From: Nitrospiraceae bacterium | Lineage (GTDB): Bacteria; Nitrospirota; Nitrospiria; Nitrospirales; Nitrospiraceae | Length of the DNA stretch: 64,000 nucleotides | Reading direction: 5' to 3' | Assembly (NCBI GenBank): GCA_050246315.1 | Contig: JBFWWG010000009.1 | Location: forward strand, 64,001 to 128,000 | In this document: one piece after another, positions 1 through 64,000 of the stretch | Layout: the number at the start of each line of letters is the position of its first letter | Numbering within the stretch: position 1 is the stretch's first letter | The notes under the pieces: model-generated | What the model saw: only the letters and a program-made list of their open reading frames with translations | Database searches by the model: none | What the model was told of the DNA's origin: nothing | Program-made: the position numbers and the translations under genes

Positions 1-88
1 TCCTTGGCCTGGACTGACACAGGGAAGCGACGCTCATTCCCAAGGGTCCCTTCCTCCCCTCTCCCTTGGGGCGAGATGGAGATGGTTC

Positions 89-526
89 ATGAAGCCTGAC
101 TTTCAGATCGACCTCGCGCGGATCGTATTGGCGACGGCGGTACGATGGGTCGCCGACCCTGCGACAGGGACGCTTTCACATCCCTATCTTCAGTGCGGTC
201 TCCGAATGTGTGACGGCAAACGGCGGCGGGCAGCTTGTCGTCCAGATCGTGGGTCGGGTGTGCCACGACCAGCGGCATCACATCAAGGCGACCTAGTGAC
301 GGTGCACGTAGAGACCGCGAAAGATTTTCGTCTAGCCGTACAGGCGGAGGCGGATGAAATCGCCCACCTGCCCGGCTGGATCGTGAGCAACGCGGAGGAT
401 GGCGCCCTTCCCGGCAATCCGCTCGACGACTTCGAGGCCGTGCAGGCGATCCGCCTTCGAGTCAAGCAAGGCCGCCTGGTCCACGACTCAAACCGGCTCA
501 AACCTGATGAAAGGATGCGTGGATGA
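89..526 (+). CDS. hypothetical ORF; C-terminus resembles the tail of an amidohydrolase (possible remnant)
   Basis: 145-aa ORF whose stop overlaps the TBDR start (ATGA); GNPLDDFEAVQAIRLRVKQGRLV resembles amidohydrolase C-termini; remainder unrecognised. Confidence 0.25.
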   Translation: MKPDFQIDLARIVLATAVRWVADPATGTLSHPYLQCGLRMCDGKRRRAACRPDRGSGVPRPAASHQGDLVTVHVETAKDFRLAVQAEADEIAHLPGWIVSNAEDGALPGNPLDDFEAVQAIRLRVKQGRLVHDSNRLKPDERMRG

Positions 527-2793
527 TGAACGGGACATGGAGTCGAAGGTGTCGATGGCTGTTGTTCGCTGTCGCCGTCATCGCTGCGTGGGCGCCGCTC
601 TCGCCCGAGGCGTGGAGCGCGGACGAAGAGACCGATGAGGAAACGCCGTTGATCGAGGTTGCGCCCGTGGAGGTGAGGGGGCAACGGATCGAAAACGTCA
701 ACGACGTGAAGAAGGAGTTTGCGCGACGGCCGGCCAGCAATATCCTGATCGAAGAAAAGCAGATTACGGAGACTCGCGCGTTGAATCTGCAGGATGTCCT
801 GCAATTCGCCCCGGGGGTGCGGTTTCAGTCCCGGTTCGGCGCGGATGAGGGCCAGTTTCAAATACGCGGCACCTCGCTTCGGAACAATTTTCACCATCGA
901 GGGGTCAACATCCTGATCAACGGGATTTACTTCGGCGACGCGGACGGATTTTCGGATTTCGAGTCGATCGATCTGTTGGCGTACGAACGCATTGAAGTCT
1001 ACAAGGGTGCCAATGCCCTGCGGTACGGAGCCAATGCGATCGGCGGCGCGATCAATTTCGTGCCGCGGACCGGATACAGCGCCTCGCTGTTGCAAATGCG
1101 GTTGATCGGCGGCAGTTTCGGCATGGTGAGCGGGCAGGTCTCCAGCGGTAAGGTCACGCAACCTTTCAAAGTGGGGCACATGGACGCGACGATGGATTAC
1201 TACGTCAGCGTGAGCGCCAACCGCCAAGACGGGTTTCAGAGCAACAGCCAGCAGTCGCGGGAGCGTGTCAACGCCAATATCGGTCTGCAATTGGGATCTC
1301 ATCAGGAAATCCGGGCCTATTTTCTTCAGACGAACGTGGCCGAACGGATTCCCGGGGCTCTCACCACGGCTCAAATGTTCGCCGATCGACGACAAGCCGG
1401 AGGACAAACTCCCCCGCCGCTTCCGCCGCCCTTCTTCGCCTGTGTCCAGAACAACCAAACCTGCAACTATGGACGCTACTACAACTTGCAGCGGATCGGG
1501 CTGGCCTATCGGAATGAATTTTCGACGAACCAGTTCTTGGAAATCATTCCCTACTACTCCTACCAGTATCTCGACCATCCGATCTTTCAGACGATCAAAC
1601 AGGACAATAACAACGTCGGCGGCGAGATCCGCTACCGGAACGCGAACCACCTATTCGGCCGGCCGAACGTCTTCGTGGCAGGCGTTCAACCGCGCTACGG
1701 CGCTCAAGCACAATCGCGGTTCGTGAATATCAACGGCAACAACGGCGCGATGACCCAAAACGCGCATCTCAAAACGACCTACTTCGGGGCGTATGCCGAA
1801 GATCAGTTCGATGCTACGGAGGCGCTGACCCTGGTCGCGGGCGGCCGGTGGGACTACAGTGGGCGGCAGGGCACGATCCAGAACTTTGGGCCGGCGGGCA
1901 ATCCGTTCAATCCCAACACCCCGTCCGTCCCCACCACCCTGCAACAGCCACTTCACGATTTTGACGCCCTCAGCCCCAAGCTCGGGTTCGTGTACCGGAC
2001 GTCGCCGCATGCCCAACTCTATTTCAACGCCAGCCGGGCCTATGAGGCGCCGATCAATGTGGAGCTGACATCGGCCTTCAATCCGGACGGCAGCCCTAAC
2101 ACCGGCTTCCTAAACCTGGACGCCCAACGGGCCTGGCAGTTCGAAATCGGACATCGCGGCAAGGCCGCCGATGGACGGTACTTCTGGGACCTCACGGTCT
2201 ACGATCTCGAAATGCAGAAAGAGATCATCACCAACGTGATCAACAACACCAATACGTTCCGTAACGCCAATGCGACGAGACACACGGGAGTGGAAGTCGG
2301 CGGTGCCATCGTGGTGGCGAAGGGGCTGTGGGAAAAGGGACCCGGGCAGGAGGCGGATCAGGTCACCATGCGGGCGGCCTATACCTGGTCGCTGTTCCAA
2401 TTTACCGACGACGTATTTGGAGCGATGACGACCGGAGGGCCCAATGTCCTCATCGCCAAGAGCGGAAATCGCATTGCCGGGGCGCCGGAGCACAATTTGG
2501 CCTACGAGGTCCGCTACGATCATCCGAGGGGCTGGTGGGTGGCACCCAGCTTCGAGTGGGTTCCGAGCGGGTTCTACGTGGACTATCTGAACACGGTGAA
2601 GAATCCCTCCTACTTCGTGCTTCATCTGAGGTCGGGCTGGAACCTGACCCAGCACCTGACCTTCTATGCGGAGGCACGAAATCTGACGGATAAAACCTAT
2701 GCCGGCGCCGTAGTCGTCAACGATCCGTTGTTCCGCTATGCCAACGTGGCGCAAGGGATCAGCGGCTATGCGGGGCTCGAATATAAGTTCTAG
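523..2793 (+). CDS. TonB-dependent receptor
   Basis: 756 aa, signal peptide, plug motifs (QIRG, RIEVYKGANALRYGANAIGGAINF), C-terminal aromatic (LEYKF). Confidence 0.95.
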   Translation: MMNGTWSRRCRWLLFAVAVIAAWAPLSPEAWSADEETDEETPLIEVAPVEVRGQRIENVNDVKKEFARRPASNILIEEKQITETRALNLQDVLQFAPGVRFQSRFGADEGQFQIRGTSLRNNFHHRGVNILINGIYFGDADGFSDFESIDLLAYERIEVYKGANALRYGANAIGGAINFVPRTGYSASLLQMRLIGGSFGMVSGQVSSGKVTQPFKVGHMDATMDYYVSVSANRQDGFQSNSQQSRERVNANIGLQLGSHQEIRAYFLQTNVAERIPGALTTAQMFADRRQAGGQTPPPLPPPFFACVQNNQTCNYGRYYNLQRIGLAYRNEFSTNQFLEIIPYYSYQYLDHPIFQTIKQDNNNVGGEIRYRNANHLFGRPNVFVAGVQPRYGAQAQSRFVNINGNNGAMTQNAHLKTTYFGAYAEDQFDATEALTLVAGGRWDYSGRQGTIQNFGPAGNPFNPNTPSVPTTLQQPLHDFDALSPKLGFVYRTSPHAQLYFNASRAYEAPINVELTSAFNPDGSPNTGFLNLDAQRAWQFEIGHRGKAADGRYFWDLTVYDLEMQKEIITNVINNTNTFRNANATRHTGVEVGGAIVVAKGLWEKGPGQEADQVTMRAAYTWSLFQFTDDVFGAMTTGGPNVLIAKSGNRIAGAPEHNLAYEVRYDHPRGWWVAPSFEWVPSGFYVDYLNTVKNPSYFVLHLRSGWNLTQHLTFYAEARNLTDKTYAGAVVVNDPLFRYANVAQGISGYAGLEYKF

Positions 2794-2907
2794 CCGAATA
2801 GCCCACCGAAGAGCCGGGCGGACGGCCACATCACCACTGGCTCGTGCGTGAATCGTGCACGGAGCGTGTCATCTGGAGACAGACGCGCGGCCCTTGCGCG
2901 TCGCTCA

Positions 2908-2936
2908 TTGATTTCGCGGTACCCCGCCATTATAGT
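2908..2936 (+). promoter_or_regulatory. sigma70-type promoter of TPR gene
   Basis: TTGATT-N17-TATAGT. Confidence 0.5.
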
Positions 2937-2959
2937 CAGCCGATCATGCGGGGACGGCT

Positions 2960-4069
2960 GTGATCAACCGGTGGTCGGGGGAAGAGGTCCGTGCGGACAT
3001 TCGAGCCGTGGCCGTTCCGCCGGTCAAGAGAGTACGGGGCCGGCTGATGGCGGGACTCCTGCCGGCGATCCTCGTCGCGCTTTCAGCGACTGCCGAAGCC
3101 GTTCCATCCGAGAGCGCGACTCGTCAATATGAGCGCGGCCTTCAATTGGTGAAGGAGCGGCAGATCGACGGGGCGATCGAAGCCTTCACCCGGGCGACCG
3201 AAGCGGACCCTCGATTCGCAGAGGCCCACTATCAGTTGGGACTCGCGTTGCTGACGGGCAAGAAACAGCGGCAGGAGGCGGCGGATGCGTTTCGCCGGGC
3301 GCTGTCCGCCTCTCCCAAACATGTCGAGGCGCGATATGAGTTGTCGATCTTGGCGCTGCAGGACGGACAGACGCGGGAGGCCGAGCAGGGTTTCCTCCGC
3401 GTGATCGAGCTGGCCCCCCAACATGAGCAGGCCTATCTGGAACTCGGTCAACTCTACGAACGCCGACCCGCACCGGAGTTGGCGATCAAGACATATCGAG
3501 CCTTGCTCACGGTCGATCGGGATCACCCGGAGGCGCTCTATCGGCTGGCCGGTCTTGCGGACGCCTCGGGAGACGCCGCCGGGGCCACGCGCTATCTGGA
3601 CCGGCTGTTGAAAGCGCGCCCGAGGCATGCCGACGGCTGGTATCTCAAAGGCCGCATCGCCGAAAGGCACAACGATCTGGTGGAAGCGGCCTACGCCTAT
3701 CGCCAGGCCATTCAAGCCAAACCGGGATTCATCGACGCACGCTACAACCTGGCCTTTATTCTCCGGAGTCAGGGGCAGACAGCGGAGGCCGCCGAACAAT
3801 TATCGGATATCATCCGACTGAAGCCGGAGCATGCCGATGCCCATATGAATCTCGGGTTGGTCTATACAAGTCTCAACCGCCTCGATGATGCCGAGCGAGA
3901 GTACGAAGCGGCGGTCACCTTCAACCCGGACCTCGCCGAAGCTCATTACAATTTCGGCGTGTTTTTGGAACTGCATCGCAAGGACATGGTTCGCGCCCTC
4001 GCGCAATATCGGAAGTATCACGAACTGGGAGGGCGGGATGATCGGGTCGAGCGCATCCTCGGCCCCTAA
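2960..4069 (+). CDS. tetratricopeptide repeat protein, probably exported (true start may be downstream)
   Basis: repeated TPR motifs (AEAHYQLG, ADAHMNLG, AEAHYNFG) after a hydrophobic signal segment. Confidence 0.9.
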   Translation: MINRWSGEEVRADIRAVAVPPVKRVRGRLMAGLLPAILVALSATAEAVPSESATRQYERGLQLVKERQIDGAIEAFTRATEADPRFAEAHYQLGLALLTGKKQRQEAADAFRRALSASPKHVEARYELSILALQDGQTREAEQGFLRVIELAPQHEQAYLELGQLYERRPAPELAIKTYRALLTVDRDHPEALYRLAGLADASGDAAGATRYLDRLLKARPRHADGWYLKGRIAERHNDLVEAAYAYRQAIQAKPGFIDARYNLAFILRSQGQTAEAAEQLSDIIRLKPEHADAHMNLGLVYTSLNRLDDAEREYEAAVTFNPDLAEAHYNFGVFLELHRKDMVRALAQYRKYHELGGRDDRVERILGP

Positions 4070-4332
4070 CATGTGTGCCATCAGGCCGCCGTCTCACGCG
4101 CCCGACTCGGATGGCAAGACGCGCCGTTCCATGGTCGCGGCTGCAGTCAGCAGGACGTTGGATTTCCGGAACGTGTCATTCGTCAATCGTGCGGGATTGC
4201 CAGGCTCTGGCGACCTGTCTGCTTCCGCGTTGGTCGAGTGCCTGGTGATATTTGACGCATGACGGTCCAGCCAATCGGCGAGAACAAGGTTGGCGCGCGG
4301 TTTCAAGCGGTTTCATTTGCGGCCAGCAGCCG

Positions 4333-4872
4333 CTACCACCACCAGGGATAGCGGCCATAGGGTCCCCAGAAATTATAATAGCCCGGGTAGACCGGCTGAT
4401 TGAGGTAACGGACCTCCGTCGGCGGGCTCCAGACGCGGATCTGGCGGATGGTGAGGAGGGGATAGACATACTCGATCTCATCGAGCGGGAGCGTGGTGCT
4501 GCCGCTGGCTTCTCCCACGACCGTGACGCGGGTCCCCGGTGGCAAGGCGGCCGGGTCCACCGGCTTGGTCTCCAGAGCAAAAAAGCGGCCTTGCGTCGCC
4601 ATGCGATCCGGTGAAGGTTCATAACGGTCGCCCAGTGGGAGTTGCAGGACTTCGACTCTGGTTCCTGTCTTGAGGCGTTTGGCGGAAAGCACTTCTCCTC
4701 CAAACATGACGACATGCCCACGATAACTGTCGGGCATCTCAATGAGCTGTGGAAAGGTGATGGTCCGGTCGATCTCTTCAGCTTGAGTGATCTCTGCGGT
4801 CCAGGGAGATTTCGTACAGCCCGCGGCGACGAGGCACAGAGGCAGGACGGTGATCGGCATCCATCGGATCAT
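4333..4872 (-). CDS. Slp family outer-membrane lipoprotein
   Basis: lipobox VAAGC; FGGEVL, EVLQLPL, GRF, VTVVG, YVYP motifs. Confidence 0.85.
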   Translation of the reverse strand: MIRWMPITVLPLCLVAAGCTKSPWTAEITQAEEIDRTITFPQLIEMPDSYRGHVVMFGGEVLSAKRLKTGTRVEVLQLPLGDRYEPSPDRMATQGRFFALETKPVDPAALPPGTRVTVVGEASGSTTLPLDEIEYVYPLLTIRQIRVWSPPTEVRYLNQPVYPGYYNFWGPYGRYPWWW

Positions 4873-4962
4873 AGCCGGAGTAGAGCAAGCGCATGTTCGT
4901 GGTTCATGGACTATAATGAATCAGCCGTCCGGGAACGGGTGGAGAAAAGAAAGGAGCGTCCG

Positions 4963-5622
4963 GTGAATCGTGGTGGACAGATCTGGAGAGTGGTCGTGTT
5001 GGCGGTGGCGGCTGGTCTGTGGTCCGTGTCCAGCGGACTGTCGGCCGGTGCGGCGGGCAAAGGCGACAAGGTCGAATTGAAAGGCAAGTACGAATTGGTC
5101 AACGAGCCCTCGACCCACGTCAAAGGCAAAGTGAAGCTGGTTGAGTTTGCCGATTTTTACTGTCCGCATTGCCATCACTTCGAGGAGGCCGGGCTGCCGG
5201 TCCTGAAAAAGGAATTCGGCGATAAGCTGGACGCAACCATGGTGGGTTTCCCGGTCTTTCGGCAGATGTTGCCGACGCCGTTCGAAATGTATGAGCAGGC
5301 GAAGACCATGGGGAAGGGCGAAGAAATGAAAAAAGTCCTCTTCCGCACCATCCATACCGATAAGGTCAAGATCTTTGATAAATCGCTCCGCGCCGTTCTG
5401 ATCAAGGAGGTCGGCCTGGACCCCGTGGCCTTCGAGCAGGGATTGGAGAGCGGGAAGCCCATCAAAGCGCTCGAGGAAGGCAAGCGATGGGGCGAACGCA
5501 TCAATCTGCAGCAAACGCCCACCTTGTTGCTCGACGGGTACGTCAAAGTCACCGACATCAACCCTGATAACGTCAAAGTTGTCATCCAGAGCATCCTGGA
5601 TCAGGAGGCGAAGAAGCGGTAG
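4963..5622 (+). CDS. DsbA-family thiol:disulfide oxidoreductase
   Basis: GTG after AAGGAG; signal peptide; [10 protein letters not shown]; cis-Pro motif QTPT. Confidence 0.85.
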
Positions 5623-5657
5623 CGGTTCCGCTACCTATCCCTGGAGAGGAGACACCC

Positions 5658-8327
5658 GTGGCGTCCGATCCGATCTGTGGGATGACCGTCGAGCCTGTCA
5701 CGGCGGCAGGCCGTTACGACTACGAGGGCACGACCTACTATTTTTGCAGCCAGCATTGCCTGCATACCTTCCAGGCAAACCCTGTCCGTTACGCCAACGC
5801 GTCCTCCACCAGGTCCTCTGCAACCGCGACCTCGCCTCTGATGATGCCGAGTCTCTCCAAGAAGGGTCTTGTCATGGTCGAGCCTCCTTCTGCTCCGGCC
5901 GGTCCCACGGCCAAAGATCCGGTCTGTGGGATGACAGTCGTGCAGGCCTCGGCGGCCGCCACCCTCCTGCATGAAGGGACGACCTATTATTTTTGCTGTA
6001 CAGGCTGCCGCGACAGGTTCCAGGCCGATCCCGATCGTTATCTCCATCCGGAGCGGGCCAAGCCTGCCGCTCCGGCCACGGGTACCGTCCAGCGTTACGT
6101 GTGCCCGATGTGTCCGGAAGTCGAATCCAAAACACCGGCCCCCTGCCCGAAGTGCGGCATGGCGCTCGAACCGGCGACTGTGCAGCCCTTGACCGGTACG
6201 GAGTACGTCTGCCCGATGCATCCGGAAGTGCGGCAGGCCGAGCCGGGCTCCTGCCCGATCTGCGGGATGGCGCTGGAGGCCAGGACGGTCGCCAAACAGC
6301 AAGAGGACAACCCCGAGCTCAGCATGATGAGCCGGCGATTCTGGCTCTGCCTGCCGTTGGCGGCGGTGGTTCTGGTTACGGCGATGTCGGACATGATTCC
6401 CGGGCAACCCTTGCAGCAAATCGCCTCCCGAACGCAGCTCAACTGGCTGGAGTTCGTGCTCGCCACGCCGGTGGTCCTCTGGGGAGGCTGGCCGTTCTTC
6501 GAACGGGGTTGGCATTCGGTCACGTCGCGCCATTTCAACATGTTTACCTTGATCGCGATGGGGACGGGCGCCGCCTACGGCTATAGTGTCGTAGCGACGT
6601 TGTTTCCGGACTGGCTGCCGGCCTCGTTCAAACATGCCGGTGGCGCGGTCGCGGTCTATTTTGAGGCGGGAGCCGTGATCACCGTCCTCGTCCTTCTGGG
6701 GCAGGTGCTCGAGCTGCGCGCCCGGAGTCAAACCGGCAGCGCCATACGTTCGCTGTTGCAACTGGCTCCGTCCATCGCTCACCGTCTTCGGGGTCCCGGA
6801 CAGGAGGAAGAGGATATCTCGCTGGAACTGGTCCATCCCGGAGATCGGTTGCGCGTGAGGCCCGGCGAGCACGTTCCGGTGGACGGCCTCGTCATTGAGG
6901 GCAGCAGTGCGGTCGATGAATCGATGCTGACCGGTGAATCGCTGCCGGTGGAGAAGACGGATGGGTCACCTGTAACAGCCGGCACGCTCAACGGGACCGG
7001 TTCCTTCGTGATGCGGGCGGAAAAAGTCGGCGCGGAGACGCTGCTGGCCCGTATCGTGGCGATGGTCAGCGAGGCTCAACGAAGCCGGGCGCCGATTCAA
7101 CGATTGGCCGATGTCGTCTCGGGCTACTTCGTACCGGTCGTGGTGGCGGTCGCGCTGATGGCTGGCCTGGCCTGGTGGTGGTGGGGACCGGAACCTCGCA
7201 TGGCCTTTGCGCTGCTGAACGCGGTCGCGGTGTTGATCATCGCCTGTCCCTGCGCTCTGGGGTTGGCCACGCCGATGTCGATCATGGTGGGAACCGGTCG
7301 AGGAGCGACCGCAGGCGTGCTGGTCAAACATGCCGAGGCGTTGGAGAGGCTGGAGAAGGTCGATACTTTGATTTTCGACAAGACCGGCACCTTGACGGAA
7401 GGAAAGCCGACTTTGAAAAGTTTCCGGTTCGTCCCTCCTTGGGATCAGAACGAACTCCTGCGGTTGGTGGCCAGCCTGGAGCAGGCCAGCGAACACCCGT
7501 TGGCGTCAGCCATCGTGAGGGCGGCGGATCATCAGGGTGTGAAGCGTAGTGAGACGACGCATTTTCAGGCGGTCACCGGCAAGGGGGTCAGAGGGATCGT
7601 CGAGGGAAAGCAGGTGGCGGTCGGGTCGGTCGCATTTCTCAGGGATGAGCTACGAGTGCCGGCGCTGGAATTGCGGGCCTTGGCCGACGAGGGGGAACGA
7701 TTGCGACAGGACGGGCAAACCGTCGTGTTCGTCGCGGTGGAGGGGCATGCGGTGGGGCTGATCGGTGTGGCGGATCAGATCAAGGAGACCACGCCGGAAG
7801 CCGTCCGATTGCTCAGAGAGGACGGATTACGTTTGATCATCGTGACCGGCGACAATCGCACCACCGCCGAGTCCGTCGCCTCCAGGCTGGGAATCACGGA
7901 GGTGCGGGCCGAGGTGCTCCCCGATCACAAGGGGGCCATCGTCAAGCAGTTGCAGGCGGAAGGGCGGATCGTGGCGATGGCCGGAGATGGCGTCAACGAT
8001 GCCCCGGCGCTGGCTCAGGCCGATGTCGGCATCGCCATGGGCACCGGCACCGCCGTCGCCATGGAGAGCGCGGGTATGACCCTGCTCAAGGGGGACCTTC
8101 GCGGTCTCGTCCGAGCTCGGCGATTGAGTCGGGCCACCATGCGGAACATTCGCCAGAATCTGGTGTTCGCCTTCCTTTATAATGCGGTCGGCGTGCCGAT
8201 CGCGGCCGGTGTGCTCTATCCGGTTTGGGGACAGTTGCTAAGTCCGATGCTCGCCAGCGCGGCCATGACGTTCAGCTCGGTGTCGGTCATCGGTAATGCG
8301 CTCAGGTTGCGACGGGTTCTCCTGTAA
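5658..8327 (+). CDS. copA: Cu(I)-translocating P1B-type ATPase with two YHS and two CPM(H/C)P metal-binding domains
   Basis: DPICGM/DPVCGM YHS repeats, [34 protein letters not shown] and MxxSS motifs. Confidence 0.95.
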
Positions 8328-8334
8328 AGAAGAC

Positions 8335-9759
8335 ATGCGAAACAGGATGCGACACCGGCTGCCCGTCCAACTCTGCCTCTGTTTCCTCGCCGCGTTGGGG
8401 GGGCAGGCTCCCTGGGCGTCGGGAGCTGATCGGAGCAATGGCCTCGCGTCCGCGATCGATCTGCAAACTCAGATCAAGACCACCGCCTCCAAGGTCACGC
8501 CCGCCGTGGTCAGCATCTCCGCTACCGTGTTTGTGCCCGATCAAGCGCTGAGCGACGAGAACCTGCCCTTTGGATTGTTTCGAGACCAGCCGCAGCTTCG
8601 TCGACAATATGGCCAGGGCTCGGGCGTCATTGTGTCCTCGGACGGGTATATCATCACGAACAACCATGTCGTGGCCGATGCGGTTGATGTGGAAGTCTTG
8701 TTGACCGACCGCCGCCAGTTCAAGGGACGGGTAGTGGCGACCGACCCGAGGACAGATGTGGCCGTTGTCAAGATTCAGGCGGCCACACTCCCGACGGTAC
8801 CATGGGGGGATTCGAGCAAGTTGTCGGTCGGGGATTTTGTGCTGGCGATCGGGAATCCCTTGGGGTTGAGCCGGACCGTGACCTTCGGCATCGTCAGCGC
8901 GGTGGGCCGAGCCGATGTCGGCGTGGCGGATTATGAGGACTTCATCCAGACGGATGCGCCGATTAACCCGGGCAATTCCGGCGGCGCGTTGGTGAATATC
9001 TGGGGCGAATTGGTGGGGATTAACACCGCCATTGCGAGCCCGACCGGTGGCAGCGTCGGCGTTGGGTTTGCCGTGCCGAGCAACATGGCGCGGACGGTGA
9101 TGCAAAGCTTGCTGAAGACGGGCCGGGTGGTACGAGGATTTCTGGGAGCGTCAACTCAAGACGTCACCCCGCTGCTCAGCAAGGTCTTCAAACTTCCGGA
9201 TGTGAAGGGCGCCATTATCACCGATTTGCAGGCCAAGGGGTCGGCCGAGCGGGCGGGCCTTCGCCGCGGCGACGTCGTTGTGCGATTCGACGGGCGTGAG
9301 ATCCCTGACGGGGGACATCTACGCAATGTGATCGCCGCCGCACCGATCGGCAGCCGGCACAAGGTGGAGATCGTGCGCGACGGACGCCTGTTCCAAGCGG
9401 ATTTGGCCGTCCAGGAGGCGCCGCGGGAACGTGCGAGAAAGGCCGAAGCACTCGATTTGGAAAGCCAGCGCACCCATCCGCTGGCGGGGCTGATGATTGA
9501 TGAACTGACCCCGATGATGGCCAAGCAAATGGGGGCGCCGAGTCACACCGGGATCGTCGTGACGGATCTCGAAGAGGGCAGTCTCGCCGAAGCGGCCGGC
9601 ATGCAGCCTGGCGATGTCATCCTCGAAGTCAATCGCCAGCCTGTGCCGAATTTGCTCGCCTACCAACAGGTAGTCGAGCCTATCAAGCCCACTGACCTGA
9701 CTCTCCTCCTCATCAATCGACAGGGAACGGTGCTCTACGTCCCGATCCAGAGCGAATAG
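8335..9759 (+). CDS. DegP/HtrA periplasmic serine protease with two PDZ domains
   Basis: TNNHV, TDVAVVK, INPGNSGG catalytic triad motifs; two PDZ domains. Confidence 0.95.
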   Translation: MRNRMRHRLPVQLCLCFLAALGGQAPWASGADRSNGLASAIDLQTQIKTTASKVTPAVVSISATVFVPDQALSDENLPFGLFRDQPQLRRQYGQGSGVIVSSDGYIITNNHVVADAVDVEVLLTDRRQFKGRVVATDPRTDVAVVKIQAATLPTVPWGDSSKLSVGDFVLAIGNPLGLSRTVTFGIVSAVGRADVGVADYEDFIQTDAPINPGNSGGALVNIWGELVGINTAIASPTGGSVGVGFAVPSNMARTVMQSLLKTGRVVRGFLGASTQDVTPLLSKVFKLPDVKGAIITDLQAKGSAERAGLRRGDVVVRFDGREIPDGGHLRNVIAAAPIGSRHKVEIVRDGRLFQADLAVQEAPRERARKAEALDLESQRTHPLAGLMIDELTPMMAKQMGAPSHTGIVVTDLEEGSLAEAAGMQPGDVILEVNRQPVPNLLAYQQVVEPIKPTDLTLLLINRQGTVLYVPIQSE

Positions 9760-9864
9760 GAGCTGTGACCGCCCTCCTCTCGCTCGTATCCGATTCGATA
9801 CCGATCTGTATCTCTTCGGATACGGCACGAGTGCTTGCCAGACGCTCGGCGTTCAGTAGGGACT

Positions 9865-10236
9865 CTAACCCGTGCGATTCATGAACGATTCTACGGCAAT
9901 GACGGATTCGCTGCTGCGACGAACCGGGACAGTCGAAGGTGTTTTTCCGGCGGCGTATCAAACAGTGAGGGAGGAACACGCCCGTAGGGTGCTTCTCCGC
10001 AGGCGCTGTTACGGAAATACGATGAATAGCCGACGGTTCAAGCGAAGGTTGGTAGAGAGAGGCTTCGCCTGACAAGCTGCCGGTTCACACGAAGTGTGGT
10101 ATGGCGGGCGGGCTCGCCGCTCAGTCTCTCAACATGCTGTTTCACTTATGCTTCGGGCTATTCACGTCTCCGGGCGTCCGTCTCACGACGTGATTCCATC
10201 ATTTCGTCACGAATCATCATGAATCATGCGGGTTCG
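9865..10236 (+). mobile_element. ~370-bp MITE-like element, copy 1 (diverged)
   Basis: colinear with the reverse complement of 50592-50962; imperfect terminal inverted repeats AACCCGTGCGATTCATGA / TCATGAATCATGCGGGTT. Confidence 0.85.
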
Positions 10237-10365
10237 GCCACCATACCCACGAGTCGGCTGCTAGGCTGAAGCAGTTGCAGGACCTAGCCGGTACCCAACT
10301 TGCCTCCTTTGTGATCTGAACGGGCACCTGGCTCGCGCTGAGATCCTTGCGGAAGGAGACGGCTC

Positions 10366-10938
10366 ATGAATAAACGACTGGTCACGGGACTTGGAGTTCT
10401 GGGCATGATGATCTGGCTGGCTTTGTTTTCCGCCGGTCTGCTTCTGGATTCGGCGCCCTATCGGAAGGCGATTGCGGCGGCGATGAAGGCCAATCAGTCT
10501 GTACTCCTGGAAGATGTGATCCTGGCTTCGCTGCTTTTTACTCCGACGAACGTGGCCTTCCTCAGCGTCCTGGCCGGATTTCTGGGCGGGTGCACCAGTG
10601 TCCTGAACGATCGCCATCTCTTGCAGGAGGAGATCCATCGGGCGCAGGAGGTGGGGGACCAGGGGCGGGTTTCACGACTGGAGCGCCGGATCAGATTCAT
10701 GGGAGAGTCCCCCATTGTGTCGATGATGCGGGGGTTCGTGGTCTATCTGGCCATCATCTCGGGCATCTTTCTCGTGATCTCCAATCCATTTGATAATCCA
10801 AGCATGGATCAATTCATCCGATTGGCCGGCTTGTTCTCGGTCGTGGCCTTCATGATGGGGTATGATCCGACCCGGTTCGAGGACCTGTTGGAAAAAGTGT
10901 CTTCGCTCAGCCAGAAGCCACCACCGCGCAATCCGTGA
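10366..10938 (+). CDS. hypothetical integral membrane protein
   Basis: 190 aa, AAGGAG SD, about four hydrophobic helices. Confidence 0.75.
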   Translation: MNKRLVTGLGVLGMMIWLALFSAGLLLDSAPYRKAIAAAMKANQSVLLEDVILASLLFTPTNVAFLSVLAGFLGGCTSVLNDRHLLQEEIHRAQEVGDQGRVSRLERRIRFMGESPIVSMMRGFVVYLAIISGIFLVISNPFDNPSMDQFIRLAGLFSVVAFMMGYDPTRFEDLLEKVSSLSQKPPPRNP

Positions 10939-10972
10939 CGGTCTCTGGAGGCGGGGAGAGGCTCTCGGGCGA

Positions 10973-11665
10973 CTACGTCCGGCGGGAGAAGAAGCGTGAA
11001 AGCCGGGTGAAGAACGAGGCGAGACTGAAAATCAATCCAGCCACGCTTGGGTACAGGCGGGAAGGGGTCGTTCCCACCGTTTCGTTGAAGGGTGAAAACG
11101 TGATCAGCAACAGGCAGCCGTCGTCGGTGGACGTTTCGCGGTGCAGACTGCCCGCTGCCGACCGGTGGTAATCGCCGGGGAAGAGAGCTTGTCCTTCGCA
11201 GACGCACCCGCCCTCCAACACGAACAACTCCTCCACCGCCGCATGCCGATGCGGGGTATGCCGAGTGCCGGGAGCGAATCGGACCAGCGCCGTCGTCCGC
11301 TGCGTGACCGGATCGTTGTAGAGCACCTTCATCTTCGTGCCGGCCGAGACGTCCAACCAGGTCCCTTCCGAGGCCCTGATGTAGGTGAACTCACGGCCGG
11401 CGGAAGCCTCCCGCTGCGGTTCAGCCTGAATGCGGGTCATGAGTTTGGCTCTGAGATCGGTCGGCGGCGGGACGGGGTCGATCAACGTCGCCAAGCGGGC
11501 GGCCGTCTGCCGGAACTCCGCCACTTCCGCCCTGGCCGTTTGCGCGTCGGCGCCTTCATCCTCGATGAGCCGTTCGAACTCACTCAGCTCCTGTCCGTCA
11601 AGGGCGTTCAGCGCAAGTAACGGAGCTTGGTCCTGTCGATCATCCGGTCGTGCCGGCGTCATCAT
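10973..11665 (-). CDS. anti-sigma factor with ChrR-like cupin domain
   Basis: N-terminal anti-sigma helix region (ALNALDGQELSEFE...PVPPPTDLRAKLM), cupin HRH..E..VLEG..PGDY..GSLH; overlaps ECF sigma stop. Confidence 0.85.
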   Translation of the reverse strand: MMTPARPDDRQDQAPLLALNALDGQELSEFERLIEDEGADAQTARAEVAEFRQTAARLATLIDPVPPPTDLRAKLMTRIQAEPQREASAGREFTYIRASEGTWLDVSAGTKMKVLYNDPVTQRTTALVRFAPGTRHTPHRHAAVEELFVLEGGCVCEGQALFPGDYHRSAAGSLHRETSTDDGCLLLITFSPFNETVGTTPSRLYPSVAGLIFSLASFFTRLSRFFSRRT

Positions 11666-12255
11666 ACGAGTCCTTTTCCATAGGGAGCGAGAAGATCGCG
11701 CAATTTGATCATGCCCAATCGCATGCGCGTTTTGATGGTTCCCAGAGGAATGCCGAGCCGTTCCGCGATTTCACTCTGACTGTACCCGCCGAAGTACGCC
11801 ATCAGAATCGGCTGCCGCTGTTCCGATGATAGAGCCTTCAGCGCCTGCTGCACGATCCGCCGTTGTTGCTCTTCGGCGGACTGAGCCTCGGGCGTTGCTT
11901 GATTCGATGGAAGCCACTCCGCCTCTTCCATCCGCGTAAATGTGGCCCGTTCGGTGCGCCCGGCCCTGATACGGTCGATGGCGCGGGTGCGGGCGAGGGT
12001 CATGAGCCAGCCTCCGGCGGTGCCCCGTTGTCGATCGTAGGTATGGGCCTGCTTCCAGACTTGCGTGAAGACGTCCAGCATGACCTCCTCAGCCGTATGA
12101 GTATTCCCCACGAGACGGAGGATCAGTCCATAGACTTGCGGGCTGGATTGATCATACAGCACGCCAAAGGCGGTTTGATCGCCCTGTGCCGTCTTGGCGA
12201 TGAGGCCGATCCATTCCTGCTCTTTCGCCGATTGCTCAGCCAGCACGCCAACCAT
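11662..12255 (-). CDS. ECF RNA polymerase sigma factor (SigK-like)
   Basis: region 2 (AEEVMLDVFTQVW, WLMTLARTRAIDRIR) and region 4 (SQSEIAERLGIPLGTIKTRMR). Confidence 0.95.
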   Translation of the reverse strand: MVGVLAEQSAKEQEWIGLIAKTAQGDQTAFGVLYDQSSPQVYGLILRLVGNTHTAEEVMLDVFTQVWKQAHTYDRQRGTAGGWLMTLARTRAIDRIRAGRTERATFTRMEEAEWLPSNQATPEAQSAEEQQRRIVQQALKALSSEQRQPILMAYFGGYSQSEIAERLGIPLGTIKTRMRLGMIKLRDLLAPYGKGLV

Positions 12256-12274
12256 CCGTTCGGTCTCCTCACAT

Positions 12275-12303
12275 CTCTACGAGATGAGCGGAGGTATTGG
12301 ATT
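12275..12303 (-). promoter_or_regulatory. candidate ECF autoregulatory promoter
   Basis: AATCCAA-tacCTCCGCtcatct-CGTAGAG, 19 nt upstream of the sigma start; matches the motif at 12441-12469. Confidence 0.7.
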
Positions 12304-12440
12304 CATGGCGATCCATGGTCTGTCCGGACAAAAGATCCGGTAAGGTGGGACCCAAAGGATAGCACTCGGCAATCGGTCGTTCAACCACCCGTCCCAATCG
12401 TCCGAAATTGTAAATGTGAATAATGAAAGTCGAAATCTGA

Positions 12441-12469
12441 AATCCAAACGCTCCGCCGCTCCCGTAGAG
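12441..12469 (+). promoter_or_regulatory. candidate ECF-dependent promoter of the trHb-DUF4331 operon
   Basis: AATCCAA-acgCTCCGCcgctcc-CGTAGAG, same boxes and spacing as the divergent copy. Confidence 0.7.
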
Positions 12470-12548
12470 GCAAACAGGAATTCATGCAACGGAGTTGAGA
12501 AAGAGGAGCACTTCAAGGTCGGTACTCATTTGACAGGAGGGAGCAACG

Positions 12549-13058
12549 ATGAAGATAGGGAAGGCAGGATGGACCTCGTGGATGGTGATCGGGTTGCTGG
12601 CGATCGCGATCCCGGGCTGCAACATGATGGAGTCATCGTCGGGTGGGAGGACGGCGGATCGGTCGCTCTATGAACGGTTGGGAGGCAAGCCGGCGATCAC
12701 CGCGGTGGTGGACGATTTCGTGGCTCGGGTGGCGGCCGACAACCGGATCAACGGGAAATTCGCCAATGCCGACATCCCTCGACTCAAGATGATGTTGGTC
12801 GATCAAGTTTGTGAAGCGTCCGGGGGACCGTGCAAGTACACGGGGCGCGACATGAAGGCGACCCATGCCGGGATGCAGATCACCGGCGGTGAATTCGATG
12901 CCTTGGTCGAGGATCTGGTGGCCACACTACAGAAGTATAAGGTCGGCGATCGCGAGAAGAAGGAGTTGCTCGGCGCGCTTGGCCCGATGAAGGGGGACAT
13001 TGTCTCCTCCCCCGCCGCCATGGGGCCAAAAGAGGACGACCTGAGGCAATCCAATTGA
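12549..13058 (+). CDS. group I truncated haemoglobin with lipoprotein signal peptide
   Basis: SLYERLGG, GGPCKYTGRDMKATH, EFDAL motifs; lipobox-like IPGC. Confidence 0.9.
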   Translation: MKIGKAGWTSWMVIGLLAIAIPGCNMMESSSGGRTADRSLYERLGGKPAITAVVDDFVARVAADNRINGKFANADIPRLKMMLVDQVCEASGGPCKYTGRDMKATHAGMQITGGEFDALVEDLVATLQKYKVGDREKKELLGALGPMKGDIVSSPAAMGPKEDDLRQSN

Positions 13059-13162
13059 TGAGCAGTTCTGAATCCAAAGAGTATTTCCATCAACGGTCGG
13101 CCATGTAGCCGGCTGGCGCTTCTATCACTAGTGGCGCTTACTCCAACAAGGAGAGACAGACC

Positions 13163-14710
13163 ATGACACAACCAGCCATCGTGCGAAGACCCACGAGGAT
13201 GAAACGGAGACTCCGGACGACGGTCCGGCTGGCGACGCTCGCCGTCGGCGCTATCGGCGCAATCGGCGCAATCGGATTGACGGCTGGGGCGGTGATGGCG
13301 TCCAGCCACCGCGAGGCCCCGTTCATCACGGAATTGCCCAAGGTGGATGGCACGGATTTCTACATGTTCCGGAGCTATGAGCCTGGCCGACAGGATTATG
13401 TGACCATCATTGCCAACTATCTGCCTCTGCAGGCGCCATACGGAGGGCCCAATTACTTTCAATTGGACCCCGAGGCCATCTATGAGATTCACATCGACAA
13501 CAACGGAGACGCGAGGGAAGACTTGACCTTCCAATTCCGGTTCAGGAACAGCCTGCAAGATCTGACTGTGCCGGTCGGACCGAGCGGCCAAACGAAAGAT
13601 ATCTCGATACCGTTGATCAATATCGGCCCGATTTCGTCGGGGAATGTGCAGGCCCAGAACATCATCGAGACCTACACGCTCGATGTTGTGAGGGGGCATC
13701 GCCGGACCGGGAACCGGCAACCGGTTGTCAATGCCGGCAACGGCTCGACGACCTTCAGCAAGCCGCTCGATAACATCGGCAGCAAGTCCATTCCGAACTA
13801 CGAGCAGTACGCGGACAGTTTCATCCACACCATTGCCATCCCCGGCTGCGGGTCGCCCGGTAAGGTGTTCGTCGGACAGCGCACCGAACCCTTTGTCGTG
13901 AATCTCGGCGAGGTGTTCGACCTGATCAACCTGAATCCCCTCGGACCGCCGGATGGCCGGCGCAACATCCTCGACGACGCGAACATCACCTCGTTGATCC
14001 TGGAAGTGCCGATCGCTTGTCTCACATCCGGCACCGAGAAGGTCATTGGCGGATGGACCACGGCGAGCTTGCGGCAGGCGCGCCTGTTGCGGACCAGCGC
14101 CACCTTCGATCGTCCGGCGTTGGAGGGCGGAGCCTGGACACAGGTCTCGCGTCTCGCCATGCCGCTTGTCAACGAACTCGTGATCGGATTGAAGGACAAG
14201 AACCTGTTCAATGGTTCCAAGCCGGAGCATGACGGGCAATTTGCGGATTACGTCACGAACCCTTCGTTTCCATTCTTGATCCAAGCCCTGTTCCCAAGCG
14301 CGCCGGCGCCGACTCTCTTCCCGAGGGCGGATCTGGTCGCGGCGTTTCTTACCGGGATCAACACATCGGTGACCGGCAATCTCAATCAGCCGGCCAACGT
14401 GGTGGCATCCGAAATGATGCGGCTCAATACCGGCATTGCCCCCACCCCGAAGGTGGCTCAGAACAATCTTGGTGTGGCCGGGGGGGACCTGGCGGGATAT
14501 CCGAACGGGCGTCGTCCCGGCGACGATGTGGTCGATATCACCTTGCGCGTGGCCATGGGGAAGCTCATTTCCGCGGGGTTATTCGGCAACCCGAGCCAGG
14601 CGCCGGCCGGCGAAGCGCCCCTCACCGACGGGGCTCTGGTGAACGCCTCCTTCTTCGACGAGGCGTTTCCTTATCTGAAGACGCCCATTCCCGGCGCGCC
14701 GATTCAGTGA
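13163..14710 (+). CDS. DUF4331 family exported protein
   Basis: ASSHREAP, DGTDFYMFRS, QVSRLAMPLVNE, GYPNGRRPGDDVVDI motifs. Confidence 0.9.
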   Translation: MTQPAIVRRPTRMKRRLRTTVRLATLAVGAIGAIGAIGLTAGAVMASSHREAPFITELPKVDGTDFYMFRSYEPGRQDYVTIIANYLPLQAPYGGPNYFQLDPEAIYEIHIDNNGDAREDLTFQFRFRNSLQDLTVPVGPSGQTKDISIPLINIGPISSGNVQAQNIIETYTLDVVRGHRRTGNRQPVVNAGNGSTTFSKPLDNIGSKSIPNYEQYADSFIHTIAIPGCGSPGKVFVGQRTEPFVVNLGEVFDLINLNPLGPPDGRRNILDDANITSLILEVPIACLTSGTEKVIGGWTTASLRQARLLRTSATFDRPALEGGAWTQVSRLAMPLVNELVIGLKDKNLFNGSKPEHDGQFADYVTNPSFPFLIQALFPSAPAPTLFPRADLVAAFLTGINTSVTGNLNQPANVVASEMMRLNTGIAPTPKVAQNNLGVAGGDLAGYPNGRRPGDDVVDITLRVAMGKLISAGLFGNPSQAPAGEAPLTDGALVNASFFDEAFPYLKTPIPGAPIQ

Positions 14711-14740
14711 GTTGGCGTGCAGAATCACAAGGGGGACAAC

Positions 14741-14977
14741 ATGATTCGACTCTCATTCAGAGCATTGGCCATCGGTTGCCTCTTGGCGCTGGCCGGCTGC
14801 GGCGGTGATGACGGGGGAGGGCCGGATGGCCAAGCTGGCGGAAGCGGTGGGTCCGCCGACTCGTTCACGACGATGGTGTCTCAGATCGCCTCCACATCGC
14901 TTGAAGATGTCGAGCCGGCCGACGTGGATCGGCTTGCACCTTCTCAACCGGAGGCGACCGAACCGGCCGCACTGTGA
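14741..14977 (+). CDS. small lipoprotein
   Basis: lipobox LAGC followed by GG; lies within the operon. Confidence 0.75.
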   Translation: MIRLSFRALAIGCLLALAGCGGDDGGGPDGQAGGSGGSADSFTTMVSQIASTSLEDVEPADVDRLAPSQPEATEPAAL

Positions 14978-15040
14978 GACGAACGGACGGGCGGGGAGGG
15001 ACAGGCCTCTCCGCACCCCAACCGGACAGGATGGTGAGAG

Positions 15041-16231
15041 ATGCATGGGTATGAGTTGAGGATGACGGTCTTGGCCGCCGCGCTGCTTCTGATCCCCCTG
15101 GCCCCATGGGTCGGCGCTGCCGCCCCGTTCGTTCCCTCGGACGACAAGCAAGCGCTGGAGCGGGTCAGGGAGCGGCCCCTTGATCCCACCTGGCAAGAAC
15201 TGCGACGGCTCCGGGAGGCGGTGAAGCGAAATCCGGGCGACGTGCAGCCGGCCGTGCGATTGGCCGCGCGCTATGTCGAACGGAGCCGGAGCGAGGCCGA
15301 TCCCCGGTATCTTGGGTATGCAGAGGCTGTCCTTGCGCCATGGTTGGCACGAGAGCAGCCTCCGGCGGAAGCGTTACTACTGAGGGCGACGATCCGGCAG
15401 AGCCTGCATCAGTTCGACGAGGCGTTGGCTGATCTTCAGACTGTACTGAAACGACGTCCTGACTCGGCACAGGGCTGGCTGACGGCGGCGTTGATCCATC
15501 AAGTCCAAGGCGACTATGACCAGGCTCGACGCCACTGTGCGCCGCTGATTCGATTGGCCGGAGAATTTGTCGCGGGAGCTTGTCTCGCCTCGGTCGGAAG
15601 CCTCACCGGTCAAGCGGCGGTCAGCTACGATCTGCTTGATCGGGTCTCTCGACGCGGGGCAACCGTGAGTCCTGGAGAACGCCAATGGGTGGCGACGTTG
15701 TTGGCCGAAATGGCGGAGCGACGCGGAGCTGCGGCGGAGGCGGAAGGCCATTATCGAGCGGCCCTGCGGATTGGCCTCCATGATCCCTACCTGTTGGCGG
15801 CCTATGGAGATTTTCTGCTCGATCAGGGCCGCGCCGAGGAGGTGATCGGACTGCTCCAGCAGGACCGTAAGGCGGATGCGCTGCTTCTCAGGCTGGCTCT
15901 CGCAGAGCGGGCGGCGAATCACCCCAACGCGGCGGCGGATCGGGAGATCCTGCGGGCACGGTTCGAGGCGGCCCGGCGCCGAGGGGATCGCACCCATCTC
16001 CGAGAAGAAGCAAGATATGCGCAGCATATGTTGGAGAATGCCGGCCAAGCGTTGCGCCTGGCCCGAGAGAATTGGGCCATCCAGAAGGAGCCGGCCGACG
16101 CCAGAATCTTGTTGGAAGCAGCTACGGCGGCTCAGGACCCCGCGGCAGCCCGTCTCGCCACAGATTGGATCGAGGCGAACCATCTTGAGGACGTGCGTCT
16201 GAACGGGCTCGTCACCCGGAGCAAGGAGTAA
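15041..16231 (+). CDS. exported TPR protein (DUF4331-operon associated)
   Basis: signal peptide, TPR-like Ala/Leu helices, DPRYLGYAE motif. Confidence 0.85.
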   Translation: MHGYELRMTVLAAALLLIPLAPWVGAAAPFVPSDDKQALERVRERPLDPTWQELRRLREAVKRNPGDVQPAVRLAARYVERSRSEADPRYLGYAEAVLAPWLAREQPPAEALLLRATIRQSLHQFDEALADLQTVLKRRPDSAQGWLTAALIHQVQGDYDQARRHCAPLIRLAGEFVAGACLASVGSLTGQAAVSYDLLDRVSRRGATVSPGERQWVATLLAEMAERRGAAAEAEGHYRAALRIGLHDPYLLAAYGDFLLDQGRAEEVIGLLQQDRKADALLLRLALAERAANHPNAAADREILRARFEAARRRGDRTHLREEARYAQHMLENAGQALRLARENWAIQKEPADARILLEAATAAQDPAAARLATDWIEANHLEDVRLNGLVTRSKE

Positions 16232-16234
16232 GGT

Positions 16235-17374
16235 ATGGCGCGCGTCGCCACCCATCTCGGTGCACTGATGTTGTGGATCATCATGCCGACTCTGCCGGCT
16301 TTCGCGCACAAACTCAGCGATAGTTACCTCACCCTGTCGGTCGAGACGAATCGGATCGACGGACGATGGGATATCGCCCTGCGCGACCTGGACTATGCCA
16401 TCGGTTTGGATGCCGACGATGACGGACAGTTGACTTGGGGGGAGGTCCGGTCGCGCCTGCCGGCGATTCACGACTATGTGTTCTCTCGGCTCGCCGTGAG
16501 CATGGGCGAGGCGACCTGTGCCGGCCGTCCGACGGCCGACCTCCTGGATCACCACACGGACGGCACCTATGCCGTGCTGAAGTTCTCCCTCGATTGCCCG
16601 CACCCGACGCTTCGAATGGACATAAACTACAACCTCTTGTTCGATGTGGATCCTCAGCATCGCGGGTTGGCTCAGATCGTGAGCGGGGAAGGCGTTACCG
16701 GCGTCATATTTTCACCCGAGCACGCGCAACAGTCCGTGAGGGTCGGCGCGAGCCGTCCGTGGGGCACGTTGCTGTCGTACGCACATGAAGGTGTGCATCA
16801 CATCTGGAGCGGGATCGATCATCTGCTGTTTCTGATGGCGCTGCTCCTCCCGTCCGTGTTGCGTCGTCGCGACGGGGTCTGGGAGGCGGTGCCGGCCTTT
16901 CGCCCGGCACTGATTCAAACGGCGGCCGTCGTCACGGCCTTCACGGTGGCCCATTCCATCACGCTCACGCTTGCCGCGCTGGACCTGGTCCGGCTCCCTG
17001 CTCGTCTCGTCGAGTCTGCGATCGCCGCCTCGGTCGTGCTGGCTGCGCTCAATAATATGGTGCCCTTGGTGTCCGAGCGACGGTGGGTCGTGGCCTTAGG
17101 GTTCGGCCTGCTGCACGGGTTCGGATTTGCCGGCGCGCTGGCCGATCTGGGGCTTCCACCGAACGCCACCGTGGCAGCGCTCGCCGGGTTCAATCTCGGC
17201 GTCGAGGCGGGACAACTGTTGATCGTCGCCCTGTTCCTCCCGATCGCCTACGGTTTCCGCCGCATGCGGATCTATCAGCGCGGAGTGGTCGCCGCCGGCT
17301 CCTGTTCCATCGCGGCCTTGGCCCTCTGTTGGCTGATCGAGCGCGCCTTTGATGTCAGCCTCTTCCCGTCCTGA
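16235..17374 (+). CDS. HupE/UreJ family membrane protein
   Basis: AH after signal peptide; GVHHIWSGIDHLLF, TAFTVAHSITL, FGLLHGFGFA, FNLGVEAGQ. Confidence 0.9.
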   Translation: MARVATHLGALMLWIIMPTLPAFAHKLSDSYLTLSVETNRIDGRWDIALRDLDYAIGLDADDDGQLTWGEVRSRLPAIHDYVFSRLAVSMGEATCAGRPTADLLDHHTDGTYAVLKFSLDCPHPTLRMDINYNLLFDVDPQHRGLAQIVSGEGVTGVIFSPEHAQQSVRVGASRPWGTLLSYAHEGVHHIWSGIDHLLFLMALLLPSVLRRRDGVWEAVPAFRPALIQTAAVVTAFTVAHSITLTLAALDLVRLPARLVESAIAASVVLAALNNMVPLVSERRWVVALGFGLLHGFGFAGALADLGLPPNATVAALAGFNLGVEAGQLLIVALFLPIAYGFRRMRIYQRGVVAAGSCSIAALALCWLIERAFDVSLFPS

Positions 17375-17443
17375 GAACAGGGCCGGTGCTGAGTCGAGAC
17401 GGCGACGACGGAGATTGACGACGCAAGAGCAAGGTGATACATA

Positions 17444-17470
17444 GTCACACGAATTACAAATTCGTAATAC
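17444..17470. promoter_or_regulatory. candidate NikR operator
   Basis: GTCACAC-N13-GTAATAC with internal inverted repeat ACGAATT-aca-AATTCGT, just upstream of nikR. Confidence 0.55.
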
Positions 17471-17487
17471 TGGTACGGGAGTGTGCT

Positions 17488-17904
17488 ATGAAAAAACTTG
17501 TCCGGTTCGGCGTGTCGCTGGATCATCACCTGCTCGACGACTTCGATGACCTGATCAGCAGGAAGAACTACGCCACCCGCTCCGAAGCGCTTCGCGATTT
17601 GATCCGTGCCAATCTGGTCGAGCAGGAGTGGACGAACGATCAGGAAACGGTGGGGACCGTCACCATGGTCTATGACCACCACGTCCATGAGCTGACCGAC
17701 CGCCTGACAGACCTCCAGCATCGCTATCATCGGCTGATCCTGTCCGGCCTCCACGTGCACCTGGATCACGACCACTGCCTGGAGGTCCTGGTCATGCGCG
17801 GTAGGGGCAGTGAGATCAAGAAGGTCGCGGATCTGCTGATCGGGACGAAAGGGGTGAAGCACGGGAAATTGACGATGACCACGACGGGAAAGGGGGTGAG
17901 CTGA
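17488..17904 (+). CDS. nikR: nickel-responsive transcriptional regulator
   Basis: RHH N-terminus ([16 protein letters not shown]); [17 protein letters not shown] nickel ligands. Confidence 0.95.
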
Positions 17905-17906
17905 CC

Positions 17907-18332
17907 GTGCGCGTCTGTGTCGTCGATGGACAAGGCGGAGGCCTCGGACGTTGTCTGGTGGAGCGATTGCGTCCGCTGACCTTCGACGGGCACGAGGTCG
18001 TGGGAGTCGGGATCAATGCCGCCGCAGCCCGCACGATGCTGGCCGCTGGAGTCGGGCGGGTGGTCGCGGGCGAAGCCGCCATGCGGCAGGTGCTTCCTCA
18101 GGCCGACCTCATTCTCGGTCCGCTGAGCATTGTCTTCCCCGGCTCGATGTCGGGGGACGTGACGTCGGGAATGGCGTCGCTCGTCTTACGCGCGCGGGCG
18201 AAGAAGGTGCTCTTGCCGCTGAATCCGTATGAAGTGGAAGTGGTAGGAGTGGAGGGACGAACCCTCGATACCTTGATCGCCGGGGCCGTCCGGAGGGTCC
18301 GCTCGGTTCTTGAGACGATGCCGGCTCTCTGA
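17907..18332 (+). CDS. DUF3842 family protein
   Basis: VVDGQGGGLG start, M.G.VT and KVLLPLN motifs. Confidence 0.75.
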   Translation: MRVCVVDGQGGGLGRCLVERLRPLTFDGHEVVGVGINAAAARTMLAAGVGRVVAGEAAMRQVLPQADLILGPLSIVFPGSMSGDVTSGMASLVLRARAKKVLLPLNPYEVEVVGVEGRTLDTLIAGAVRRVRSVLETMPAL

Positions 18333-18365
18333 TCGACGAGCTTCTCCTCACATTGTCATGCCGGG

Positions 18366-18457
18366 CCACGAAGGTCTGGAAGGCTGCGTCGCAGCCGACA
18401 CTGGGTCTTCGTGGGCGTCGTCTGTCGCGCCCATGGATTCCCGGTGATGGGAGTCCA
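18366..18457 (+). promoter_or_regulatory. structured 5' leader (candidate cis-regulatory RNA) upstream of TBDR
   Basis: 14-bp stem 18366-18379/18401-18414 (with G-U pairs) enclosing hairpin GGCTGCG-T-CGCAGCC; hairpin TGGATTCCC/GGGAGTCCA covers the SD. Confidence 0.4.
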
Positions 18458-18463
18458 GGCGCG

Positions 18464-20518
18464 ATGACATATCGGCTGACCATTCTCATGGTCGGGCTGT
18501 TCCTCCCGGCCCTTCTGGCTCCGTGCCATGAGAGCCATGCCCATGACCCCGACGCTCCGGAGGTGGAAGCGCCCGAGGTCGCGGTTCTGGCGGACCGTCC
18601 TGTCGCCGCCTCCTCGCAGCAATTTATTCCCGACAAGGAGTACCTCCTTCAGCCTCAAGGTCGGCCTGCCCAGGTGTTGCGCCTGATTCCCGGCTTCATT
18701 GCGGTAGAGCATTCCGGCGGAGCGGGCAAGGCCGACCAATATTTTGTACGCGGATTCGATGCCGACCACGGCACCGACGTCGCGTTCTTTACCGACGGCA
18801 TGCCGATCAACTTTCGCTCGCATGCTCATGGCCAGGGCTACACGGATCTCAACTTCATCATTCCGGAGACGATCGGGGGTGTCGAGGCCACCAAAGGGGC
18901 CTATCTGCCGGAGTACGGTGACTTCAACACGGCTGCGGCGGTCAACTTTCGGACCCGCGAGGTCGTCGAGGAAGGAATCGTTCAGGCGGCTGGCGGACAG
19001 TTCGACACGCAGCGGTACCTTTTGATGTTCTCTCCGACGAAGGATAAGGTCCGCACGTTATTTGCCGGAGAGGCCTACTACACGAACGGACCCTTTCTCA
19101 ACGACAATCGGTACTTCCGGGCCAATTTGCTCGGAAAAATGACGACGAATTTTACCAGCCGCGATGAATTTGCGCTGACCGGCAGCTTTCAGAAAGGCCA
19201 ATGGAATGCATCAGGGGAAATTCCCCAGCGAGCCGTCAACGACGGCTCGCTGGACCGATTCGGCGCCATCGATCCTTCCGAGGGAGGAAACACTACGCGG
19301 GCGACACTCCGTATGAATTATCACTACGACACGCCGTTCGACGGGACATTTTTCGCGAACGCCTACGGACAGTACTACAAGTTCGATCTGTTCACGAACT
19401 TCACGTTCTTTTTGAATGACCCCATCAACGGAGACGGCATTCAGCAATCGGACCGACGAGGCATCTATGGGGGCGACCTTGGATACAAGCAGCGGGCGGA
19501 GCTATTCGGCATTCCCAGCTTGGGGACAATCGGATTTCAAACCCGTGTCGATGACATCCATGGGAGATTGGGAACCCAAACCACACGCGTGCCGACCGGC
19601 ATCACGACGGACAGCAATATCTTCGAAGCCTCGTACGAACCTTATGTCAAAGCCGAAATGCAGCCGGCATCCTGGATGAGATTGTCGGGGGGACTTCGTG
19701 CGCCGATCTTCACGTTTGATGTGAACAATCGATGCAGCACCTGTGTCGAACAGCCGGTCGGACGGAAATCATCCACGATGGTCCTGCCCAAGGCCAATCT
19801 CGTGTTGGGCCCTTGGTTCAAGACGGAGTTCTTTGCCAACTACGGCCAAGGGTACCACAGCAACGATGCGCGGTCGGCTGTGGCGATAGACTCGGTCCCG
19901 CTCGCTCGCGCGCAAACCTATGAGGTCGGTCTGCGCGCCCAACCCTGGGGACCGGACGGACTGATGCTGACCGCTTCCCTTTGGGCGATTGATCTCCAAT
20001 CGGAATTGGTGTTCGTCGGTGACGAGGGCACGACGGAAATGCGAGGCCCTACCAGACGCCGCGGTGTCGAGGTGGCCACGCGGGGCCAGGTATGGGGACC
20101 GCTCTATTTCAACGGGCATCTCGCCTATACCAAGGCGGAGTTCACCAACGGCGACGCCATTCCGCTCGCGCCGGAGCTTACCGCCTACGGTGCCTTGCTG
20201 TTGAAATGGCCCGAGGGACTCACCTCGCAATTGCAGGCCACCTACTTGGGTGTACGCCCGCTGACCGAGGACCGGAGCGTGAACGCCCCGTCCTGGGTCG
20301 ACTTTGATCTGACCGAACGGTATCAATTGCCGTTCAAGCTGTCCCACGGCCGCCTGGAAGCCTTTCTCTTCATCCAGAACATTTTCAACACGAAATGGGA
20401 ACAAGCCATCTTCTTCTTCGAGTCCCGGCTCCGCCAAGAAATCGCCGGGGTGAACGACATTCACTTTGTGCCGGGGAATCCGAGATTTGTGATGGGCGGC
20501 CTCGCGTGGTATTTCTAG
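18464..20518 (+). CDS. TonB-dependent receptor, probably Ni/Co uptake
   Basis: plug motif HSGGAGKADQYFVRGFDADHGTD, SHAHGQGYTD; C-terminal AWYF; downstream of nikR. Confidence 0.9.
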   Translation: MTYRLTILMVGLFLPALLAPCHESHAHDPDAPEVEAPEVAVLADRPVAASSQQFIPDKEYLLQPQGRPAQVLRLIPGFIAVEHSGGAGKADQYFVRGFDADHGTDVAFFTDGMPINFRSHAHGQGYTDLNFIIPETIGGVEATKGAYLPEYGDFNTAAAVNFRTREVVEEGIVQAAGGQFDTQRYLLMFSPTKDKVRTLFAGEAYYTNGPFLNDNRYFRANLLGKMTTNFTSRDEFALTGSFQKGQWNASGEIPQRAVNDGSLDRFGAIDPSEGGNTTRATLRMNYHYDTPFDGTFFANAYGQYYKFDLFTNFTFFLNDPINGDGIQQSDRRGIYGGDLGYKQRAELFGIPSLGTIGFQTRVDDIHGRLGTQTTRVPTGITTDSNIFEASYEPYVKAEMQPASWMRLSGGLRAPIFTFDVNNRCSTCVEQPVGRKSSTMVLPKANLVLGPWFKTEFFANYGQGYHSNDARSAVAIDSVPLARAQTYEVGLRAQPWGPDGLMLTASLWAIDLQSELVFVGDEGTTEMRGPTRRRGVEVATRGQVWGPLYFNGHLAYTKAEFTNGDAIPLAPELTAYGALLLKWPEGLTSQLQATYLGVRPLTEDRSVNAPSWVDFDLTERYQLPFKLSHGRLEAFLFIQNIFNTKWEQAIFFFESRLRQEIAGVNDIHFVPGNPRFVMGGLAWYF

Positions 20519-20653
20519 CAGGCTGCGGAAAGGCTTGATTTGTGTGCTTCGACTGGCTCATCACGATCGGAAATCACCAGTATATTCAATGACTGCTCCC
20601 TTCGTCCTGAGGCTCTCGAAGGATGAACGGAGGGTTTTCCCTCACCCTGCTAG
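20515..20653. mobile_element. 139-bp MITE-like element with CTAG ends
   Basis: CTAGCAGG...CCTGCTAG terminal inverted repeats; left CTAG contains the TBDR stop codon; diverged inverted copy at 43289-43424. Confidence 0.8.
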
Positions 20654-20706
20654 AGATCGGGATGTCTAGGGAGTCTTCAGAACCCAGGTTGCCAATCGAC
20701 GCGCCC

Positions 20707-21297
20707 ATGGCGAGAACCGTCTTGAGCCAAGAGTACTTCGCCCGGCCGACCTTGAAGGTGGCTCGCGACCTGATCGGCAAGTATCTCGTCCGGCAAAGCG
20801 GAACGGAGGTGCTGGCTGGGCGAATTATCGAAGTGGAGGCGTATGTCGGACCGCGGGATCGAGCCTGTCATGCTTCGAAAGGACGAACAGCGCGAACGGA
20901 GGTCATGTTCGGGCCGGCCGGCGTGGCGTATGTGTATCTGATCTACGGAATGTATCACTGCCTGAATGTCGTGACGGAGGATGTTGAGTATCCGGCTGCG
21001 GTCTTGCTGCGAGCGGTCGAGGTAGGGGGGGGACTGATCGATGGGCCGGGCCGGCTCACGCGCTTGTTCTCGATCGACCGCTCCCTCAACCGTTGGGATC
21101 TGACCAAAGGAGAGGCGCTGTGGTTTGAAGATCGGGCGGAGGTGATCCGGCGGACCTCGATCAAAACCTTCCCTCGGATCGGTGTGGACTATGCCGGAAC
21201 GTGGGCGCACAAGCCCTGGCGCTTTCGGCTCGTTGGCCATGGAGCCGGCAATGGCACTGTGCGGATCGAGAAGGACAAGAGAGGAGGAACGCGATAG
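20707..21297 (+). CDS. mpg: 3-methyladenine DNA glycosylase (MPG/AAG family)
   Basis: GRIIEVEAY, YVYLIYGMYHCLN, AVLLRA, GPG, RIGV, PWRF. Confidence 0.92.
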   Translation: MARTVLSQEYFARPTLKVARDLIGKYLVRQSGTEVLAGRIIEVEAYVGPRDRACHASKGRTARTEVMFGPAGVAYVYLIYGMYHCLNVVTEDVEYPAAVLLRAVEVGGGLIDGPGRLTRLFSIDRSLNRWDLTKGEALWFEDRAEVIRRTSIKTFPRIGVDYAGTWAHKPWRFRLVGHGAGNGTVRIEKDKRGGTR

Positions 21298-21535
21298 GGC
21301 CCACTCTGCCTTGAGTTGGGAATAGGAACCAAGCGGCCGCTAAGCGTGCCGAACTACAGCATGGGCGATTCCGATGACGGGGCTACAGAGTGCGGGGCGG
21401 AGTGCGATTTCTTGGCGGAGGGTGCGTTCATCCTCAGAGGATACACTTCGACCTTTCTAGCGGTCGGCCCGGCCAACGAGGCCTTGGCGGAACTTCTCTA
21501 TTCGCGAAGCGGGCTTTGTCGCGGGACGCTCAGAC

Positions 21536-21582
21536 AAAAGAAAAGGGGGACCGACCTTTCGGCCGATCCCCCTTTTTCTTTC
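21536..21582. terminator. bidirectional rho-independent terminator
   Basis: A-tract, GGGGGA...TCCCCC stem, T-tract, between convergent genes. Confidence 0.8.
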
Positions 21583-21598
21583 TCGAATCGTCGTAGGC

Positions 21599-21964
21599 TT
21601 ACTTGGCGCCCAGGCTGGCATCGGCCTTGGTCGCGGAGGTCACAGGCGGCTCCACCTTGATCTGCGGACCCTGGACCTGCGGGAGCCGACCGGCTCCTTC
21701 CTTCTTCGTAATGCGGCCGTTATTCGCATCCATGAGTTTCTGCTCGGCGTGCTTGACGGATTCGGACGACTGGAGGATTGCAGCGTCTCCATGACCATCA
21801 TGCTGTCCCGGATCGTTGGCCGTCGGTTGGCCGGTGACCGGGCTCCCGTCGTTCTTCATCGGGTAGCCGGGGTGTTTGGGCAGCAATGCGGGGTTCGCCA
21901 TTGCCGTTGAAAGGGCAAACAGTACGCCTGAAACCATGGCACCGACCGCGAGTAGGATTTTCAT
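21599..21964 (-). CDS. exported hypothetical protein
   Basis: AGGAG/GAGG SD, signal peptide, NPALLPKHPGYPM; promoter upstream and terminator downstream. Confidence 0.8.
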   Translation of the reverse strand: MKILLAVGAMVSGVLFALSTAMANPALLPKHPGYPMKNDGSPVTGQPTANDPGQHDGHGDAAILQSSESVKHAEQKLMDANNGRITKKEGAGRLPQVQGPQIKVEPPVTSATKADASLGAK

Positions 21965-22041
21965 GGCCTCAACTCCTTTGAAATAATGAATGATTGAAGA
22001 AACCTGATCGAGTTCGTAGGAAGTCGCGACAAAGCGGCGGA

Positions 22042-22070
22042 ATCATAACGGGCCGAAGGAGGCCTGTCAA
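22042..22070 (-). promoter_or_regulatory. sigma70 promoter
   Basis: TTGACA-N17-TATGAT on the minus strand. Confidence 0.75.
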
Positions 22071-22143
22071 GAGCTGAAAGGTGAGGCGGCGAGGAGCCAG
22101 CGGTGGATCGCAATATGGTGAATTCCGCCATTTGAACAAGGGG

Positions 22144-23955
22144 TTAGTGTCGTGGATTCCGCCGGCCTCGCCCGCGATGGCGGAACGGTGGTCGCCGCAC
22201 CATGGCGGGCAGGCGAATGGTCGTGGTCGTCCCTTGCCCCTCGCTGCTCGCGAGGCTGATGTGCCCGCCATGCTCCTCGACGATCTTTTTGACGCTGGCG
22301 AGGCCCAGCCCGGTTCCGCTTCGTTTGGTACTGAAAAAGGGCTCGAAGACCTTGCTCAGATGTTCCGGCGGAATCGGCGCCCCGTCGTTCTTGATTACCA
22401 CCTGCACTTCCTGATGACGGCCAGCCCGGTGCGGACTGAGTCCGATATGGAGCTGGCCGCCTGGGGACATGGCTTCAATTGAGTTCTTAAAAATGCTGAG
22501 GAGCACCTGTTGCATCTTGGCTTCGTCGCAACGAACCGGAGCCAGATGGGCGGCGTAGTCCTTGGTGACCTGAATGCGGGTCACCTCCAACTCGGTCGAC
22601 ACGACGGCCAGGGCATTCTCGATAATCTCCGGTACGCGGCAGAGTCGGCGGTTGAGTTCCAGCGGCTTCGCAAAGTCGAGAATCTCGTTCAGCAGCGCTT
22701 CGATCCGGATCAGATCGCGCATGGCCTTTTCGACGCGCGTTTGTGGATCAAAATCGAGTATGCCTTCGCCCGTGACCTCTTCGAGCTGGGCGCGGATGGA
22801 GGCGAGCGGCTCGCGCAGTTCGGTGGCCAGAAAGGCGCTGAACTCCCCGATGGCGGCTTGGCGTTCCTGCTTGCGGATCGCCGGCTCCAGCGATTCCGCG
22901 GGCTGCACACGGGTCGGTTCCGAGGAGCCCGACTCGGCAGCGGCAGGCAGCGTGGCCGGATTCAAGGGCTTTTGGAATAGATCCACCAGCTTCAGGATGA
23001 TCGGCTCCACGGCCGTCGCATCGGTTGGACCGTACCGAGTGGCCTCCTTTGCGGCGAGCGTCAGAGTTCCTCCTACCTGGCCGCGTACGAAGAACGGCAG
23101 GACGAAGGCCGAGAGGAACCGATCTTTATAGAGGTGCTTGTGGTCGGCGAATCGTCCCTGGGTCGATGCCAGATCATGGTCCACTCGCGGCTTGCGATGG
23201 CGGACCGCCCATCCCGATGCCGAGGCTTCGAGCGCCAGGCGCAACCCCGCCTTGAGGTCCCGCTTTCCGTCGCTTCTTGATTCGCCGGCGACCGCAATGA
23301 CTTCGACTGATCCTGCCAGCGGGTCATAATGGGCAACCCAAGCTCGGTCAAAGGGGAGCACCTGCGCGCATTCTGACAGGATCGCCAGGGCCTGGTCCTG
23401 AATCTCGGGTGTGACGTAGGAGGGGGAACTACTCAGGGTTTCGAGCGCATCACGCTGAGCCGAAATCGGCTCGAGGGAGACCAGCGGGCGGGTCATGATC
23501 ACGGAACCGTCGAAGAGTTGTTCCTTTTCGAGTGTCTTGGTGATGCCTTCGCAGGCGTTCTCGATCAGGGCCCGTTCCTTCCGTTGGAGCGGGGCCTGAT
23601 CCCGTCGTCCCAAAACCAGCGCGCCATAGGTGCGTTGGCGATACCGCAGTGGAACCGCCAGCAGGTTGCGCGAGGAGGGCGTGACCAACTTGAGGCGCGC
23701 GCCGACCCCGCCTTCCTGTTCTTGGGACGAGTTCGCGGCGAGCGTCCGCAGGGTGCTCGACAGGGTGCGAAGAATCGTATGGACTTCCCGCGGCGTCAGC
23801 CCTTTCGACCCGTGTGCGGTCAAGGGGCCGCTCTCTCGGTGAAAGATGGCCGCCAGGGCTGCGTCCACGTTGAGATCGTTCAGAGCGGTGGTGAGCACCC
23901 GCTGCAGCTGAGTCTGTTTGGCGGTGAGGGCGGCTTCGACGGCGGGCGTCGTCAT
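22144..23955 (-). CDS. GAF-GAF sensor histidine-kinase-like protein lacking the phosphoacceptor His
   Basis: two GAF-like regions; H-box reads [10 protein letters not shown] box FKNSIEAM, F box FEPFFSTK, G2 GTGLGL. Confidence 0.88.
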
Positions 23956-24038
23956 CAGGGGCTCTTGGGACTGGGTGTCAGCATAGTTCACGCGCAGCGA
24001 TGCAAAGTGGGCAATCTTAGCAGCGCGGCCATGAGAAT

Positions 24039-24440
24039 TCAATTGATGTGACGAGGCGGGCGGCGCTCGTGCGGATCCTCCACCCGTACGGCCCGGATCT
24101 GCGTTGAGGTCACGGCGGTGAGGATCGTGGTGACAATGCTGATGACAAGTGCCCCGAGTATGGCGGGCCAGAGCCCGGTCACGATGAAGCCTTTCACCAG
24201 GTAGGCCACGAGTTCCAACAGCACAGCGTTAATGAGGACCATGAACAGGCCGAAGGACAAAAGAATGAGCGGGAGCGACATGACGTAGAGAAGCGGCCGC
24301 ACGAGCGCGTTCAGGATCGTCAAGACCAAGACCGCCGCCAGGCCGGCCGACCAGGACTGCACCTCGATCCCGGGCACGATGCTGATCGCAAGAAAGACGG
24401 CGATGCCCGTCACGAGAATTCGGGTGAGCAATCCGGTCAT
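24039..24440 (-). CDS. YvlD-like four-TM membrane protein (phage holin 4 family)
   Basis: LNALVRPLL..LPL.LLSFGLF.VLINA motif. Confidence 0.85.
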   Translation of the reverse strand: MTGLLTRILVTGIAVFLAISIVPGIEVQSWSAGLAAVLVLTILNALVRPLLYVMSLPLILLSFGLFMVLINAVLLELVAYLVKGFIVTGLWPAILGALVISIVTTILTAVTSTQIRAVRVEDPHERRPPRHIN

Positions 24441-24489
24441 GGGGTCCTCTGCAGAATCACCTGCGGCACGCCCAACGGTATCGGTGGCG

Positions 24490-24816
24490 CTACTTGGCCT
24501 GAGCCGGTTTGTTGGAGAAGAGCACCTCGGTGGCGAGCAGACGGTCTCCTTGCTTTGTGGTTTCCACCACAACCCGATCTCCGATTTTTGGAAGCGGTCC
24601 GGTGGTGCCGGCTCCGCGCGGGCGGAATTGGGTCTTCTCGTTCAACAGGATCGAGTGTTTCTCGCCCTTTTGCGTGGTCACGTCAAGCTGTGTGCCGGTG
24701 ATACCGGTGACAGTTCCGAGCACATGTTGACCGGACCCGTGGGCTGCGAGATCCGGGACGTGAGCTACGAGCAGATACGCCACGAGCAGCACCGATGCAT
24801 ATTGACGAAATAACAT
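24490..24816 (-). CDS. small exported beta-rich protein
   Basis: signal peptide then AHGSGQHVLGTVT...GDRVVV. Confidence 0.7.
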   Translation of the reverse strand: MLFRQYASVLLVAYLLVAHVPDLAAHGSGQHVLGTVTGITGTQLDVTTQKGEKHSILLNEKTQFRPRGAGTTGPLPKIGDRVVVETTKQGDRLLATEVLFSNKPAQAK

Positions 24817-24847
24817 CACAGGCGTACTCCTTGGTTGTGTGGTTGTG

Positions 24848-25486
24848 CTAATGGCGATGTGAGGGTTGGCTGGCAGCCTCATGGCCATGAAGAAACTGGT
24901 CGAACTCCGCCTCCTCCTCGATCTGGTGCTTGCTTTTGGGATTGAGCTGCTTCATCTCGTCGAGTTCCTCCGGCGTAATCTGAGGCAGGTGGCGGATGAA
25001 GTGCACGAGCTGCCAACTGTCCAGATCCTTTCGGGGATCGCCTTCGCCCCAGCCCGGCATCGCCGTGAACCGCACACCGTAATGGATGGTGTAGAAGAGG
25101 ACACCGTCCGACATGTCCTGGGTGTCGGGCAGGCGGAGATCCGGTGCGGGCGGGTAGACGTTCTTTCCGAGCTTGGTTTGGCCGCTGCCGTCGTTGGCGT
25201 GACAACTCGCGCAATGGTCGGCGAAATGCGCCCGCGCCTCGCCCAACGCGGCGGGCGAAAGCGGAACGGGATTCTGGGCTTCACGCCATTCCTTGGGGAT
25301 CGCCCAGTATCGTGCGGTGCGCGCCGCCCAGATTTCAATCGCGCTGGGTTGCCCCTTGGCGCTGAAGCCGCTGGAAAAGTGGTCGTAAGCCATCCACCCT
25401 GCGCTGGCCAGCCCCACGGCCAGTACGATCAAGAGGAGATACCAGAGCGTCTTGATGGGGTTCAGAATGAAACCTGGCATACGCAT
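24848..25486 (-). CDS. membrane-anchored monohaem cytochrome c
   Basis: CASCH, YPPAPDL, GVRFTAMPGW, WQLVHFIR. Confidence 0.9.
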   Translation of the reverse strand: MRMPGFILNPIKTLWYLLLIVLAVGLASAGWMAYDHFSSGFSAKGQPSAIEIWAARTARYWAIPKEWREAQNPVPLSPAALGEARAHFADHCASCHANDGSGQTKLGKNVYPPAPDLRLPDTQDMSDGVLFYTIHYGVRFTAMPGWGEGDPRKDLDSWQLVHFIRHLPQITPEELDEMKQLNPKSKHQIEEEAEFDQFLHGHEAASQPSHRH

Positions 25487-25601
25487 CGAGCGTGTCCTGA
25501 GAGCGGCACCGATCAGATGGATCGAATATCTGGATCTAGTATAACGGGACGGGACGGGAGCCCGCCACTTTCCGCCTGATCGTGAGACCGTGTTTCCGCC
25601 G

Positions 25602-26480
25602 TCACGTCGCCGTTTGATTATGACGAAACCGCACCACCAACCGGCCGAACAGGCGGAGCAGGGCCACGGTTGTGATCGGAGTATAAAGCAACAGGCCCAT
25701 CAACCCCAAGAGCGATTCGCCGATCCAGAACGTCACGCTCAGGTTAAACAAGAGCACGCCGTAGTACAAGCCGCAACCCAGCAGCACTCTGAGTGTCGTC
25801 GATCTCGATGGTGCCGCCTCGCGATCATCCGGCAGGTTCCGATCGATCACGCGGTAGATGCCGAGCGCGATGACGCCCACGACCACCCATCCGAAAAAGT
25901 TAGCGAGCGGAACGCCGAAATAGACTCCGGCTTCCGGGTAGAAATAAATCTTACCGAGAAACCACCGATCCCCCCGCAGCGCCGCCGGGTCGATGACGAC
26001 GTCGATCAAGGCGAATAGCAAGCAGCTGAGCCCGAGCACCGGCCAGGAGCAGCGCGTGGCTGGCTCGAAACTCAGGGCCGGCAGGAGTGTGCGCGGCTGG
26101 TCCAGTGGCGCTTTATGCTGGATAGACCGAGTCGGCAGGAGGAACCACAGGGCCAGGCAGTAGCTGGCGAACAGCAGAAACGGAAACGAGAGCGAGTCCA
26201 TGAATGGCACATCCCAGAGATACAGTTCTTGTCCCACCGTCGAGCCGGTGTAGAAGTACCATCCGAATGGGATGCCGGTCCTGGTGGACGACAGTTCGCA
26301 CAGCAGGGCCGTGAGCCAGGTATTGATGAAGAAAAATCCGGTGCGCAGCCAGCCGAGCAGGCGGGAGGCCGCGAACAGAAACGCCGCCAGGAACAGGAAG
26401 ACGTAGGGGCGGAGAAGAACTGTCCTGCCGAGTAAGACTAACGTATCCACGATGTCGAAGTGCCCAGCGTCAAGCGGCAT
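25602..26480 (-). CDS. CruF/DUF422-like carotenoid biosynthesis membrane protein
   Basis: ELSS.RTGIPFG.Y.Y, D..IDP, FGVPLANFFGW motifs; start uncertain. Confidence 0.75.
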   Translation of the reverse strand: MPLDAGHFDIVDTLVLLGRTVLLRPYVFLFLAAFLFAASRLLGWLRTGFFFINTWLTALLCELSSTRTGIPFGWYFYTGSTVGQELYLWDVPFMDSLSFPFLLFASYCLALWFLLPTRSIQHKAPLDQPRTLLPALSFEPATRCSWPVLGLSCLLFALIDVVIDPAALRGDRWFLGKIYFYPEAGVYFGVPLANFFGWVVVGVIALGIYRVIDRNLPDDREAAPSRSTTLRVLLGCGLYYGVLLFNLSVTFWIGESLLGLMGLLLYTPITTVALLRLFGRLVVRFRHNQTAT

Positions 26481-26552
26481 TCGTCAATCGCGGAAAATCC
26501 TTGCCCCTACCTGTGCCTGACACGATTGACAGTTGACCATTGACGAATGACC
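26468..26552. repeat. inverted heptamer arrays (CGTCAAT-type / ATTGACG-type)
   Basis: cgtcaag-cggcatt-cgtcaat, spacer, attgaca-gttgacc-attgacg-aatgacc. Confidence 0.75.
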
Positions 26553-26559
26553 TCTCTGC

Positions 26560-27546
26560 TTATGCATACCCATGATCTCGGAACCAGCGCACGGCCTTCT
26601 CCAGCGCGATCTCTACCGGAGGCTGCGACAGCCCGAGTTCGCGTACAGCCTTGGAACAATCATAATGCATTTTGTACTTGGCCATCTTCACCCCCTCCAG
26701 CGGAATGCGCGGTGGGCGGCGGGTGACGTAGTCGGCCAACCAGCGATTCAGGTGGGCCAAGGGAAGAATCAGTCCTCGCGGGAGCTTCACGCGCGGCACG
26801 GGCACGCCGGTGAGCCGGCTCAAGATCTCGAAGATCTCCTTCAGACTCAAATTTCTATTACCCAGGATATACCGTTCGCCGATTCGACCTCGGTCCATCG
26901 CGGCCAGGTGGCCGGTCGCCACATCGTCCACGTCGATCAAATTCATGCCGGTTTCGATGTAGGCGAACATCCGGCCCTTCATGTAATCGACGATCATCTG
27001 TCCGGTCGGTGTGGGCTTCACGTCCCCGGCACCGATGGGGGCACTGGGGTTGACGATGACGACGGGAAACCCGGCCTGCGCGAGCTTGAGCACTTCCTGC
27101 TCGGCCAGATACTTTGAGCGCTTGTAGTCCCCGGCCATCTGGGACAGTGAAACCGGGGTCTCTTCCGAGCCGACGCCCCCATTCGGCGGCAGGCCGATTG
27201 CGCCGATCGTGCTCGTGTAGACCATTCGTTCGATCCCGGCCTCTCGGGCCGCTTCCATGAGGTTGACAGTCCCCTGCACGTTGATGTCGTAAAACAACGA
27301 AGGGTCTCTGGCCCACAGGGCGTAGTGGGCAGCGACGTGGTAGACCCGCCGGCACCCCGTCAGGGCCTGGCGCAAAGAGGGACGGTCACGCAAATCGCCG
27401 ATGGCGCGCGAAACGGAAAGACCCTGAAGGTTGCGAAGGTCGCTGGCGGGCCTGGCAAGCACACGCACCTCGCGTCCGGCGGCAGCCAGGGCTCGGACCA
27501 CGGCCGCTCCGACGAAGCCGGTGGCGCCTGTGACCAAGGTCGTCAT
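26560..27546 (-). CDS. hpnA: hopanoid-associated NAD-dependent epimerase/dehydratase
   Basis: TGATGFVG, HVAAHY, YKRSK, NPSAPIGAGDVKPTPTG. Confidence 0.88.
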   Translation of the reverse strand: MTTLVTGATGFVGAAVVRALAAAGREVRVLARPASDLRNLQGLSVSRAIGDLRDRPSLRQALTGCRRVYHVAAHYALWARDPSLFYDINVQGTVNLMEAAREAGIERMVYTSTIGAIGLPPNGGVGSEETPVSLSQMAGDYKRSKYLAEQEVLKLAQAGFPVVIVNPSAPIGAGDVKPTPTGQMIVDYMKGRMFAYIETGMNLIDVDDVATGHLAAMDRGRIGERYILGNRNLSLKEIFEILSRLTGVPVPRVKLPRGLILPLAHLNRWLADYVTRRPPRIPLEGVKMAKYKMHYDCSKAVRELGLSQPPVEIALEKAVRWFRDHGYA

Positions 27547-27551
27547 GGGGA

Positions 27552-27724
27552 GGGCTGAACGCTGAGGGCTGAGTGCGGGGTATCGAGGAAGGGCTGAGTG
27601 CTGGGTGCTGAGTGCTGAGGCGGAGAATGAGGAATCCTGCAATGGACAGACGGGTAAGAGCCGAAAATAAGAAGGACGGTGGCAATCAGCGTCGTCTTCA
27701 ACTCAGCACCCAGCACTCAGCACT
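27552..27724. repeat. inverted heptamer arrays (GTGCTGA / TCAGCAC)
   Basis: about 8 degenerate GTGCTGA units, spacer, about 3 TCAGCAC units abutting the ispA stop. Confidence 0.85.
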
Positions 27725-28613
27725 AATTCTTGCGGGCGACGATGTACCGGGCGAGTTCCCGCAGTGAATCGGCCGTCCTGCCGAACGAGGCCAGATGGTG
27801 GGTGGCTCGCTCGACGCACTCGTCCGCGAGCTTTCGCGCGCCGTCCACCCCGTAGAAGGTCGGGTAGGTTTTCTTTCCCCGTTGCGCGTCGGCGTTCGGG
27901 CTCTTGCCGAGTTCCTCCTGCGTGCCGGTCACGTCCAACACGTCGTCCGCGATCTGAAAGGCCAGCCCGATCTGTTCGGCATAGGCAGTGAAATTCGCCA
28001 GTTGGTCGGGCGGGGCGCCGGCGGCGATCGCGCCCATTCGGACAGCGGCACGGATCAACATGCCGGTCTTGTGCCGGTGGATGGTTTGCAGGGTGGGTAG
28101 GTCGATATCCTGATTCTCGGCTTGAATATCGAACACCTGCCCGCCGACCATGCCGAGGTGGCCGGCACCCACCGCAAGTTCGTAAATCAACTGGACTCGG
28201 CGAGGGGCGTCCAGTCCATTCCCGTCAGCCGGCCCGCTACAGAGTTCAAACGCCAGTGTCAGAAGCGCATCGCCTGCCAGGATCGCCATGGCCTCGCCGA
28301 ACACCTTATGGTTCGTCGGCTTGCTCCTGCGGAAGTCATCGTTGTCCATGGAAGGTAGGTCGTCATGGATCAAGGAATACGTATGAACGAGTTCCAGCGA
28401 TGCGGCAACCGGCAGCATAGCGGGGGCTTGGCATCCGAGCGCCTCCGCCGTGGCAAGGGTCAGGATCGGACGAATCCGTTTCCCCCCCGCGAACAGGCTA
28501 TAGCGCATGCTCTCGTGCAACGTGGTCGGTTGGGTCTGCGCGGAAGGGTGGACCGACTCCAGAAACCGATCGACGAGTTGGCGCTGCTGTTCAAGATATC
28601 GGCGTATGTCCAT
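27723..28613 (-). CDS. ispA: farnesyl/geranylgeranyl diphosphate synthase
   Basis: GGKRIRP, HDDLPSMDNDDFRR, GQ, KT, FQIADD motifs. Confidence 0.93.
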   Translation of the reverse strand: MDIRRYLEQQRQLVDRFLESVHPSAQTQPTTLHESMRYSLFAGGKRIRPILTLATAEALGCQAPAMLPVAASLELVHTYSLIHDDLPSMDNDDFRRSKPTNHKVFGEAMAILAGDALLTLAFELCSGPADGNGLDAPRRVQLIYELAVGAGHLGMVGGQVFDIQAENQDIDLPTLQTIHRHKTGMLIRAAVRMGAIAAGAPPDQLANFTAYAEQIGLAFQIADDVLDVTGTQEELGKSPNADAQRGKKTYPTFYGVDGARKLADECVERATHHLASFGRTADSLRELARYIVARKN

Positions 28614-28787
28614 TGGTTGAATTGATCGATGCGTGCCGGCTGATCGTAGCCGTCCGTATAGGGTAGGTTGGTTCCAAAACGGGATTGATTGCTCAGAGCG
28701 GTCGTGACATGGTGATCTGCCGAGAACCAGCCGATTGGTTGTCGGGAAATCTGCTGTCAGTGCTCGTTCTGCCTTTAAACGCGCGCG

Positions 28788-28816
28788 AGGTTAACAGGGA
28801 GCCGCGCACCTGTCAA
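28788..28816 (-). promoter_or_regulatory. sigma70 promoter of ispA operon
   Basis: TTGACA-N17-TAACCT. Confidence 0.65.
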
Positions 28817-28878
28817 ACGGATCAACGGGTGGCGACTCCGACCATGGCTCCATTGTGCGCTCGTTGGTCCCTCGGCAC

Positions 28879-28908
28879 TTGTCATTCAAAAGGGCGGTTG
28901 GCTATACT
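28879..28908 (+). promoter_or_regulatory. sigma70 promoter, probably leaderless transcript
   Basis: TTGTCA-N18-TATACT, 7 nt before ATG 28916, no SD. Confidence 0.6.
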
Positions 28909-28915
28909 GCGCCCC

Positions 28916-29185
28916 ATGAGCATTCGAATGGCCGGCGGTGATTGGGAGCCGCTTCTGTTGAATATCGAGCCGCGCCGGTGTCCCATCTGCCAACAGGGTT
29001 TGTATCGCGACCAAACCCTTTTCCGCGGCGGCTGGTCCCGCTGTACGGTCTGTAATGAATTCGTCCATTACAGTTGCCTCGCCAGCGGAAGATTCAGGTT
29101 CCTGAAGCGGCGACCGAGAATCTGTAAGCGGTGCGCCTCCTCGGCGTCCCCCTCCGCTCCCAAATCCGGCAATCAGGCCGCGTGA
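28916..29185 (+). CDS. small C4HC3 (PHD/RING-variant-like) zinc-finger protein
   Basis: CPIC-x17-CTVC-x4-HYSC-x15-CKRC. Confidence 0.7.
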   Translation: MSIRMAGGDWEPLLLNIEPRRCPICQQGLYRDQTLFRGGWSRCTVCNEFVHYSCLASGRFRFLKRRPRICKRCASSASPSAPKSGNQAA

Positions 29186-29535
29186 GCCTCTCCATCCCGA
29201 TGTCGCCTGATGTGCCGGGCGGAGCCTCTGCATCGCAAGAGCGATTCGCGACGGTCGTTCGAATCCTACTGGCTCCCGTCATCTGTTGTTGGAGCGGCCT
29301 GTTTACCGCCGATTTTGTTCTGAGCGGGTATTACACGTGGCCGCGAACGAGCCGCGTGTTCGTTCTGACGATCACATTGGTCATCCTGGCCTACGAATTT
29401 GTGTACAAAGAACAGCGGACCCGCGAGGTTCCCGGGTCCGAGGCCCGGGCTCGCAGGGCGGTGCTGTACTCCTGTGTCATTCCGTATGCCGTCGGCGTTG
29501 GGCTGTTGCTTCTGCTGATTTCAGGTCGGTTCTAG
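29182..29535 (+). CDS. hypothetical membrane protein
   Basis: GTGA overlap with the upstream stop; three hydrophobic segments. Confidence 0.65.
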   Translation: MSLSIPMSPDVPGGASASQERFATVVRILLAPVICCWSGLFTADFVLSGYYTWPRTSRVFVLTITLVILAYEFVYKEQRTREVPGSEARARRAVLYSCVIPYAVGVGLLLLLISGRF

Positions 29536-29612
29536 TCGGTGTGCACCGGGCGGACAGGACCGTCGCCGAGAAACCCGCTGGCTCCTCTGTCGCGTGAGCC
29601 GATCTGCCCACT

Positions 29613-29987
29613 ATGGCACCTATCTATCAGAGCGGGGCGTTCATCCAGCAATGTTTCGCCGTGCATCCGCTCTGCCTCACGGTCAAACGGTTGGAACATG
29701 GCGAGCGCCTGTTGCTCGGCTGCACGTCCTGCCACCTCACGCATCGTATCGGCCTGCGGACGGTTGTAGCGCGTCTGTCCGCCGTGCCTACAGAGTCGGG
29801 CGAAGCGCCGCCCGTGGGGAGCGAACGGACGGCTGCGGCGGCGCTAGCGGATTGTGCGGCGCAACATGCCCCCGCGCTGTCGGTTCGCCGCTTGGAGACG
29901 GTAGAGGATCTGATGGGGCTACGGTGCAGCGAATGCCGCCGCGTCTACGAACTACACGTCCAAACATTCGAAACGCATCAACGGTGA
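29613..29987 (+). CDS. hypothetical Cys/His metal-binding protein with internal duplication
   Basis: two C-x3-H...C-x2-C units (CFAVH...CTSC; CAAQH...CSEC). Confidence 0.65.
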   Translation: MAPIYQSGAFIQQCFAVHPLCLTVKRLEHGERLLLGCTSCHLTHRIGLRTVVARLSAVPTESGEAPPVGSERTAAAALADCAAQHAPALSVRRLETVEDLMGLRCSECRRVYELHVQTFETHQR

Positions 29988-30082
29988 ACGAGAAGATGCC
30001 CCTTGGCGGAGGATTGCACCGGGCGGACGCCGAATCGCATAGCCGCCGGCATCGGTGGGTATGTCGGTGGGTATGATGGACC

Positions 30083-30724
30083 GTGTTGCCGAGTGACGGC
30101 CAGATGCAGGAGCCGCTCGGTTTCGAGCCGGCTGAAATCAGATTGCTGGCCGATCGCGCATTTTTCACGACCAAAGCCAGGATCAGCCGGAGGATCCGCT
30201 CGACGTTGGAACGCCTGCGCGCGCTCCTGCAGGATGAGGTATCACAGACCACATTGCTCGCCCCGCCGGGGTTCGAGCCGACCAAGTCTCAGTTTGTGAA
30301 GGGTGAGCATCTGGAAGCCTGCCCGTATCAGTACCTCGACTATCCCAAGCACTTTGCCGGAGATGAGACGTTCACCTTTCGGACGCTCGTGTGGTGGGGA
30401 CACCATGTCGCCTGTGCCTGGCTTCTCGGGGGCCGGCTGGTGCCAATGTACAAACAGCGCCTCATCGACCGGTATCAGGACTTGGCGGGGCAGAATCTTG
30501 AACTGTCGCTGGCGCCCACCTTATGGGAGTGGAAGCGAGGCGAGGGCTATACCCTGCCGCTCCTGCCCTCCAGCCGGGCTCAGGCCGCGGCGGTGCTGGA
30601 GCGGCGGACTTCGATCAAGATCGCCAAATTCGTACCGCTGGACGATGCGTCGTTGCAGGACGGCCGCCTGGCGGAAGCGGGCTGCGAGGCGTTCCGGCGC
30701 CTCCTGCCGCTCGTCCTGGAATGA
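30083..30724 (+). CDS. hypothetical protein
   Basis: 213-aa ORF with globular composition (KGEHL..CPYQYLDYPK, FRTLVWWG). Confidence 0.7.
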   Translation: MLPSDGQMQEPLGFEPAEIRLLADRAFFTTKARISRRIRSTLERLRALLQDEVSQTTLLAPPGFEPTKSQFVKGEHLEACPYQYLDYPKHFAGDETFTFRTLVWWGHHVACAWLLGGRLVPMYKQRLIDRYQDLAGQNLELSLAPTLWEWKRGEGYTLPLLPSSRAQAAAVLERRTSIKIAKFVPLDDASLQDGRLAEAGCEAFRRLLPLVLE

Positions 30725-30848
30725 GCCGAGAGTCCGGACGCTGCGGCTCCGGATTTGTCTCGCTCCGCGAACTCCGCTAGACTACGCACCACTTTCTGCG
30801 CCGATCGTGCAAATTCATTCACGGCAATCAGGACGATCAACAGGTGGA

Positions 30849-31156
30849 CGGTTCAACCGAGGTTGCTATGGCGAAGAAAGAGAAGAATCACTGGCGGGGT
30901 TCTCCGGCGGAGTATCAAACACTGAAGAAGGGATGCGCCCGTAGGGTGCTTCTCCGTCGGCCCAGTTACGAAAATACGATGAATAGCCGACGGTTCAAGC
31001 GAAGCTTGGTTTCAAAAAACGAAGAGAAGCGAATCACTGGAGGAATTTCTCCGCGGGCGTCGATGAAGAAGGCTGCGCCTGAGGAGCCCGCGGTTCAAGC
31101 GAAGCTTGGTATAGAAGGGCTTCGCCCGATGAGCCGCCGGTTCAACCGAAGGTTGG
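30849..31156 (+). repeat. hairpin-module repeat homologous to the core of the ~370-bp MITE, no TIRs, with a 100-bp internal expansion
   Basis: 30900-31010 and 31111-31156 align with MITE copies; CGGTTCAAGCGAAGCTTGGT repeated at 30991 and 31091. Confidence 0.85.
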
Positions 31157-31169
31157 GATGGAGGGTGGT

Positions 31170-31811
31170 ATGACTGGAGGAGTGGGGCACCGTGTGGGGC
31201 TGTGGGTGTTGACCGTGAGCATCGTTTGTCTTGGGGGATGCGCGGGCAAGGGTGAAGTGGTCAATCTGGACTTGACCATCAAGCCGATGGCGCAGGAAGT
31301 CGCGTCGGATGAGACGGTCAAGATCGTCGTGGAACCATTGCAGGACCAGCGTCCGGATCAGACTCGGTTGGGCATTCGCACGCACCTGACGGGAGGCGCC
31401 ACCTATTTCAGCGTGCCGGGAAACAAGACCGGCGAGGCGGTAGCGCGGACCTTGGCGGACTATTTGCGACATAAGGGGTGGCAGGTCGGGTTTCAGACCG
31501 CCGGGCTGGCCCCGACGGAGGGGAAGACCGACATTCTGATGAGCGGGACCATCCGGAATTTGTGGGCGACGGCCAAGAGCCGTTTCTTCTCGACCAAGAT
31601 GGAAGTGAAGAGCAGCATCGTCGTGCGAGCCCAGAACAACGTGGACGGGAGCGTGGAGAGCATCACACTCGATGGCGCCGCATCCGATACCGTGTGGTTC
31701 TTTACCCAAGCCAAACTGCAAGACCTGGTGAATGCCGTCCTCAAAGATAGCTATCACAAATTAATCATGGATACGCGCATCGAAAATCGCGCATGGCGAC
31801 CCCGGGAATAG
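31170..31811 (+). CDS. YajG-like lipoprotein
   Basis: lipobox LGGC; DQRP motif. Confidence 0.75.
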   Translation: MTGGVGHRVGLWVLTVSIVCLGGCAGKGEVVNLDLTIKPMAQEVASDETVKIVVEPLQDQRPDQTRLGIRTHLTGGATYFSVPGNKTGEAVARTLADYLRHKGWQVGFQTAGLAPTEGKTDILMSGTIRNLWATAKSRFFSTKMEVKSSIVVRAQNNVDGSVESITLDGAASDTVWFFTQAKLQDLVNAVLKDSYHKLIMDTRIENRAWRPRE

Positions 31812-31840
31812 ACAGGTCGCGCCGGTGGAAGGTTGGGAGC

Positions 31841-32902
31841 ATGCGTGAACGACGATGGGAGTCGGCGGCCGGCCTTGCGTTCGACGAGATCCTTGGTCTC
31901 GGCGATCGGCTGGCGAAATTGGGCTTGAAGCCGGCGGTACCCACCAAAGACATCATCGGCTACATCGAAGACTGGACCGTTGCCAAGCCCGACGACTTCG
32001 ACAAGCTCGATCCCTGGGCGACCGAGGATGTCACGCTGGTGCACGTCCGGGACGATTGGCAGGGAGATTTTTTTCTTCTGGCCGGCGGTTACCACACGGT
32101 CTATCAGCGGTACCAGGCCGTCGGGACGTACTGTTCGATCAGCCATCCCTGGCGGACGGGCGAGGTGCTGACCCGCCATGACCAACGCGGCATGCTGTGG
32201 TTGGGCTTCCGCCACGCCCACTCCTTTATCCGGGTGCGTCTGAAAACCGCCGAGGTGATCACGCCGGGTGAGAGCCGGGCCGATCAGGAGCGGGCGCTGT
32301 GGCTCGACGAACGCCGTCGCGCCTTCCAGGCGGCCATCCAGATCCTCGATCTCTCTATCGAGGCGATAGAGGACAAGGATGTGGTCGCATTGCAACCCAT
32401 CGAGGCGACCGTGCCCTTCTTCTGCTCCTGGCCGGATGCGTTCGGCCCTTGCCAATTCGAGTACAACTCTTCCGATCCGTTCGAATTCCTCGTGCCGGCC
32501 AGCAAGCTGGCCGCGACCTGCGGCAACGAACTCGTCACCGTCCGAAGCTACCTGACGGGATTTACCGAAGAGGTGCTGACGGAATTTGCGGATGCGGTGC
32601 CGGGTGCACGGGCCTGTTATCGCTGCTCCGTCCATTGTCCGTTGGACGAGGTCCCGGAGATTCTGGACGTGATCCTGCCCGACGGCCGGTTGTATGCGAC
32701 CCTGTGCGAGTTCCAGACGCAGGAGCTGCTGCCGGCCGGTGACGACGCCTCGGCGATCGTGGGCTTGGTCGGCGGCCGCGGAACCTATCAGGTCGAAGTG
32801 CGGCTGAATCGGGCTCCGCTTCCGGAATCACAGATGCCGGCCTGGATTGAGCGGTTGATCGGTCTGCCGGTGACTTACGCACCGCTCCCGCCTTTTCCGT
32901 AA
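31841..32902 (+). CDS. hypothetical protein
   Basis: long ORF after GGGAG SD, typical codon usage. Confidence 0.75.
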   Translation: MRERRWESAAGLAFDEILGLGDRLAKLGLKPAVPTKDIIGYIEDWTVAKPDDFDKLDPWATEDVTLVHVRDDWQGDFFLLAGGYHTVYQRYQAVGTYCSISHPWRTGEVLTRHDQRGMLWLGFRHAHSFIRVRLKTAEVITPGESRADQERALWLDERRRAFQAAIQILDLSIEAIEDKDVVALQPIEATVPFFCSWPDAFGPCQFEYNSSDPFEFLVPASKLAATCGNELVTVRSYLTGFTEEVLTEFADAVPGARACYRCSVHCPLDEVPEILDVILPDGRLYATLCEFQTQELLPAGDDASAIVGLVGGRGTYQVEVRLNRAPLPESQMPAWIERLIGLPVTYAPLPPFP

Positions 32903-33031
32903 CCGAATGCTTCAAAAGAGTTTTCAGCTTTGTCGGGGCACCCGTCTACCGTATTTTGGTGGGACAACAGGGTTACTCCCTGGCAACCTTCAACGCTAAA
33001 ACGGCGAAGAAAAGGGACAACGAGAAAGCAC

Positions 33032-34483
33032 ATGGGATCACGAGAGAATCAAACCGGTAGTGGAAGAAGGTCGGGAGAATGGGTCATCACGACGGGACTG
33101 TATCTCATAGAGGTGTTCGTCGTGTTGCTGGTGTTGAGTTTGTACCGTGTGGAAGGCAAGCCGAGCCTGTCCGCCTTTCTCGTGTCTCGTCCCGGCCTCG
33201 TCAGCCTGATGTTGGCGTTCGTCATCTCAGCCTTGGTGATCTTGGTGATTCGACAATGTCGGCTCACGACCCGGGAAGGATCGAGGAAATGGGTTCTCGC
33301 GATCGCGATGAATGTCGTGGTCCTCATCACGGTCTTACTCGTTATGGAGATTGGGCTTCGGGTCGTGGCTCTCCCGAATAAGCTTGGCGAGAATCTCGGC
33401 GGGAAATTGCTCTATCCGAAACAATGGGCGCGGGCCACGGAATCTTATCACGTACTGCTGCGGAAGGCCGAGACCCAACCGACTTATCTGGTGTTCGATG
33501 AGACGCTGGGCTATACCGTCGGGACCAATCGTCGCAGCGAGGAGGGCCTCTACTTTAGCGGGCCGGAAGGGATTCGGAGTGCGCGGGTCGGCGAGTCATT
33601 TGAACGGACGTCGCCCGGATGCCGCATCGCCCTGGTGGGGGACTCCTACACCTTTGGTGAAGTGGTCCGGTATGAAGACACGTGGGCCTATCGGATGCAG
33701 CAACGGTTGGGACCCCGCTGTCAGGTCTTGAATTTCGGGGTCGGTGGGTACGGTGTGGATCAGATGTATCTGAGGTATCTGAAAGACGTCCGTCCTTGGC
33801 ATCCGGATCTGGTGCTCTTCGGATTCATTGATCACGACGTGATTCGGTCGATGGCCATCTATATTTTTCTAATGTTCCCCGACGGAGGCATGCCGTTCGC
33901 GAAACCGCGGTTCATTCTAAAGGATGGGGAGCTGGAGGTGCTCAACAGGCCCTTGCCGAGCATTCCGCAGATGCTGGCCGAACCCTCGATTCGGAACCTT
34001 CCGTTCATCGAGTACGACGTGAATTACAGAGAGACGGAGTGGGATCGCCCTGCCTGGAAACATTTCAACCTTTCCTACGCGTTCAGGTTTCTCATTTCGT
34101 TATACCCGCTGCATGAACCAGAGCGACCGCAAATTGCCGACATAGAGACGGAGCGGGTCAACCGAAAGATCTTCGAGGAATTCGTGCATGCCGTGCGATC
34201 GGATGGCGCGACTCCGCTGATCGCCTACCTTCCTACTGATACGGACTTTCCCATTCCCTCGTGGGAACATATTGGGCTTAAGATTCTGAGAGAAGCCGGT
34301 CTTTCTCATCATGACCTGCGCAGATGCGTCGGGGCGACGGACGTATCGAAGCTGTTCAACCCCCGAGAAATTGGAGGGCACTATTCGCCGCTGGGGAATC
34401 AGGTGGTCAGCGACTGCCTTTTCCAACAAGTTCGGGAACTACGCGACCTGGAGGCCTTGAGGGAACGATCGGTCGGCTCATGA
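33032..34483 (+). CDS. membrane-anchored SGNH/GDSL hydrolase-like protein
   Basis: three N-terminal TM helices; GDSYTFG, NFGVGGYG, GHYS. Confidence 0.8.
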   Translation: MGSRENQTGSGRRSGEWVITTGLYLIEVFVVLLVLSLYRVEGKPSLSAFLVSRPGLVSLMLAFVISALVILVIRQCRLTTREGSRKWVLAIAMNVVVLITVLLVMEIGLRVVALPNKLGENLGGKLLYPKQWARATESYHVLLRKAETQPTYLVFDETLGYTVGTNRRSEEGLYFSGPEGIRSARVGESFERTSPGCRIALVGDSYTFGEVVRYEDTWAYRMQQRLGPRCQVLNFGVGGYGVDQMYLRYLKDVRPWHPDLVLFGFIDHDVIRSMAIYIFLMFPDGGMPFAKPRFILKDGELEVLNRPLPSIPQMLAEPSIRNLPFIEYDVNYRETEWDRPAWKHFNLSYAFRFLISLYPLHEPERPQIADIETERVNRKIFEEFVHAVRSDGATPLIAYLPTDTDFPIPSWEHIGLKILREAGLSHHDLRRCVGATDVSKLFNPREIGGHYSPLGNQVVSDCLFQQVRELRDLEALRERSVGS

Positions 34484-34589
34484 AACAGCTTCGCATAAGG
34501 AGAGAGGGCGCCACACGGAAGCGGCTCTTACAGCCTGCCCTTCGGCTGGCCACATCGGTCTTCGCACCATGCAGATCCGTAGCCGCTCG

Positions 34590-35879
34590 CTAATGCGCGG
34601 AGGCGGGCACGGAGAGCTGACTCTGATTCGCGACAATCAGGTCGTAGATGGCATCAACCACCATCCGGCTGCCCTCTGAGTTGGGGTGTGCCGAATCGAT
34701 CCAGATCGGCCGTGCAGTCTCCTGGTAGATGAGACTCAGGTCGAGCGCCAGCACACCTTTGTCCTTGAGGTGAGCCACCTCGGTTCGGAGCTTCGGATAT
34801 CCGTGAAGGACATGGAACTCGACGGGGTAGGAATGATGGATAATAAAGTCTTCCTCTGGCGTCAGGATTTTGGAATTTGGAACAAATGGGTTTGGTTGGA
34901 GCATGTGAAGCGAGAGGCTTCCTTCTCTTGATGCCACGTCATGCACCAGCCTGTGGTATAGTGTCCATTGCCGAGCCGCATGGCCCAGTATCTCCTCTTC
35001 CGGTACTTCAAAAAATAGTCTGCCCGTACGGTAGCTCTGACTTAGTGCCATACTTTCTCTCTCGATGGCGAGAAACCAATGCGTATAGAGGGTGTCCCAG
35101 AGGTAGTGTGTGACGAGGCGCCTCTTGAATGGCGGCATCAACGACCAGCGTGTGATGAACGTGGACCACTTCTTCAGAGAAATGATCTTCGCCGTTCGAT
35201 CGAATTGCTCAGGGGAGAGTTCCTGTCTGGCCATTTTGAATCGAAACACTTGCGCCTTGGCGAATTCTGGCGGAAATCCGGAAAGGTTGTTTTCGACGTA
35301 GTTCCAGACTTCATTCAGTCCGTCTATAAAGACCACGATGTCAAACAGCTCCCTGAAGTAGAGGTACGCGAAAACCGTTTGGGGGATGGCATAGCCTCCC
35401 ACTCCCATGCTCAGGATCACGGGCTCTCTCGTAGGAAAGAGCGCTTTGAGTCGGGCGCTTAGATATTTGTGCTCACGGCCCACATAATCTGCGAAGGAAC
35501 CCCCAAAGATTCCGACCACCAGTGAGTCCGGTCCCCGTCCATTGGAACCTGCTACCGAGTAGCCCGAAGGAGTCAAGAATACGTCGCGTCCGGTCAGAAA
35601 CCCGAAATTGTTTATGCCTTCGTCTTCGGGGTTGTACGTGTAGCCGAACAAGGGGTGTATCACCACTCGATTTTCAAAACGAGGCTCTTCGGCTGGATTC
35701 CTCGACCCGGTGAGATCCTTCAGTGCATCCGAGCGCTTGGAGAGGAGTGACTGGGTGTCGAAGTCTCTGTATTTCACCAGCCGGTAGCCCCAGAGGCTAA
35801 TCTCCAGGATGAAGAGGCCGGCGAGGATTCCACCTACAATCAGACTCACATTAATGAGACCTTGAACGGTCTTTCTCAC
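34590..35879 (-). CDS. membrane-anchored SGNH-like protein
   Basis: N-terminal TM; FGGSFA, GVGGY, DGLNE, DSAHPN. Confidence 0.75.
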   Translation of the reverse strand: MRKTVQGLINVSLIVGGILAGLFILEISLWGYRLVKYRDFDTQSLLSKRSDALKDLTGSRNPAEEPRFENRVVIHPLFGYTYNPEDEGINNFGFLTGRDVFLTPSGYSVAGSNGRGPDSLVVGIFGGSFADYVGREHKYLSARLKALFPTREPVILSMGVGGYAIPQTVFAYLYFRELFDIVVFIDGLNEVWNYVENNLSGFPPEFAKAQVFRFKMARQELSPEQFDRTAKIISLKKWSTFITRWSLMPPFKRRLVTHYLWDTLYTHWFLAIERESMALSQSYRTGRLFFEVPEEEILGHAARQWTLYHRLVHDVASREGSLSLHMLQPNPFVPNSKILTPEEDFIIHHSYPVEFHVLHGYPKLRTEVAHLKDKGVLALDLSLIYQETARPIWIDSAHPNSEGSRMVVDAIYDLIVANQSQLSVPASAH

Positions 35880-36105
35880 GGAGGTACCTCAACCGATGTA
35901 GTGAGCCCGCTCGCCAAGGAGATATCTCCCAACCCCCCACGGGGTATCGCGGGACGCCGTGCGGCGTGCATTATACTTCGCCACCATGTCCTCTACACGC
36001 GGCAGACGAAGAGACAGGCACTTTCTTTAGGGGGGGATTGAAAATACACGTATTTTGTCGCCAGCAACACATCATTCCGGATATCCATCGTTGTCCACGC
36101 GACTC

Positions 36106-37203
36106 ATGGCCCAGATTTGGTCCCTCCTCAACAACCCCTTTCTGCCGCCGGTGTTCTTCTTCGCCGGGGTGGGCTATGACACGCTCACCCTGACCCGCAT
36201 CGATCGCCTCCAGGACAATCTCATCCTGCTCCTCTATCTGGTGGTCCTCGGCGTCCTGATTATCCTGACGGGACGAGAGGAGTTCCGGAGCGGGGAACCG
36301 GAGTTCTGGGAATCGCAGCCGGGGATGCTTCGCTGGCTCGGCCGCGCGCAGCCCTATTATCCGATGGCCATGCAGTTTCTCCTGGGCGGCCTCTTCAGTG
36401 CCTATGCCATTTTCTATTTCCGGAGCGCCTCGCTGACCTCGAGCGCCATCTTTCTCTTGCTTCTGGTTGGGGTGCTCGTCGCTAACGAATTCCTGAAAGA
36501 CCGGCTGACCAACCTGAGCCTGCTCATCACGCTCTATGCGCTGGTCTGCCTCAGCTTTTTCACGTTCTTTCTTCCCGTTGTGACGGGCTGGATGAACCGG
36601 GCGGTCTTTCTCGCCGGGGTCGGCCTGAGCGCCGCCACCGTCTATCGTGTGGTTCAATTGATCGCCAAGGACAATTCCGCCTGGACGAGGCGGCACAGCA
36701 TCAAGACGCTGACTCCTGCGGCCGCTGTGATCGGCCTGCTCGTCGGATTCTATTTTTTCAACTGGATCCCACCGGTTCCGCTGGCGATGAAGTTCGGAGG
36801 GATCTATCATGAAGTGCGGAGGGCCGGCGATCGGTTCGAATTGACATTCGAAAAGCGGTGGTTTGAGTTCCTCAAGCGGTCCGACTCCGATTTCCCCGCC
36901 GGGGAACCGGTGTATTGTTTCACCGCCGTCTTCGCCCCGGTGAATCTGGACACAACGGTCTATCACCACTGGTACTATCGAGCCGACCGCGGCAAGCCCT
37001 ATACCCATGCCGATCGGATTCCGATCAAGATTTCCGGAGGACGGGAGGACGGGTACCGCGCCTACAGTTTCAAACAGCGGCTGGACCAAGGAGACTGGCG
37101 CGTGGACGTAGAAACGGAGGACGGGCGGGTGTTGGGACGGGTCGCCGTGCAGGTGAAGACACGACCGACGGAACTCTCCAGGTTGGCGACGATCGCCTAT
37201 TGA
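36106..37203 (+). CDS. DUF2914 domain membrane protein
   Basis: multiple TMs; WIPPVPL, FTAVFAP, GGREDGYR, GDWRVDVET. Confidence 0.8.
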   Translation: MAQIWSLLNNPFLPPVFFFAGVGYDTLTLTRIDRLQDNLILLLYLVVLGVLIILTGREEFRSGEPEFWESQPGMLRWLGRAQPYYPMAMQFLLGGLFSAYAIFYFRSASLTSSAIFLLLLVGVLVANEFLKDRLTNLSLLITLYALVCLSFFTFFLPVVTGWMNRAVFLAGVGLSAATVYRVVQLIAKDNSAWTRRHSIKTLTPAAAVIGLLVGFYFFNWIPPVPLAMKFGGIYHEVRRAGDRFELTFEKRWFEFLKRSDSDFPAGEPVYCFTAVFAPVNLDTTVYHHWYYRADRGKPYTHADRIPIKISGGREDGYRAYSFKQRLDQGDWRVDVETEDGRVLGRVAVQVKTRPTELSRLATIAY

Positions 37204-37314
37204 AGGTCAAGAGCGGCTCTGCTCGTGCCGCATTCTTGACGAAGACCTCACCGCTCTGTCACAAGAGGTGGCGTATCTTCTGTCCCGCCAGGCTCATAGG
37301 AATAGGATTCTCCG

Positions 37315-39444
37315 ATGCCCGAGGACGCCTCTCCCGCTCCTTCCGTGACCGGTGAGCCGACCATCGATCTCAGCGCCCCGGCTTTCTTTCTCAATCGGGA
37401 GTTGAGTTGGCTCGAATTCAACAGCCGCGTGCTGGAAGAGGCGGAACGGACCGAGTATCCCCTGCTTGAGCGCGCGAAGTTTCTTGCCATCTATTTCAAT
37501 AACCTCGACGAATTTTTCATGATCCGGGTCTCGGGCCTCCGGGAGCAACTCTCTGGAGGCGTACTCGACACCCCTCCCGACGGGATGACTCCGGCCCATC
37601 AATTGGCGGCGATCGGGCGGGTGTTACAGGACCAATTCGCCCGTGTGGCTCAGATCTGGGATCACGATCTCCGGGCGACACTCCGCCAGACCGGCATCCA
37701 TCTGCTTGAGTTCGGCGATCTCATGCAGGACCAGCGATTGGCCCTGCGCGACTACTTCGCGAAGGAAATTTTCCCAGCCCTCACCCCACTGGCCTTCGAT
37801 CCGACCCATCCGTTCCCCCACATCTCGAACCTCAGCCTCAATTTGGCCGTGGTCGCGCGCGATCCCGAAAAGGGCACCTGCTTCGCCAGAATCAAGGTGC
37901 CGGATCCGTTCCCCCGGTTGGTCCCCGTTCCTGCCTCGGTGGAGGAAACACTTGATCAGGAGGCGCATTTCGTGTGGCTGGAGGATCTGATCGCGGCCAA
38001 CCTGGACCTGCTCTTTCCCGGACTTTCGATTCAGGCCTGGTATCCCTTTCGAGTTACCAGGGACGCAGATCTGGATCTGGAAGAAGACGAGGCGGCGGAC
38101 CTGCTGGAGGCGATCGAGGAACAGGTGGATCTGCGGCATTTTGGCTCGGTCGTCAGGTTGGAGATTGCCGGGCAGATTCCGGATTCGATTCGCGACCTGT
38201 TAGTCCGCAACCTGCAGTTGGCTCCCTATCAGGTCCAGACCTACGAGTTCCGGCTCGGCTTGGCCCAGCTCATGGAACTGACCAGGCTGGATCGCCCGGA
38301 TTTGAAGTTCCCGCCGTTTCAGCCTGCCTTGTCGGACTTCTTCGGGAAACAGAATGGTTTTCAAGTCATCCAGCGGCGCGACCTGTTGCTCTATCACCCC
38401 TATCAGAGTTTCCTACCGATCGTGGAGTTTGTACGCCAGGCGGCGGCCGATCCGCAGGTATTGGCGATCAAGCAAACCCTGTATCGAGTCGGCGCCAATT
38501 CGCCGATCGTCGAAGCCTTGGTGGAAGCCAGACAGAACGGGAAACAGGTGGCGGTGCTGCTGGAACTCAAGGCGCGTTTCGACGAAGAGAACAACATCGA
38601 ATGGGCTCGACGGCTCGAAGATGAAGGGGTGCATGTCGTGTACGGGGTGCTCGGGCTGAAAACCCACGCGAAGCTCTGCATGGTCGTCCGGAGGGATGCC
38701 GACCACATCCGGCGGTACCTGCACTTGGGAACCGGCAACTACAACCCGGTGACCAGCCGGATCTACACGGACTTCAGCTTCCTCACCTGCGATAACGAAA
38801 TGGGCGAGGATGCGACGGACCTCTTCAATTCGCTGACTGGCTACTCTCGCAAGGCTGCCTATCACAAACTACTCGTCGCGCCCCATGGCCTGAGAGAGCA
38901 ACTGCTGGCTCGCATCGATCGGGAAATTCAGCGGCATCAGCGTCATGGCGACGGGTACCTCGCCTTCAAGATGAACGCGCTGGTCGATCCACCGTGCATT
39001 CGCAAACTGTATGAGGCATCGCGCGCCGGTGTGTCGATCGACCTGCTGGTGCGCGGGATCTGCTGTCTCCGGCCCGGCCTGAGAGGGATCAGCGAAACGA
39101 TCAGGGTGCGCTCGATCGTCGGCCGGTTTCTGGAACATTCGCGGCTGTTCTATTTCCGTCATGGAGGCGAGGATGAGCTGCTCCTCGGCAGTGCGGACCT
39201 CATGCCTAGAAACCTGGATCGCCGCGTCGAGATTCTCTTTCCGATCGGCGACCGGCGGATGCGGGAGGATATTCTGCGGCAGATCTTCGACGTGAATTGG
39301 CGGGATACGGTCAATGCGCGCGAGTTGATGCCGGACGGGGCTTATGTCCGGCTCGGTCCGGCTCCGGGCGAGGTCCCGTTCAATTCGCAGGAATCGTTGC
39401 TTCAAGCGGCGAAGGACGGGCTGTTGCTGGCCGCGTGCCGGTGA
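37315..39444 (+). CDS. ppk1: polyphosphate kinase 1
   Basis: NRELSWLEFN.RVL, NLDEFFMIRV, ELKARFDEENNI, KTHAK, GTGNYN, GRFLEHSR, GSADLM.RNLDRRVE. Confidence 0.97.
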   Translation: MPEDASPAPSVTGEPTIDLSAPAFFLNRELSWLEFNSRVLEEAERTEYPLLERAKFLAIYFNNLDEFFMIRVSGLREQLSGGVLDTPPDGMTPAHQLAAIGRVLQDQFARVAQIWDHDLRATLRQTGIHLLEFGDLMQDQRLALRDYFAKEIFPALTPLAFDPTHPFPHISNLSLNLAVVARDPEKGTCFARIKVPDPFPRLVPVPASVEETLDQEAHFVWLEDLIAANLDLLFPGLSIQAWYPFRVTRDADLDLEEDEAADLLEAIEEQVDLRHFGSVVRLEIAGQIPDSIRDLLVRNLQLAPYQVQTYEFRLGLAQLMELTRLDRPDLKFPPFQPALSDFFGKQNGFQVIQRRDLLLYHPYQSFLPIVEFVRQAAADPQVLAIKQTLYRVGANSPIVEALVEARQNGKQVAVLLELKARFDEENNIEWARRLEDEGVHVVYGVLGLKTHAKLCMVVRRDADHIRRYLHLGTGNYNPVTSRIYTDFSFLTCDNEMGEDATDLFNSLTGYSRKAAYHKLLVAPHGLREQLLARIDREIQRHQRHGDGYLAFKMNALVDPPCIRKLYEASRAGVSIDLLVRGICCLRPGLRGISETIRVRSIVGRFLEHSRLFYFRHGGEDELLLGSADLMPRNLDRRVEILFPIGDRRMREDILRQIFDVNWRDTVNARELMPDGAYVRLGPAPGEVPFNSQESLLQAAKDGLLLAACR

Positions 39445-39515
39445 GGCGGCCGTGCGGACGTGGCTCCGACGCGCAACCGACCACAAACGCCTCGTCAGTC
39501 TGAAGGTGTAAGCCG

Positions 39516-39911
39516 TCAGATCGACGATTCCGGCCAGGCGCGCCGAATCATGGCCAGGATCTGCGCCGCGTCGTCGTGCCGCAGGTATTCCTTCCTGGCG
39601 GCCCGTTCAATCAACGCGACTGCCTGCTGGGCATGCCGGCCCGCCGCTTTATGGTTCGCTTGGCGCGCGGCTTTCCAGGCAAGATCCAACAAGTGATTGA
39701 TATCGTGGACATGGGCTTGAACAACCCGGCGGTTGCTGTGCCATTTTGGACTGTTCGTCGCGGCTTTGTGGATGGAAACCTGCACGTCATAGAGCCAATC
39801 GCGGCCTGCTTGAAGGTGGGGAGCCTCGGCCGATGAAAAGGTCGCGTCGACGGTCCAGGTGGCACTGATGCCGATCAGTGCCACCATACCGATGATCTGT
39901 CTGTACATCAT
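39516..39911 (-). CDS. exported hypothetical protein
   Basis: GGAG SD, signal peptide, helical His-rich body. Confidence 0.55.
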   Translation of the reverse strand: MMYRQIIGMVALIGISATWTVDATFSSAEAPHLQAGRDWLYDVQVSIHKAATNSPKWHSNRRVVQAHVHDINHLLDLAWKAARQANHKAAGRHAQQAVALIERAARKEYLRHDDAAQILAMIRRAWPESSI

Positions 39912-40247
39912 AATGCGATCTCCAGGTGTCGATATCTGTCTTGCCAGGCTGCGGACTTCAAGAGTGCAAAATGTAAATGTAGCAGGTCGAACGAGGGTGT
40001 CTACGTGCTTGCACTGAAGGCTGAGAAATATACTCACCTGTCTGGTCGGGTGTTTCGTCCGCCTGCCGGGTCCATTCGATTCCGACCGATTGTCGCCATC
40101 GTTCGTTGAGATCTGGTCCGTGAGGCAGTTTCTGCCTCCGGAATGGGCTTGCAAGTCGGCAGTGAATGACGGGAAACTAAGTGCGGCCCTTACGCAACAT
40201 ACAGGGAAGCCGCAAGTTACGTTTGCCGTCAAACAGAGGCTGGAACC

Positions 40248-40634
40248 ATGTCCGGAGCTGACAAACCCCGCACCACTCTCCAACGGTTGGCGCCCTGTCC
40301 GAGCAGCCCCAACTGCGTCAGCACGCTCAGTACGTCCGATCAACACCAAATCGCACCCTATCGCTATCGCGGTACGCTCGCTGAGGCCAAACGCCGACTC
40401 AGAGAAGTCGTTGCCGCTCAACGAGGCGCGAAGATTGTCGAGGAAGACCAGACCTATCTGCATGCGGAATTCACGAGTCGGATCTTTCGATTCGTGGACG
40501 ACGTAGAGTTCATGTTCGAGGACGAAACCAGAACGATCCAATTCCGTTCGGCCTCCAGGACCGGCTACAGCGATTTCGGCGTGAACCGGAACCGGATGGA
40601 AGAGATCCGGCGGCTTCTCGAAGGCAAACTCTGA
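40248..40634 (+). CDS. DUF1499 family protein
   Basis: LAPCPSSPNCVS, FRFVDDVEF, RSASRTGYSDFGVNR.R. Confidence 0.9.
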   Translation: MSGADKPRTTLQRLAPCPSSPNCVSTLSTSDQHQIAPYRYRGTLAEAKRRLREVVAAQRGAKIVEEDQTYLHAEFTSRIFRFVDDVEFMFEDETRTIQFRSASRTGYSDFGVNRNRMEEIRRLLEGKL

Positions 40635-40653
40635 ATCAATCCATTAAGGAGGG

Positions 40654-41451
40654 ATGATGCGAATCGCCAACGTTGCGCGGCTGGCACTGGTCCTCGTGTT
40701 TCTCGTAATCGGACTCTCCCCTCCGGTGCAAGCGGCCGATCGGGAGAAGCTCCTCTCGGACTCGGGGGTGTTCGCCACATTCGCGGTCTTTTCGGTCGAT
40801 GAGGCCTGGTGGCGGCTGGATCGGGAGGCGCGGACGAAGGTCGGCGAGGAAATCAAAGGAGTGCTCGACAAGCATGGCGAGCAGGTGGTTGCAGACCTGT
40901 ATCTATTGCGGGGCCTGTCCGACCGGGCGGATCTGATGCTGCGCCTGCATTCGACCGAGCTTGCCCGGCATCAGCACGTGGTGCTCGATGTCTTGGCCAC
41001 GTCGCTCGGGCGCTATCTCCATCTCGTCTACACGTTTCACGGGATCACTAAGCCGGCGACCTATGTGCCGGGCTTTTCGGACGAGCTTAAAGCGACGATG
41101 AAGACCCCTCCCGATCCGGGGCCGAAACCCTATGCGATCGTGGTGCCGATCAGAAAAGACGCGGAATGGTGGAACCTGCCGCAGGCGGCGCGGTCGGAGA
41201 TGATGCAGGAACATGCGCAGGTCACGTCACCGTACTTAAAGACCGTGAAGCGCAAACTGTATCATGCGAGCGGTCTTGACGATCTGGACTTCATCACCTA
41301 TTTCGAGACGGCGAGGCTGGACGAGTTTCACAACTTGATCCTGGCACTGGAACGGATCAAGGAGAACCGGCATAACCGGCGGTTCGGCCATCCGACCCTC
41401 TTGGGAACCGTGTGTACGGTCGAGGAGCTCGCGGAGGTCTTTGCGCGATAA
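40654..41451 (+). CDS. cld: periplasmic chlorite dismutase (clade 1 type)
   Basis: signal peptide; PIRKDAEWW, MQEH (proximal His), VKRKLYH (distal Arg), DFITYFET; closely resembles N. defluvii Cld as recalled. Confidence 0.88.
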   Translation: MMRIANVARLALVLVFLVIGLSPPVQAADREKLLSDSGVFATFAVFSVDEAWWRLDREARTKVGEEIKGVLDKHGEQVVADLYLLRGLSDRADLMLRLHSTELARHQHVVLDVLATSLGRYLHLVYTFHGITKPATYVPGFSDELKATMKTPPDPGPKPYAIVVPIRKDAEWWNLPQAARSEMMQEHAQVTSPYLKTVKRKLYHASGLDDLDFITYFETARLDEFHNLILALERIKENRHNRRFGHPTLLGTVCTVEELAEVFAR

Positions 41452-41481
41452 GCCTTGGCAGGCGGAGAGGAGACCGTTTCC

Positions 41482-42111
41482 ATGTTGCCGGAGAAACCGG
41501 CCGTGACCATGTTTCCCGTTCATGAGCTGATTCACAGGCGTTGGAGCCCTCGTGCCTTTGCCGACCGTTCCGTAGACCCTGAGAAGCTCGGCAGTCTGTT
41601 GGAAGCGGCGCGTTGGGCCGCGTCCTCGAACAATGAGCAGCCGTGGCGCTTCATCCTGGCGACCCGCGACTGCTCGAAGGACTTCGCTCGCCTGCTCGGC
41701 TGTCTGAAAGAGTCGAACCAGGTCTGGGCCAAACAGGCCCCCGTGCTCATGCTGTCGGTGGCCAGCCGGACCTTTGCCGATGATGGCGAACCCAACCCCC
41801 ATGCGCTCTATGATGTCGGACAGGCGGTCGCCAGTATGGCGATCCAAGCTACGGCGCTGGGTCTTGTGATCCATCAAATGGCGGGATTCTCCCCGGACAA
41901 GGCGAGGATCGAGTTCGACATTCCCGACGGCTTCGAGGCGGTGACGGCCATTGCCGTTGGCTATCAGGGGGATCCAGCTACGTTGTCGGACCGGCAGCGT
42001 CAGCGCGAGCTGGCGCCTCGCGAGCGAGAGCCGCTGAGCGAGCTGGTCTTCGCCGGACGATGGGGCGAGCCGGCACAGGTGGCGTCCGGAGTCTCTCCGA
42101 TGGTACGGTGA
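41482..42111 (+). CDS. nitroreductase family protein
   Basis: RRWSPRAF, ARWAASSNNEQPWRF, HQMAGF. Confidence 0.9.
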   Translation: MLPEKPAVTMFPVHELIHRRWSPRAFADRSVDPEKLGSLLEAARWAASSNNEQPWRFILATRDCSKDFARLLGCLKESNQVWAKQAPVLMLSVASRTFADDGEPNPHALYDVGQAVASMAIQATALGLVIHQMAGFSPDKARIEFDIPDGFEAVTAIAVGYQGDPATLSDRQRQRELAPREREPLSELVFAGRWGEPAQVASGVSPMVR

Positions 42112-42134
42112 GGATATTCGGGAGTCGATGACAT

Positions 42135-42860
42135 ATGCAGACCTTTCTCGCAGAAGTCGATCGAATCACCGACCTCACGCATGACGTGCGCGAGGTCGAG
42201 TTGCGGCTGCTGGAGCCCGAAGCCATCGATTTTCAACCGGGACAGTTCATCTCCTTTGACATCGTGGTGACGGGCAAGCCTAGGCCGGTGACGAGAGCCT
42301 ATTCGATCGCGTCTCCGCCCAGCCGGCCGAGACAGATTACGCTGCTGTTCAACCGGGTAGATCATGGCCCTGGGTCGAGTTATCTGTTTTCACTCAATGG
42401 GGGAGATCGAGTGCACTTCAAGGGGGCGGCCGGGACTTTCCGTCTGAGGGACGACGGGACACGCGACCTCTTGTTTGTCGCCACGGGTACGGGCATTGCG
42501 CCGCTGCGGGCGATGATCTGGACGAAGTTGGAGCAAGGGAGTCCCTGCGCCATCACGCTCTTTTGGGGCTTGCGGAGCCAGCGGGACCTCTACTATCAGC
42601 AGGAACTGACCGATCTCTCCAAGAGCTTTAGCCGGTTCCGGTACGTGACGACCCTCTCCAAGCCCGAACCGGGCTGGGCCGGCTCGACCGGACGAGTGAC
42701 CGAACTCGTCAGGGAGCAGATTCAATCGGTGTCCAACCTGGCCGTCTATCTGTGCGGCAACGGCGGCATGATCAAGGAAGTGACGGCGGTGCTGAACGCG
42801 AAAGGCCTGTGTCCGATCTATCGCGAAAAGTGGTATGACGAAGAGCCGGATGCGGGTTGA
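42135..42860 (+). CDS. FAD/NAD(P)-binding oxidoreductase (FNR-like)
   Basis: FQPGQF, RAYSIAS, ATGTGIAP, YLCG. Confidence 0.9.
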   Translation: MQTFLAEVDRITDLTHDVREVELRLLEPEAIDFQPGQFISFDIVVTGKPRPVTRAYSIASPPSRPRQITLLFNRVDHGPGSSYLFSLNGGDRVHFKGAAGTFRLRDDGTRDLLFVATGTGIAPLRAMIWTKLEQGSPCAITLFWGLRSQRDLYYQQELTDLSKSFSRFRYVTTLSKPEPGWAGSTGRVTELVREQIQSVSNLAVYLCGNGGMIKEVTAVLNAKGLCPIYREKWYDEEPDAG

Positions 42861-43288
42861 TTCGAGTTACTGTTCCGGTTTTTTCTGCGCAGGATGCCTT
42901 CCAGACTCCGTTTTCGACCACTCGACCATAGTTGGAACCTGTGATTTCCCGTAGCGTGTCATGAGGAGGATCTGTGCGGCCACCCTCTGGATCGTGATGG
43001 ACCGGAGGGTCGATGCGGTCACAAAAGGGGCGCCCTCTGCATGGCCTATCCCATGACCACATCGTGTTTCCGGATAAATACCGTCCGGCGCCGCTCTCAT
43101 CAACCTCACAATTGCCGTGGAGAGAGCAACGGGTTCAAGGTGTCGCTTGATCGCGCTGCCGTGGTGCGTCGGGCGGTGCATCGGGGGGATCAAGGCGCCG
43201 ACGAGGTTATCGAATTGGGACGCTGAATGTCTCGTCGCTCGGAGAGAGTACGACCTCGAACGACCGGCTTGTGAGCAATGGCGATGTT

Positions 43289-43424
43289 CCAACAGGATAC
43301 GAGAAAACCCTCCGCTCATCATTCGATGGCCTCAGAACGAACGGAGCAGTCATTGGATACGCTGGTGTTTTCCGATCGTGCCGAGCCTGCCGAAGCACGC
43401 ACATCGGGTTTCCGCGGCTGCTCG
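43289..43424. mobile_element. diverged inverted copy of the 139-bp MITE
   Basis: aligns end to end with the reverse complement of 20515-20653 (GAAAACCCTCCG, GGAGCAGTCATTG, TTTCCGATCGTG); ends eroded. Confidence 0.8.
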
Positions 43425-43525
43425 GTTTTCTCGTATTGGGCGGTAGAGCCTCCCGCCCGGTGTTCCGGTAGCACGGGAAACGTCCGCTCATTTCCCCCTG
43501 TCGCACGGGCGGTCCCGCGACGACA

Positions 43526-43732
43526 TCAGTGTGTTGGAGCGGAGGAATGGCCAGACTGTTTCCACGGGATCGCATGTTGGAAGACGCACTTCGGGCAGGT
43601 GTAGTGGAGGAATTGTCCGCCGGCGACCAGTCGTTTGCGCATCGACACCTTGCACCAGGTGCAGAGCCGATCGGGCAGCGCCGCCTCGGTGGAAGCCGAG
43701 GCTTGGGATTGTTGAGTCGGCGTTTGTGACAT
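43526..43732 (-). CDS. small zinc-ribbon protein
   Basis: AAGGA SD; CTWC-x16-CPKC. Confidence 0.5.
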   Translation of the reverse strand: MSQTPTQQSQASASTEAALPDRLCTWCKVSMRKRLVAGGQFLHYTCPKCVFQHAIPWKQSGHSSAPTH

Positions 43733-43831
43733 GGACGGTATTGTCCTTGAGCGGTAGGAAGTTTGTCAACGAAGCCGATTCATGATCTCGCTGGACAGAG
43801 CGGCAGGTCTCGCGTACAGTGCCGAGCCATT

Positions 43832-44167
43832 GTGTCACAGACGATCCGAGACATCCTGGACCAACTCCCTGGAAGGCTTGATTCCGAGGCGGCGGAAGGC
43901 GTCACGGCGGTCTATCAGTTTGAATTGAGCGATCCGGGCGGAGGTCGCTATTATCTGGTAATCGACGACGGGACCTGTTCCGTCACGGAGGGGAACCACC
44001 CTGATCCAGACGTGACGTTGGCGATGTCCGGCGCCGATGCCTTGGGGGTGCTGAGCGGCAATCTGTCCGGTCAGGCCATGGCGATGACCGGTCGCCTGAG
44101 TGTCAGCGGCGACATCGGTCTTGCCCTTCAATTGAAATCCCTGTTCCCCTCCGTGAAGACTTCCTGA
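43832..44167 (+). CDS. SCP2 sterol/lipid-binding domain protein
   Basis: YQFELS, PDVTL, MTGRLSVSGD. Confidence 0.85.
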   Translation: MSQTIRDILDQLPGRLDSEAAEGVTAVYQFELSDPGGGRYYLVIDDGTCSVTEGNHPDPDVTLAMSGADALGVLSGNLSGQAMAMTGRLSVSGDIGLALQLKSLFPSVKTS

Positions 44168-44194
44168 GCCATCACGTCTTCTCCACCGGCTCCG

Positions 44195-47100
44195 TTACTC
44201 GATCTCTCCGGCTGGAGCGGGCTGCGCGTCGGGCCGCAGGTCAGGCGGTCGGGCCGTCCCGCCTGCATCCGTCTTCTCGCCGGTCTCCTCCCGCATCGTG
44301 CGCGGGAATCGTTCTTCCAAGATCAGATAGAGCGGCGGGATCAGAAATAGCGTCAGCACCGTCGAGACGCTGAGCCCCCCGATCACGGAACGGGCCAGCG
44401 GCGCGTTGGTCTCTCCGCCCGTGCCCCATCCGAGCGCCATCGGCAACAGGCCGAAGACCGTAGCGAGCGAGGTCATGAGAATCGGCCGGAGCCTGGTGCG
44501 GGCCGCGCGAACCACGGCGTCGCGCAGGGCCATCCCTCGCCGGCGAAGTACGTTGGTATAGTCCACCAGCAGGACGCCGTTCGAGACCACGATTCCGAGC
44601 ATCATGATCACGCCCATGAACGAGGTGGTGGAGATCGTCGTCTTGGTCAGGAACAGCATGAGGATGACGCCGGGAAATCCCATCGGCACGGAAAACATGA
44701 TAATGAAGGGATCGATCAAGGATTTGAACTGCGCCGCCATGACCATGTACACGAGCAGGAGCGCCAGGATCGTCGCGAACCACAGGCCCGCGAACGTTTC
44801 ACGCTGCTGCTGAATCTGTCCCGCCAATCGCACGGTGAAACCCGGCGGCAGTTGAAGCTCGGCGAATCTCTCCTCCAAGGCCTGCGCGATGGCCCCAAGG
44901 TCCTGGTGGATCGGGTTGGCGGTGATGTGGATGACCCGCTGGAAGTATTTGCGCTCGATCTTGACGGGGCCGGCATTAAACCGGATCGAGGCGAGATTCT
45001 TGAGCAGCACCGGCTCCCCCGCCTTGGTGGCCAACAGCACGTTCTCCAGATCGGCGAGGTCTTTGCGATGCCGCTCGTCCAGCCAGGCGCTGATGTAATA
45101 TTCGTTTCCGGTCTCCGGATCGGTGAAGATGATCGGATCCGTCTGGCCGTTGCCGTTGAGGGAATAGAGGACGGTGTTGGCCACGTCGGCTTCGCTGATG
45201 CCGAGCAGCGCCGCCTTCTCACGATCGACGTCGATGTCGAGCTCCGGATAATTCTCTTCGCGGCTGACTTCGATGTCTGCCAGCCACCGCCCGTCGCCGA
45301 TCTCATGCATCATCGACTCGACCTGCTTGATGACCTTTCGCGCTTTCTCGAATTCATAGCCGTAGATCTCGACATCCACCGCCTTCTGCGATCCGAAGCT
45401 CGTCACGCGCTTGACGATGCCGCCCGGGTCGAAGAACATCGCGACGCCCGGAAAGAGCTTGAGCACCTTCGGACGGATGTCGTTCATGATCTGGACCTGC
45501 GAGCGGGCTCGGCGGTCCGGTGAAACGAGATACACCTGAATCAAAGAGGTGTGGGGGCCGGTGTTGGGGTTGAAGAGGGAGGAGCGTCCCTGCTGGAGGA
45601 TGCCGGTGCTGGATACGATCGTTTCCAGCTCGTCGGGCCGGATCTGTTCGCGGAGGACGCGTTCGATTTCTGCAACCTGCTGTTCCGTTTTTTCGACCCG
45701 TTGGCCGACGGGGGCGCGCACGACGATGCGGAACTGGCTTTCATCCGTCACCGAGATGAATTCCGATCCAATGAGCGGGACCAGCAACAGTGACGCGCAG
45801 AAGAAGACCAGCACCGAGAGCAGGACCGGCGTCCGGTGTCGGAGGACCCACAAGAGGCTCGCCTGGTAGCCCGCGTCGAGCGAGTCATACCTGCGCCGGG
45901 ACCAGTCCTTGAATCGTGTCCAGGTCCCCGATTCTTCGCCGCCCTGCGTCCTCTCAGGCTTGAGGAACTTATAGCAGAGGGCGGGCGTGATGGTCCGGGA
46001 GACGAAGAAGGAGGTAAACAGGGAGATTGCGATCGTGACGGTCAGGGGCACGAGCAGCAGTTTGCCGATGCCGACCACGAAAAAGATCGGGAGAAAGACC
46101 ACAACCGTCGTGACGGTCGAGGCGAAGATCGGCATGGCCACTTCGCGGGCGGCTTCAAGGATCGCCATCCACCGATTCGGGGTCGTATTCAAATGCCGTT
46201 GGATGTTCTCCAACTCCACGATCGAATCGTCTACCAGCCGGCCGATGCCCAGGGCGAGTCCGCCGAGCGTAAAAATGTTCAAGGTCTGTCCGGAAAAATA
46301 CATGACGACGAATGTCACCATGATCGAGAGCGGAATGGCCACCGACACGATGAGGGTCGCCGTCAGGTTGCGCAGGAAGACGAGAATGACGGCTGCGGCC
46401 AGGACCGATCCGTGCAACGCCTGCTCGGCCAGGTTCGCGATGGATTGGCGAATATAGACGGACTGGTCGAAGGAAATCCCCAGTTGTACCCCGGGCGGGA
46501 TGCCGATCATCTTCGTCAACTGGGTCCGGAGGCTGTCCACAACCTCGACCGTGTTGGCGATCGGCTGTTTGTTGACGCGCAGATAGACCGCGCGGTTCCC
46601 GTCGGTTCGGACAATATTGGTTTGAATGTCGGAGGAGTCGGTGACGGTCCCCAGGTCCCGCACCCGCACGGGATTGCCGCGGGGGTCGAGCTTGACGATC
46701 ACCTCGTTGATCGGCTCGGCCGATTTGAACTGGTTGTTGGTGAAGACGTTGTAATCCAGGTTGCCGGCTTTCAGATCGCCGGACGGCAGGATCAGGTTCG
46801 ACGCTTTGACGGCGTTGACGACGTCAAGAATCGAAAGCCCTCTCGCGTGGAGCAGGCCCGGATCGAGATTGATGTTGAGTTGGCGGATTTTCCCCCCTTC
46901 GACCGTCGCGGCCGCGACGTTGTTGATTTGCTCGATCTGCGGGGCAATCGTATTGAACGCCAAGTCGTAGAGCGCGCGTTCGTCGAGATTGTCGCTCGAG
47001 ACCGTCACGAACGCGACGGGAATGTTGGAGACGTCGAACTTGACGACGAAGGGTTGGAGCACGCCCGGCGGCAACTGGTTCAGGATCTGTGTGATCCGCT

Positions 47101-47428
47101 GCATGACTTCCATCTGGCCGACGTTGATGTCGGCGCCCCAATTGAACCAGACCTGCACGGCCCCGATGCCGTATTTGGCGAAAGACTCCACGTGCTCGAC
47201 GTTGGAGGCGGAACTGACTGCCTTTTCGATCTGGTAGACGACGCTTTTTTCGATGTCGATCGGAGGCGCGCCCTTATAGACGACGCCCACGAACACGACC
47301 GGCACTTGAATGTTGGGGAACAGATCGACCGGCAGCCGCTGGAGCGACACGACGCCGAGCACGACCATGGCCAGCGAAAGCATCAGAAAACCGATGCGAT
47401 TGCGAAGGGCGAGAAGAGTCAGCCACAT
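44195..47428 (-). CDS. RND efflux transporter permease (AcrB/MdtC family)
   Basis: 1077 aa; LPVDLFP, GRLVDDSIVELENI, RLRPILMT. Confidence 0.95.
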   Translation of the reverse strand: MWLTLLALRNRIGFLMLSLAMVVLGVVSLQRLPVDLFPNIQVPVVFVGVVYKGAPPIDIEKSVVYQIEKAVSSASNVEHVESFAKYGIGAVQVWFNWGADINVGQMEVMQRITQILNQLPPGVLQPFVVKFDVSNIPVAFVTVSSDNLDERALYDLAFNTIAPQIEQINNVAAATVEGGKIRQLNINLDPGLLHARGLSILDVVNAVKASNLILPSGDLKAGNLDYNVFTNNQFKSAEPINEVIVKLDPRGNPVRVRDLGTVTDSSDIQTNIVRTDGNRAVYLRVNKQPIANTVEVVDSLRTQLTKMIGIPPGVQLGISFDQSVYIRQSIANLAEQALHGSVLAAAVILVFLRNLTATLIVSVAIPLSIMVTFVVMYFSGQTLNIFTLGGLALGIGRLVDDSIVELENIQRHLNTTPNRWMAILEAAREVAMPIFASTVTTVVVFLPIFFVVGIGKLLLVPLTVTIAISLFTSFFVSRTITPALCYKFLKPERTQGGEESGTWTRFKDWSRRRYDSLDAGYQASLLWVLRHRTPVLLSVLVFFCASLLLVPLIGSEFISVTDESQFRIVVRAPVGQRVEKTEQQVAEIERVLREQIRPDELETIVSSTGILQQGRSSLFNPNTGPHTSLIQVYLVSPDRRARSQVQIMNDIRPKVLKLFPGVAMFFDPGGIVKRVTSFGSQKAVDVEIYGYEFEKARKVIKQVESMMHEIGDGRWLADIEVSREENYPELDIDVDREKAALLGISEADVANTVLYSLNGNGQTDPIIFTDPETGNEYYISAWLDERHRKDLADLENVLLATKAGEPVLLKNLASIRFNAGPVKIERKYFQRVIHITANPIHQDLGAIAQALEERFAELQLPPGFTVRLAGQIQQQRETFAGLWFATILALLLVYMVMAAQFKSLIDPFIIMFSVPMGFPGVILMLFLTKTTISTTSFMGVIMMLGIVVSNGVLLVDYTNVLRRRGMALRDAVVRAARTRLRPILMTSLATVFGLLPMALGWGTGGETNAPLARSVIGGLSVSTVLTLFLIPPLYLILEERFPRTMREETGEKTDAGGTARPPDLRPDAQPAPAGEIE

Positions 47429-47444
47429 GGGTTAGCCGGAAAAT

Positions 47445-47636
47445 AGTGCTAAGTGCTGAGGACTGAGTGCTGAGTAACGCCCGAAAACAGTGCTGGGTGC
47501 TGGGTTGCGACCCAAGGCAGTGCTGAGTGCTGAGGACTCAGTACTGAGGCCAAGGTCATCCGGAATGTCCCCGTCGGTGATGTGCTCATTCCTTCCGTCC
47601 ACCGACTCGACTCAGCACCGAGCACTCAGGATTCAG
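47445..47636. repeat. inverted heptamer arrays (AGTGCTG / CAGCACT)
   Basis: three AGTGCTG clusters at 47445-47548 and an inverted arm at 47604-47636 overlapping the MFP stop. Confidence 0.85.
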
Positions 47637-48801
47637 AAAGCGGCTGCGCCTGCACCGGCTGGTCCTCGTGGACCAGATCTTTTCCCGAGACGATGACCGC
47701 TTCGTCGCCGGAGAGACCCTTGGTGACTTCGATCCGGTTGCCGTTCCGCGCGCCCAATTCCACCGAGACGCGGTGCGCCTTGCCTCCCTGAACAACGTAA
47801 ACGTACTGCAACTCCTCCAACCTGGTGACGGCGTCGAGCGGGATTTGGATCGCGTCGGCATGCTGTCCCACGATCACCTCCACCCTGGCGAACATGCCGC
47901 CCTTAAGCGCGAGGTCGGGATTGGGGAGGTCCACCTCCACCGTCATCGTGCGGGTATTGCGGTTCAGTGCCTGGACGATGCGGGTCACGGCGCCGTGGAA
48001 CACCCGGTCCGGATAGGCTTCCGCTCTGATTTCTGCCGGCTGGCCGATCTGAATCAACGGCACGTCCTTCTCGACGACTTCGATCATCGTGCGGACGGTC
48101 GCGATCTCGTGCAAACTCAAGATGCCTCGCGACATGGTCGAGGTGCTGGCGGTCGAGCCGGTCACGTAGGCCCCAGGATCGAGGTTGCGTTCGGCGACAT
48201 AGCCCGCGAAAGGAGCACGGATGTAGGAATAGGCCAGGTTGGTGTCCGCCTGCTGCAAGGCTACCTCCATCTGTTTGACCTGCGCCTCCAGCGATTCCAT
48301 CAGCGCGATGGCCGCGTCGTAATTGACCTGGGCCGTGTCCAGGTCCTGCTGGGACACGAATTGATCCGAGATGAGCGCGTTCATGCGATCCAGGGTCAAC
48401 TTGGCATTGTGCACGGCGGCTCGCTGCTGGGTGACCTTGGCTCGTGCGGCGGCCAGGTTGGCCTTAGCCTGGTTGACGGCATGGACATAGTCCGTGTGGT
48501 CGATCTCGATCAACAATTGGTTGGCTTTGACGAAGTCGCCTTTGTCCACGTGTAGCTTGGCGATGTAGCCATCGACGCGGGAAAAGACCTGTACGGTCTG
48601 GTTCGGGGTGATGTCCGCGGTGTAACTCATGCGAAGCTCGACGGCGCCTCTGATCGGAATCGCCGTGCCCACCGTGATCGTGCGGCTTTTTCGGGCGTCC
48701 GGTTTGGCCCCGGTGCTGAGCCGGAACACGACCAGACCCAGGACGGTGACAAAGATGATCACGCCCAGCACGACGATGGGATGGCGGGTGAGGCGGCTCA
48801 C
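47626..48801 (-). CDS. RND efflux periplasmic adaptor (MFP)
   Basis: N-terminal TM, lipoyl halves (VDKGDFVK, IRAPFAG), TRTM, GMFARV. Confidence 0.93.
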   Translation of the reverse strand: MSRLTRHPIVVLGVIIFVTVLGLVVFRLSTGAKPDARKSRTITVGTAIPIRGAVELRMSYTADITPNQTVQVFSRVDGYIAKLHVDKGDFVKANQLLIEIDHTDYVHAVNQAKANLAAARAKVTQQRAAVHNAKLTLDRMNALISDQFVSQQDLDTAQVNYDAAIALMESLEAQVKQMEVALQQADTNLAYSYIRAPFAGYVAERNLDPGAYVTGSTASTSTMSRGILSLHEIATVRTMIEVVEKDVPLIQIGQPAEIRAEAYPDRVFHGAVTRIVQALNRNTRTMTVEVDLPNPDLALKGGMFARVEVIVGQHADAIQIPLDAVTRLEELQYVYVVQGGKAHRVSVELGARNGNRIEVTKGLSGDEAVIVSGKDLVHEDQPVQAQPLSES

Positions 48802-49493
48802 GGGGTAGGAGGCGCGCTCCTTTCAGACGGACTCTTCTGACGGGCAGGCCTGTTGCGCACGAGACCGCCCAAAAACAACCGCACATATTCCTGGACGACC
48901 TCCTCGTGCGTCAGATGCAGCGGAATGCCGAGGATGTCGTGCAGGATCCGGTGGTGCACGATGATGCCGAAGAAGGCCCGGGCGGTCAGTTGAGGATCGA
49001 CGGCACGGAAGGCGCCGTCGGCGATCCGCCGGCTGATGTGTCCAGCCAGGAGATCGTAGAACAGACGGTACTGTTGCCGGAAGAACATCGACGATAATTC
49101 GTGCCCTTCCAGAGCACTGAACAGCAGCAGACGCAGCATCGTGGGGTCCGCCCCTTTGCGGATGCGAAATCCGGCCAACAGGGTGAAGAGGCCCTCGTCG
49201 TCTCGGTCGGCCGAGGCCTTTTCCAGCGCGACGCGCAATTCCGAGTATTGAGCCTTTTCGGCGAGGATGGCGCTGTAGAGGGCCTGCTTGGTCGGGAAGT
49301 GCTTGAAGAGCAGCGCTTCGCTCACGCCGGCCGCCTTGGCGATGTCCTTGGTCGTGGTCCCGCTGAAGCCTTTGGCGGCAAAGAGGCACGCGGCGGCGCC
49401 GATCAAACCTGCCTGCCGGTCTCGCGCCGACGCGCGACCGGTGCCGTTGTCGCGAGCGGTCGACTTGCGAGGCCTTGTGGCGACCCTGCTCAT
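48798..49493 (-). CDS. TetR/AcrR family regulator
   Basis: HTH FAAKGFSGTTTKDIAKAAGVSEALLFKHFPTK. Confidence 0.93.
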   Translation of the reverse strand: MSRVATRPRKSTARDNGTGRASARDRQAGLIGAAACLFAAKGFSGTTTKDIAKAAGVSEALLFKHFPTKQALYSAILAEKAQYSELRVALEKASADRDDEGLFTLLAGFRIRKGADPTMLRLLLFSALEGHELSSMFFRQQYRLFYDLLAGHISRRIADGAFRAVDPQLTARAFFGIIVHHRILHDILGIPLHLTHEEVVQEYVRLFLGGLVRNRPARQKSPSERSAPPTP

Positions 49494-49494
49494 G

Positions 49495-49514
49495 GTAAGT
49501 AAGTGCTCACTCAC
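49495..49514. promoter_or_regulatory. candidate TetR operator
   Basis: pseudo-palindrome GTAAGTAAGTGCTCACTCAC directly upstream of the tetR start. Confidence 0.7.
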
Positions 49515-49746
49515 CCGCGAGCGTATCATGCGCTTCGTTCCAGCGACAAGATCTGAGGATATCCCGGATCGACGTCACGGTGAGACAAGGAACAAGGGCG
49601 GGCGCCTACCTCCGGCTGAGTTGATCGCAAGACCGGCATTGACAGGGACCGAGGCAATCTGTAGTTTTTGCGCCGGTCGCTGGTTGAGACGGCGCAACGT
49701 TGGTCCGTTGACGCTTCAGCCAAAAAGGTCAAACAAGGAGATGCCC

Positions 49747-50337
49747 ATGTCGAGCAGGATGCTCATCGGTTTGATGGTCTGTCTAGTCGCATTGCCGGTC
49801 TCGGCGTTTGCCAAGGATAAGGGGAAAGCGAAGGAGAAAGAACAGAGCGGCTTTACGGTGACGAGTCTCGACATCGTGCCGAACACGAAGATCAGTGTCA
49901 AACACGTCTTCAAGGGATTCGGCTGCGAGGGCGGCAATCTCTCGCCGGCCTTGAGTTGGACTGGGGCGCCGGAGGGGACTAAGAGCTTCGCGATCACGGC
50001 CTACGACCCGGACGCGCCGACCGGCAGCGGCTGGTGGCATTGGGTGGTCTACAATATTCCCGCCGACGTCACCGAGCTCAAGACCGGCGCAGGCAGCGTC
50101 GAGTCGCCGCAACTGCCGCCCGGCGCGGTGCAGGGCAAGACGGATTTCGGGACTGCCGGATATGGAGGTCCTTGTCCCCCGGTCGGCCACGGCAAACATC
50201 GGTACATCTTCACGGTCCACGCGCTCAAGACCGAGAAGCTGGATGTCCCGGCCGATGCCACTGCGGCATTGATTGGGTTCATGATCAACGCCAACCGATT
50301 GGGCAAGGCGACACTGACTGGAATTTACTCGCGGTAA
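49747..50337 (+). CDS. YbhB/YbcL (PEBP) family exported protein
   Basis: GGNLSPAL.W, DPDAPTGSGWWHW, YGGPCPP, HRYIFTV. Confidence 0.93.
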   Translation: MSSRMLIGLMVCLVALPVSAFAKDKGKAKEKEQSGFTVTSLDIVPNTKISVKHVFKGFGCEGGNLSPALSWTGAPEGTKSFAITAYDPDAPTGSGWWHWVVYNIPADVTELKTGAGSVESPQLPPGAVQGKTDFGTAGYGGPCPPVGHGKHRYIFTVHALKTEKLDVPADATAALIGFMINANRLGKATLTGIYSR

Positions 50338-50415
50338 GATCGGTAAGAATTGTCTGCGGCGGGGGGAGGAATATCGCCGGCAAAGCGGCGCAGCAACCGA
50401 CGGATGCGTCCCTGC

Positions 50416-51199
50416 TTACAGTAGCTGGACGATACCGGCCGAGAACGTCCTCAGATCTTCGAGCCGAGCTTGAATGATGTCGTAGATCTCATCGTAGTCG
50501 ATCTTCCAATAGACATGAATCAGGAGATTTCGGAATCGCGCCATCTGCCGAAGGCGATCGGCAAGGTCATGGGAAATAATATCGGTCTGCTCTAGCCCAC
50601 ATTATTCATGATGGTTCGTCACGAAACCGCGAAGTCGCCATGCGAGACGGGCGCGTGGAGATGCGAGGGAGGGAGGCATACTTGAAACAGTATGTTGACC
50701 GACCGAGCAGCGAGCCCGCCCGCCATACCGCACTTCGTGTGAGCCGGCGGCTCATCGGGCATAGTCCCTCTATACGAAGCTTCGCTTGGACCGTCGGCTA
50801 TTCATCGTATTTTCGTAGCTGCGCCGACGGAGAAGCACCCTACGGGCATGTCCCTTCCTCAGTGTTTGATACGCCGCCGGAGAAATCCCTTCGACCGGCC
50901 GGGCTTGTCGTAGCGGCGAATGCCCGGTTGCAGTAGAAGCATTCATGAATAATGTGGGCTAGCGCCGTGAAGCAGGCTGCATACTCTTCCGGAACACGCT
51001 GTAGCTGCTTGGCGGATACGTGAAAGCAGAGGGCCAACGCCGCTTCGATGGCGACCAGCAGTCGGTAACAGGCAATATCCAGCTTGTCTTGGTCCGCCAG
51101 GAATTGTTCACGAGAGCCAGAACGGAATTGTTCCAGCCGCGAAATCGCTGCCTCAATCTCTTCGCAGCGTGACCGAACCAGATCCGGGTTCAGCCTCAT
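50416..51199 (-). pseudogene. hepT: HepT/DUF86 HEPN RNase toxin interrupted by MITE
   Basis: removing 367 bp restores a 138-aa ORF (...ACFTAL|EQTDIISHDLADRLRQMARFRNLLIHVYWKID...) with the RxxxxH motif. Confidence 0.92.
50592..50962 (-). mobile_element. ~370-bp MITE, intact copy (coordinates include both CTAG)
   Basis: perfect 20-bp inverted ends CTAGCCCACATTATTCATGA / TCATGAATAATGTGGGCTAG; inserted at a CTAG inside hepT; no transposase. Confidence 0.95.
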
Positions 51200-51645
51200 C
51201 CTGCGAACGCCTCTGCCGTGCTCCGCCGGAGGAGAGGGGCCAAGTCGAGGTATCGCCGGGCGACATCTTCCAAGGTGGCTGAAAGAAACCTCTCGTCCCG
51301 GCACAGGAGGAGGGATCCTCGGAGCACATGGTAGACGAAGGTCACCGGAGCCTCGTTGAGCACGCGGATGTCGACCGGCAATCCGAGCATTGAAGACAGC
51401 CGATCTTCCAGTTCAGCGGCGATTGACGAACTCCGTCCCGACGCCGACGGATGGAGATAGAGCCCAACGTCCACATCGTGGAACATCGTCTCGCTTAAAC
51501 AGGAACCATACAGATAGGCTACAGTCACCTCCGACTCCTTATCCAATTCGCGACTCAAGCCGGCCTGCAACTGAGCGAGCCGCTCCGTCGTCATCGGATA
51601 GGCCCGAGCGAACCTCGCACCCGTATCCTGCTCGTGGCGGTTCAT
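51196..51645 (-). CDS. mntA: MNT minimal nucleotidyltransferase antitoxin
   Basis: AYLYGS...HDVDVG, VDIRVLNEAP; ATGA overlap with hepT; promoter TTGTTC-N17-TATCAT 6 nt upstream. Confidence 0.88.
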   Translation of the reverse strand: MNRHEQDTGARFARAYPMTTERLAQLQAGLSRELDKESEVTVAYLYGSCLSETMFHDVDVGLYLHPSASGRSSSIAAELEDRLSSMLGLPVDIRVLNEAPVTFVYHVLRGSLLLCRDERFLSATLEDVARRYLDLAPLLRRSTAEAFAG

Positions 51646-51724
51646 GTGGCGATGATACAACGCTGACGAGATGCGAACAAGCAACGTCCGGGGAGGCGAA
51701 CTCTGGAGGAGGGGAAGCGGGGGA

Positions 51725-53404
51725 TTACTGGCGCAGGTTGGCCCAGGCCTTCTGATACTCCTCGAAGGAATCGACCTCCATCCAGCCTTTGAAGATCGGG
51801 ACGGCCTGGACGCTGTGGCCTGCATCGATGAGGTCCTGAACCATGTCGGTGAAGGAAGCTTTGGCCAGACTCGGCGCTTCGTGGAACGGCCGGTCGGCGC
51901 GGGAGGACAAGGCGTTGCGGTAGAGGCCGGTCATCGCCTGGATGCCCTGTTCGGAAAACATCGCGAGGCCGATGAACTCCGCATGAGCCTGGTCGTGCGG
52001 CACGTGCTGCCCGATCTTGACGATCCGGTGGTCTTCTTCCGGCATCACGAACCGTGACAGGTAGCCGCGGCCCGGCGCCTGCTCGAAGGTCACGAGGTCC
52101 GGATTGATGTGTGGCGCTCTGGCCCCCTGCTGTTGGTGATCGTACCAGGCCAAGTCCACCACCAGCGAAATGTCCGCGGGGCTCTTCAGCAATTTTTCCA
52201 GGATCGCCAGGTCGAAGATGATGTCTCCGTAGAGCACGATGGTCCGCCCGCGCATTTCGTGCTCGGCGCAGAAGAGCGAGAAGAGCTCGCCTGTCTCTTC
52301 GTATCGGTCGTTATCGTAGTAGCGGACGTTCGGAAGCGTGATCGCCTCTTTTTTATAGCCCCGAATCAGGGCGATTTCCTTGATGTCGCAATCGTTCAAG
52401 GCCGCGATCTGGCGCTCCAGGATCGTCTTGCCCTTGATGTCCAGCAGGCATTTGGGCCGGTCTTCGATCAGCGGCAGCAGTTGCTTCTCGAATCCGGCGG
52501 CGGCAATGATGGCGGTGATCTTCTCGCTGCCCACCGGGAGGAATTTCTTTTCGTCCTGCTCCATTTGCGGGACGCCGACGATCTCGTAGACTTCCTTCAG
52601 CTTGACGATCCGGTCGTTGACCGAACCGGGTCTGGTATCCTGCTTGATTACGTCGAGCGCGTCGCGCATGGCCCTGATGCTGGCCCGCACCATCTGATTC
52701 GCGTAAATCACGATTTTGAACCCCGCCTCTTCCAGTTCCGCCGCCGTGACGCCGTCGAAAATCGTCGGGACTACGACGAGCGGGACCTGTCCCGACCAGC
52801 GTGCGGCTACGGTTCGGAGTTCGTCGAATGTCGGGGACTTGGAGTGGATCAGCACGGCGTCGGCGCCGGCGTCGGCGTAGGCTTGCGCCCGCTTTAGGGC
52901 CTCGTCCTGCCCCCAGCCCGCGATGAGCGCTTCCGTTCTGGCGATGACCATGAATTCGGGAATGGTCTGCGCGGCCTTGGCAGCCTGAATCTTTCCGCAA
53001 TGTTCCTCAACCGGGATAAGTTCTCGACGGACCCCTGCATAGAAACTACAGCGCTTGGGGTAGACGTTGTCTTCGATGCAGATGGCCGCCACGCCCGCGC
53101 GTTCCCGGTCGTTCACCGTGCGCATGACGTTCAGCGCGTTGCCGTAGCCGGTATCGCAGTCGGCAATGATCGGAATCGACACGGCCTCGGCGATGTTGCG
53201 CTCCACCTCAAGCTGTTCGCTCGAGGTGATGAAGCTGGCGTCGGGAATGCATTTCAAGGAGGCGGAGATCGCAAAGCCGCTGGCCCAGATGGCGTCGAAG
53301 CCCGCGCGTTCGATCAGCTTGGCGCTCAACGCGTCCTGGGCGCCGACGGCCTTGATGATGCCCGGTTGCTTGAGTAGGGTACGGAGTTTGACCGCGGGAT
53401 GCAT
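51725..53404 (-). CDS. pepM: PEP mutase-like enzyme fused to a C-terminal nucleotidyltransferase domain
   Basis: WASGF, ADCDTGYG, EDNVYPKRCS, ARTEALIAG, GADAVLIHSK, VVVPT, IYANQ; C-terminal PKCLLDIKGK, YGDIIF, WMEVD. Confidence 0.8.
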   Translation of the reverse strand: MHPAVKLRTLLKQPGIIKAVGAQDALSAKLIERAGFDAIWASGFAISASLKCIPDASFITSSEQLEVERNIAEAVSIPIIADCDTGYGNALNVMRTVNDRERAGVAAICIEDNVYPKRCSFYAGVRRELIPVEEHCGKIQAAKAAQTIPEFMVIARTEALIAGWGQDEALKRAQAYADAGADAVLIHSKSPTFDELRTVAARWSGQVPLVVVPTIFDGVTAAELEEAGFKIVIYANQMVRASIRAMRDALDVIKQDTRPGSVNDRIVKLKEVYEIVGVPQMEQDEKKFLPVGSEKITAIIAAAGFEKQLLPLIEDRPKCLLDIKGKTILERQIAALNDCDIKEIALIRGYKKEAITLPNVRYYDNDRYEETGELFSLFCAEHEMRGRTIVLYGDIIFDLAILEKLLKSPADISLVVDLAWYDHQQQGARAPHINPDLVTFEQAPGRGYLSRFVMPEEDHRIVKIGQHVPHDQAHAEFIGLAMFSEQGIQAMTGLYRNALSSRADRPFHEAPSLAKASFTDMVQDLIDAGHSVQAVPIFKGWMEVDSFEEYQKAWANLRQ

Positions 53405-53412
53405 GGGCCCGC

Positions 53413-53441
53413 ACTATGGGCAAACGACGAAGCGTTGTCAA
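53413..53441 (-). promoter_or_regulatory. sigma70 promoter of pepM, near-leaderless
   Basis: TTGACA-N17-CATAGT-N8-ATG, no SD. Confidence 0.65.
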
Positions 53442-53474
53442 TATCCGTGAGGCGCCACGTGGTATTCGAGGACA

Positions 53475-54032
53475 TCAATTGCGGGGCGTGGCGTCGCTCC
53501 TCGGGTAGAACCGCTGAGCCAAACTCTGGCTCTCGTAAAAGATAATACCCTGCTGGGTCTGCGGGTTGAAGGTCAGCATGATGTCGGTCTCGGGTCCCTT
53601 CCAGTTGAACGTCTGGATCGAGATGTTTGCGATCTGACCGGGTGTCCGGTCCAGGAGGCCGAACCTTGATTCAAGGTAGGCGACGATGCTCTTGTGGGCC
53701 TCCAGGCTCTGGTACCGTATGGTCACACGGGAAAACTTCCCGTCGATGGCGACGAATTTCATCGACTCGACCGGATGTCCGCCGAACGAAGGCGGACCGG
53801 ATTCCCGCTCATAGGTGACGATCCGGGGCGAGCGATCAACGACATGAAGATCGTCGGATTCCTTCAACTCGGCCCCCCAAGGAATGCCCTCGAAATCGCG
53901 CGGATCGTTGGTCATGGTCACCGCCTGCGCGGCCAGGAACGACCAGAGCGAGGCGACCAGCGCCAGACCCAGGCCCGCGCGCCACCGTCGCCTCGGACGC
54001 TGCGTAGGATGTACGTGGTTCGGGAGTGCCAC
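53475..54032 (-). CDS. exported hypothetical protein, paralog 1
   Basis: signal peptide; MTNDPRDFEGIPWG, FSRVTIRY, TPGQ, FNWKGPET. Confidence 0.8.
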   Translation of the reverse strand: MALPNHVHPTQRPRRRWRAGLGLALVASLWSFLAAQAVTMTNDPRDFEGIPWGAELKESDDLHVVDRSPRIVTYERESGPPSFGGHPVESMKFVAIDGKFSRVTIRYQSLEAHKSIVAYLESRFGLLDRTPGQIANISIQTFNWKGPETDIMLTFNPQTQQGIIFYESQSLAQRFYPRSDATPRN

Positions 54033-54053
54033 GGTGCTCCTTGGACGAGTGGC

Positions 54054-54587
54054 CTACTCGCCCGAATCGGTCAACGCATCGTTGAATCGAGGAGACAACA
54101 CGCGGCTTTCGATAAAGACGAACCCGCGTCCGCTCTGCGCTTGGAAGGTGACGTTGATCTCCGTTTCCGGTCCTCTCCAATTAAACTGTTGGTTGAGCCC
54201 GCGGACCATCTGTCCCGGAGTCTTGTCGAGGGCGCCGTATTGCTCCTCCAGGTACGCCATCACCTGCTGATGGGCGTCATTCCCGCGGTAGCGGATCGTC
54301 ACGCGCGCAAAACGATCTTGCCAGGCGGTGAAGGTGACGCTCTCCACAGGAATGGTTCCCAGCAATGGAGGGCCGTTCTTGCACTGATAGTCGGCCACGT
54401 CCTTGCTCGAATAGGTCTGCTGCACATCCGACCGGCCGGCCAGCGCATCGCCCCAACGGATGCCGAGAAAGCTGCCGGGGTCGTTGGTCATCTCCGCAGC
54501 CCCAGCCGGGACGACGAGGAGGACGAGCCAGGCGAGTCCCAAGAGAACCGAGATGCGCTGAGCCCCTGTGTGTGAGGCCTGTAGCAT
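54054..54587 (-). CDS. exported hypothetical protein, paralog 2 (start uncertain)
   Basis: signal peptide; MTNDPGSFLGIRWG, FARVTIRY, TPGQ, FNWRGPET. Confidence 0.8.
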   Translation of the reverse strand: MLQASHTGAQRISVLLGLAWLVLLVVPAGAAEMTNDPGSFLGIRWGDALAGRSDVQQTYSSKDVADYQCKNGPPLLGTIPVESVTFTAWQDRFARVTIRYRGNDAHQQVMAYLEEQYGALDKTPGQMVRGLNQQFNWRGPETEINVTFQAQSGRGFVFIESRVLSPRFNDALTDSGE

Positions 54588-54663
54588 GGCGAACGCTAGC
54601 ACGGTCGGCCCGATCCGCGCAACGGACCGACGGGTGTGGAGGAGCACGGCGTAGGCATGACGA

Positions 54664-54693
54664 TTGAGAATCGTCAAAGGGCTTGGCTATAAT
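54664..54693 (+). promoter_or_regulatory. sigma70 promoter of the decarboxylase operon
   Basis: TTGAGA-N18-TATAAT. Confidence 0.7.
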
Positions 54694-54721
54694 CCGTTTT
54701 CTTTATCGATGGCGAGGGGAC

Positions 54722-55237
54722 ATGACCGACGGCAACCAAATGATCGAGAGCGATGTCTTCGTCCAGGCGCTCCAAGAGATCGGAATCGAATTTTTTACCG
54801 GTGTGCCGGACTCTATTCTCGGCGGAATCATCGAAACCCTGATGGAGCGGCGCTTGTATGTGCCGGCCACGCGTGAGGATGAAGCGCTGGCCATGGCGGC
54901 CGGGGCTTATATGGCGGGGAAGGTCCCGGCCGTCTTGATGCAGAACTCAGGGCTGGGGACCTCGCTGAACACGCTGATCTCGTTGAATCTGATCTATCAG
55001 CAGCCCTGCGTGTTGATCGTGTCATGGCGCGGCTTTCAGGGGAAGGATGCGCCGGAGCATCTGGTGATGGGGCAAACCATGCCGCAGCTCCTGGATTTGA
55101 TGAAGATACCCCACCGGACGCTGTCCGCCGGCACATTTGCCGACGACCTGCGTTGGACGGCCGAAACCTTCATGAAGCAGCAGATCCCCCTGGCCCTGAT
55201 CATCAAGAAGGGCGTCATCAAGAGTTTGCATCCGTGA
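54722..55237 (+). CDS. phosphonopyruvate/sulfopyruvate decarboxylase alpha subunit
   Basis: FFTGVPDS, REDEA, LMQNSGLG, SWRG..GKDAPEH..MG. Confidence 0.9.
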   Translation: MTDGNQMIESDVFVQALQEIGIEFFTGVPDSILGGIIETLMERRLYVPATREDEALAMAAGAYMAGKVPAVLMQNSGLGTSLNTLISLNLIYQQPCVLIVSWRGFQGKDAPEHLVMGQTMPQLLDLMKIPHRTLSAGTFADDLRWTAETFMKQQIPLALIIKKGVIKSLHP

Positions 55238-55264
55238 GTGGGATCACAGAATGAGAGACCACCT

Positions 55265-55849
55265 ATGACACTCAGACCGGAACAAGGGGCCATGCAGAGC
55301 CGCGCGCGAGCCATGGAAGCCTTGCTAGAACTGCTGACCGATCAACCGGTCATTATCTGCAACGGATTTCCCTCCCGCGAGGCCTTCACGATCGCAGACC
55401 GGCCCACACACTTCTACATGATCGGGTCCATGGGCGTTGCCGCCGCCATCGGGTTGGGTGTGGCCCTCGCGAAGCCCCAGAAAAAGGTCGTCGTGTTCGA
55501 CGGCGACGGCAACGTTCTGATGGGAATGGGCACACTCGCGACGGTCGGCGCGACCAGACCGAAAAATCTTGTCCATGTCGTGTTCGACAACGAAGTCTAC
55601 GGCAGTACGGGCAATCAGCCGACTTATTCTCGGCTGGTCCGGCTGGATCTCGTGGCCAAGGCCGCGGGCTATGTCCATGTCGAGCGGGTAATCGAACGCG
55701 AGGACTTGGTGTATGAGTTCAAGGAGATGCTCGGTAAAGACGGGCCGAGCTTCCTGCTCGTGAAGGTCAACGAATGGGTGGAGGACGTCGGACGGGTTCT
55801 GCACGATCCTCCCGAGATCACGCAACGGTTCAAGAAGGCGATCGCATGA
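55265..55849 (+). CDS. phosphonopyruvate/sulfopyruvate decarboxylase beta subunit (TPP-binding)
   Basis: GFPSRE, FYMIGSMG, DGDG...DN, STGNQPT. Confidence 0.9.
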   Translation: MTLRPEQGAMQSRARAMEALLELLTDQPVIICNGFPSREAFTIADRPTHFYMIGSMGVAAAIGLGVALAKPQKKVVVFDGDGNVLMGMGTLATVGATRPKNLVHVVFDNEVYGSTGNQPTYSRLVRLDLVAKAAGYVHVERVIEREDLVYEFKEMLGKDGPSFLLVKVNEWVEDVGRVLHDPPEITQRFKKAIA

Positions 55850-55950
55850 CGTCAATCGTCAAGCGTCATTCGTCAACAGTAAGGCGAGATCATTATGGTG
55901 CTGATTCCAGCGGTCACCCTCGATTGACGAGTGACCAATGACGATTGACG
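55850..55950. repeat. inverted heptamer arrays (CGTCAAT / ATTGACG)
   Basis: cgtcaat-cgtcaag-cgtcatt-cgtcaac, 45-nt spacer, attgacg-agtgacc-aatgacg-attgacg. Confidence 0.85.
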
Positions 55951-55960
55951 GAGGTTTCCT

Positions 55961-57055
55961 GTGATCCTACTGAATCCCGGTCCAGTCAACGTGTCCGAAC
56001 GAGTCCGGCAGGCCCTGCATCGGCCGGATCTGTGCCACCGCGAGCGCGAGTTCACCGACCTGTTGCATCGTATCCAGGACAAGCTACTGAAGGCATTTGT
56101 GCCGGGCGCGGAGCACGACTACACCGCAGCCATCATCACGGGGTCCGGAACCTCGGCGGTGGAGGCCGCGATCGGATCGGCTCTCCCGCAAGGCAAGCGT
56201 TCTATGGTGATCAATAACGGCGTGTACGGCGACCGCATGTCGCAGATGACGCTGACCCACCGGATGGGTGTCCCGGACTTGAAGCTTGATTGGGGAAAGC
56301 GCCCCGACCCGGAGGTTGTGAGACTCGCCCTGCGGCAGCATCAAGAAGTCCACCTGGTGGCGATGGTACACCACGAGACGACGCTGGGACTGGTCAACCC
56401 GGCGAAGGAGATCGCCGACGTGGTTGACAGTCAGAACCGCGTGTTCATGCTCGATGCCGTCAGCAGCTTGGCCGGTGACCCATTGGATATCGCCGGCTCC
56501 CACATCTATCTGGTGGCCGGCACTTCGGGAAAATGCATCCAAGGGTTCCCGGGCGTCTCGTTCGTCCTCATCCGGCGCGGATTCTTGCAGCGCATGCGGA
56601 GCTACCCTCGGAAATCCTGGTACCTGCACCTGCCCCACTATCTGGACGATGAAGGTCGGCCGACGGTGCCCTTCACCCCCGCGGTGCAGGTCTATTATGC
56701 GTTCGACGAGGCCCTGTCCGAGCTGTTGGAGGAAGGGGTGCCGAAGCGGATCGAGCGGTATAAGCGTGCCGCGAAGCTGATTCGAGACCGGATGAAGACG
56801 CTCGGTCTCAAACCGGTGGTGCCGCCGGAGTTTCAGTCAAACACGCTGACCGCCTACCACCTGCCGGAGGGCCTGAGCTACGATCTGTTACATGACCGCC
56901 TCAAAGAGCGGGGCTACGTGATCTATGCCGGTCAAGGCCAGCTCGAGTCCAAGATTTTCCGCGTGGCCAACATGGGGGTCTTGTCGGCACAAGACCTGGA
57001 AGGGTTTCTGGCCGCCTTTCAGGAGGTGCTGGAACAGGCAGCGGTGTCTCGTTGA
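55961..57055 (+). CDS. 2-aminoethylphosphonate aminotransferase (class V PLP)
   Basis: LLNPGPV, DLCHRE, GSGT, HHETT.G..NP, DAVSS, KCIQG.PG, PFTP, VIYAGQ, FRVANMG. Confidence 0.88.
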   Translation: MILLNPGPVNVSERVRQALHRPDLCHREREFTDLLHRIQDKLLKAFVPGAEHDYTAAIITGSGTSAVEAAIGSALPQGKRSMVINNGVYGDRMSQMTLTHRMGVPDLKLDWGKRPDPEVVRLALRQHQEVHLVAMVHHETTLGLVNPAKEIADVVDSQNRVFMLDAVSSLAGDPLDIAGSHIYLVAGTSGKCIQGFPGVSFVLIRRGFLQRMRSYPRKSWYLHLPHYLDDEGRPTVPFTPAVQVYYAFDEALSELLEEGVPKRIERYKRAAKLIRDRMKTLGLKPVVPPEFQSNTLTAYHLPEGLSYDLLHDRLKERGYVIYAGQGQLESKIFRVANMGVLSAQDLEGFLAAFQEVLEQAAVSR

Positions 57056-57774
57056 AGGCCGTCATCCTCGCCGCCGGTATCGGCAAGCGGCTCTGGGACA
57101 TTACGCAGCACCGACCCAAATGTTTGATCGAGTTCGCCGGCAAGAGCCTTCTCGTTCGCCATCTGGAACACCTGGCCTCCCAGGGTGTGCAGCGGGCCAC
57201 CGTGGTCGTCGGCTACAAGCAGGAGATGATTCGGAACGCCATTGGAACAGTTCATGCGGGAGTGGATCTGACGTATCTCGTCAATGACCAGTATCACCGC
57301 GGGAGCATCTCCTCGCTGTGGTTGGCGCGAACGGAGTTCGACGACGATGCGATCGTGATGGATGCCGACGTGTTGTACCATCGAGATATCATGAAGCGGC
57401 TGATCCACTCGCCCTATGCGAACTGTTTGTTAATGGACGAGACGGTCGTCCAGCAGGGCGAAGAGTGCATGGTGGTCGTGCGGGGAGGGCGGGTGATTGC
57501 GCTCACGAAGCGGGTCCCTTCCGTGTATGATTATGCGGGGGAAGGCGTCGGTTTTCTCAAGGTTGGCCGCCAGGACGCGGAGCACCTGGTCGGCTCGCTG
57601 CGGGCGCACATCGATCGAGGTGCCTGGGAGATGGAATATGAAGACGGGCTGCTCGAATTTTTTGACCGGGTCCGCGTGGGCCACGAAAAAATCGGTGGGC
57701 TGCCCTGGACCGAGATCGACTTCCCGGAGGACGTGACCCGTGCGGAACGGGAAATCCTGCCGAAGCTGGACTAA
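57052..57774 (+). CDS. LicC/PntC-like cytidylyltransferase
   Basis: TTG start overlapping the upstream stop; ILAAGIGKRL, PKCLI, DADV, GEGVGF, WTEIDFPED. Confidence 0.85.
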   Translation: MKAVILAAGIGKRLWDITQHRPKCLIEFAGKSLLVRHLEHLASQGVQRATVVVGYKQEMIRNAIGTVHAGVDLTYLVNDQYHRGSISSLWLARTEFDDDAIVMDADVLYHRDIMKRLIHSPYANCLLMDETVVQQGEECMVVVRGGRVIALTKRVPSVYDYAGEGVGFLKVGRQDAEHLVGSLRAHIDRGAWEMEYEDGLLEFFDRVRVGHEKIGGLPWTEIDFPEDVTRAEREILPKLD

Positions 57775-57828
57775 GCCACTCGGTCGCGTTAGAGTGCCGA
57801 AAGACAGGCCGACCCTGGATACGGAACG

Positions 57829-59328
57829 ATGAGTCAGAGTGCGCTGCAACGCTTTGCCCAGACCCGAGAACTGACCTCCGCGATTGTGGTGACGGCGCGC
57901 AACGTCTTCACCTCCACGCCCGTCTCAGTCCACACCGGCATCAGCCCGCTCACCCGAATCGCCGGCGTGACGATCTTTCAGCGCGGCATCCTGACCCTGC
58001 AGCGGGCCGGCGTGAACCAGATTTTTGTGTTGGCGGGTGACGAAGCGGAAACGCTCAAAGCGGTCGTACGCGACGGGCCGCCGATCACGGCGGGCATCCG
58101 GTGGATTCCGGTCCGGGAGTTCCCGCTCGACGACCCCCGGACATGGGAAACACTGGCGGCCGACGCCAAAGGCGCCTGCCTCGTGATTGGGCCGCAGGCC
58201 GCTTTTTCGCGAAACCTGATCGAAACGTTGCGTGGCAAGGGGCCGATCGAGGACCTCCTGCTCGTGTTGCAGCCCGACGAGCGCCATCGGACCGCGCCTG
58301 GTCGTTCCGATCGTGCCGATCGCGTGTTGCCGACGAAACGGGATCGTCTGGCTCGATTGGCTGCCATCGGGTTGGGCGGAGAACGAGAGATGCGCGAAGC
58401 CCGTTCCGGACGCGTCGCGGCCGAGGTACTCGTTCTGCCCGCCGGTCTACTTTCAAACGGACATTCTTTCGTCGATGCCCTGCTTGCTCAATCAGGGGAG
58501 GAACACCGAGGGGATGGCGAGCCGCTCCTGTCCCGACTCGTCGGGTTGGCAGCGGCAGAACGACGCATTCAGGTTGTTGAAGCGGCGCGGGATGCCAACC
58601 TCTGGGCGAGGGACATTCACGACGAACGGGACGCGTCGGCGGTCGAGCGGGATCTCTATCGCTCCTTTAAGAACCATTCCGAAGGGTTCATCGATCGGTA
58701 TTTTAATCGGAAGCTTTCTCCATTCTTCACCAAGCTCTTCTTAAAGCTGAAACTGAGCCCCAACGCGGTCACGGTACTGGCCACCCTGATCGGGCTGGCC
58801 GGCGCGGCTTCCTTCGGGATGGGGACATACGAGGCCGGTCTGCTGGGAGCCCTCCTGTTTCAATTGGCCGCGGTGATCGACTGTTGCGACGGCGAGGTGG
58901 CGAGGCTGACGTTCACAGAGTCCCCGTTGGGAGCCAAGCTCGATCTCGCTCTCGACAACGTGGTGCACATGGCGGTATTTGCCGGCATCGCCTACGGCGC
59001 CTATGAGACGCAGGATGCGAGCGGGGAGGCGTGGCTGTACCTGGCACTTGGCGCGGTGGCGGTCGTCTCCAATGCCCTGGCCTTCTGGCTGGTCACAAGG
59101 CTGACTGCGAAGCCGAGCGGGGCCATCCCGGGCTCAACCGCGCGGGCCAGATGGAAGGATTTTATTCTCAAGAACATCGCGACACGTGATTTTTCCATGA
59201 TCGTGCTGCTCTTCGCCGTGATCGGTCGTCTGGATTGGTTCCTGCTCTTGGCGGTCATCGGATCGGCCTTCTTCGGTCTGGTGCTGACCTGGCTGGTTTT
59301 CTCGACCCGCTCCGCTCGTGCTTCTTAA
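57829..59328 (+). CDS. CDP-alcohol phosphotransferase with degenerate N-terminal NTP-transferase-like domain
   Basis: SPNAVT; DCCDGEVAR-x7-GAKLDLALD CAPT signature; C-terminal TM helices. Confidence 0.88.
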   Translation: MSQSALQRFAQTRELTSAIVVTARNVFTSTPVSVHTGISPLTRIAGVTIFQRGILTLQRAGVNQIFVLAGDEAETLKAVVRDGPPITAGIRWIPVREFPLDDPRTWETLAADAKGACLVIGPQAAFSRNLIETLRGKGPIEDLLLVLQPDERHRTAPGRSDRADRVLPTKRDRLARLAAIGLGGEREMREARSGRVAAEVLVLPAGLLSNGHSFVDALLAQSGEEHRGDGEPLLSRLVGLAAAERRIQVVEAARDANLWARDIHDERDASAVERDLYRSFKNHSEGFIDRYFNRKLSPFFTKLFLKLKLSPNAVTVLATLIGLAGAASFGMGTYEAGLLGALLFQLAAVIDCCDGEVARLTFTESPLGAKLDLALDNVVHMAVFAGIAYGAYETQDASGEAWLYLALGAVAVVSNALAFWLVTRLTAKPSGAIPGSTARARWKDFILKNIATRDFSMIVLLFAVIGRLDWFLLLAVIGSAFFGLVLTWLVFSTRSARAS

Positions 59329-60322
59329 AATTACCCTCCTCGCCGTCGGGACCCTCACCCTGACGGCCCTCGTGTGGCACATTGGGCCGACCCGCATCCT
59401 GGATGCCGCCGGGCAAGTCGGGCCGCTCGGCCTGCTACTGGTGTTACTCCCGTCGCTGGTCATGTACCTGCTCGAAGCCTACGGTTGGAAATTGACCATG
59501 GGGCCCTATGCCGGGGCCGTTTCCTTTCCGCACCTGTTGGCCATCCGGACGGCCGGTGAAGTCGTCAACATGACCACGCCGACCGCCTATGTAGGCGGCG
59601 AGCCGCTCAAAGCCTATCTGCTCAAACGTGCAGAGGTCCCGTTCGTCGACGGATTGGCCTCGGTCGTGCTGGCGAAGACCCTGATGACGATCGCGCAGGT
59701 ACTGTTCATCCTGTTAGGGCTGGTGATCGCGTTCTGGCTGCTCGGATCGGAAGGGTCCTCCGGGCAGATGGTGATGGCCTCCATCGTCAGTGTCGGCATC
59801 TTGGCGTTCGGCGTCGCCGGCTTCATCGCAGTGCAGCGATGGGGCCTATTCACCGGTGCGCTTGGGCTGTTGCGGAGAGTCAATCTCCGAGTGGCCTACC
59901 TCGAAGCTCGGGAAAGCAAGCTGCGCGAACTGGACCGGACGATCCTGAATTTCTACGCCAAGGATCGGCGGAATTTTCTCTGCTCCACGGGATTGTATTT
60001 CGGCGGCTGGCTCGCTGAGGCCGTGGAAGTCTACGTGATGCTGGCCTGCCTCGGCCTTCCCGTGACGGCTCTCGCGGCGCTCGCCATCGGATCGCTGTCG
60101 GCCTTCATCAAGGGCGGGACCTTCTTCATTCCCGGGAGCTTGGGCGCACAGGATGGAGGCAATCTCCTCCTGGTCACGGCGTTCGGCTACAGCGACGTGG
60201 CCGGCATCACCTTCGCTCTGCTGCGACGCTTCCGCGAGATCGTCTGGATCGGCATCGGTCTGGTATGCCTGGCCCTGTTGGATGGGCGGACGGTGGCAAG
60301 TCGAGGCGATCAATCAGGCTGA
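59318..60322 (+). CDS. lysylphosphatidylglycerol-synthase TM / flippase-like protein
   Basis: multi-TM; PTAYVGGEPLKAYLL, IPGSLGAQD, LLRR. Confidence 0.85.
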   Translation: MLLKITLLAVGTLTLTALVWHIGPTRILDAAGQVGPLGLLLVLLPSLVMYLLEAYGWKLTMGPYAGAVSFPHLLAIRTAGEVVNMTTPTAYVGGEPLKAYLLKRAEVPFVDGLASVVLAKTLMTIAQVLFILLGLVIAFWLLGSEGSSGQMVMASIVSVGILAFGVAGFIAVQRWGLFTGALGLLRRVNLRVAYLEARESKLRELDRTILNFYAKDRRNFLCSTGLYFGGWLAEAVEVYVMLACLGLPVTALAALAIGSLSAFIKGGTFFIPGSLGAQDGGNLLLVTAFGYSDVAGITFALLRRFREIVWIGIGLVCLALLDGRTVASRGDQSG

Positions 60323-60399
60323 CGTTCTGGCTGCGAACTACGCCAGCCGGTGTTTCGAAAGGGCTCTGGTGGGATCGACTTTCCTTGCCGGCACGGTGC

Positions 60400-60746
60400 T
60401 CGCGTTCCAAGACGGCGTGCAATGGAGCCAGCGCATTGCGAAGAAGACCGCTGAGATCACGGAGGGGAAAGGGATCACGGTCCCGGACGTTGATGCAGCC
60501 GACGCCGGATGGAATGTTCGGATTAAACGCGACGATCCGAACCGACGAGCAGGTATGAACCGAGAGGTAGTGCTTCTTGTTGGCCCGGGAGAAAAACCGC
60601 TCGCCGACGTGATAGGTCGGCATCCTGTGGCCGAAATCATAACGAGTCTTCGGAAAGAGTTTCATGACCAACTGATGCACCGGTTGGCATCTTGCCTTGT
60701 GCCGCTCCGGTAGTGACGTTAGGTGCTGCTGAATCGTGTTCGCGAT
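60400..60746 (-). pseudogene. degenerate DUF1801 (YdhG-like) gene
   Basis: MPTY, ANKKHYLS, GVGCINVRD resemble DUF1801; no clean start and reading frame runs on into the convergent gene; limits approximate. Confidence 0.45.
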
Positions 60747-60849
60747 CCTCGTCGTTCCGACCTTCCGAACAGTTCCTGCGAATTGTCATAACGAATCACC
60801 GCGCTGGAGGCTCGATCGTGCACCCTCGCGCGGGGGCCGTCGCGCAAGA

Positions 60850-61521
60850 TCAGCGAATTTGGCGATGGGCGGGAGAGGAAGGCTTCGCCAGCCCGCGGTG
60901 CCACCGGCGTAAGTGAGGCAAGGTCGGCAGCCTCGTCTTTCGGTTGAAGAGATAGTTTTCGACCACACCAAAGAGACTGTAATCCACGAAGAGGGGGCGA
61001 TCGGCAATCAGGAACGGTGACGATGCCAACAGGTTGTCGAGCGGTTTCAACAGTTCCTCGAATTGAGCACAGAGATATGTGCGGTGGCTCGTCCATTCCT
61101 GGAGACAGCCTCGTCCGAATTTCCGCTCCTTGTGCCGAACCACCATGACGCGCTCGACAAGGGGACGAGACGGGATCACGTAGGTGTCGTTCACCTTGAA
61201 CCCGACCATTTCAAGATCATTTTCAATGTAGCGGGATAGGATGAGCTGCAAGCCTTCGAGTGCTTTTGGAAACAGATTCAGGTTGAAGCGGCGATCGAGA
61301 TACCGTGCCACCTCTTGCCCGAAATCCGTGACATCACACACTGCGTGCCTGCCATCGAGTACACAAGGCACCGTGTGGCCGCGACCGTTGGTGGCGCTGA
61401 TTATTGAGGCCCGCTCGTGATAGGGAATGTTGCGCAGACGGAACGGGATGCCGTTCCGTTCAAGCATATGCCGCACCGCGATACAGAACGGCGACCAGGG
61501 AAATTGAATCAGCGTGAGCAT
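60850..61521 (-). CDS. glutathione S-transferase family protein
   Basis: LIQFPWSPFC, TVPC, PFLIADRP..VDY. Confidence 0.8.
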   Translation of the reverse strand: MLTLIQFPWSPFCIAVRHMLERNGIPFRLRNIPYHERASIISATNGRGHTVPCVLDGRHAVCDVTDFGQEVARYLDRRFNLNLFPKALEGLQLILSRYIENDLEMVGFKVNDTYVIPSRPLVERVMVVRHKERKFGRGCLQEWTSHRTYLCAQFEELLKPLDNLLASSPFLIADRPLFVDYSLFGVVENYLFNRKTRLPTLPHLRRWHRGLAKPSSPAHRQIR

Positions 61522-61607
61522 GAGGATGAGACGTTATATGGCGCAAGCGGGGACAGAATTCAAGTGCGGCGGCGCCGAGTGTGAGTGACACGATCCAGGA
61601 CCGATCC

Positions 61608-62624
61608 TCATCCTGGAGACGTCCTCTGCGTGTTAAGGCCGGCGGTTTCGAGGACCGCTCGAACGGCCTCGATGACGAGCTCCGGCTGATCGAATTGAAT
61701 GAAGTGGCTGCTCCGGTCGGCGAAGACTTGCCGGCTGTTGGTGGAGAGCTTCATGAGGTCCGCCTGTAGTTGAAGCCACATCTGCCGGAACCGCGCCATG
61801 TCCACGGTGGGCGGCATGTCGGGCCACCAGGTTGGTCCGGTGGCGGTGAGAATGGTCAACGGCAGATCACCGAGCGGGTCTGTGCGCTGGACTTGAATGC
61901 AGGTCTCCTCCAACGCGGAGCCTTCGTCGGCCATGGTCGCGAAATAGCGTGTTTGCGTCCATCCGGCTCGGAGCATGGGACGAATCTCGGGAGGCACCTT
62001 TTCTTCATGCTCGGCGAAGAGCGGCGGCAGGAGATCGAACGCTGTCAACAGTCGCGTGACGCCCAGTGATGTCACGGCGCCGATGATCGGGAACGCGATC
62101 TTGCCGGGCGCGACAAATTTGCGGAACTCTTCCTGTGCAAATTGACGCTCGTGTCCCGCATCGACCAGGACGATTCCCAGCACGTCCTTTGGATGAATCT
62201 GCCGATAGAGCCGGACAATGAAACCGCCGAGCGAATGGCCGACGAGGACATAGGGGCCGGCGATACCGGAGCGAGTGAGCAGGGTATGGAGCTCGTTGGC
62301 AATGCGCCGGCCGGTTCTCGGCGAAGGCCCCGATTCACTCCAGCCGAATCCCGCCCGATCATACGAACAGACCCGCGTGACCTTCGCGAGAGCCGGTTGG
62401 ACGTTGCTCCAATAGACCGACCAACCCAGACCCGATGCCTCCAAGATCACGGTGGGACTGCCCTCGCCCGTGCAGTAGAGATGGAGCTGATGCCCGCCGA
62501 CGTCGATGAGATCGCCGGGAGGCGGATGGCGCGCTTGATCGATCGCCGTACCGACGGCCTGATACCCCACGCCGATCAGCGCGAGCAGAAACAATCCGCC
62601 AAGCAGCCGAATCAGCCAGCGCAT
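61608..62624 (-). CDS. alpha/beta hydrolase
   Basis: YDRAGFGWS, VGHSLGG nucleophile elbow, SSHFIQFDQP. Confidence 0.92.
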   Translation of the reverse strand: MRWLIRLLGGLFLLALIGVGYQAVGTAIDQARHPPPGDLIDVGGHQLHLYCTGEGSPTVILEASGLGWSVYWSNVQPALAKVTRVCSYDRAGFGWSESGPSPRTGRRIANELHTLLTRSGIAGPYVLVGHSLGGFIVRLYRQIHPKDVLGIVLVDAGHERQFAQEEFRKFVAPGKIAFPIIGAVTSLGVTRLLTAFDLLPPLFAEHEEKVPPEIRPMLRAGWTQTRYFATMADEGSALEETCIQVQRTDPLGDLPLTILTATGPTWWPDMPPTVDMARFRQMWLQLQADLMKLSTNSRQVFADRSSHFIQFDQPELVIEAVRAVLETAGLNTQRTSPG

Positions 62625-62932
62625 GGAGGGGTATTGTCTACATTTATAGAATCTGAATCAAACTGAGAAGGCCGGCGTGGAGACTTGTGCGGGATGTCGC
62701 CTCCGTCGTCAAATGGCATGCCAAATGACGACTCTGTCGACATGGTCGTGCGTGAGAAATAGGGGTAGGGCGACTTAGTGCATCTCAAACTTCGCGCGTC
62801 CAACGAGGGCCTCCGATTCAATAGCCTGCTCCCGTCCAATCCTTCTGAGGCCGCGCATTGCGCGAGCACAAGAGATGGATCAGGTCGTCCCTTTGCTCCT
62901 TGTGTTACGATGCGGCGCTGTCGGTCTCAAGA

Positions 62933-63190
62933 TTGAGAAAAAACGTTTCATATCCCATCCTAGATGCCATGATCACGCTTGCTGGACTGGTTGACGTGGT
63001 GGGAAGGAAAACGAAATCGTGACGCTCACTGACCAAGGAGGTCCGTCCGCTGTTCTGCTCGGTAACGGATCAGTACGAGGGGCTCATTGAGACGGTCGAG
63101 ATCCTCAGCGACCGGAGGGCGATGCGTTCGATTGGGCGATCAATGAAGCAGGTTGAGAGGGGGAGAGGGTGTGTGACGGAGAAGTGTTTG
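62933..63190 (+). pseudogene. frameshifted Phd/YefM antitoxin remnant
   Basis: fragments in different frames: NEIVTLTDQGGPSAVLL and DQYEGLIETVEILSDRRAMRSIGRSMKQVERG; limits approximate. Confidence 0.6.
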
Positions 63191-63230
63191 ACCTTGCTCA
63201 TGATCGATGACGTGTCCCTTGAACACCTTT

Positions 63231-63575
63231 TTATGGTGCAAACATTTCCTGTAAGACTCCAAGGACTGCGGTAAGGGTTCCAGGGGTCACGCGTCCGAGC
63301 CGCCTGACGAAGCGCTCAGGATCGACCGCGCGCAATTGATCTAGTCCGACGAATCCCGTACGGTCGCGGAAGCGACAGCGTACACGCCAGGGATAGGCGT
63401 GCCCTCCGGTGGTCATGGGTGCCACGATCACCGTTTGCAGGTGGTGATTGATCTCATCGGGAGAAATGACCAGGCAGGGCCTTGGTTTTCGGATTTCGCT
63501 GCCTCGGATGGGATCGAGCTCGATCAGGTAGACTTCACCACGTGTTGGTGGAGCGTGCTCTACCGCCACTTCCAC
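63231..63575 (-). CDS. PemK/MazF family toxin
   Basis: RGEVY..LDP.RGSE..KPRPCLVISPD, VAPMT, DQLRAVD. Confidence 0.92.
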   Translation of the reverse strand: MEVAVEHAPPTRGEVYLIELDPIRGSEIRKPRPCLVISPDEINHHLQTVIVAPMTTGGHAYPWRVRCRFRDRTGFVGLDQLRAVDPERFVRRLGRVTPGTLTAVLGVLQEMFAP

Positions 63576-63811
63576 TCTTCCTTATCGAATCGAGTCGGCG
63601 TTGGCTGGTCGAGGAGCTGGTCCTCGCCCCGCTCTCGCATGCGCCGGGCGGCTTCAGCCCAACCAGCCCGTGGTTTCGCCGCCTTGGAAATCAGAATTCG
63701 GCCAGGCTCCGCTTGGAGATCGACTTCACCCTCAAGCTGGGCTTCCTGAAGCAACGGCTTGGGGATGCGGATTCCTTTGGAGTTGCCGATCCGAACGATT
63801 TGCGCTTTCAT
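63560..63811 (-). CDS. AbrB/MazE family antitoxin
   Basis: IGNSKGIRIPK; AGGAG SD; overlaps toxin start. Confidence 0.92.
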   Translation of the reverse strand: MKAQIVRIGNSKGIRIPKPLLQEAQLEGEVDLQAEPGRILISKAAKPRAGWAEAARRMRERGEDQLLDQPTPTRFDKEEWKWR

Positions 63812-63832
63812 CCGTATCTCCTATGAGCCTAC

Positions 63833-63861
63833 ATTGTAATCACATTCCGGGTCCCGAGCAA
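63833..63861 (-). promoter_or_regulatory. sigma70 promoter of the mazEF-like operon
   Basis: TTGCTC-N17-TACAAT; -10 lies inside the short palindrome TACAATGTA. Confidence 0.65.
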
Positions 63862-63903
63862 ACCCGTCTTGGTTGATTTACAAGCAACCGGCGGGTTGCT
63901 AGG

Positions 63904-64000
63904 ATGCGTCGCGTGAAACACCTTGTCGTCCTGATCTGGGCCGCGCTGGCTGTTCTCGAATCGGGCGCCCTCGCCCTCGTTACCGGTCTCATCAATCCCC
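63904..64000 (+). CDS. partial ORF with signal-peptide-like start (runs off window)
   Basis: MRRVKHLVVLIWAALAVLESGALALVTGLINP. Confidence 0.4.
   Translation, partial: MRRVKHLVVLIWAALAVLESGALALVTGLINP

Follow-up and report, generated by a model that had tools for sequence, protein, structure and literature searches.

The nested hairpins at positions 30849-31156 of the window (the whole 64,000-nucleotide stretch of DNA that was analysed) raise the question of what kind of element they form and how it came to lie directly in front of a gene. An earlier note on this DNA had described a structure-selected unit that multiplies by itself and also rides in a TIR MITE, and had left the choice between a substrate of an HUH transposase and a structured RNA. 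The genome under study (Nitrospiraceae bacterium) is referred to below as G000, and the other genomes compared as G001-G004 and higher numbers.

Structure of the focal array

The nested hairpins represent a folded repeat of ~90 bases (the 'unit') in four copies, all on the plus strand. The array starts with a decayed oldest unit, represented by its terminal mini-hairpin and end motif (30851-30871); this first hairpin (30854-30865) has lost one loop base. The outer unit follows with a purine-rich linker, a CACTGGNGG-type motif (30889-30897) and TTCT (together 30872-30903), and then the left arm of its main stem (30904-30910), the partner of which lies at 31133-31140. Nested within it is the inner unit (30911-31010), which begins with a linker and contains a C-GTA-G hairpin (30936-30948), a main stem (30954-30961 with 30986-30993) and a terminal C-GAA-G hairpin (30996-31008); this nested cassette is also present in MITE copies. 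An extra unit of 100 bp (31011-31110) comes next, comprising a linker, a main stem (31051-31058 with 31086-31093) enclosing an inner hairpin with a GNA loop on the minus strand (31070-31080), and a terminal hairpin (31096-31108). It is bounded by an exact 20-bp direct repeat (30991-31010 and 31091-31110) and is missing at the same place in G002 and G003. The right half of the outer unit (31111-31159) completes the array with an inner hairpin, whose GNA loop is again on the minus strand (31117-31127), the right arm, a terminal hairpin (31143-31155) and the end motif. The earlier note had described the three pairs of arms (the outer right arm at 31133/4-31140), the three intact terminal mini-hairpins and the extra module with its direct repeat, and all are present exactly so. 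Its further remarks, that the extra module is absent from both MITE copies of the window and that the locus has no TIRs, also hold, with no MITE-A TIR within 200 bp.

The array abuts the host Shine-Dalgarno (SD) sequence GGAGG (31160-31164, plus strand), which we call its anchor. The gene behind it (31170-31811, plus strand) lies outside the repeat and encodes a conserved probable lipoprotein of 213 aa, which was found in 34 of the 41 genomes searched and has a weak match, below the cut-off, to Pfam Lipoprotein_16. A likely host promoter at 30755-30783 (plus strand) is suggested by a -35-like hexamer at 30755 and a -10-like TAGACT at 30778-30783 with a spacing of 17 bp, and would place the array in the 5' UTR of the downstream gene. 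Several other genera that lack the repeat have a TAGACT-like box, recognized by eye, in front of this gene; a promoter and terminator scan returned no sites, the candidate at 30755-30783 scoring under its threshold. The 109-codon ORF that runs over the array (30844-31173, plus strand) was rejected as a gene, as it has no Pfam match and is not conserved, and its frame is closed after 27-28 codons in G002 and G003. The 312-nt focal stretch folds better than 100 of 100 shuffles (z = -3.3, with RNA and DNA parameters alike). Other short tandem or inverted heptamer-like intergenic repeats, unrelated to the unit family, occur in the window at 27547-27621, 47441-47550 and 55850-55950.

Copy number and covariation of the unit

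With an iterated HMM the genome yielded 161 units, at 97 loci, and its reversed sequence none. Read on the strand of the focal array, the unit consists of a purine-rich linker, the CACTGGNGG-type motif, TTCT or TTAT and an 8-bp main stem that encloses a variable interior, often holding a second hairpin of 4 bp; 3' of the main stem there are two bases, a 5-bp C-GNA-G hairpin and then GTAT. The C-GAA-G mini-hairpin after TTC occurs 28 times genome-wide, compared with 0-6 times for ten other loops.

The stems covary. In an alignment made from sequence only, the four column pairs with the highest corrected mutual information are stem pairs. Over 53 units selected out of 61 extracted, 87.0% of cells pair in the named structure, compared with 74.2% in shuffles (0 of 500 reach the observed value) and 21-43% for slid partners. 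The 78 units from relatives, whose alignment was fitted to the model and is hence biased towards it, are 89.5% paired, with double-sided changes in 13 of 15 pairs. Parsimony on trees of 130 distinct units gave 54 paired-to-paired double changes with all columns and 116 without the stem columns, against 0-5 for slid partners, although mosaic units inflate these counts; steps from non-paired to paired were rare (five, versus 54 double changes). The covariation for which the earlier note had proposed a check is thus strong (87-90% paired; 54-116 double changes versus 0-5). The unit matches no described Rfam family: the window has no match at gathering score, and around the locus there are two chance matches to lncRNAs (E values of 0.3 and 2).

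Landing sites

The loci divide almost evenly between MITEs (49 of 97) and other sites (48 of 97). Outside MITEs, 45 of the 48 loci lie at an SD sequence or at a tRNA or tmRNA gene end and three fit neither class, three rows of this classification having been reassigned by eye. The largest class (27 of 48) abuts an SD sequence followed by a start codon, and the genes concerned are mutually unrelated. At a further 15 loci the unit touches the CCA of an oppositely oriented tRNA or tmRNA gene; two loci abut tRNA end fragments and one abuts the first base of tRNA-Ser(tga). For comparison, on a rough gene call the genome contains ~16,400 intergenic GGNGS sites and 286 GGAGG SD sites. The units are oriented in the sense direction in 5' UTRs and antisense behind tRNAs; orientation follows the host gene and shows no bias towards a single replication-fork strand. 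With first-pass classes, 14 of 18 SD loci have a positive local skew and 11 of 15 tRNA loci a negative one, and MITEs are mixed.

Orthologous sites with and without the repeat indicate which part belongs to the host. An orthologous flank was found in G000 for 42 of 52 SD-anchored loci of relatives, and 15 of these 42 had no HMM match; inspected by eye, the 15 comprised four decayed units, one false SD and two that are a single locus, which leaves nine loci. At all nine, the gene keeps its own SD at about the same spacing. Locus L321 can be compared base by base with its empty counterpart (G000 C11:93744): two units separate a purine tract from the GG of the SD, and nothing is duplicated. This is the sole filled/empty pair that aligns in this way on both sides, and its direction is unrooted. 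Since the empty orthologues have their own SD and the L321 pair shows the same arrangement, the SD belongs to the host and the unit was added 5' of the GG. Neither TIRs nor a target duplication were found when looked for at the unit itself.

Sites at tRNA genes also differ between genomes. The tRNA-Ala gene in the rRNA spacer is filled in G004 and empty in G000 and G001. G001 has a unit behind 12 of its 47 tRNA genes. For five tRNAs whose G000 copies carry arrays, G001 has other, island-like DNA at the site, and in two of these cases its array is located behind a distant tRNA end fragment. The stem sequence of the unit in the rRNA operon spacer of G004 (L069) is unlike all others.

Array turnover and distribution

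The focal locus itself varies between strains: G001 has the terminal hairpin only, G003 one nested cassette, G002 the cassette and a unit at the SD, and G000 the cassette with the internal extra unit. No HMM match was found at 26 homologous loci of the 31170 gene in other genera. Unit number differs between the arrays of strains at many loci. Preservation is best at the anchor: 21 of 27 arrays have an anchor-proximal unit nearer to the consensus than the distal one (p = 6.5e-4), with the proviso that proximal units carry more weight in that consensus. Pairing in the main stem is also more complete in the anchor-proximal unit (171/183 versus 155/184 and 133/156). Arrays at tRNA genes persist at orthologous loci across species and genera, which would also fit a host function.

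The repeat hardly occurs outside a single family, Nitrospiraceae. Of 18 other genomes in the family, 15 have a match to the covariance model, compared with one of 132 genomes from elsewhere, and the unit pattern is present in 87 of 121 family genomes. The single model match outside the family (L110; G073 C189) resembles two real short-type units; the contig, from a genome of 77% completeness, may be misbinned. In an all-species genome scan, Nitrospirota accounts for 79 of the 80 titled loci among the matches listed, and the exception, which is 79-90% identical to contigs of the genome under study, is likely to be a misbinned contig. Collections of phages and plasmids gave no unit match, and viral contigs gave one pattern match, which has no stems and is not scored by the covariance model. 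In distant genera, the copies fetched are mostly linked to tRNA or tmRNA genes or borne by MITEs.

MITE carriers

Two MITE copies in the window carry the nested two-unit cassette, one at 9866-10234 (plus strand) and one at 50593-50961 (minus strand), both of a family that we call MITE-A. The second is inserted in a HepT-like gene: in the region 50420-51304 (minus strand) it splits the HepT-like gene of a nucleotidyltransferase-HepT pair, and the gene piece behind the MITE retains the R-X4-H-X-Y motif. Genome-wide there are two carrier families, with about 111 and 57 TIR pairs, both abundant and modular; the split of the 49 MITE-borne loci between them is imprecise. The carrier role that the earlier note had assigned to a TIR MITE is thus borne out, and its single family becomes two. 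The inner slot of these MITEs holds units or, in other copies, other interchangeable covarying hairpins. A TA dinucleotide lies outside the TIRs at 134 of 204 ends in one carrier family and at 45 of 65 in the other, and both are presumably akin to TA-duplicating IS630-like transposons. No transposase matching the carriers was found, the two IS630-type loci of G000 being without these TIRs. Between them, the copies, the covariation, the non-MITE loci and the MITE copies support the view of a structure-selected unit that multiplies by itself and also rides in MITEs. At locus L348 (G001 C1:2797560-2800811), a tRNA-Gly end fragment is followed by a unit array with a MITE-A inside it; this MITE holds a short unit of its own and has an IS110 copy inside it.

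An account without any dedicated enzyme would let host template switching mirror the arms (hence the covariation), recombination between terminal hairpins alter the arrays, MITEs provide transport and rare microhomology, with a purine tract on the left and GG on the right, seed the SD and tRNA sites. It is the sites that make us regard this as unlikely: homology of 2-5 bases is insufficient for base-precise fusion to 15 different tRNA and tmRNA genes in G000 and to more in relatives, and units are nearly absent from thousands of other intergenic GG sites. The account would nevertheless explain why double changes are frequent and steps from non-paired to paired rare (54 versus 5), why covariation extends to other hairpins of that MITE slot and why as many as 49 of 97 loci are MITE-borne, and it agrees with the finding that no candidate enzyme tracks the repeat.

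DNA or RNA fold

The pattern of single-sided changes was used to ask at which level the unit folds. Changes from Watson-Crick pairs to G-T and to A-C are balanced (60:65 and 65:65 in two tree analyses), so that the tolerance of G-U pairs that a single folded RNA should show is seen on neither strand. The raw counts for the terminal hairpin do lean to minus-strand G-T (A-C 46 versus G-T 15), and 29 of these belong to a single column in one subfamily. In 98 of 130 units it is the plus strand that reads GNA in the terminal loop, and in 66 of 93 it is the minus strand that does so in the inner loop. According to a study of such loops (PMC13037366), C-GNA-G mini-hairpins are far more stable as DNA than as RNA and are found in ssDNA priming signals and in the N4 promoter. 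ViennaRNA energies did not separate the strands and gave no reward for GNA loops, and because they are uninformative the DNA-stability argument relies on that study. The equal rates of G-T and A-C changes and the C-GNA-G loops on both strands favour DNA rather than RNA. We consider it probable that the unit is a selfish repeat acting at the DNA level.

RNA-library contigs from three studies cover parts of the focal array, carrying no information on strand, ends or level, and one of them bridges the array to the gene (30963-31214, with no differences; DNA carry-over is uncontrolled). Joints in the contigs over the array derive from other repeat copies, and no excised form was seen among them.

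These contigs, together with the strong covariation and the persistence of arrays at orthologous tRNA loci across species and genera, would be expected if the unit were a functional structured RNA under host selection, serving as a 5' UTR element and as a processing or stabilizing trailer behind tRNAs. Such an RNA would, however, have to work in the sense direction in 5' UTRs and antisense behind tRNAs, in front of unrelated genes, with no excess of G-U pairs and with triloops typical of DNA; in addition, it has no Rfam family, unit number and order vary among close strains, and distal units decay. The structured RNA of the earlier note is accordingly disfavoured, by the missing G-U excess, by the GNA triloops on both strands and by the opposite orientation to transcription at tRNA genes and in 5' UTRs, and we judge it distinctly unlikely.

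Candidate mobilizing enzymes

The other possibility raised in the earlier note, a REP-like substrate of an HUH transposase (Y1 of the RAYT/TnpA type or Y2 of the IS91 type), was pursued through motifs and genes. The motifs that had been cited prove to be minority variants. The CCCGTAGGG that had been called conserved occurs in only six of 161 units, where GTA is the loop, and a GTAG-like hairpin is likewise present in only six of 161. GGTTCAA occurs in 33 of 161 units, and TTCAA, present in 35 of the aligned units, varies and lies inside the unit. G000 does have eight Y1 matches; they lie 3-69 kb from the nearest unit and have GGGGTCA-type flanks of their own, resembling the TIRYT class. No unit was present in any of the Y1 and Y2 loci fetched, including the eight Y1 loci of G000 at which the earlier note would have led one to look. 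Nor is Y1 presence tied to the repeat, as nine of 22 genomes with at least ten pattern matches have no Y1 (p = 1). Y1 was rejected as the mobilizer on its own flanks, its distance and its independent presence, and Y2 (IS91/ISCR) on its occurrence in six of 121 genomes, none of them of the genus, and the absence of units there. HUH transposition employs one strand, and the GNA loops here are on both. The hairpins, the fixed end, the missing target duplication and the tandem mosaics do recall REP/BIME elements as described in PMC3333891, yet on balance we regard an HUH substrate as very unlikely. Four of the Y1 transposases (L031-L034; 300-330 aa) have GGGGTCA-type inverted-repeat flanks as described for TIRYT genes.

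Several other systems were likewise rejected or left unsupported. IS200/IS605 elements have a fixed terminal TCAA/TTCAA cleavage motif; the internal and variable position of TTCAA, and the finding of TnpB in none of five high-copy genomes, speak against IS200/IS605 or PATE-like ends. IS607 uses a GG core and a serine recombinase; there is no resolvase in G000-G002, and TnpB is again found in none of the five. An IS110 end or bridge RNA was set aside because units occur in two of 19 IS110 loci, and there as flanking arrays. Likenesses to attC, T-box, hammerhead, group II domain V and CsrA-sponge elements, weighed by eye against their consensus, were dropped, as there is no palindrome running from end to end and neither a catalytic nor a GGA motif is conserved. 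When 1107 ORFs from the surroundings of 235 unit loci were clustered and the clusters judged by eye, no mobile-element gene recurred, and the only recurring protein family near these loci is that of sensor kinases.

A retro-element, in which unit RNA ending in UGG would pair with the CC(A) 3' end of a tRNA or of nicked DNA and be reverse transcribed in place, would suit the sharp right end, the ragged left end and the fusion exactly at CCA, but is highly improbable, since tRNA priming leaves the SD, tRNA 5' and MITE sites unexplained and the only two reverse transcriptases of G000, which look DGR-type by neighbourhood, lie 35 and 95 kb from a unit and were rejected as mobilizers. A test for tRNA-primed reverse transcription through encoded CCA is blind here, as every real tRNA gene encodes CCA. 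The two reverse transcriptase genes (L039 and L040; G000 C5:67538-68731 and C3:244931-246037), judged DGR-like by eye, have an accessory-gene-like ORF upstream and template-repeat-like text downstream.

GIY-YIG nucleases at tRNA ends

The search for GIY-YIG genes, also suggested in the earlier note, yielded the best lead to a mobilizer, namely shared CCA junctions in relatives. Within the family, ten of 34 loci with small GIY-YIG genes follow a tRNA or tmRNA gene at a distance of no more than 700 bp. We examined 30 loci of a tRNA-linked clade out of 53 matches to one such protein. At 20 of the 30 the gene stands behind tmRNA (nine loci), tRNA-Ala(cgc) (six) or tRNA-Glu(ctc) (five), with a covarying hairpin fused to the CCA, and these three genes carry the longer arrays in G000 (four, three and six units, respectively). 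At L390-L411 and L418, the GIY-YIG genes encode ~90 aa, and the outer stem of the preceding hairpin includes the CCA and its complement.

By the covariance model, units are present in 13 of the 30 clade loci and in none of the seven among them that have no such hairpin. The clade genes have their own hairpin, and adjoining units occur at variable junctions, mostly behind the nuclease gene. Twice, the unit lies between the CCA and a cassette that is missing its first arm, and both orders are seen (L402 and L409): unit behind the cassette, and unit between the CCA and the truncated cassette. The shared CCA junctions and this interleaving show that both systems write into the same junction.

The cassette hairpin and the unit have no significant sequence likeness, the hairpin being no closer to the units than its own shuffles were in five of six tests, and its core was not found in G000. 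A query from the tRNA-linked clade matched 41 of 371 family genomes, among which are neither G001, G003 nor seven of the eight genomes of a high-copy genus; in G104 and G221 the sole GIY-YIG match is 640 aa long and UvrC-sized. The only small GIY-YIG gene of G000 (L041; C1:181998-182303) is 47% identical and is not tRNA-linked, and a different hairpin repeat, in many tandem copies, flanks it. No nuclease gene with units as its own flanking ends was found, no GIY-YIG cassette was seen at an SD site, and NCBIfam has no specific family for these proteins. PMC11893778 reports that a single-domain GIY-YIG nuclease (Ssn) cuts ssDNA a few bases from its cognate hairpin repeats; the published Ssn (SRM) motif matches none of the 161 units. 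The co-location of GIY-YIG genes and units may merely reflect shared targets. As the opener of new sites, a GIY-YIG nuclease ranks first among the enzymes, though only as a tentative possibility.

A model for spread of the unit

The copies, the covarying stems, the landing sites, the turnover, the best-preserved anchor unit and the one base-precise pair without duplication, all of them observed, lead us to the following reading, which we hold at somewhat below even odds (about 0.45). The unit is a gene-less, family-specific repeat of ~90 bases that would spread as folded ssDNA into sites opened in trans, likely by an Ssn-like GIY-YIG nuclease. Insertion would take place immediately 5' of a host GG, at SD sites and at tRNA or tmRNA gene ends, where units accumulate as tandem and nested arrays, and the fold would matter at the DNA level, on both strands. 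A nick at the anchor junction might be repaired by copying the unit from another locus, with adjacent bases sometimes replaced. Arrays could then grow and shrink through recombination or slippage between the 20-23-bp terminal-hairpin repeats, and MITE-borne units would move passively with the MITE.

A bolder form of this reading, which we find doubtful, is that of a gene-less DNA element that seeks the ends of signals (tRNA 3' and 5' ends, ribosome-binding sites), inserts harmlessly and builds polar arrays by nick-primed copying, parasitizing the tRNA-end GIY-YIG nucleases. If true, it would amount to a transposition route without a transposase or reverse transcriptase, and the element and the nucleases would compete for the same CCA junction.

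Comparison with known repeat systems

The closest parallels were compared as far as the accessible parts of the cited papers go. The NTS/SRM repeats of Ssn (PMC11893778) are alike in being multicopy hairpin repeats with small single-domain GIY-YIG genes at shared loci in relatives, and a fold at the ssDNA level, as we suppose for the unit, would add to the likeness. They differ in that the unit has ~90 nt and three stems, compared with about 28-30 nt for SRM, that 0 of 161 units match the SRM motif and that no nuclease gene was seen to have units as its own ends. The accessible text of PMC11893778 does not mention tRNA (no text matches), nor does it demonstrate movement of the repeats by Ssn.

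REP/BIME and TIR repeats with RAYT/TIRYT (PMC3333891, PMC3733652) share with the unit extragenic covarying hairpins, tandem mosaics and a copy number that varies by strain at one locus. REP/BIME elements with RAYT have a conserved GTAG 5' of the hairpin foot (PMC3333891). The unit has no conserved GTAG or CGTC tag, is arranged head-to-tail rather than in inverted pairs, has no linked Y1 gene and lands at SD and tRNA ends. The tRNA-linked repeats (TLRs) of Escherichia coli also form tandem units directly behind tRNA genes and terminate in an exact 18-19-bp copy of the upstream tRNA or rRNA end (PMC8144298); in the unit no more than the terminal TGG recurs, and a single family is found at many different tRNAs as well as at SD sites and in MITEs. 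Neisseria REP2 and Borrelia IR-A/IR-B (PMC3184786) are alike as TIR-less repeats with internal stem-loops directly upstream of genes. REP2 brings a promoter, RBS and ATG (PMC3184786), whereas the unit uses the host promoter and RBS and also has a tRNA-end class. In MITEs of TA-duplicating transposons, the TIR and TA belong to the carriers; the unit itself has no TIR and occurs at 48 of 97 loci outside MITEs. We found no description of this repeat family in the open-access literature. It works like REP/BIME or SRM repeats, yet it lacks defining features of REP/BIME, SRM, IS ends, TLRs and REP2.

The unit family is a real and unusual structured interspersed DNA repeat whose mechanism can be put forward only as a model. 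It bears on how REP-like hairpin repeats spread and choose their sites, since its own site choice is unusually narrow and harmless and the junctions it uses are shared by a candidate family of nucleases. In a nitrifier, the repeat reshapes the 5' UTRs of ~27 genes along with the trailers of roughly one third of the tRNA genes, in both cases varying by strain. It is also an annotation trap, as it resembles a riboswitch, a small RNA or a short ORF.

What the first reader, a model, noticed from the sequence alone, without database searches (positions are those of the whole stretch)
53044..53073. Non-canonical PEP mutase loop: EDNVYPKRCS instead of EDKxxxxxNS
Seen: codons GAA GAC AAC GTC TAC CCC AAG CGC TGT AGT. 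Established: EDKX5NS is the signature used to call true PepM, while the lyase branch of the superfamily has KRCGH/KKCGH with a catalytic Cys at the Asn position. This protein is a hybrid (KRCS) yet sits in a biosynthetic phosphonate-type cluster. Inference: either a PepM clade missed by motif-filtered surveys or different chemistry.
Basis: partly seen in the sequence, partly recalled or inferred. Interest (0 to 1): 0.75.

Follow-up and report, generated by a model that had tools for sequence, protein, structure and literature searches.

The report
Cysteine-loop PEP mutase clade in Nitrospira
A Nitrospira enzyme that should make the first carbon-phosphorus bond of phosphonates carries a cysteine where all recognised enzymes of this type have asparagine. 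It belongs to a large, conserved, expressed clade that takes the place of the normal enzyme, and motif-based phosphonate surveys discard that clade.

Summary
They lie in a 559-aa protein made of a PEP-mutase-like domain fused to a PntC-type nucleotidyltransferase.

All Mg-binding and catalytic residues of PEP mutase are kept except Lys116 (now Asn) and Asn122 (now Cys). The loop is not a one-off:
- It is invariant in 121/121 close homologs, 80/80 Nitrospira genome loci, 80/80 metagenome loci and 120/120 profile hits.
- It occurs in Nitrospira, Acidobacteriota, Planctomycetes and Myxococcota.
- It defines a clade outside the canonical EDKX5NS clade.

In Nitrospiraceae, 83 of 244 genomes carry this form and about 141 carry a canonical PepM fusion. 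Of 14 multi-match variant genomes checked, one fragmented bin has both. Both groups share the same orthologous cluster at the same locus: split Ppd, AEP transaminase, PntC, CDP-alcohol transferase and an HpnL-like protein. The Cys-loop gene is inserted beside that cluster where the canonical gene is missing. In other phyla it sits directly upstream of Ppd, and once it is fused to a Ppd part.

The N. moscoviensis ortholog is detected by proteomics. The most likely reading is a working PEP mutase with a non-canonical gating loop. Activity is untested.

The parts
53045..53074 (-). Gating-loop codons EDNVYPKRCS (residues 111-120). N113 replaces PepM Lys116 and C119 replaces PepM Asn122.
52520..53404 (-). 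PEP-mutase-like domain (residues 1-295) of the fusion protein.
   Evidence: PF13714 E 5.9e-57. TIGR02320 278 bits, below its cut-off. PDB 5unc E 2e-83. AF2 model pLDDT 91.3, TM 0.96 to 5unc.
51725..52519 (-). C-terminal PntC/LicC-type nucleotidyltransferase domain (residues 296-559) plus the stop codon.
   Evidence: PF12804 E 8.5e-8. LicC 1jyk E 5.7e-10.
54683..55237 (+). Alpha half of a split phosphonopyruvate-decarboxylase-like ThDP enzyme.
   Evidence: TIGR03297 132 bits, TIGR03845 113 bits, both below their cut-offs. PF02776.
55238..55849 (+). Beta half of the split phosphonopyruvate-decarboxylase-like enzyme.
   Evidence: TIGR03846 188 bits, TIGR03297 181 bits, both below their cut-offs. 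PF02775.
55961..57055 (+). 2-aminoethylphosphonate aminotransferase-like protein.
   Evidence: TIGR03301 342.5 bits against a cut-off of 360.8.
57052..57774 (+). Second, free-standing nucleotidyltransferase (PntC-like).
   Evidence: PF00483 and PF12804.
57829..59328 (+). CDP-alcohol phosphatidyltransferase-family membrane protein.
   Evidence: PF01066. NF041135 and NF040950 partial matches.
59318..60322 (+). HpnL / LPG_synthase_TM flippase-like membrane protein.
   Evidence: PF03706. TIGR03476 164 bits.
53475..54677 (-). Two paralogous small secreted proteins (53475-54032 and 54054-54677) with no family match. They are conserved next to PpdA in variant-type and canonical-type Nitrospira. Their role is unknown.

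Best explanation
The gene encodes a working phosphoenolpyruvate mutase of a distinct, non-canonical clade (loop ED-N-xx-PK-R-C-S), fused to a cytidylyltransferase. It converts PEP to phosphonopyruvate. The adjacent split decarboxylase pulls this unfavourable equilibrium forward to phosphonoacetaldehyde, and the transaminase then makes 2-aminoethylphosphonate. The fused and free nucleotidyltransferases activate it as the CMP conjugate. The CDP-alcohol transferase and the HpnL-like protein then put it on a membrane lipid or envelope acceptor. Shown here: the anatomy, conservation, clade structure, gene linkage, substitution for the canonical PepM, and protein expression. Inferred: the catalysed reaction, and that Cys119 takes over the phosphoryl-contacting role of Asn122 on the closing loop.
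For: (1) Active site. D55, D82, D84, E111, K117, S120, R156 and H187 align with Mytilus D58, D85, D87, E114, K120, S123, R159 and H190. The roles of these residues come from passages of review PMC7916636. They are invariant or nearly so in the clade.
(2) Closest solved structures are PepMs: 5unc at E 2e-83, and TM 0.96 with rmsd 1.0 for the model.
(3) The loop is under selection. It is kept in 121/121 close homologs, 80/80 Nitrospira genome loci with Cys codons TGC 68 and TGT 12, 80/80 metagenome loci and 120/120 profile hits.
(4) Linkage to the decarboxylase. 61/61 Nitrospira loci with at least 3.5 kb upstream hold both Ppd halves, and 42/42 with at least 8 kb hold all six cluster genes. 17 of 22 well-flanked metagenome loci from other lineages hold Ppd, mostly 3-400 bp downstream on the same strand. 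Representative P0128 fuses the Cys-loop domain to a Ppd-alpha-like part.
(5) Substitution. Among 244 Nitrospiraceae genomes, 83 carry the variant and about 141 a canonical fusion. Of 14 variant genomes with extra matches that I read, 13 have only lyase-type extras (or, in G262, an ORF without a recognisable loop) and one (G209) has both forms. Seven single-contig variant genomes show one match only.
(6) Synteny. Canonical-type genomes hold the orthologous PpdA-PpdB-AEPT-PntC-CDP-OH-HpnL cluster at the same locus without a mutase gene there (PpdB 72-78% and AEPT 63-71% identity). Variant-type genomes have the Cys-loop gene inserted there.
(7) Expression. The N. moscoviensis ortholog (P0112, 559 aa, 61.752 kDa, loop EDNVYPKRCS) matches 'pepM A0A0K2G853, 61.752 kDa, 559 aa' in Table S1 of PMC9381531. 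It was detected in 6/6 samples and is 5.4-fold higher with nitrite. PhnW and both decarboxylase halves were also detected. An RNA-library contig identical to 51718-53386 exists.
Against: - No enzyme of this clade has been assayed.
- It fails both accepted sequence tests for PepM: the EDKX5NS motif and the TIGR02320 cut-off.
- It lies outside the canonical clade, which has SH-aLRT 97.
- Position 122 is the residue credited with deciding mutase (Asn) versus hydrolase (Thr) (review PMC7916636).
- In the lyases the same Cys is the general acid. A thiol there could protonate the pyruvate enolate and waste PEP.
- 5 of 22 well-flanked metagenome loci show no Ppd nearby.
- One fragmented genome (G209: 700 contigs, 3% contamination) has both forms.
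- The decarboxylase halves score equally well as sulfopyruvate decarboxylase and are so named in N. moscoviensis.
- My paper searches found no report of phosphonates in Nitrospira.
Confidence: 0.75

Rival explanations
1. Same net reaction by a different mechanism. Cys119 acts as a nucleophile and carries the phosphoryl group as S-phosphocysteine between O2 and C3 of the pyruvate skeleton. Canonical PepM is instead thought to use dissociative, non-covalent transfer.
For: Cys119 is invariant in every member read. It sits at the loop position that contacts the phosphoryl group in PepM. Four of the five clade-signature columns (F44, C119, Y122, R127) are shared with the lyase outgroup, where the Cys is chemically active.
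Against: No data bear on covalent catalysis. A thiol can also serve as a simple hydrogen-bond donor. The rest of the PepM active site, which suffices for the canonical mechanism, is intact.
Confidence: 0.12
2. Different chemistry. The domain is a hydrolase or lyase (for example phosphonopyruvate hydrolase-like, or a C-C lyase), or it makes a non-phosphonate 2-oxoacid such as a sulfonate for a ComDE-type decarboxylase. In that case the cluster does not make phosphonates in variant genomes.
For: The protein is below the cut-off for every equivalog model (PepM 278, PPH 257, PrpB 206 bits). It carries a lyase-type KRC. It lies outside the canonical clade. The decarboxylase halves score as well against sulfopyruvate decarboxylase models.
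Against: The downstream cluster is orthologous to the one that works with a canonical PepM in sister genomes, and the two mutase types replace each other. A hydrolase would leave an intact, expressed Ppd/AEPT pathway without a substrate. The lyase G-H after the Cys is missing, while PepM's Ser123, Arg159 and His190 are kept. No reaction in this superfamily is known to yield sulfopyruvate (my own knowledge).
Confidence: 0.1
3. The mutase-like domain is catalytically dead and serves only as a scaffold for the fused nucleotidyltransferase. Phosphonate precursors would come from outside the cell.
For: Two signature residues are lost. Canonical-type fusions show that the nucleotidyltransferase half is the common partner (PMC6697681 passages).
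Against: All metal ligands and catalytic residues are invariant, and the N-domain is 79-100% conserved across Nitrospira. Synonymous variation at the Cys codon with no amino-acid change indicates selection on the loop itself. Ppd would still need phosphonopyruvate, which is not a known nutrient (my own knowledge).
Confidence: 0.03

Closest known systems
Canonical PEP mutase (PepM/Ppm, EC 5.4.2.9; TIGR02320; solved as Mytilus 1m1b/1pym and Streptomyces platensis 5unc), including the common Ppm-PntC fusions
   Same: Same fold (TM 0.94-0.96) and up to about 50-55% identity. Same Mg ligands and the same Arg159/His190/Lys120/Ser123 equivalents. Same C-terminal PF12804 fusion, which PMC6697681 (passages) reports for most Ppm. 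Same partners Ppd, AEPT, PntC and CDP-alcohol transferase. This matches the 'Burkholderiales_CDP-OH' gene set in PMC8942020 (passage).
   Different: Lys116 becomes Asn and Asn122 becomes Cys. There are clade signatures F44, Y122 and R127. It scores below the TIGR02320 cut-off and lies outside the canonical clade. It is only 38-42% identical to the canonical fusions of sister Nitrospira.
Phosphonopyruvate hydrolase (PalA, TIGR02321; PDB 2dua)
   Same: Same branch of the superfamily: E 2.5e-68 and TM 0.92. It also differs from PepM at position 122.
   Different: PPH keeps EDK and has Thr at position 122. It is catabolic. Here the score is 257 bits against a cut-off of 374.4, and the context is biosynthetic.
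2-methylisocitrate lyase / isocitrate lyase branch (PrpB, TIGR02317; loop K[RK]CGH)
   Same: The PK-R-C loop segment with Cys in the same column, and shared F44, Y122 and R127 states.
   Different: The lyases have EDQ and G-H after the Cys. Identity here is about 36-40% and the score is 206 bits against 354.4. The genome has its own PrpB in a prpD-prpB-prpC operon.
PntC / LicC cytidylyltransferases (PF12804), for the C-terminal domain
   Same: Domain family, and fusion to a mutase domain.
   Different: Only about 27-31% identical to the nucleotidyltransferase halves of the canonical Nitrospira fusions and to the neighbouring free PntC. Substrate not tested.

Membership tests
PEP mutase (PepM/Ppm) | PEP mutase/isocitrate lyase alpha/beta-barrel fold | tested here: met
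   PF13714 E 5.9e-57. AF2 pLDDT 91.3. TM 0.96 and rmsd 1.0 to 5unc.
PEP mutase (PepM/Ppm) | Mg ligands and catalytic residues D58, D85, D87, E114, K120, S123, R159, H190 (Mytilus numbering) | tested here: met
   D55, D82, D84, E111, K117, S120, R156 and H187 align gap-free. They are invariant or nearly invariant in the clade.
PEP mutase (PepM/Ppm) | EDKX5NS signature (Lys116 and Asn122) | tested here: not met
   The loop reads EDNVYPKRCS. The same holds in every clade member read.
PEP mutase (PepM/Ppm) | Score above the curated equivalog cut-off (TIGR02320, 319.55 bits) | tested here: not met
   278 bits and 280.4 bits in the genome scan.
PEP mutase (PepM/Ppm) | Placement inside the clade of motif-bearing PepMs | tested here: not met
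   All 16 Cys-loop rows fall outside the 89-row canonical clade (SH-aLRT 97). Held together as one clade they give a better likelihood (p-AU 0.93).
PEP mutase (PepM/Ppm) | Genomic coupling to a phosphonopyruvate-consuming enzyme | tested here: met
   Ppd halves are adjacent in 61/61 Nitrospira loci and in 17/22 well-flanked metagenome loci. One fusion to a Ppd part exists.
PEP mutase (PepM/Ppm) | Catalyses PEP <-> phosphonopyruvate | not testable with these tools
   Needs an enzyme assay. Substitution for the canonical PepM is the only indirect support.
Phosphonopyruvate hydrolase (PalA) | EDK...TS loop and score above the TIGR02321 cut-off (374.4 bits) | tested here: not met
   The loop has Cys, not Thr. 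The score is 257.2 bits.
Methylisocitrate/isocitrate lyase branch | K[RK]CGH loop and score above the TIGR02317 cut-off (354.4 bits) | tested here: not met
   KRC is present but is followed by S-F, not G-H. The score is 205.6 bits.
Phosphonopyruvate decarboxylase (neighbour genes) | Score above the TIGR03297 cut-off (312.5 bits) as one polypeptide | tested here: not met
   The enzyme is split into two ORFs scoring 132 and 181 bits. The sulfopyruvate decarboxylase models score similarly. The function is inferred from context.
PntC-type cytidylyltransferase (C-terminal domain) | PF12804/LicC-like fold | tested here: met
   PF12804 scores 33 bits against a cut-off of 27. LicC 1jyk E 5.7e-10. Substrate not tested.

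The most novel reading that the evidence does not exclude
The Cys-loop clade is a surviving evolutionary intermediate between the C-C lyases and the P-C mutases. It already makes phosphonopyruvate but keeps the ancestral lyase gating loop (F44, KRC, Y122, R127). Its invariant cysteine takes a chemical part in phosphoryl transfer, either as an S-phosphocysteine carrier or as a redox-sensitive switch. PEP mutase catalysis would then exist in two mechanistic forms, and Asn122 would not be required for C-P bond formation.
Probability: 0.15. Interest if true: 0.85.

Novelty: new variant of a known kind. Interest (0 to 1): 0.63.

Why it matters
Genome mining and environmental surveys of phosphonate producers mostly define PepM by EDKX5NS or by the TIGR02320 cut-off. 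I read this in passages of PMC6697681, PMC8942020, PMC12723261 and the preprint 10.1101/2020.11.04.368217.

A clade that fails both tests yet takes the place of PepM has three consequences:
- Inventories undercount producers. About a third of the sampled Nitrospiraceae are affected (83 of 244), along with Acidobacteriota, Planctomycetes and Myxococcota lineages.
- Nitrospira are key nitrifiers in soils, waters and wastewater plants. Phosphonate lipids or envelope decorations in them would bear on phosphorus cycling and cell-surface biology.
- For enzymology it is a natural Asn122-to-Cys experiment at the residue thought to decide mutase versus hydrolase. It may also show the route from lyase to mutase.

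Tried and rejected
- **Genome scan for non-Nitrospira context.** Context in other phyla therefore came from the metagenome scan, whose contigs carry no taxonomy. Names of other phyla come only from source labels.
- **Cluster look-up.** It gave no organism names for the representatives.
- **Earlier findings of this scan.** Nothing was returned.
- **Literature.** 'Nitrospira' with 'phosphoenolpyruvate mutase' gave 0 papers. The 'Nitrospira' with 'pepM' hits were PepMap columns or unrelated, checked for one paper only. A broad search for non-canonical PepM wording gave only irrelevant papers. A search on gating loop/Cys123 gave no paper on a Cys-loop PepM. These searches cover open-access papers and bioRxiv only. 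The primary PepM mutant papers (Biochemistry 2002, 2004, 2006) were not readable; I know them only through the review passage.
- **First phylogeny.** The quick free tree split the Cys-loop rows into several groups. The constrained search (three runs) found a better tree with them together, so I do not rely on the paraphyly seen.
- **RNA-library contigs.** Parts of the stretch without cover in X4 and X7 are not interpreted. The long X9 contigs differ by about 3.5% and may be a relative, or DNA in the library.
- **Sulfonate pathway.** I considered one because of the ComDE-like halves. I rejected it as the main reading because canonical PepM and the Cys-loop form replace each other beside the same cluster.
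Full report
**Observation.** They lie at 53045-53074 on the minus strand, one base from the coordinates given. They are residues 111-120 of a 559-aa ORF, 51725-53404(-).
- Pfam finds PEP_mutase (PF13714, E 5.9e-57, residues 7-251) and a C-terminal MobA-like nucleotidyltransferase (PF12804).
- NCBIfam ranks PepM first (TIGR02320, 278 bits), then phosphonopyruvate hydrolase (257), PrpB (206) and CPEP mutase (150). All are below their curated cut-offs.
- Against solved structures the best matches are PepM of Streptomyces platensis (5unc, E 2e-83), phosphonopyruvate hydrolase (2dua, 2.5e-68) and Mytilus PepM (1m1b, 1.4e-61).
- The printed alignments put the loop, without gaps, against EDKRFPKVNS, EDKTFPKDTS and EDKLFPKTNS.
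- By that alignment D55, D82, D84, E111, K117, S120, R156 and H187 correspond to Mytilus D58, D85, D87, E114, K120, S123, R159 and H190. Only Lys116 (now Asn113) and Asn122 (now Cys119) are changed.
- An AlphaFold model built on a 16-row alignment has mean pLDDT 91.3, with lower confidence only around the loop. It superposes on 5unc at TM 0.96 and rmsd 1.0 A, ahead of Mytilus PepM (0.94), the hydrolase (0.92) and the lyases (0.87-0.88).

**Surroundings.** Divergently transcribed from the gene are six genes:
- two ORFs that together make a phosphonopyruvate-decarboxylase-like ThDP enzyme (54683-55237 and 55238-55849);
- an AEP aminotransferase-like gene (TIGR03301, 342.5 bits against a cut-off of 360.8);
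- a second nucleotidyltransferase;
- a CDP-alcohol phosphatidyltransferase-family protein;
- an HpnL/LPG_synthase_TM-like membrane protein.

Two paralogous small secreted proteins without family matches lie between the two transcription units. The gene set equals the 'Burkholderiales_CDP-OH' core described in PMC8942020 (passage read). The window's genome is 100% complete in 30 contigs. It holds only one other superfamily member, a PrpB with EDQELPKRCGH in a prpD-prpB-prpC operon. It therefore has no canonical PepM.

**The loop defines a clade, not an accident.**
- All 121 proteins at 79% identity or more (the query and its 120 listed homologs) read EDNV[YF]PKRCS.
- All 80 Nitrospira genome loci keep the loop, while the Cys codon varies synonymously (TGC 68, TGT 12).
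- In a search of 1.84 billion cluster representatives, 23 of the best 150 carry ED[NS]xxPK[RKV]CS.
- All 80 metagenome loci found with a profile of non-Nitrospira members carry it.
- So do 120 of 120 top hits of that profile. Their source labels include Vicinamibacterales/Acidobacteriota, Planctomycetaceae, Myxococcales and Deltaproteobacteria MAGs.
- JGI labels such proteins PEP phosphomutase. NCBI labels them only 'isocitrate lyase/PEP mutase family protein'.
- On a 133-row tree rooted on lyase-type rows, all 16 Cys-loop rows lie outside an 89-row clade (SH-aLRT 97). That clade holds all 81 EDK...NS rows and the hydrolase-like rows.
- Forcing the 16 rows into one clade gave a tree 86.9 log-likelihood units better than the quick free search (p-AU 0.93), so a single clade is the better description.
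- Five alignment columns separate the clade from canonical PepM: F44, N113, C119, Y122 and R127. At four of them the clade shares the state of the lyase outgroup.

**Linkage to the decarboxylase.**
- In Nitrospira, 61 of 61 loci with at least 3.5 kb upstream hold both decarboxylase halves. 42 of 42 with at least 8 kb hold all six cluster genes.
- In the other lineages, 45 of 80 metagenome loci show the halves, and many of those contigs are short.
- Of the 22 loci with at least 3 kb on both sides, 17 show the halves, usually 3-400 bp downstream on the same strand. 11 have the transaminase, 18 the second nucleotidyltransferase and 10 the CDP-alcohol transferase.
- Five lack a nearby decarboxylase. 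Four of these that I annotated sit in unrelated contexts, two of them near a CDP-alcohol transferase.
- One representative (P0128, 502 aa, in a cluster of six sequences) joins the Cys-loop domain to a Ppd-alpha-like part. Its Pfam TPP_enzyme_N score is 25.5 bits, just under the cut-off.

**Substitution for the canonical enzyme.**
- In a sample of 201 genomes of the phylum, 42 had a match at E 1e-40 or better. Six carry the variant and 24 of 24 other loci that I read carry EDKLFPKTNS in a roughly 550-aa fusion.
- In 244 genomes of the family (at least 90% complete), 225 have a match. 83 carry the variant at 77-100% identity. This count includes the unpublished genomes G229 and G232; without them it is 81 of 242.
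- About 141 have best matches at E 1e-62 to 1e-68 and 38-42% identity, the range of the canonical fusions. One (G228) has only a weak match.
- Fifteen variant genomes had more than one match. In 14 that I read, the extras are lyase-type K[RK]CGH proteins, or in G262 an odd chimeric ORF. The exception is G209 (700 contigs, 3% contamination), which also has a canonical fusion. G232 was not examined.
- Seven single-contig variant genomes show the variant as their only match.
- The canonical fusion of sister genomes lies in other contexts.
- Those same genomes still hold the split decarboxylase, transaminase, nucleotidyltransferase, CDP-alcohol transferase and HpnL-like genes. These are 43-78% identical to the window's and lie at the same place: AcrB-HlyD-(TetR), then the two secreted-protein genes, then PpdA. 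There is no mutase gene there.
- In variant genomes the Cys-loop gene sits exactly between the efflux operon and the secreted-protein genes.
- One orthologous downstream pathway is therefore served by either mutase type. This is the strongest argument that the Cys-loop protein supplies phosphonopyruvate.

**Expression.** The N. moscoviensis ortholog (P0112, 559 aa, computed mass 61.752 kDa, loop EDNVYPKRCS) matches the entry 'pepM, A0A0K2G853, 61.752 kDa, 559 aa' in Table S1 of PMC9381531 (supplement read).
- It was detected in all six samples, with spectral counts 12, 12, 12 without nitrite and 44, 41, 43 with nitrite (5.4-fold, adjusted p 1.4e-5).
- PhnW and the two decarboxylase halves (there called ComD and ComE) were also detected.
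- In one RNA library a 1688-nt contig identical to 51718-53386 spans the gene, and separate contigs cover the divergent operon. Libraries of two other studies hold parts. Contigs cannot prove transcription, so this is a weak addition.

**Interpretation.** The most likely reading (about 0.75) is a working PEP mutase of a separate clade, coupled to the split decarboxylase and feeding a CMP-AEP lipid or envelope pathway. The points against this reading are listed in the Against line and are not repeated here. The main alternative keeps the net reaction but gives the cysteine a chemical role. A truly different reaction, or a dead domain, fits the comparative data poorly.

**Novelty.** I found no paper describing a Cys-loop PepM or phosphonate synthesis in Nitrospira (searches; open-access and bioRxiv only).
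- Rice et al. (PMC6697681, passages) removed 22 fused PF13714 proteins that lacked the motif as presumed non-Ppm. This protein type would fall in that class.
- The Acker et al. preprint (methods passage) accepted up to two motif deviations next to a TIGR03297 Ppd. This is a partial precedent, although the split decarboxylase here would not pass that model's cut-off.
- I therefore rate it a new variant of a known kind, with practical consequences for phosphonate surveys and a clear enzymological question.

Noticed in passing
54683-55849 (+): The phosphonopyruvate-decarboxylase-like enzyme is split into alpha and beta ORFs, like archaeal sulfopyruvate decarboxylase ComDE. Each half is below the TIGR03297 cut-off, and the halves are named ComD/ComE in the N. 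moscoviensis proteome table. The split is conserved in canonical-type and variant-type Nitrospirales, so Ppd-based surveys would miss it too.
   Followed up: partly
53475-54032 (-) and 54054-54677 (-): Two paralogous secreted proteins of about 185-207 aa with no Pfam or NCBIfam match lie next to PpdA in every Nitrospiraceae locus compared, with or without the Cys-loop gene. They gave no match in the one sister-family locus (L233). They may belong to the phosphonate system.
   Followed up: partly
50840-51825 (-): A HepT-like RNase toxin and an MntA-like nucleotidyltransferase antitoxin (type VII TA pair) lie directly downstream of the mutase gene. The long MntA ORF overlaps the 3' end of the mutase gene by about 100 bases, so its true start is probably internal.
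   Followed up: no
44195-49529 (-): An RND efflux operon (AcrB-like 1077 aa, HlyD-type adaptor, TetR regulator) flanks the cluster. It is syntenic across Nitrospira and marks the insertion point of the Cys-loop gene.
   Followed up: partly
40654-42860 (+): A chlorite-dismutase-family protein is followed by a nitroreductase and an FAD/NAD ferredoxin-reductase-type protein.
   Followed up: no
Proteins P0164, P0202, P0223; many EDN..PKRNS rows: Other PepM-like proteins break the EDK rule but keep Asn122 (EDNxxPKRNS, EDQxxPKRNS). Some are fused to an AMP-binding adenylation domain or to a D-2-hydroxyacid dehydrogenase. These are further candidates that motif filters would drop.
   Followed up: no
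Protein P0128 and its cluster P0274-P0278: A Cys-loop mutase domain is fused to a Ppd-alpha-like ThDP domain (about 500 aa). Six near-identical metagenome sequences show this fusion.
   Followed up: partly
L226 (G262:C9:8414-11370): A 315-aa ORF has its first roughly 115 residues almost identical to the Nitrospira Cys-loop protein. The rest diverges, with the loop reading IEDTLQPARFGH. This is either a recombinant gene or an assembly chimera.
   Followed up: no
L036 (G152:C1:3401000-3420900) and L234: One canonical-type Nitrospira has a full-length one-piece Ppd (486.6 bits, above the cut-off) next to its canonical PepM fusion. It also has the split decarboxylase cluster elsewhere, so it carries two decarboxylase systems.
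   Followed up: no
G209 (L210 and L215): This is the only genome seen with both a Cys-loop and a canonical PepM fusion. It has 700 contigs and 3% contamination, so a mixed bin is possible.
   Followed up: no
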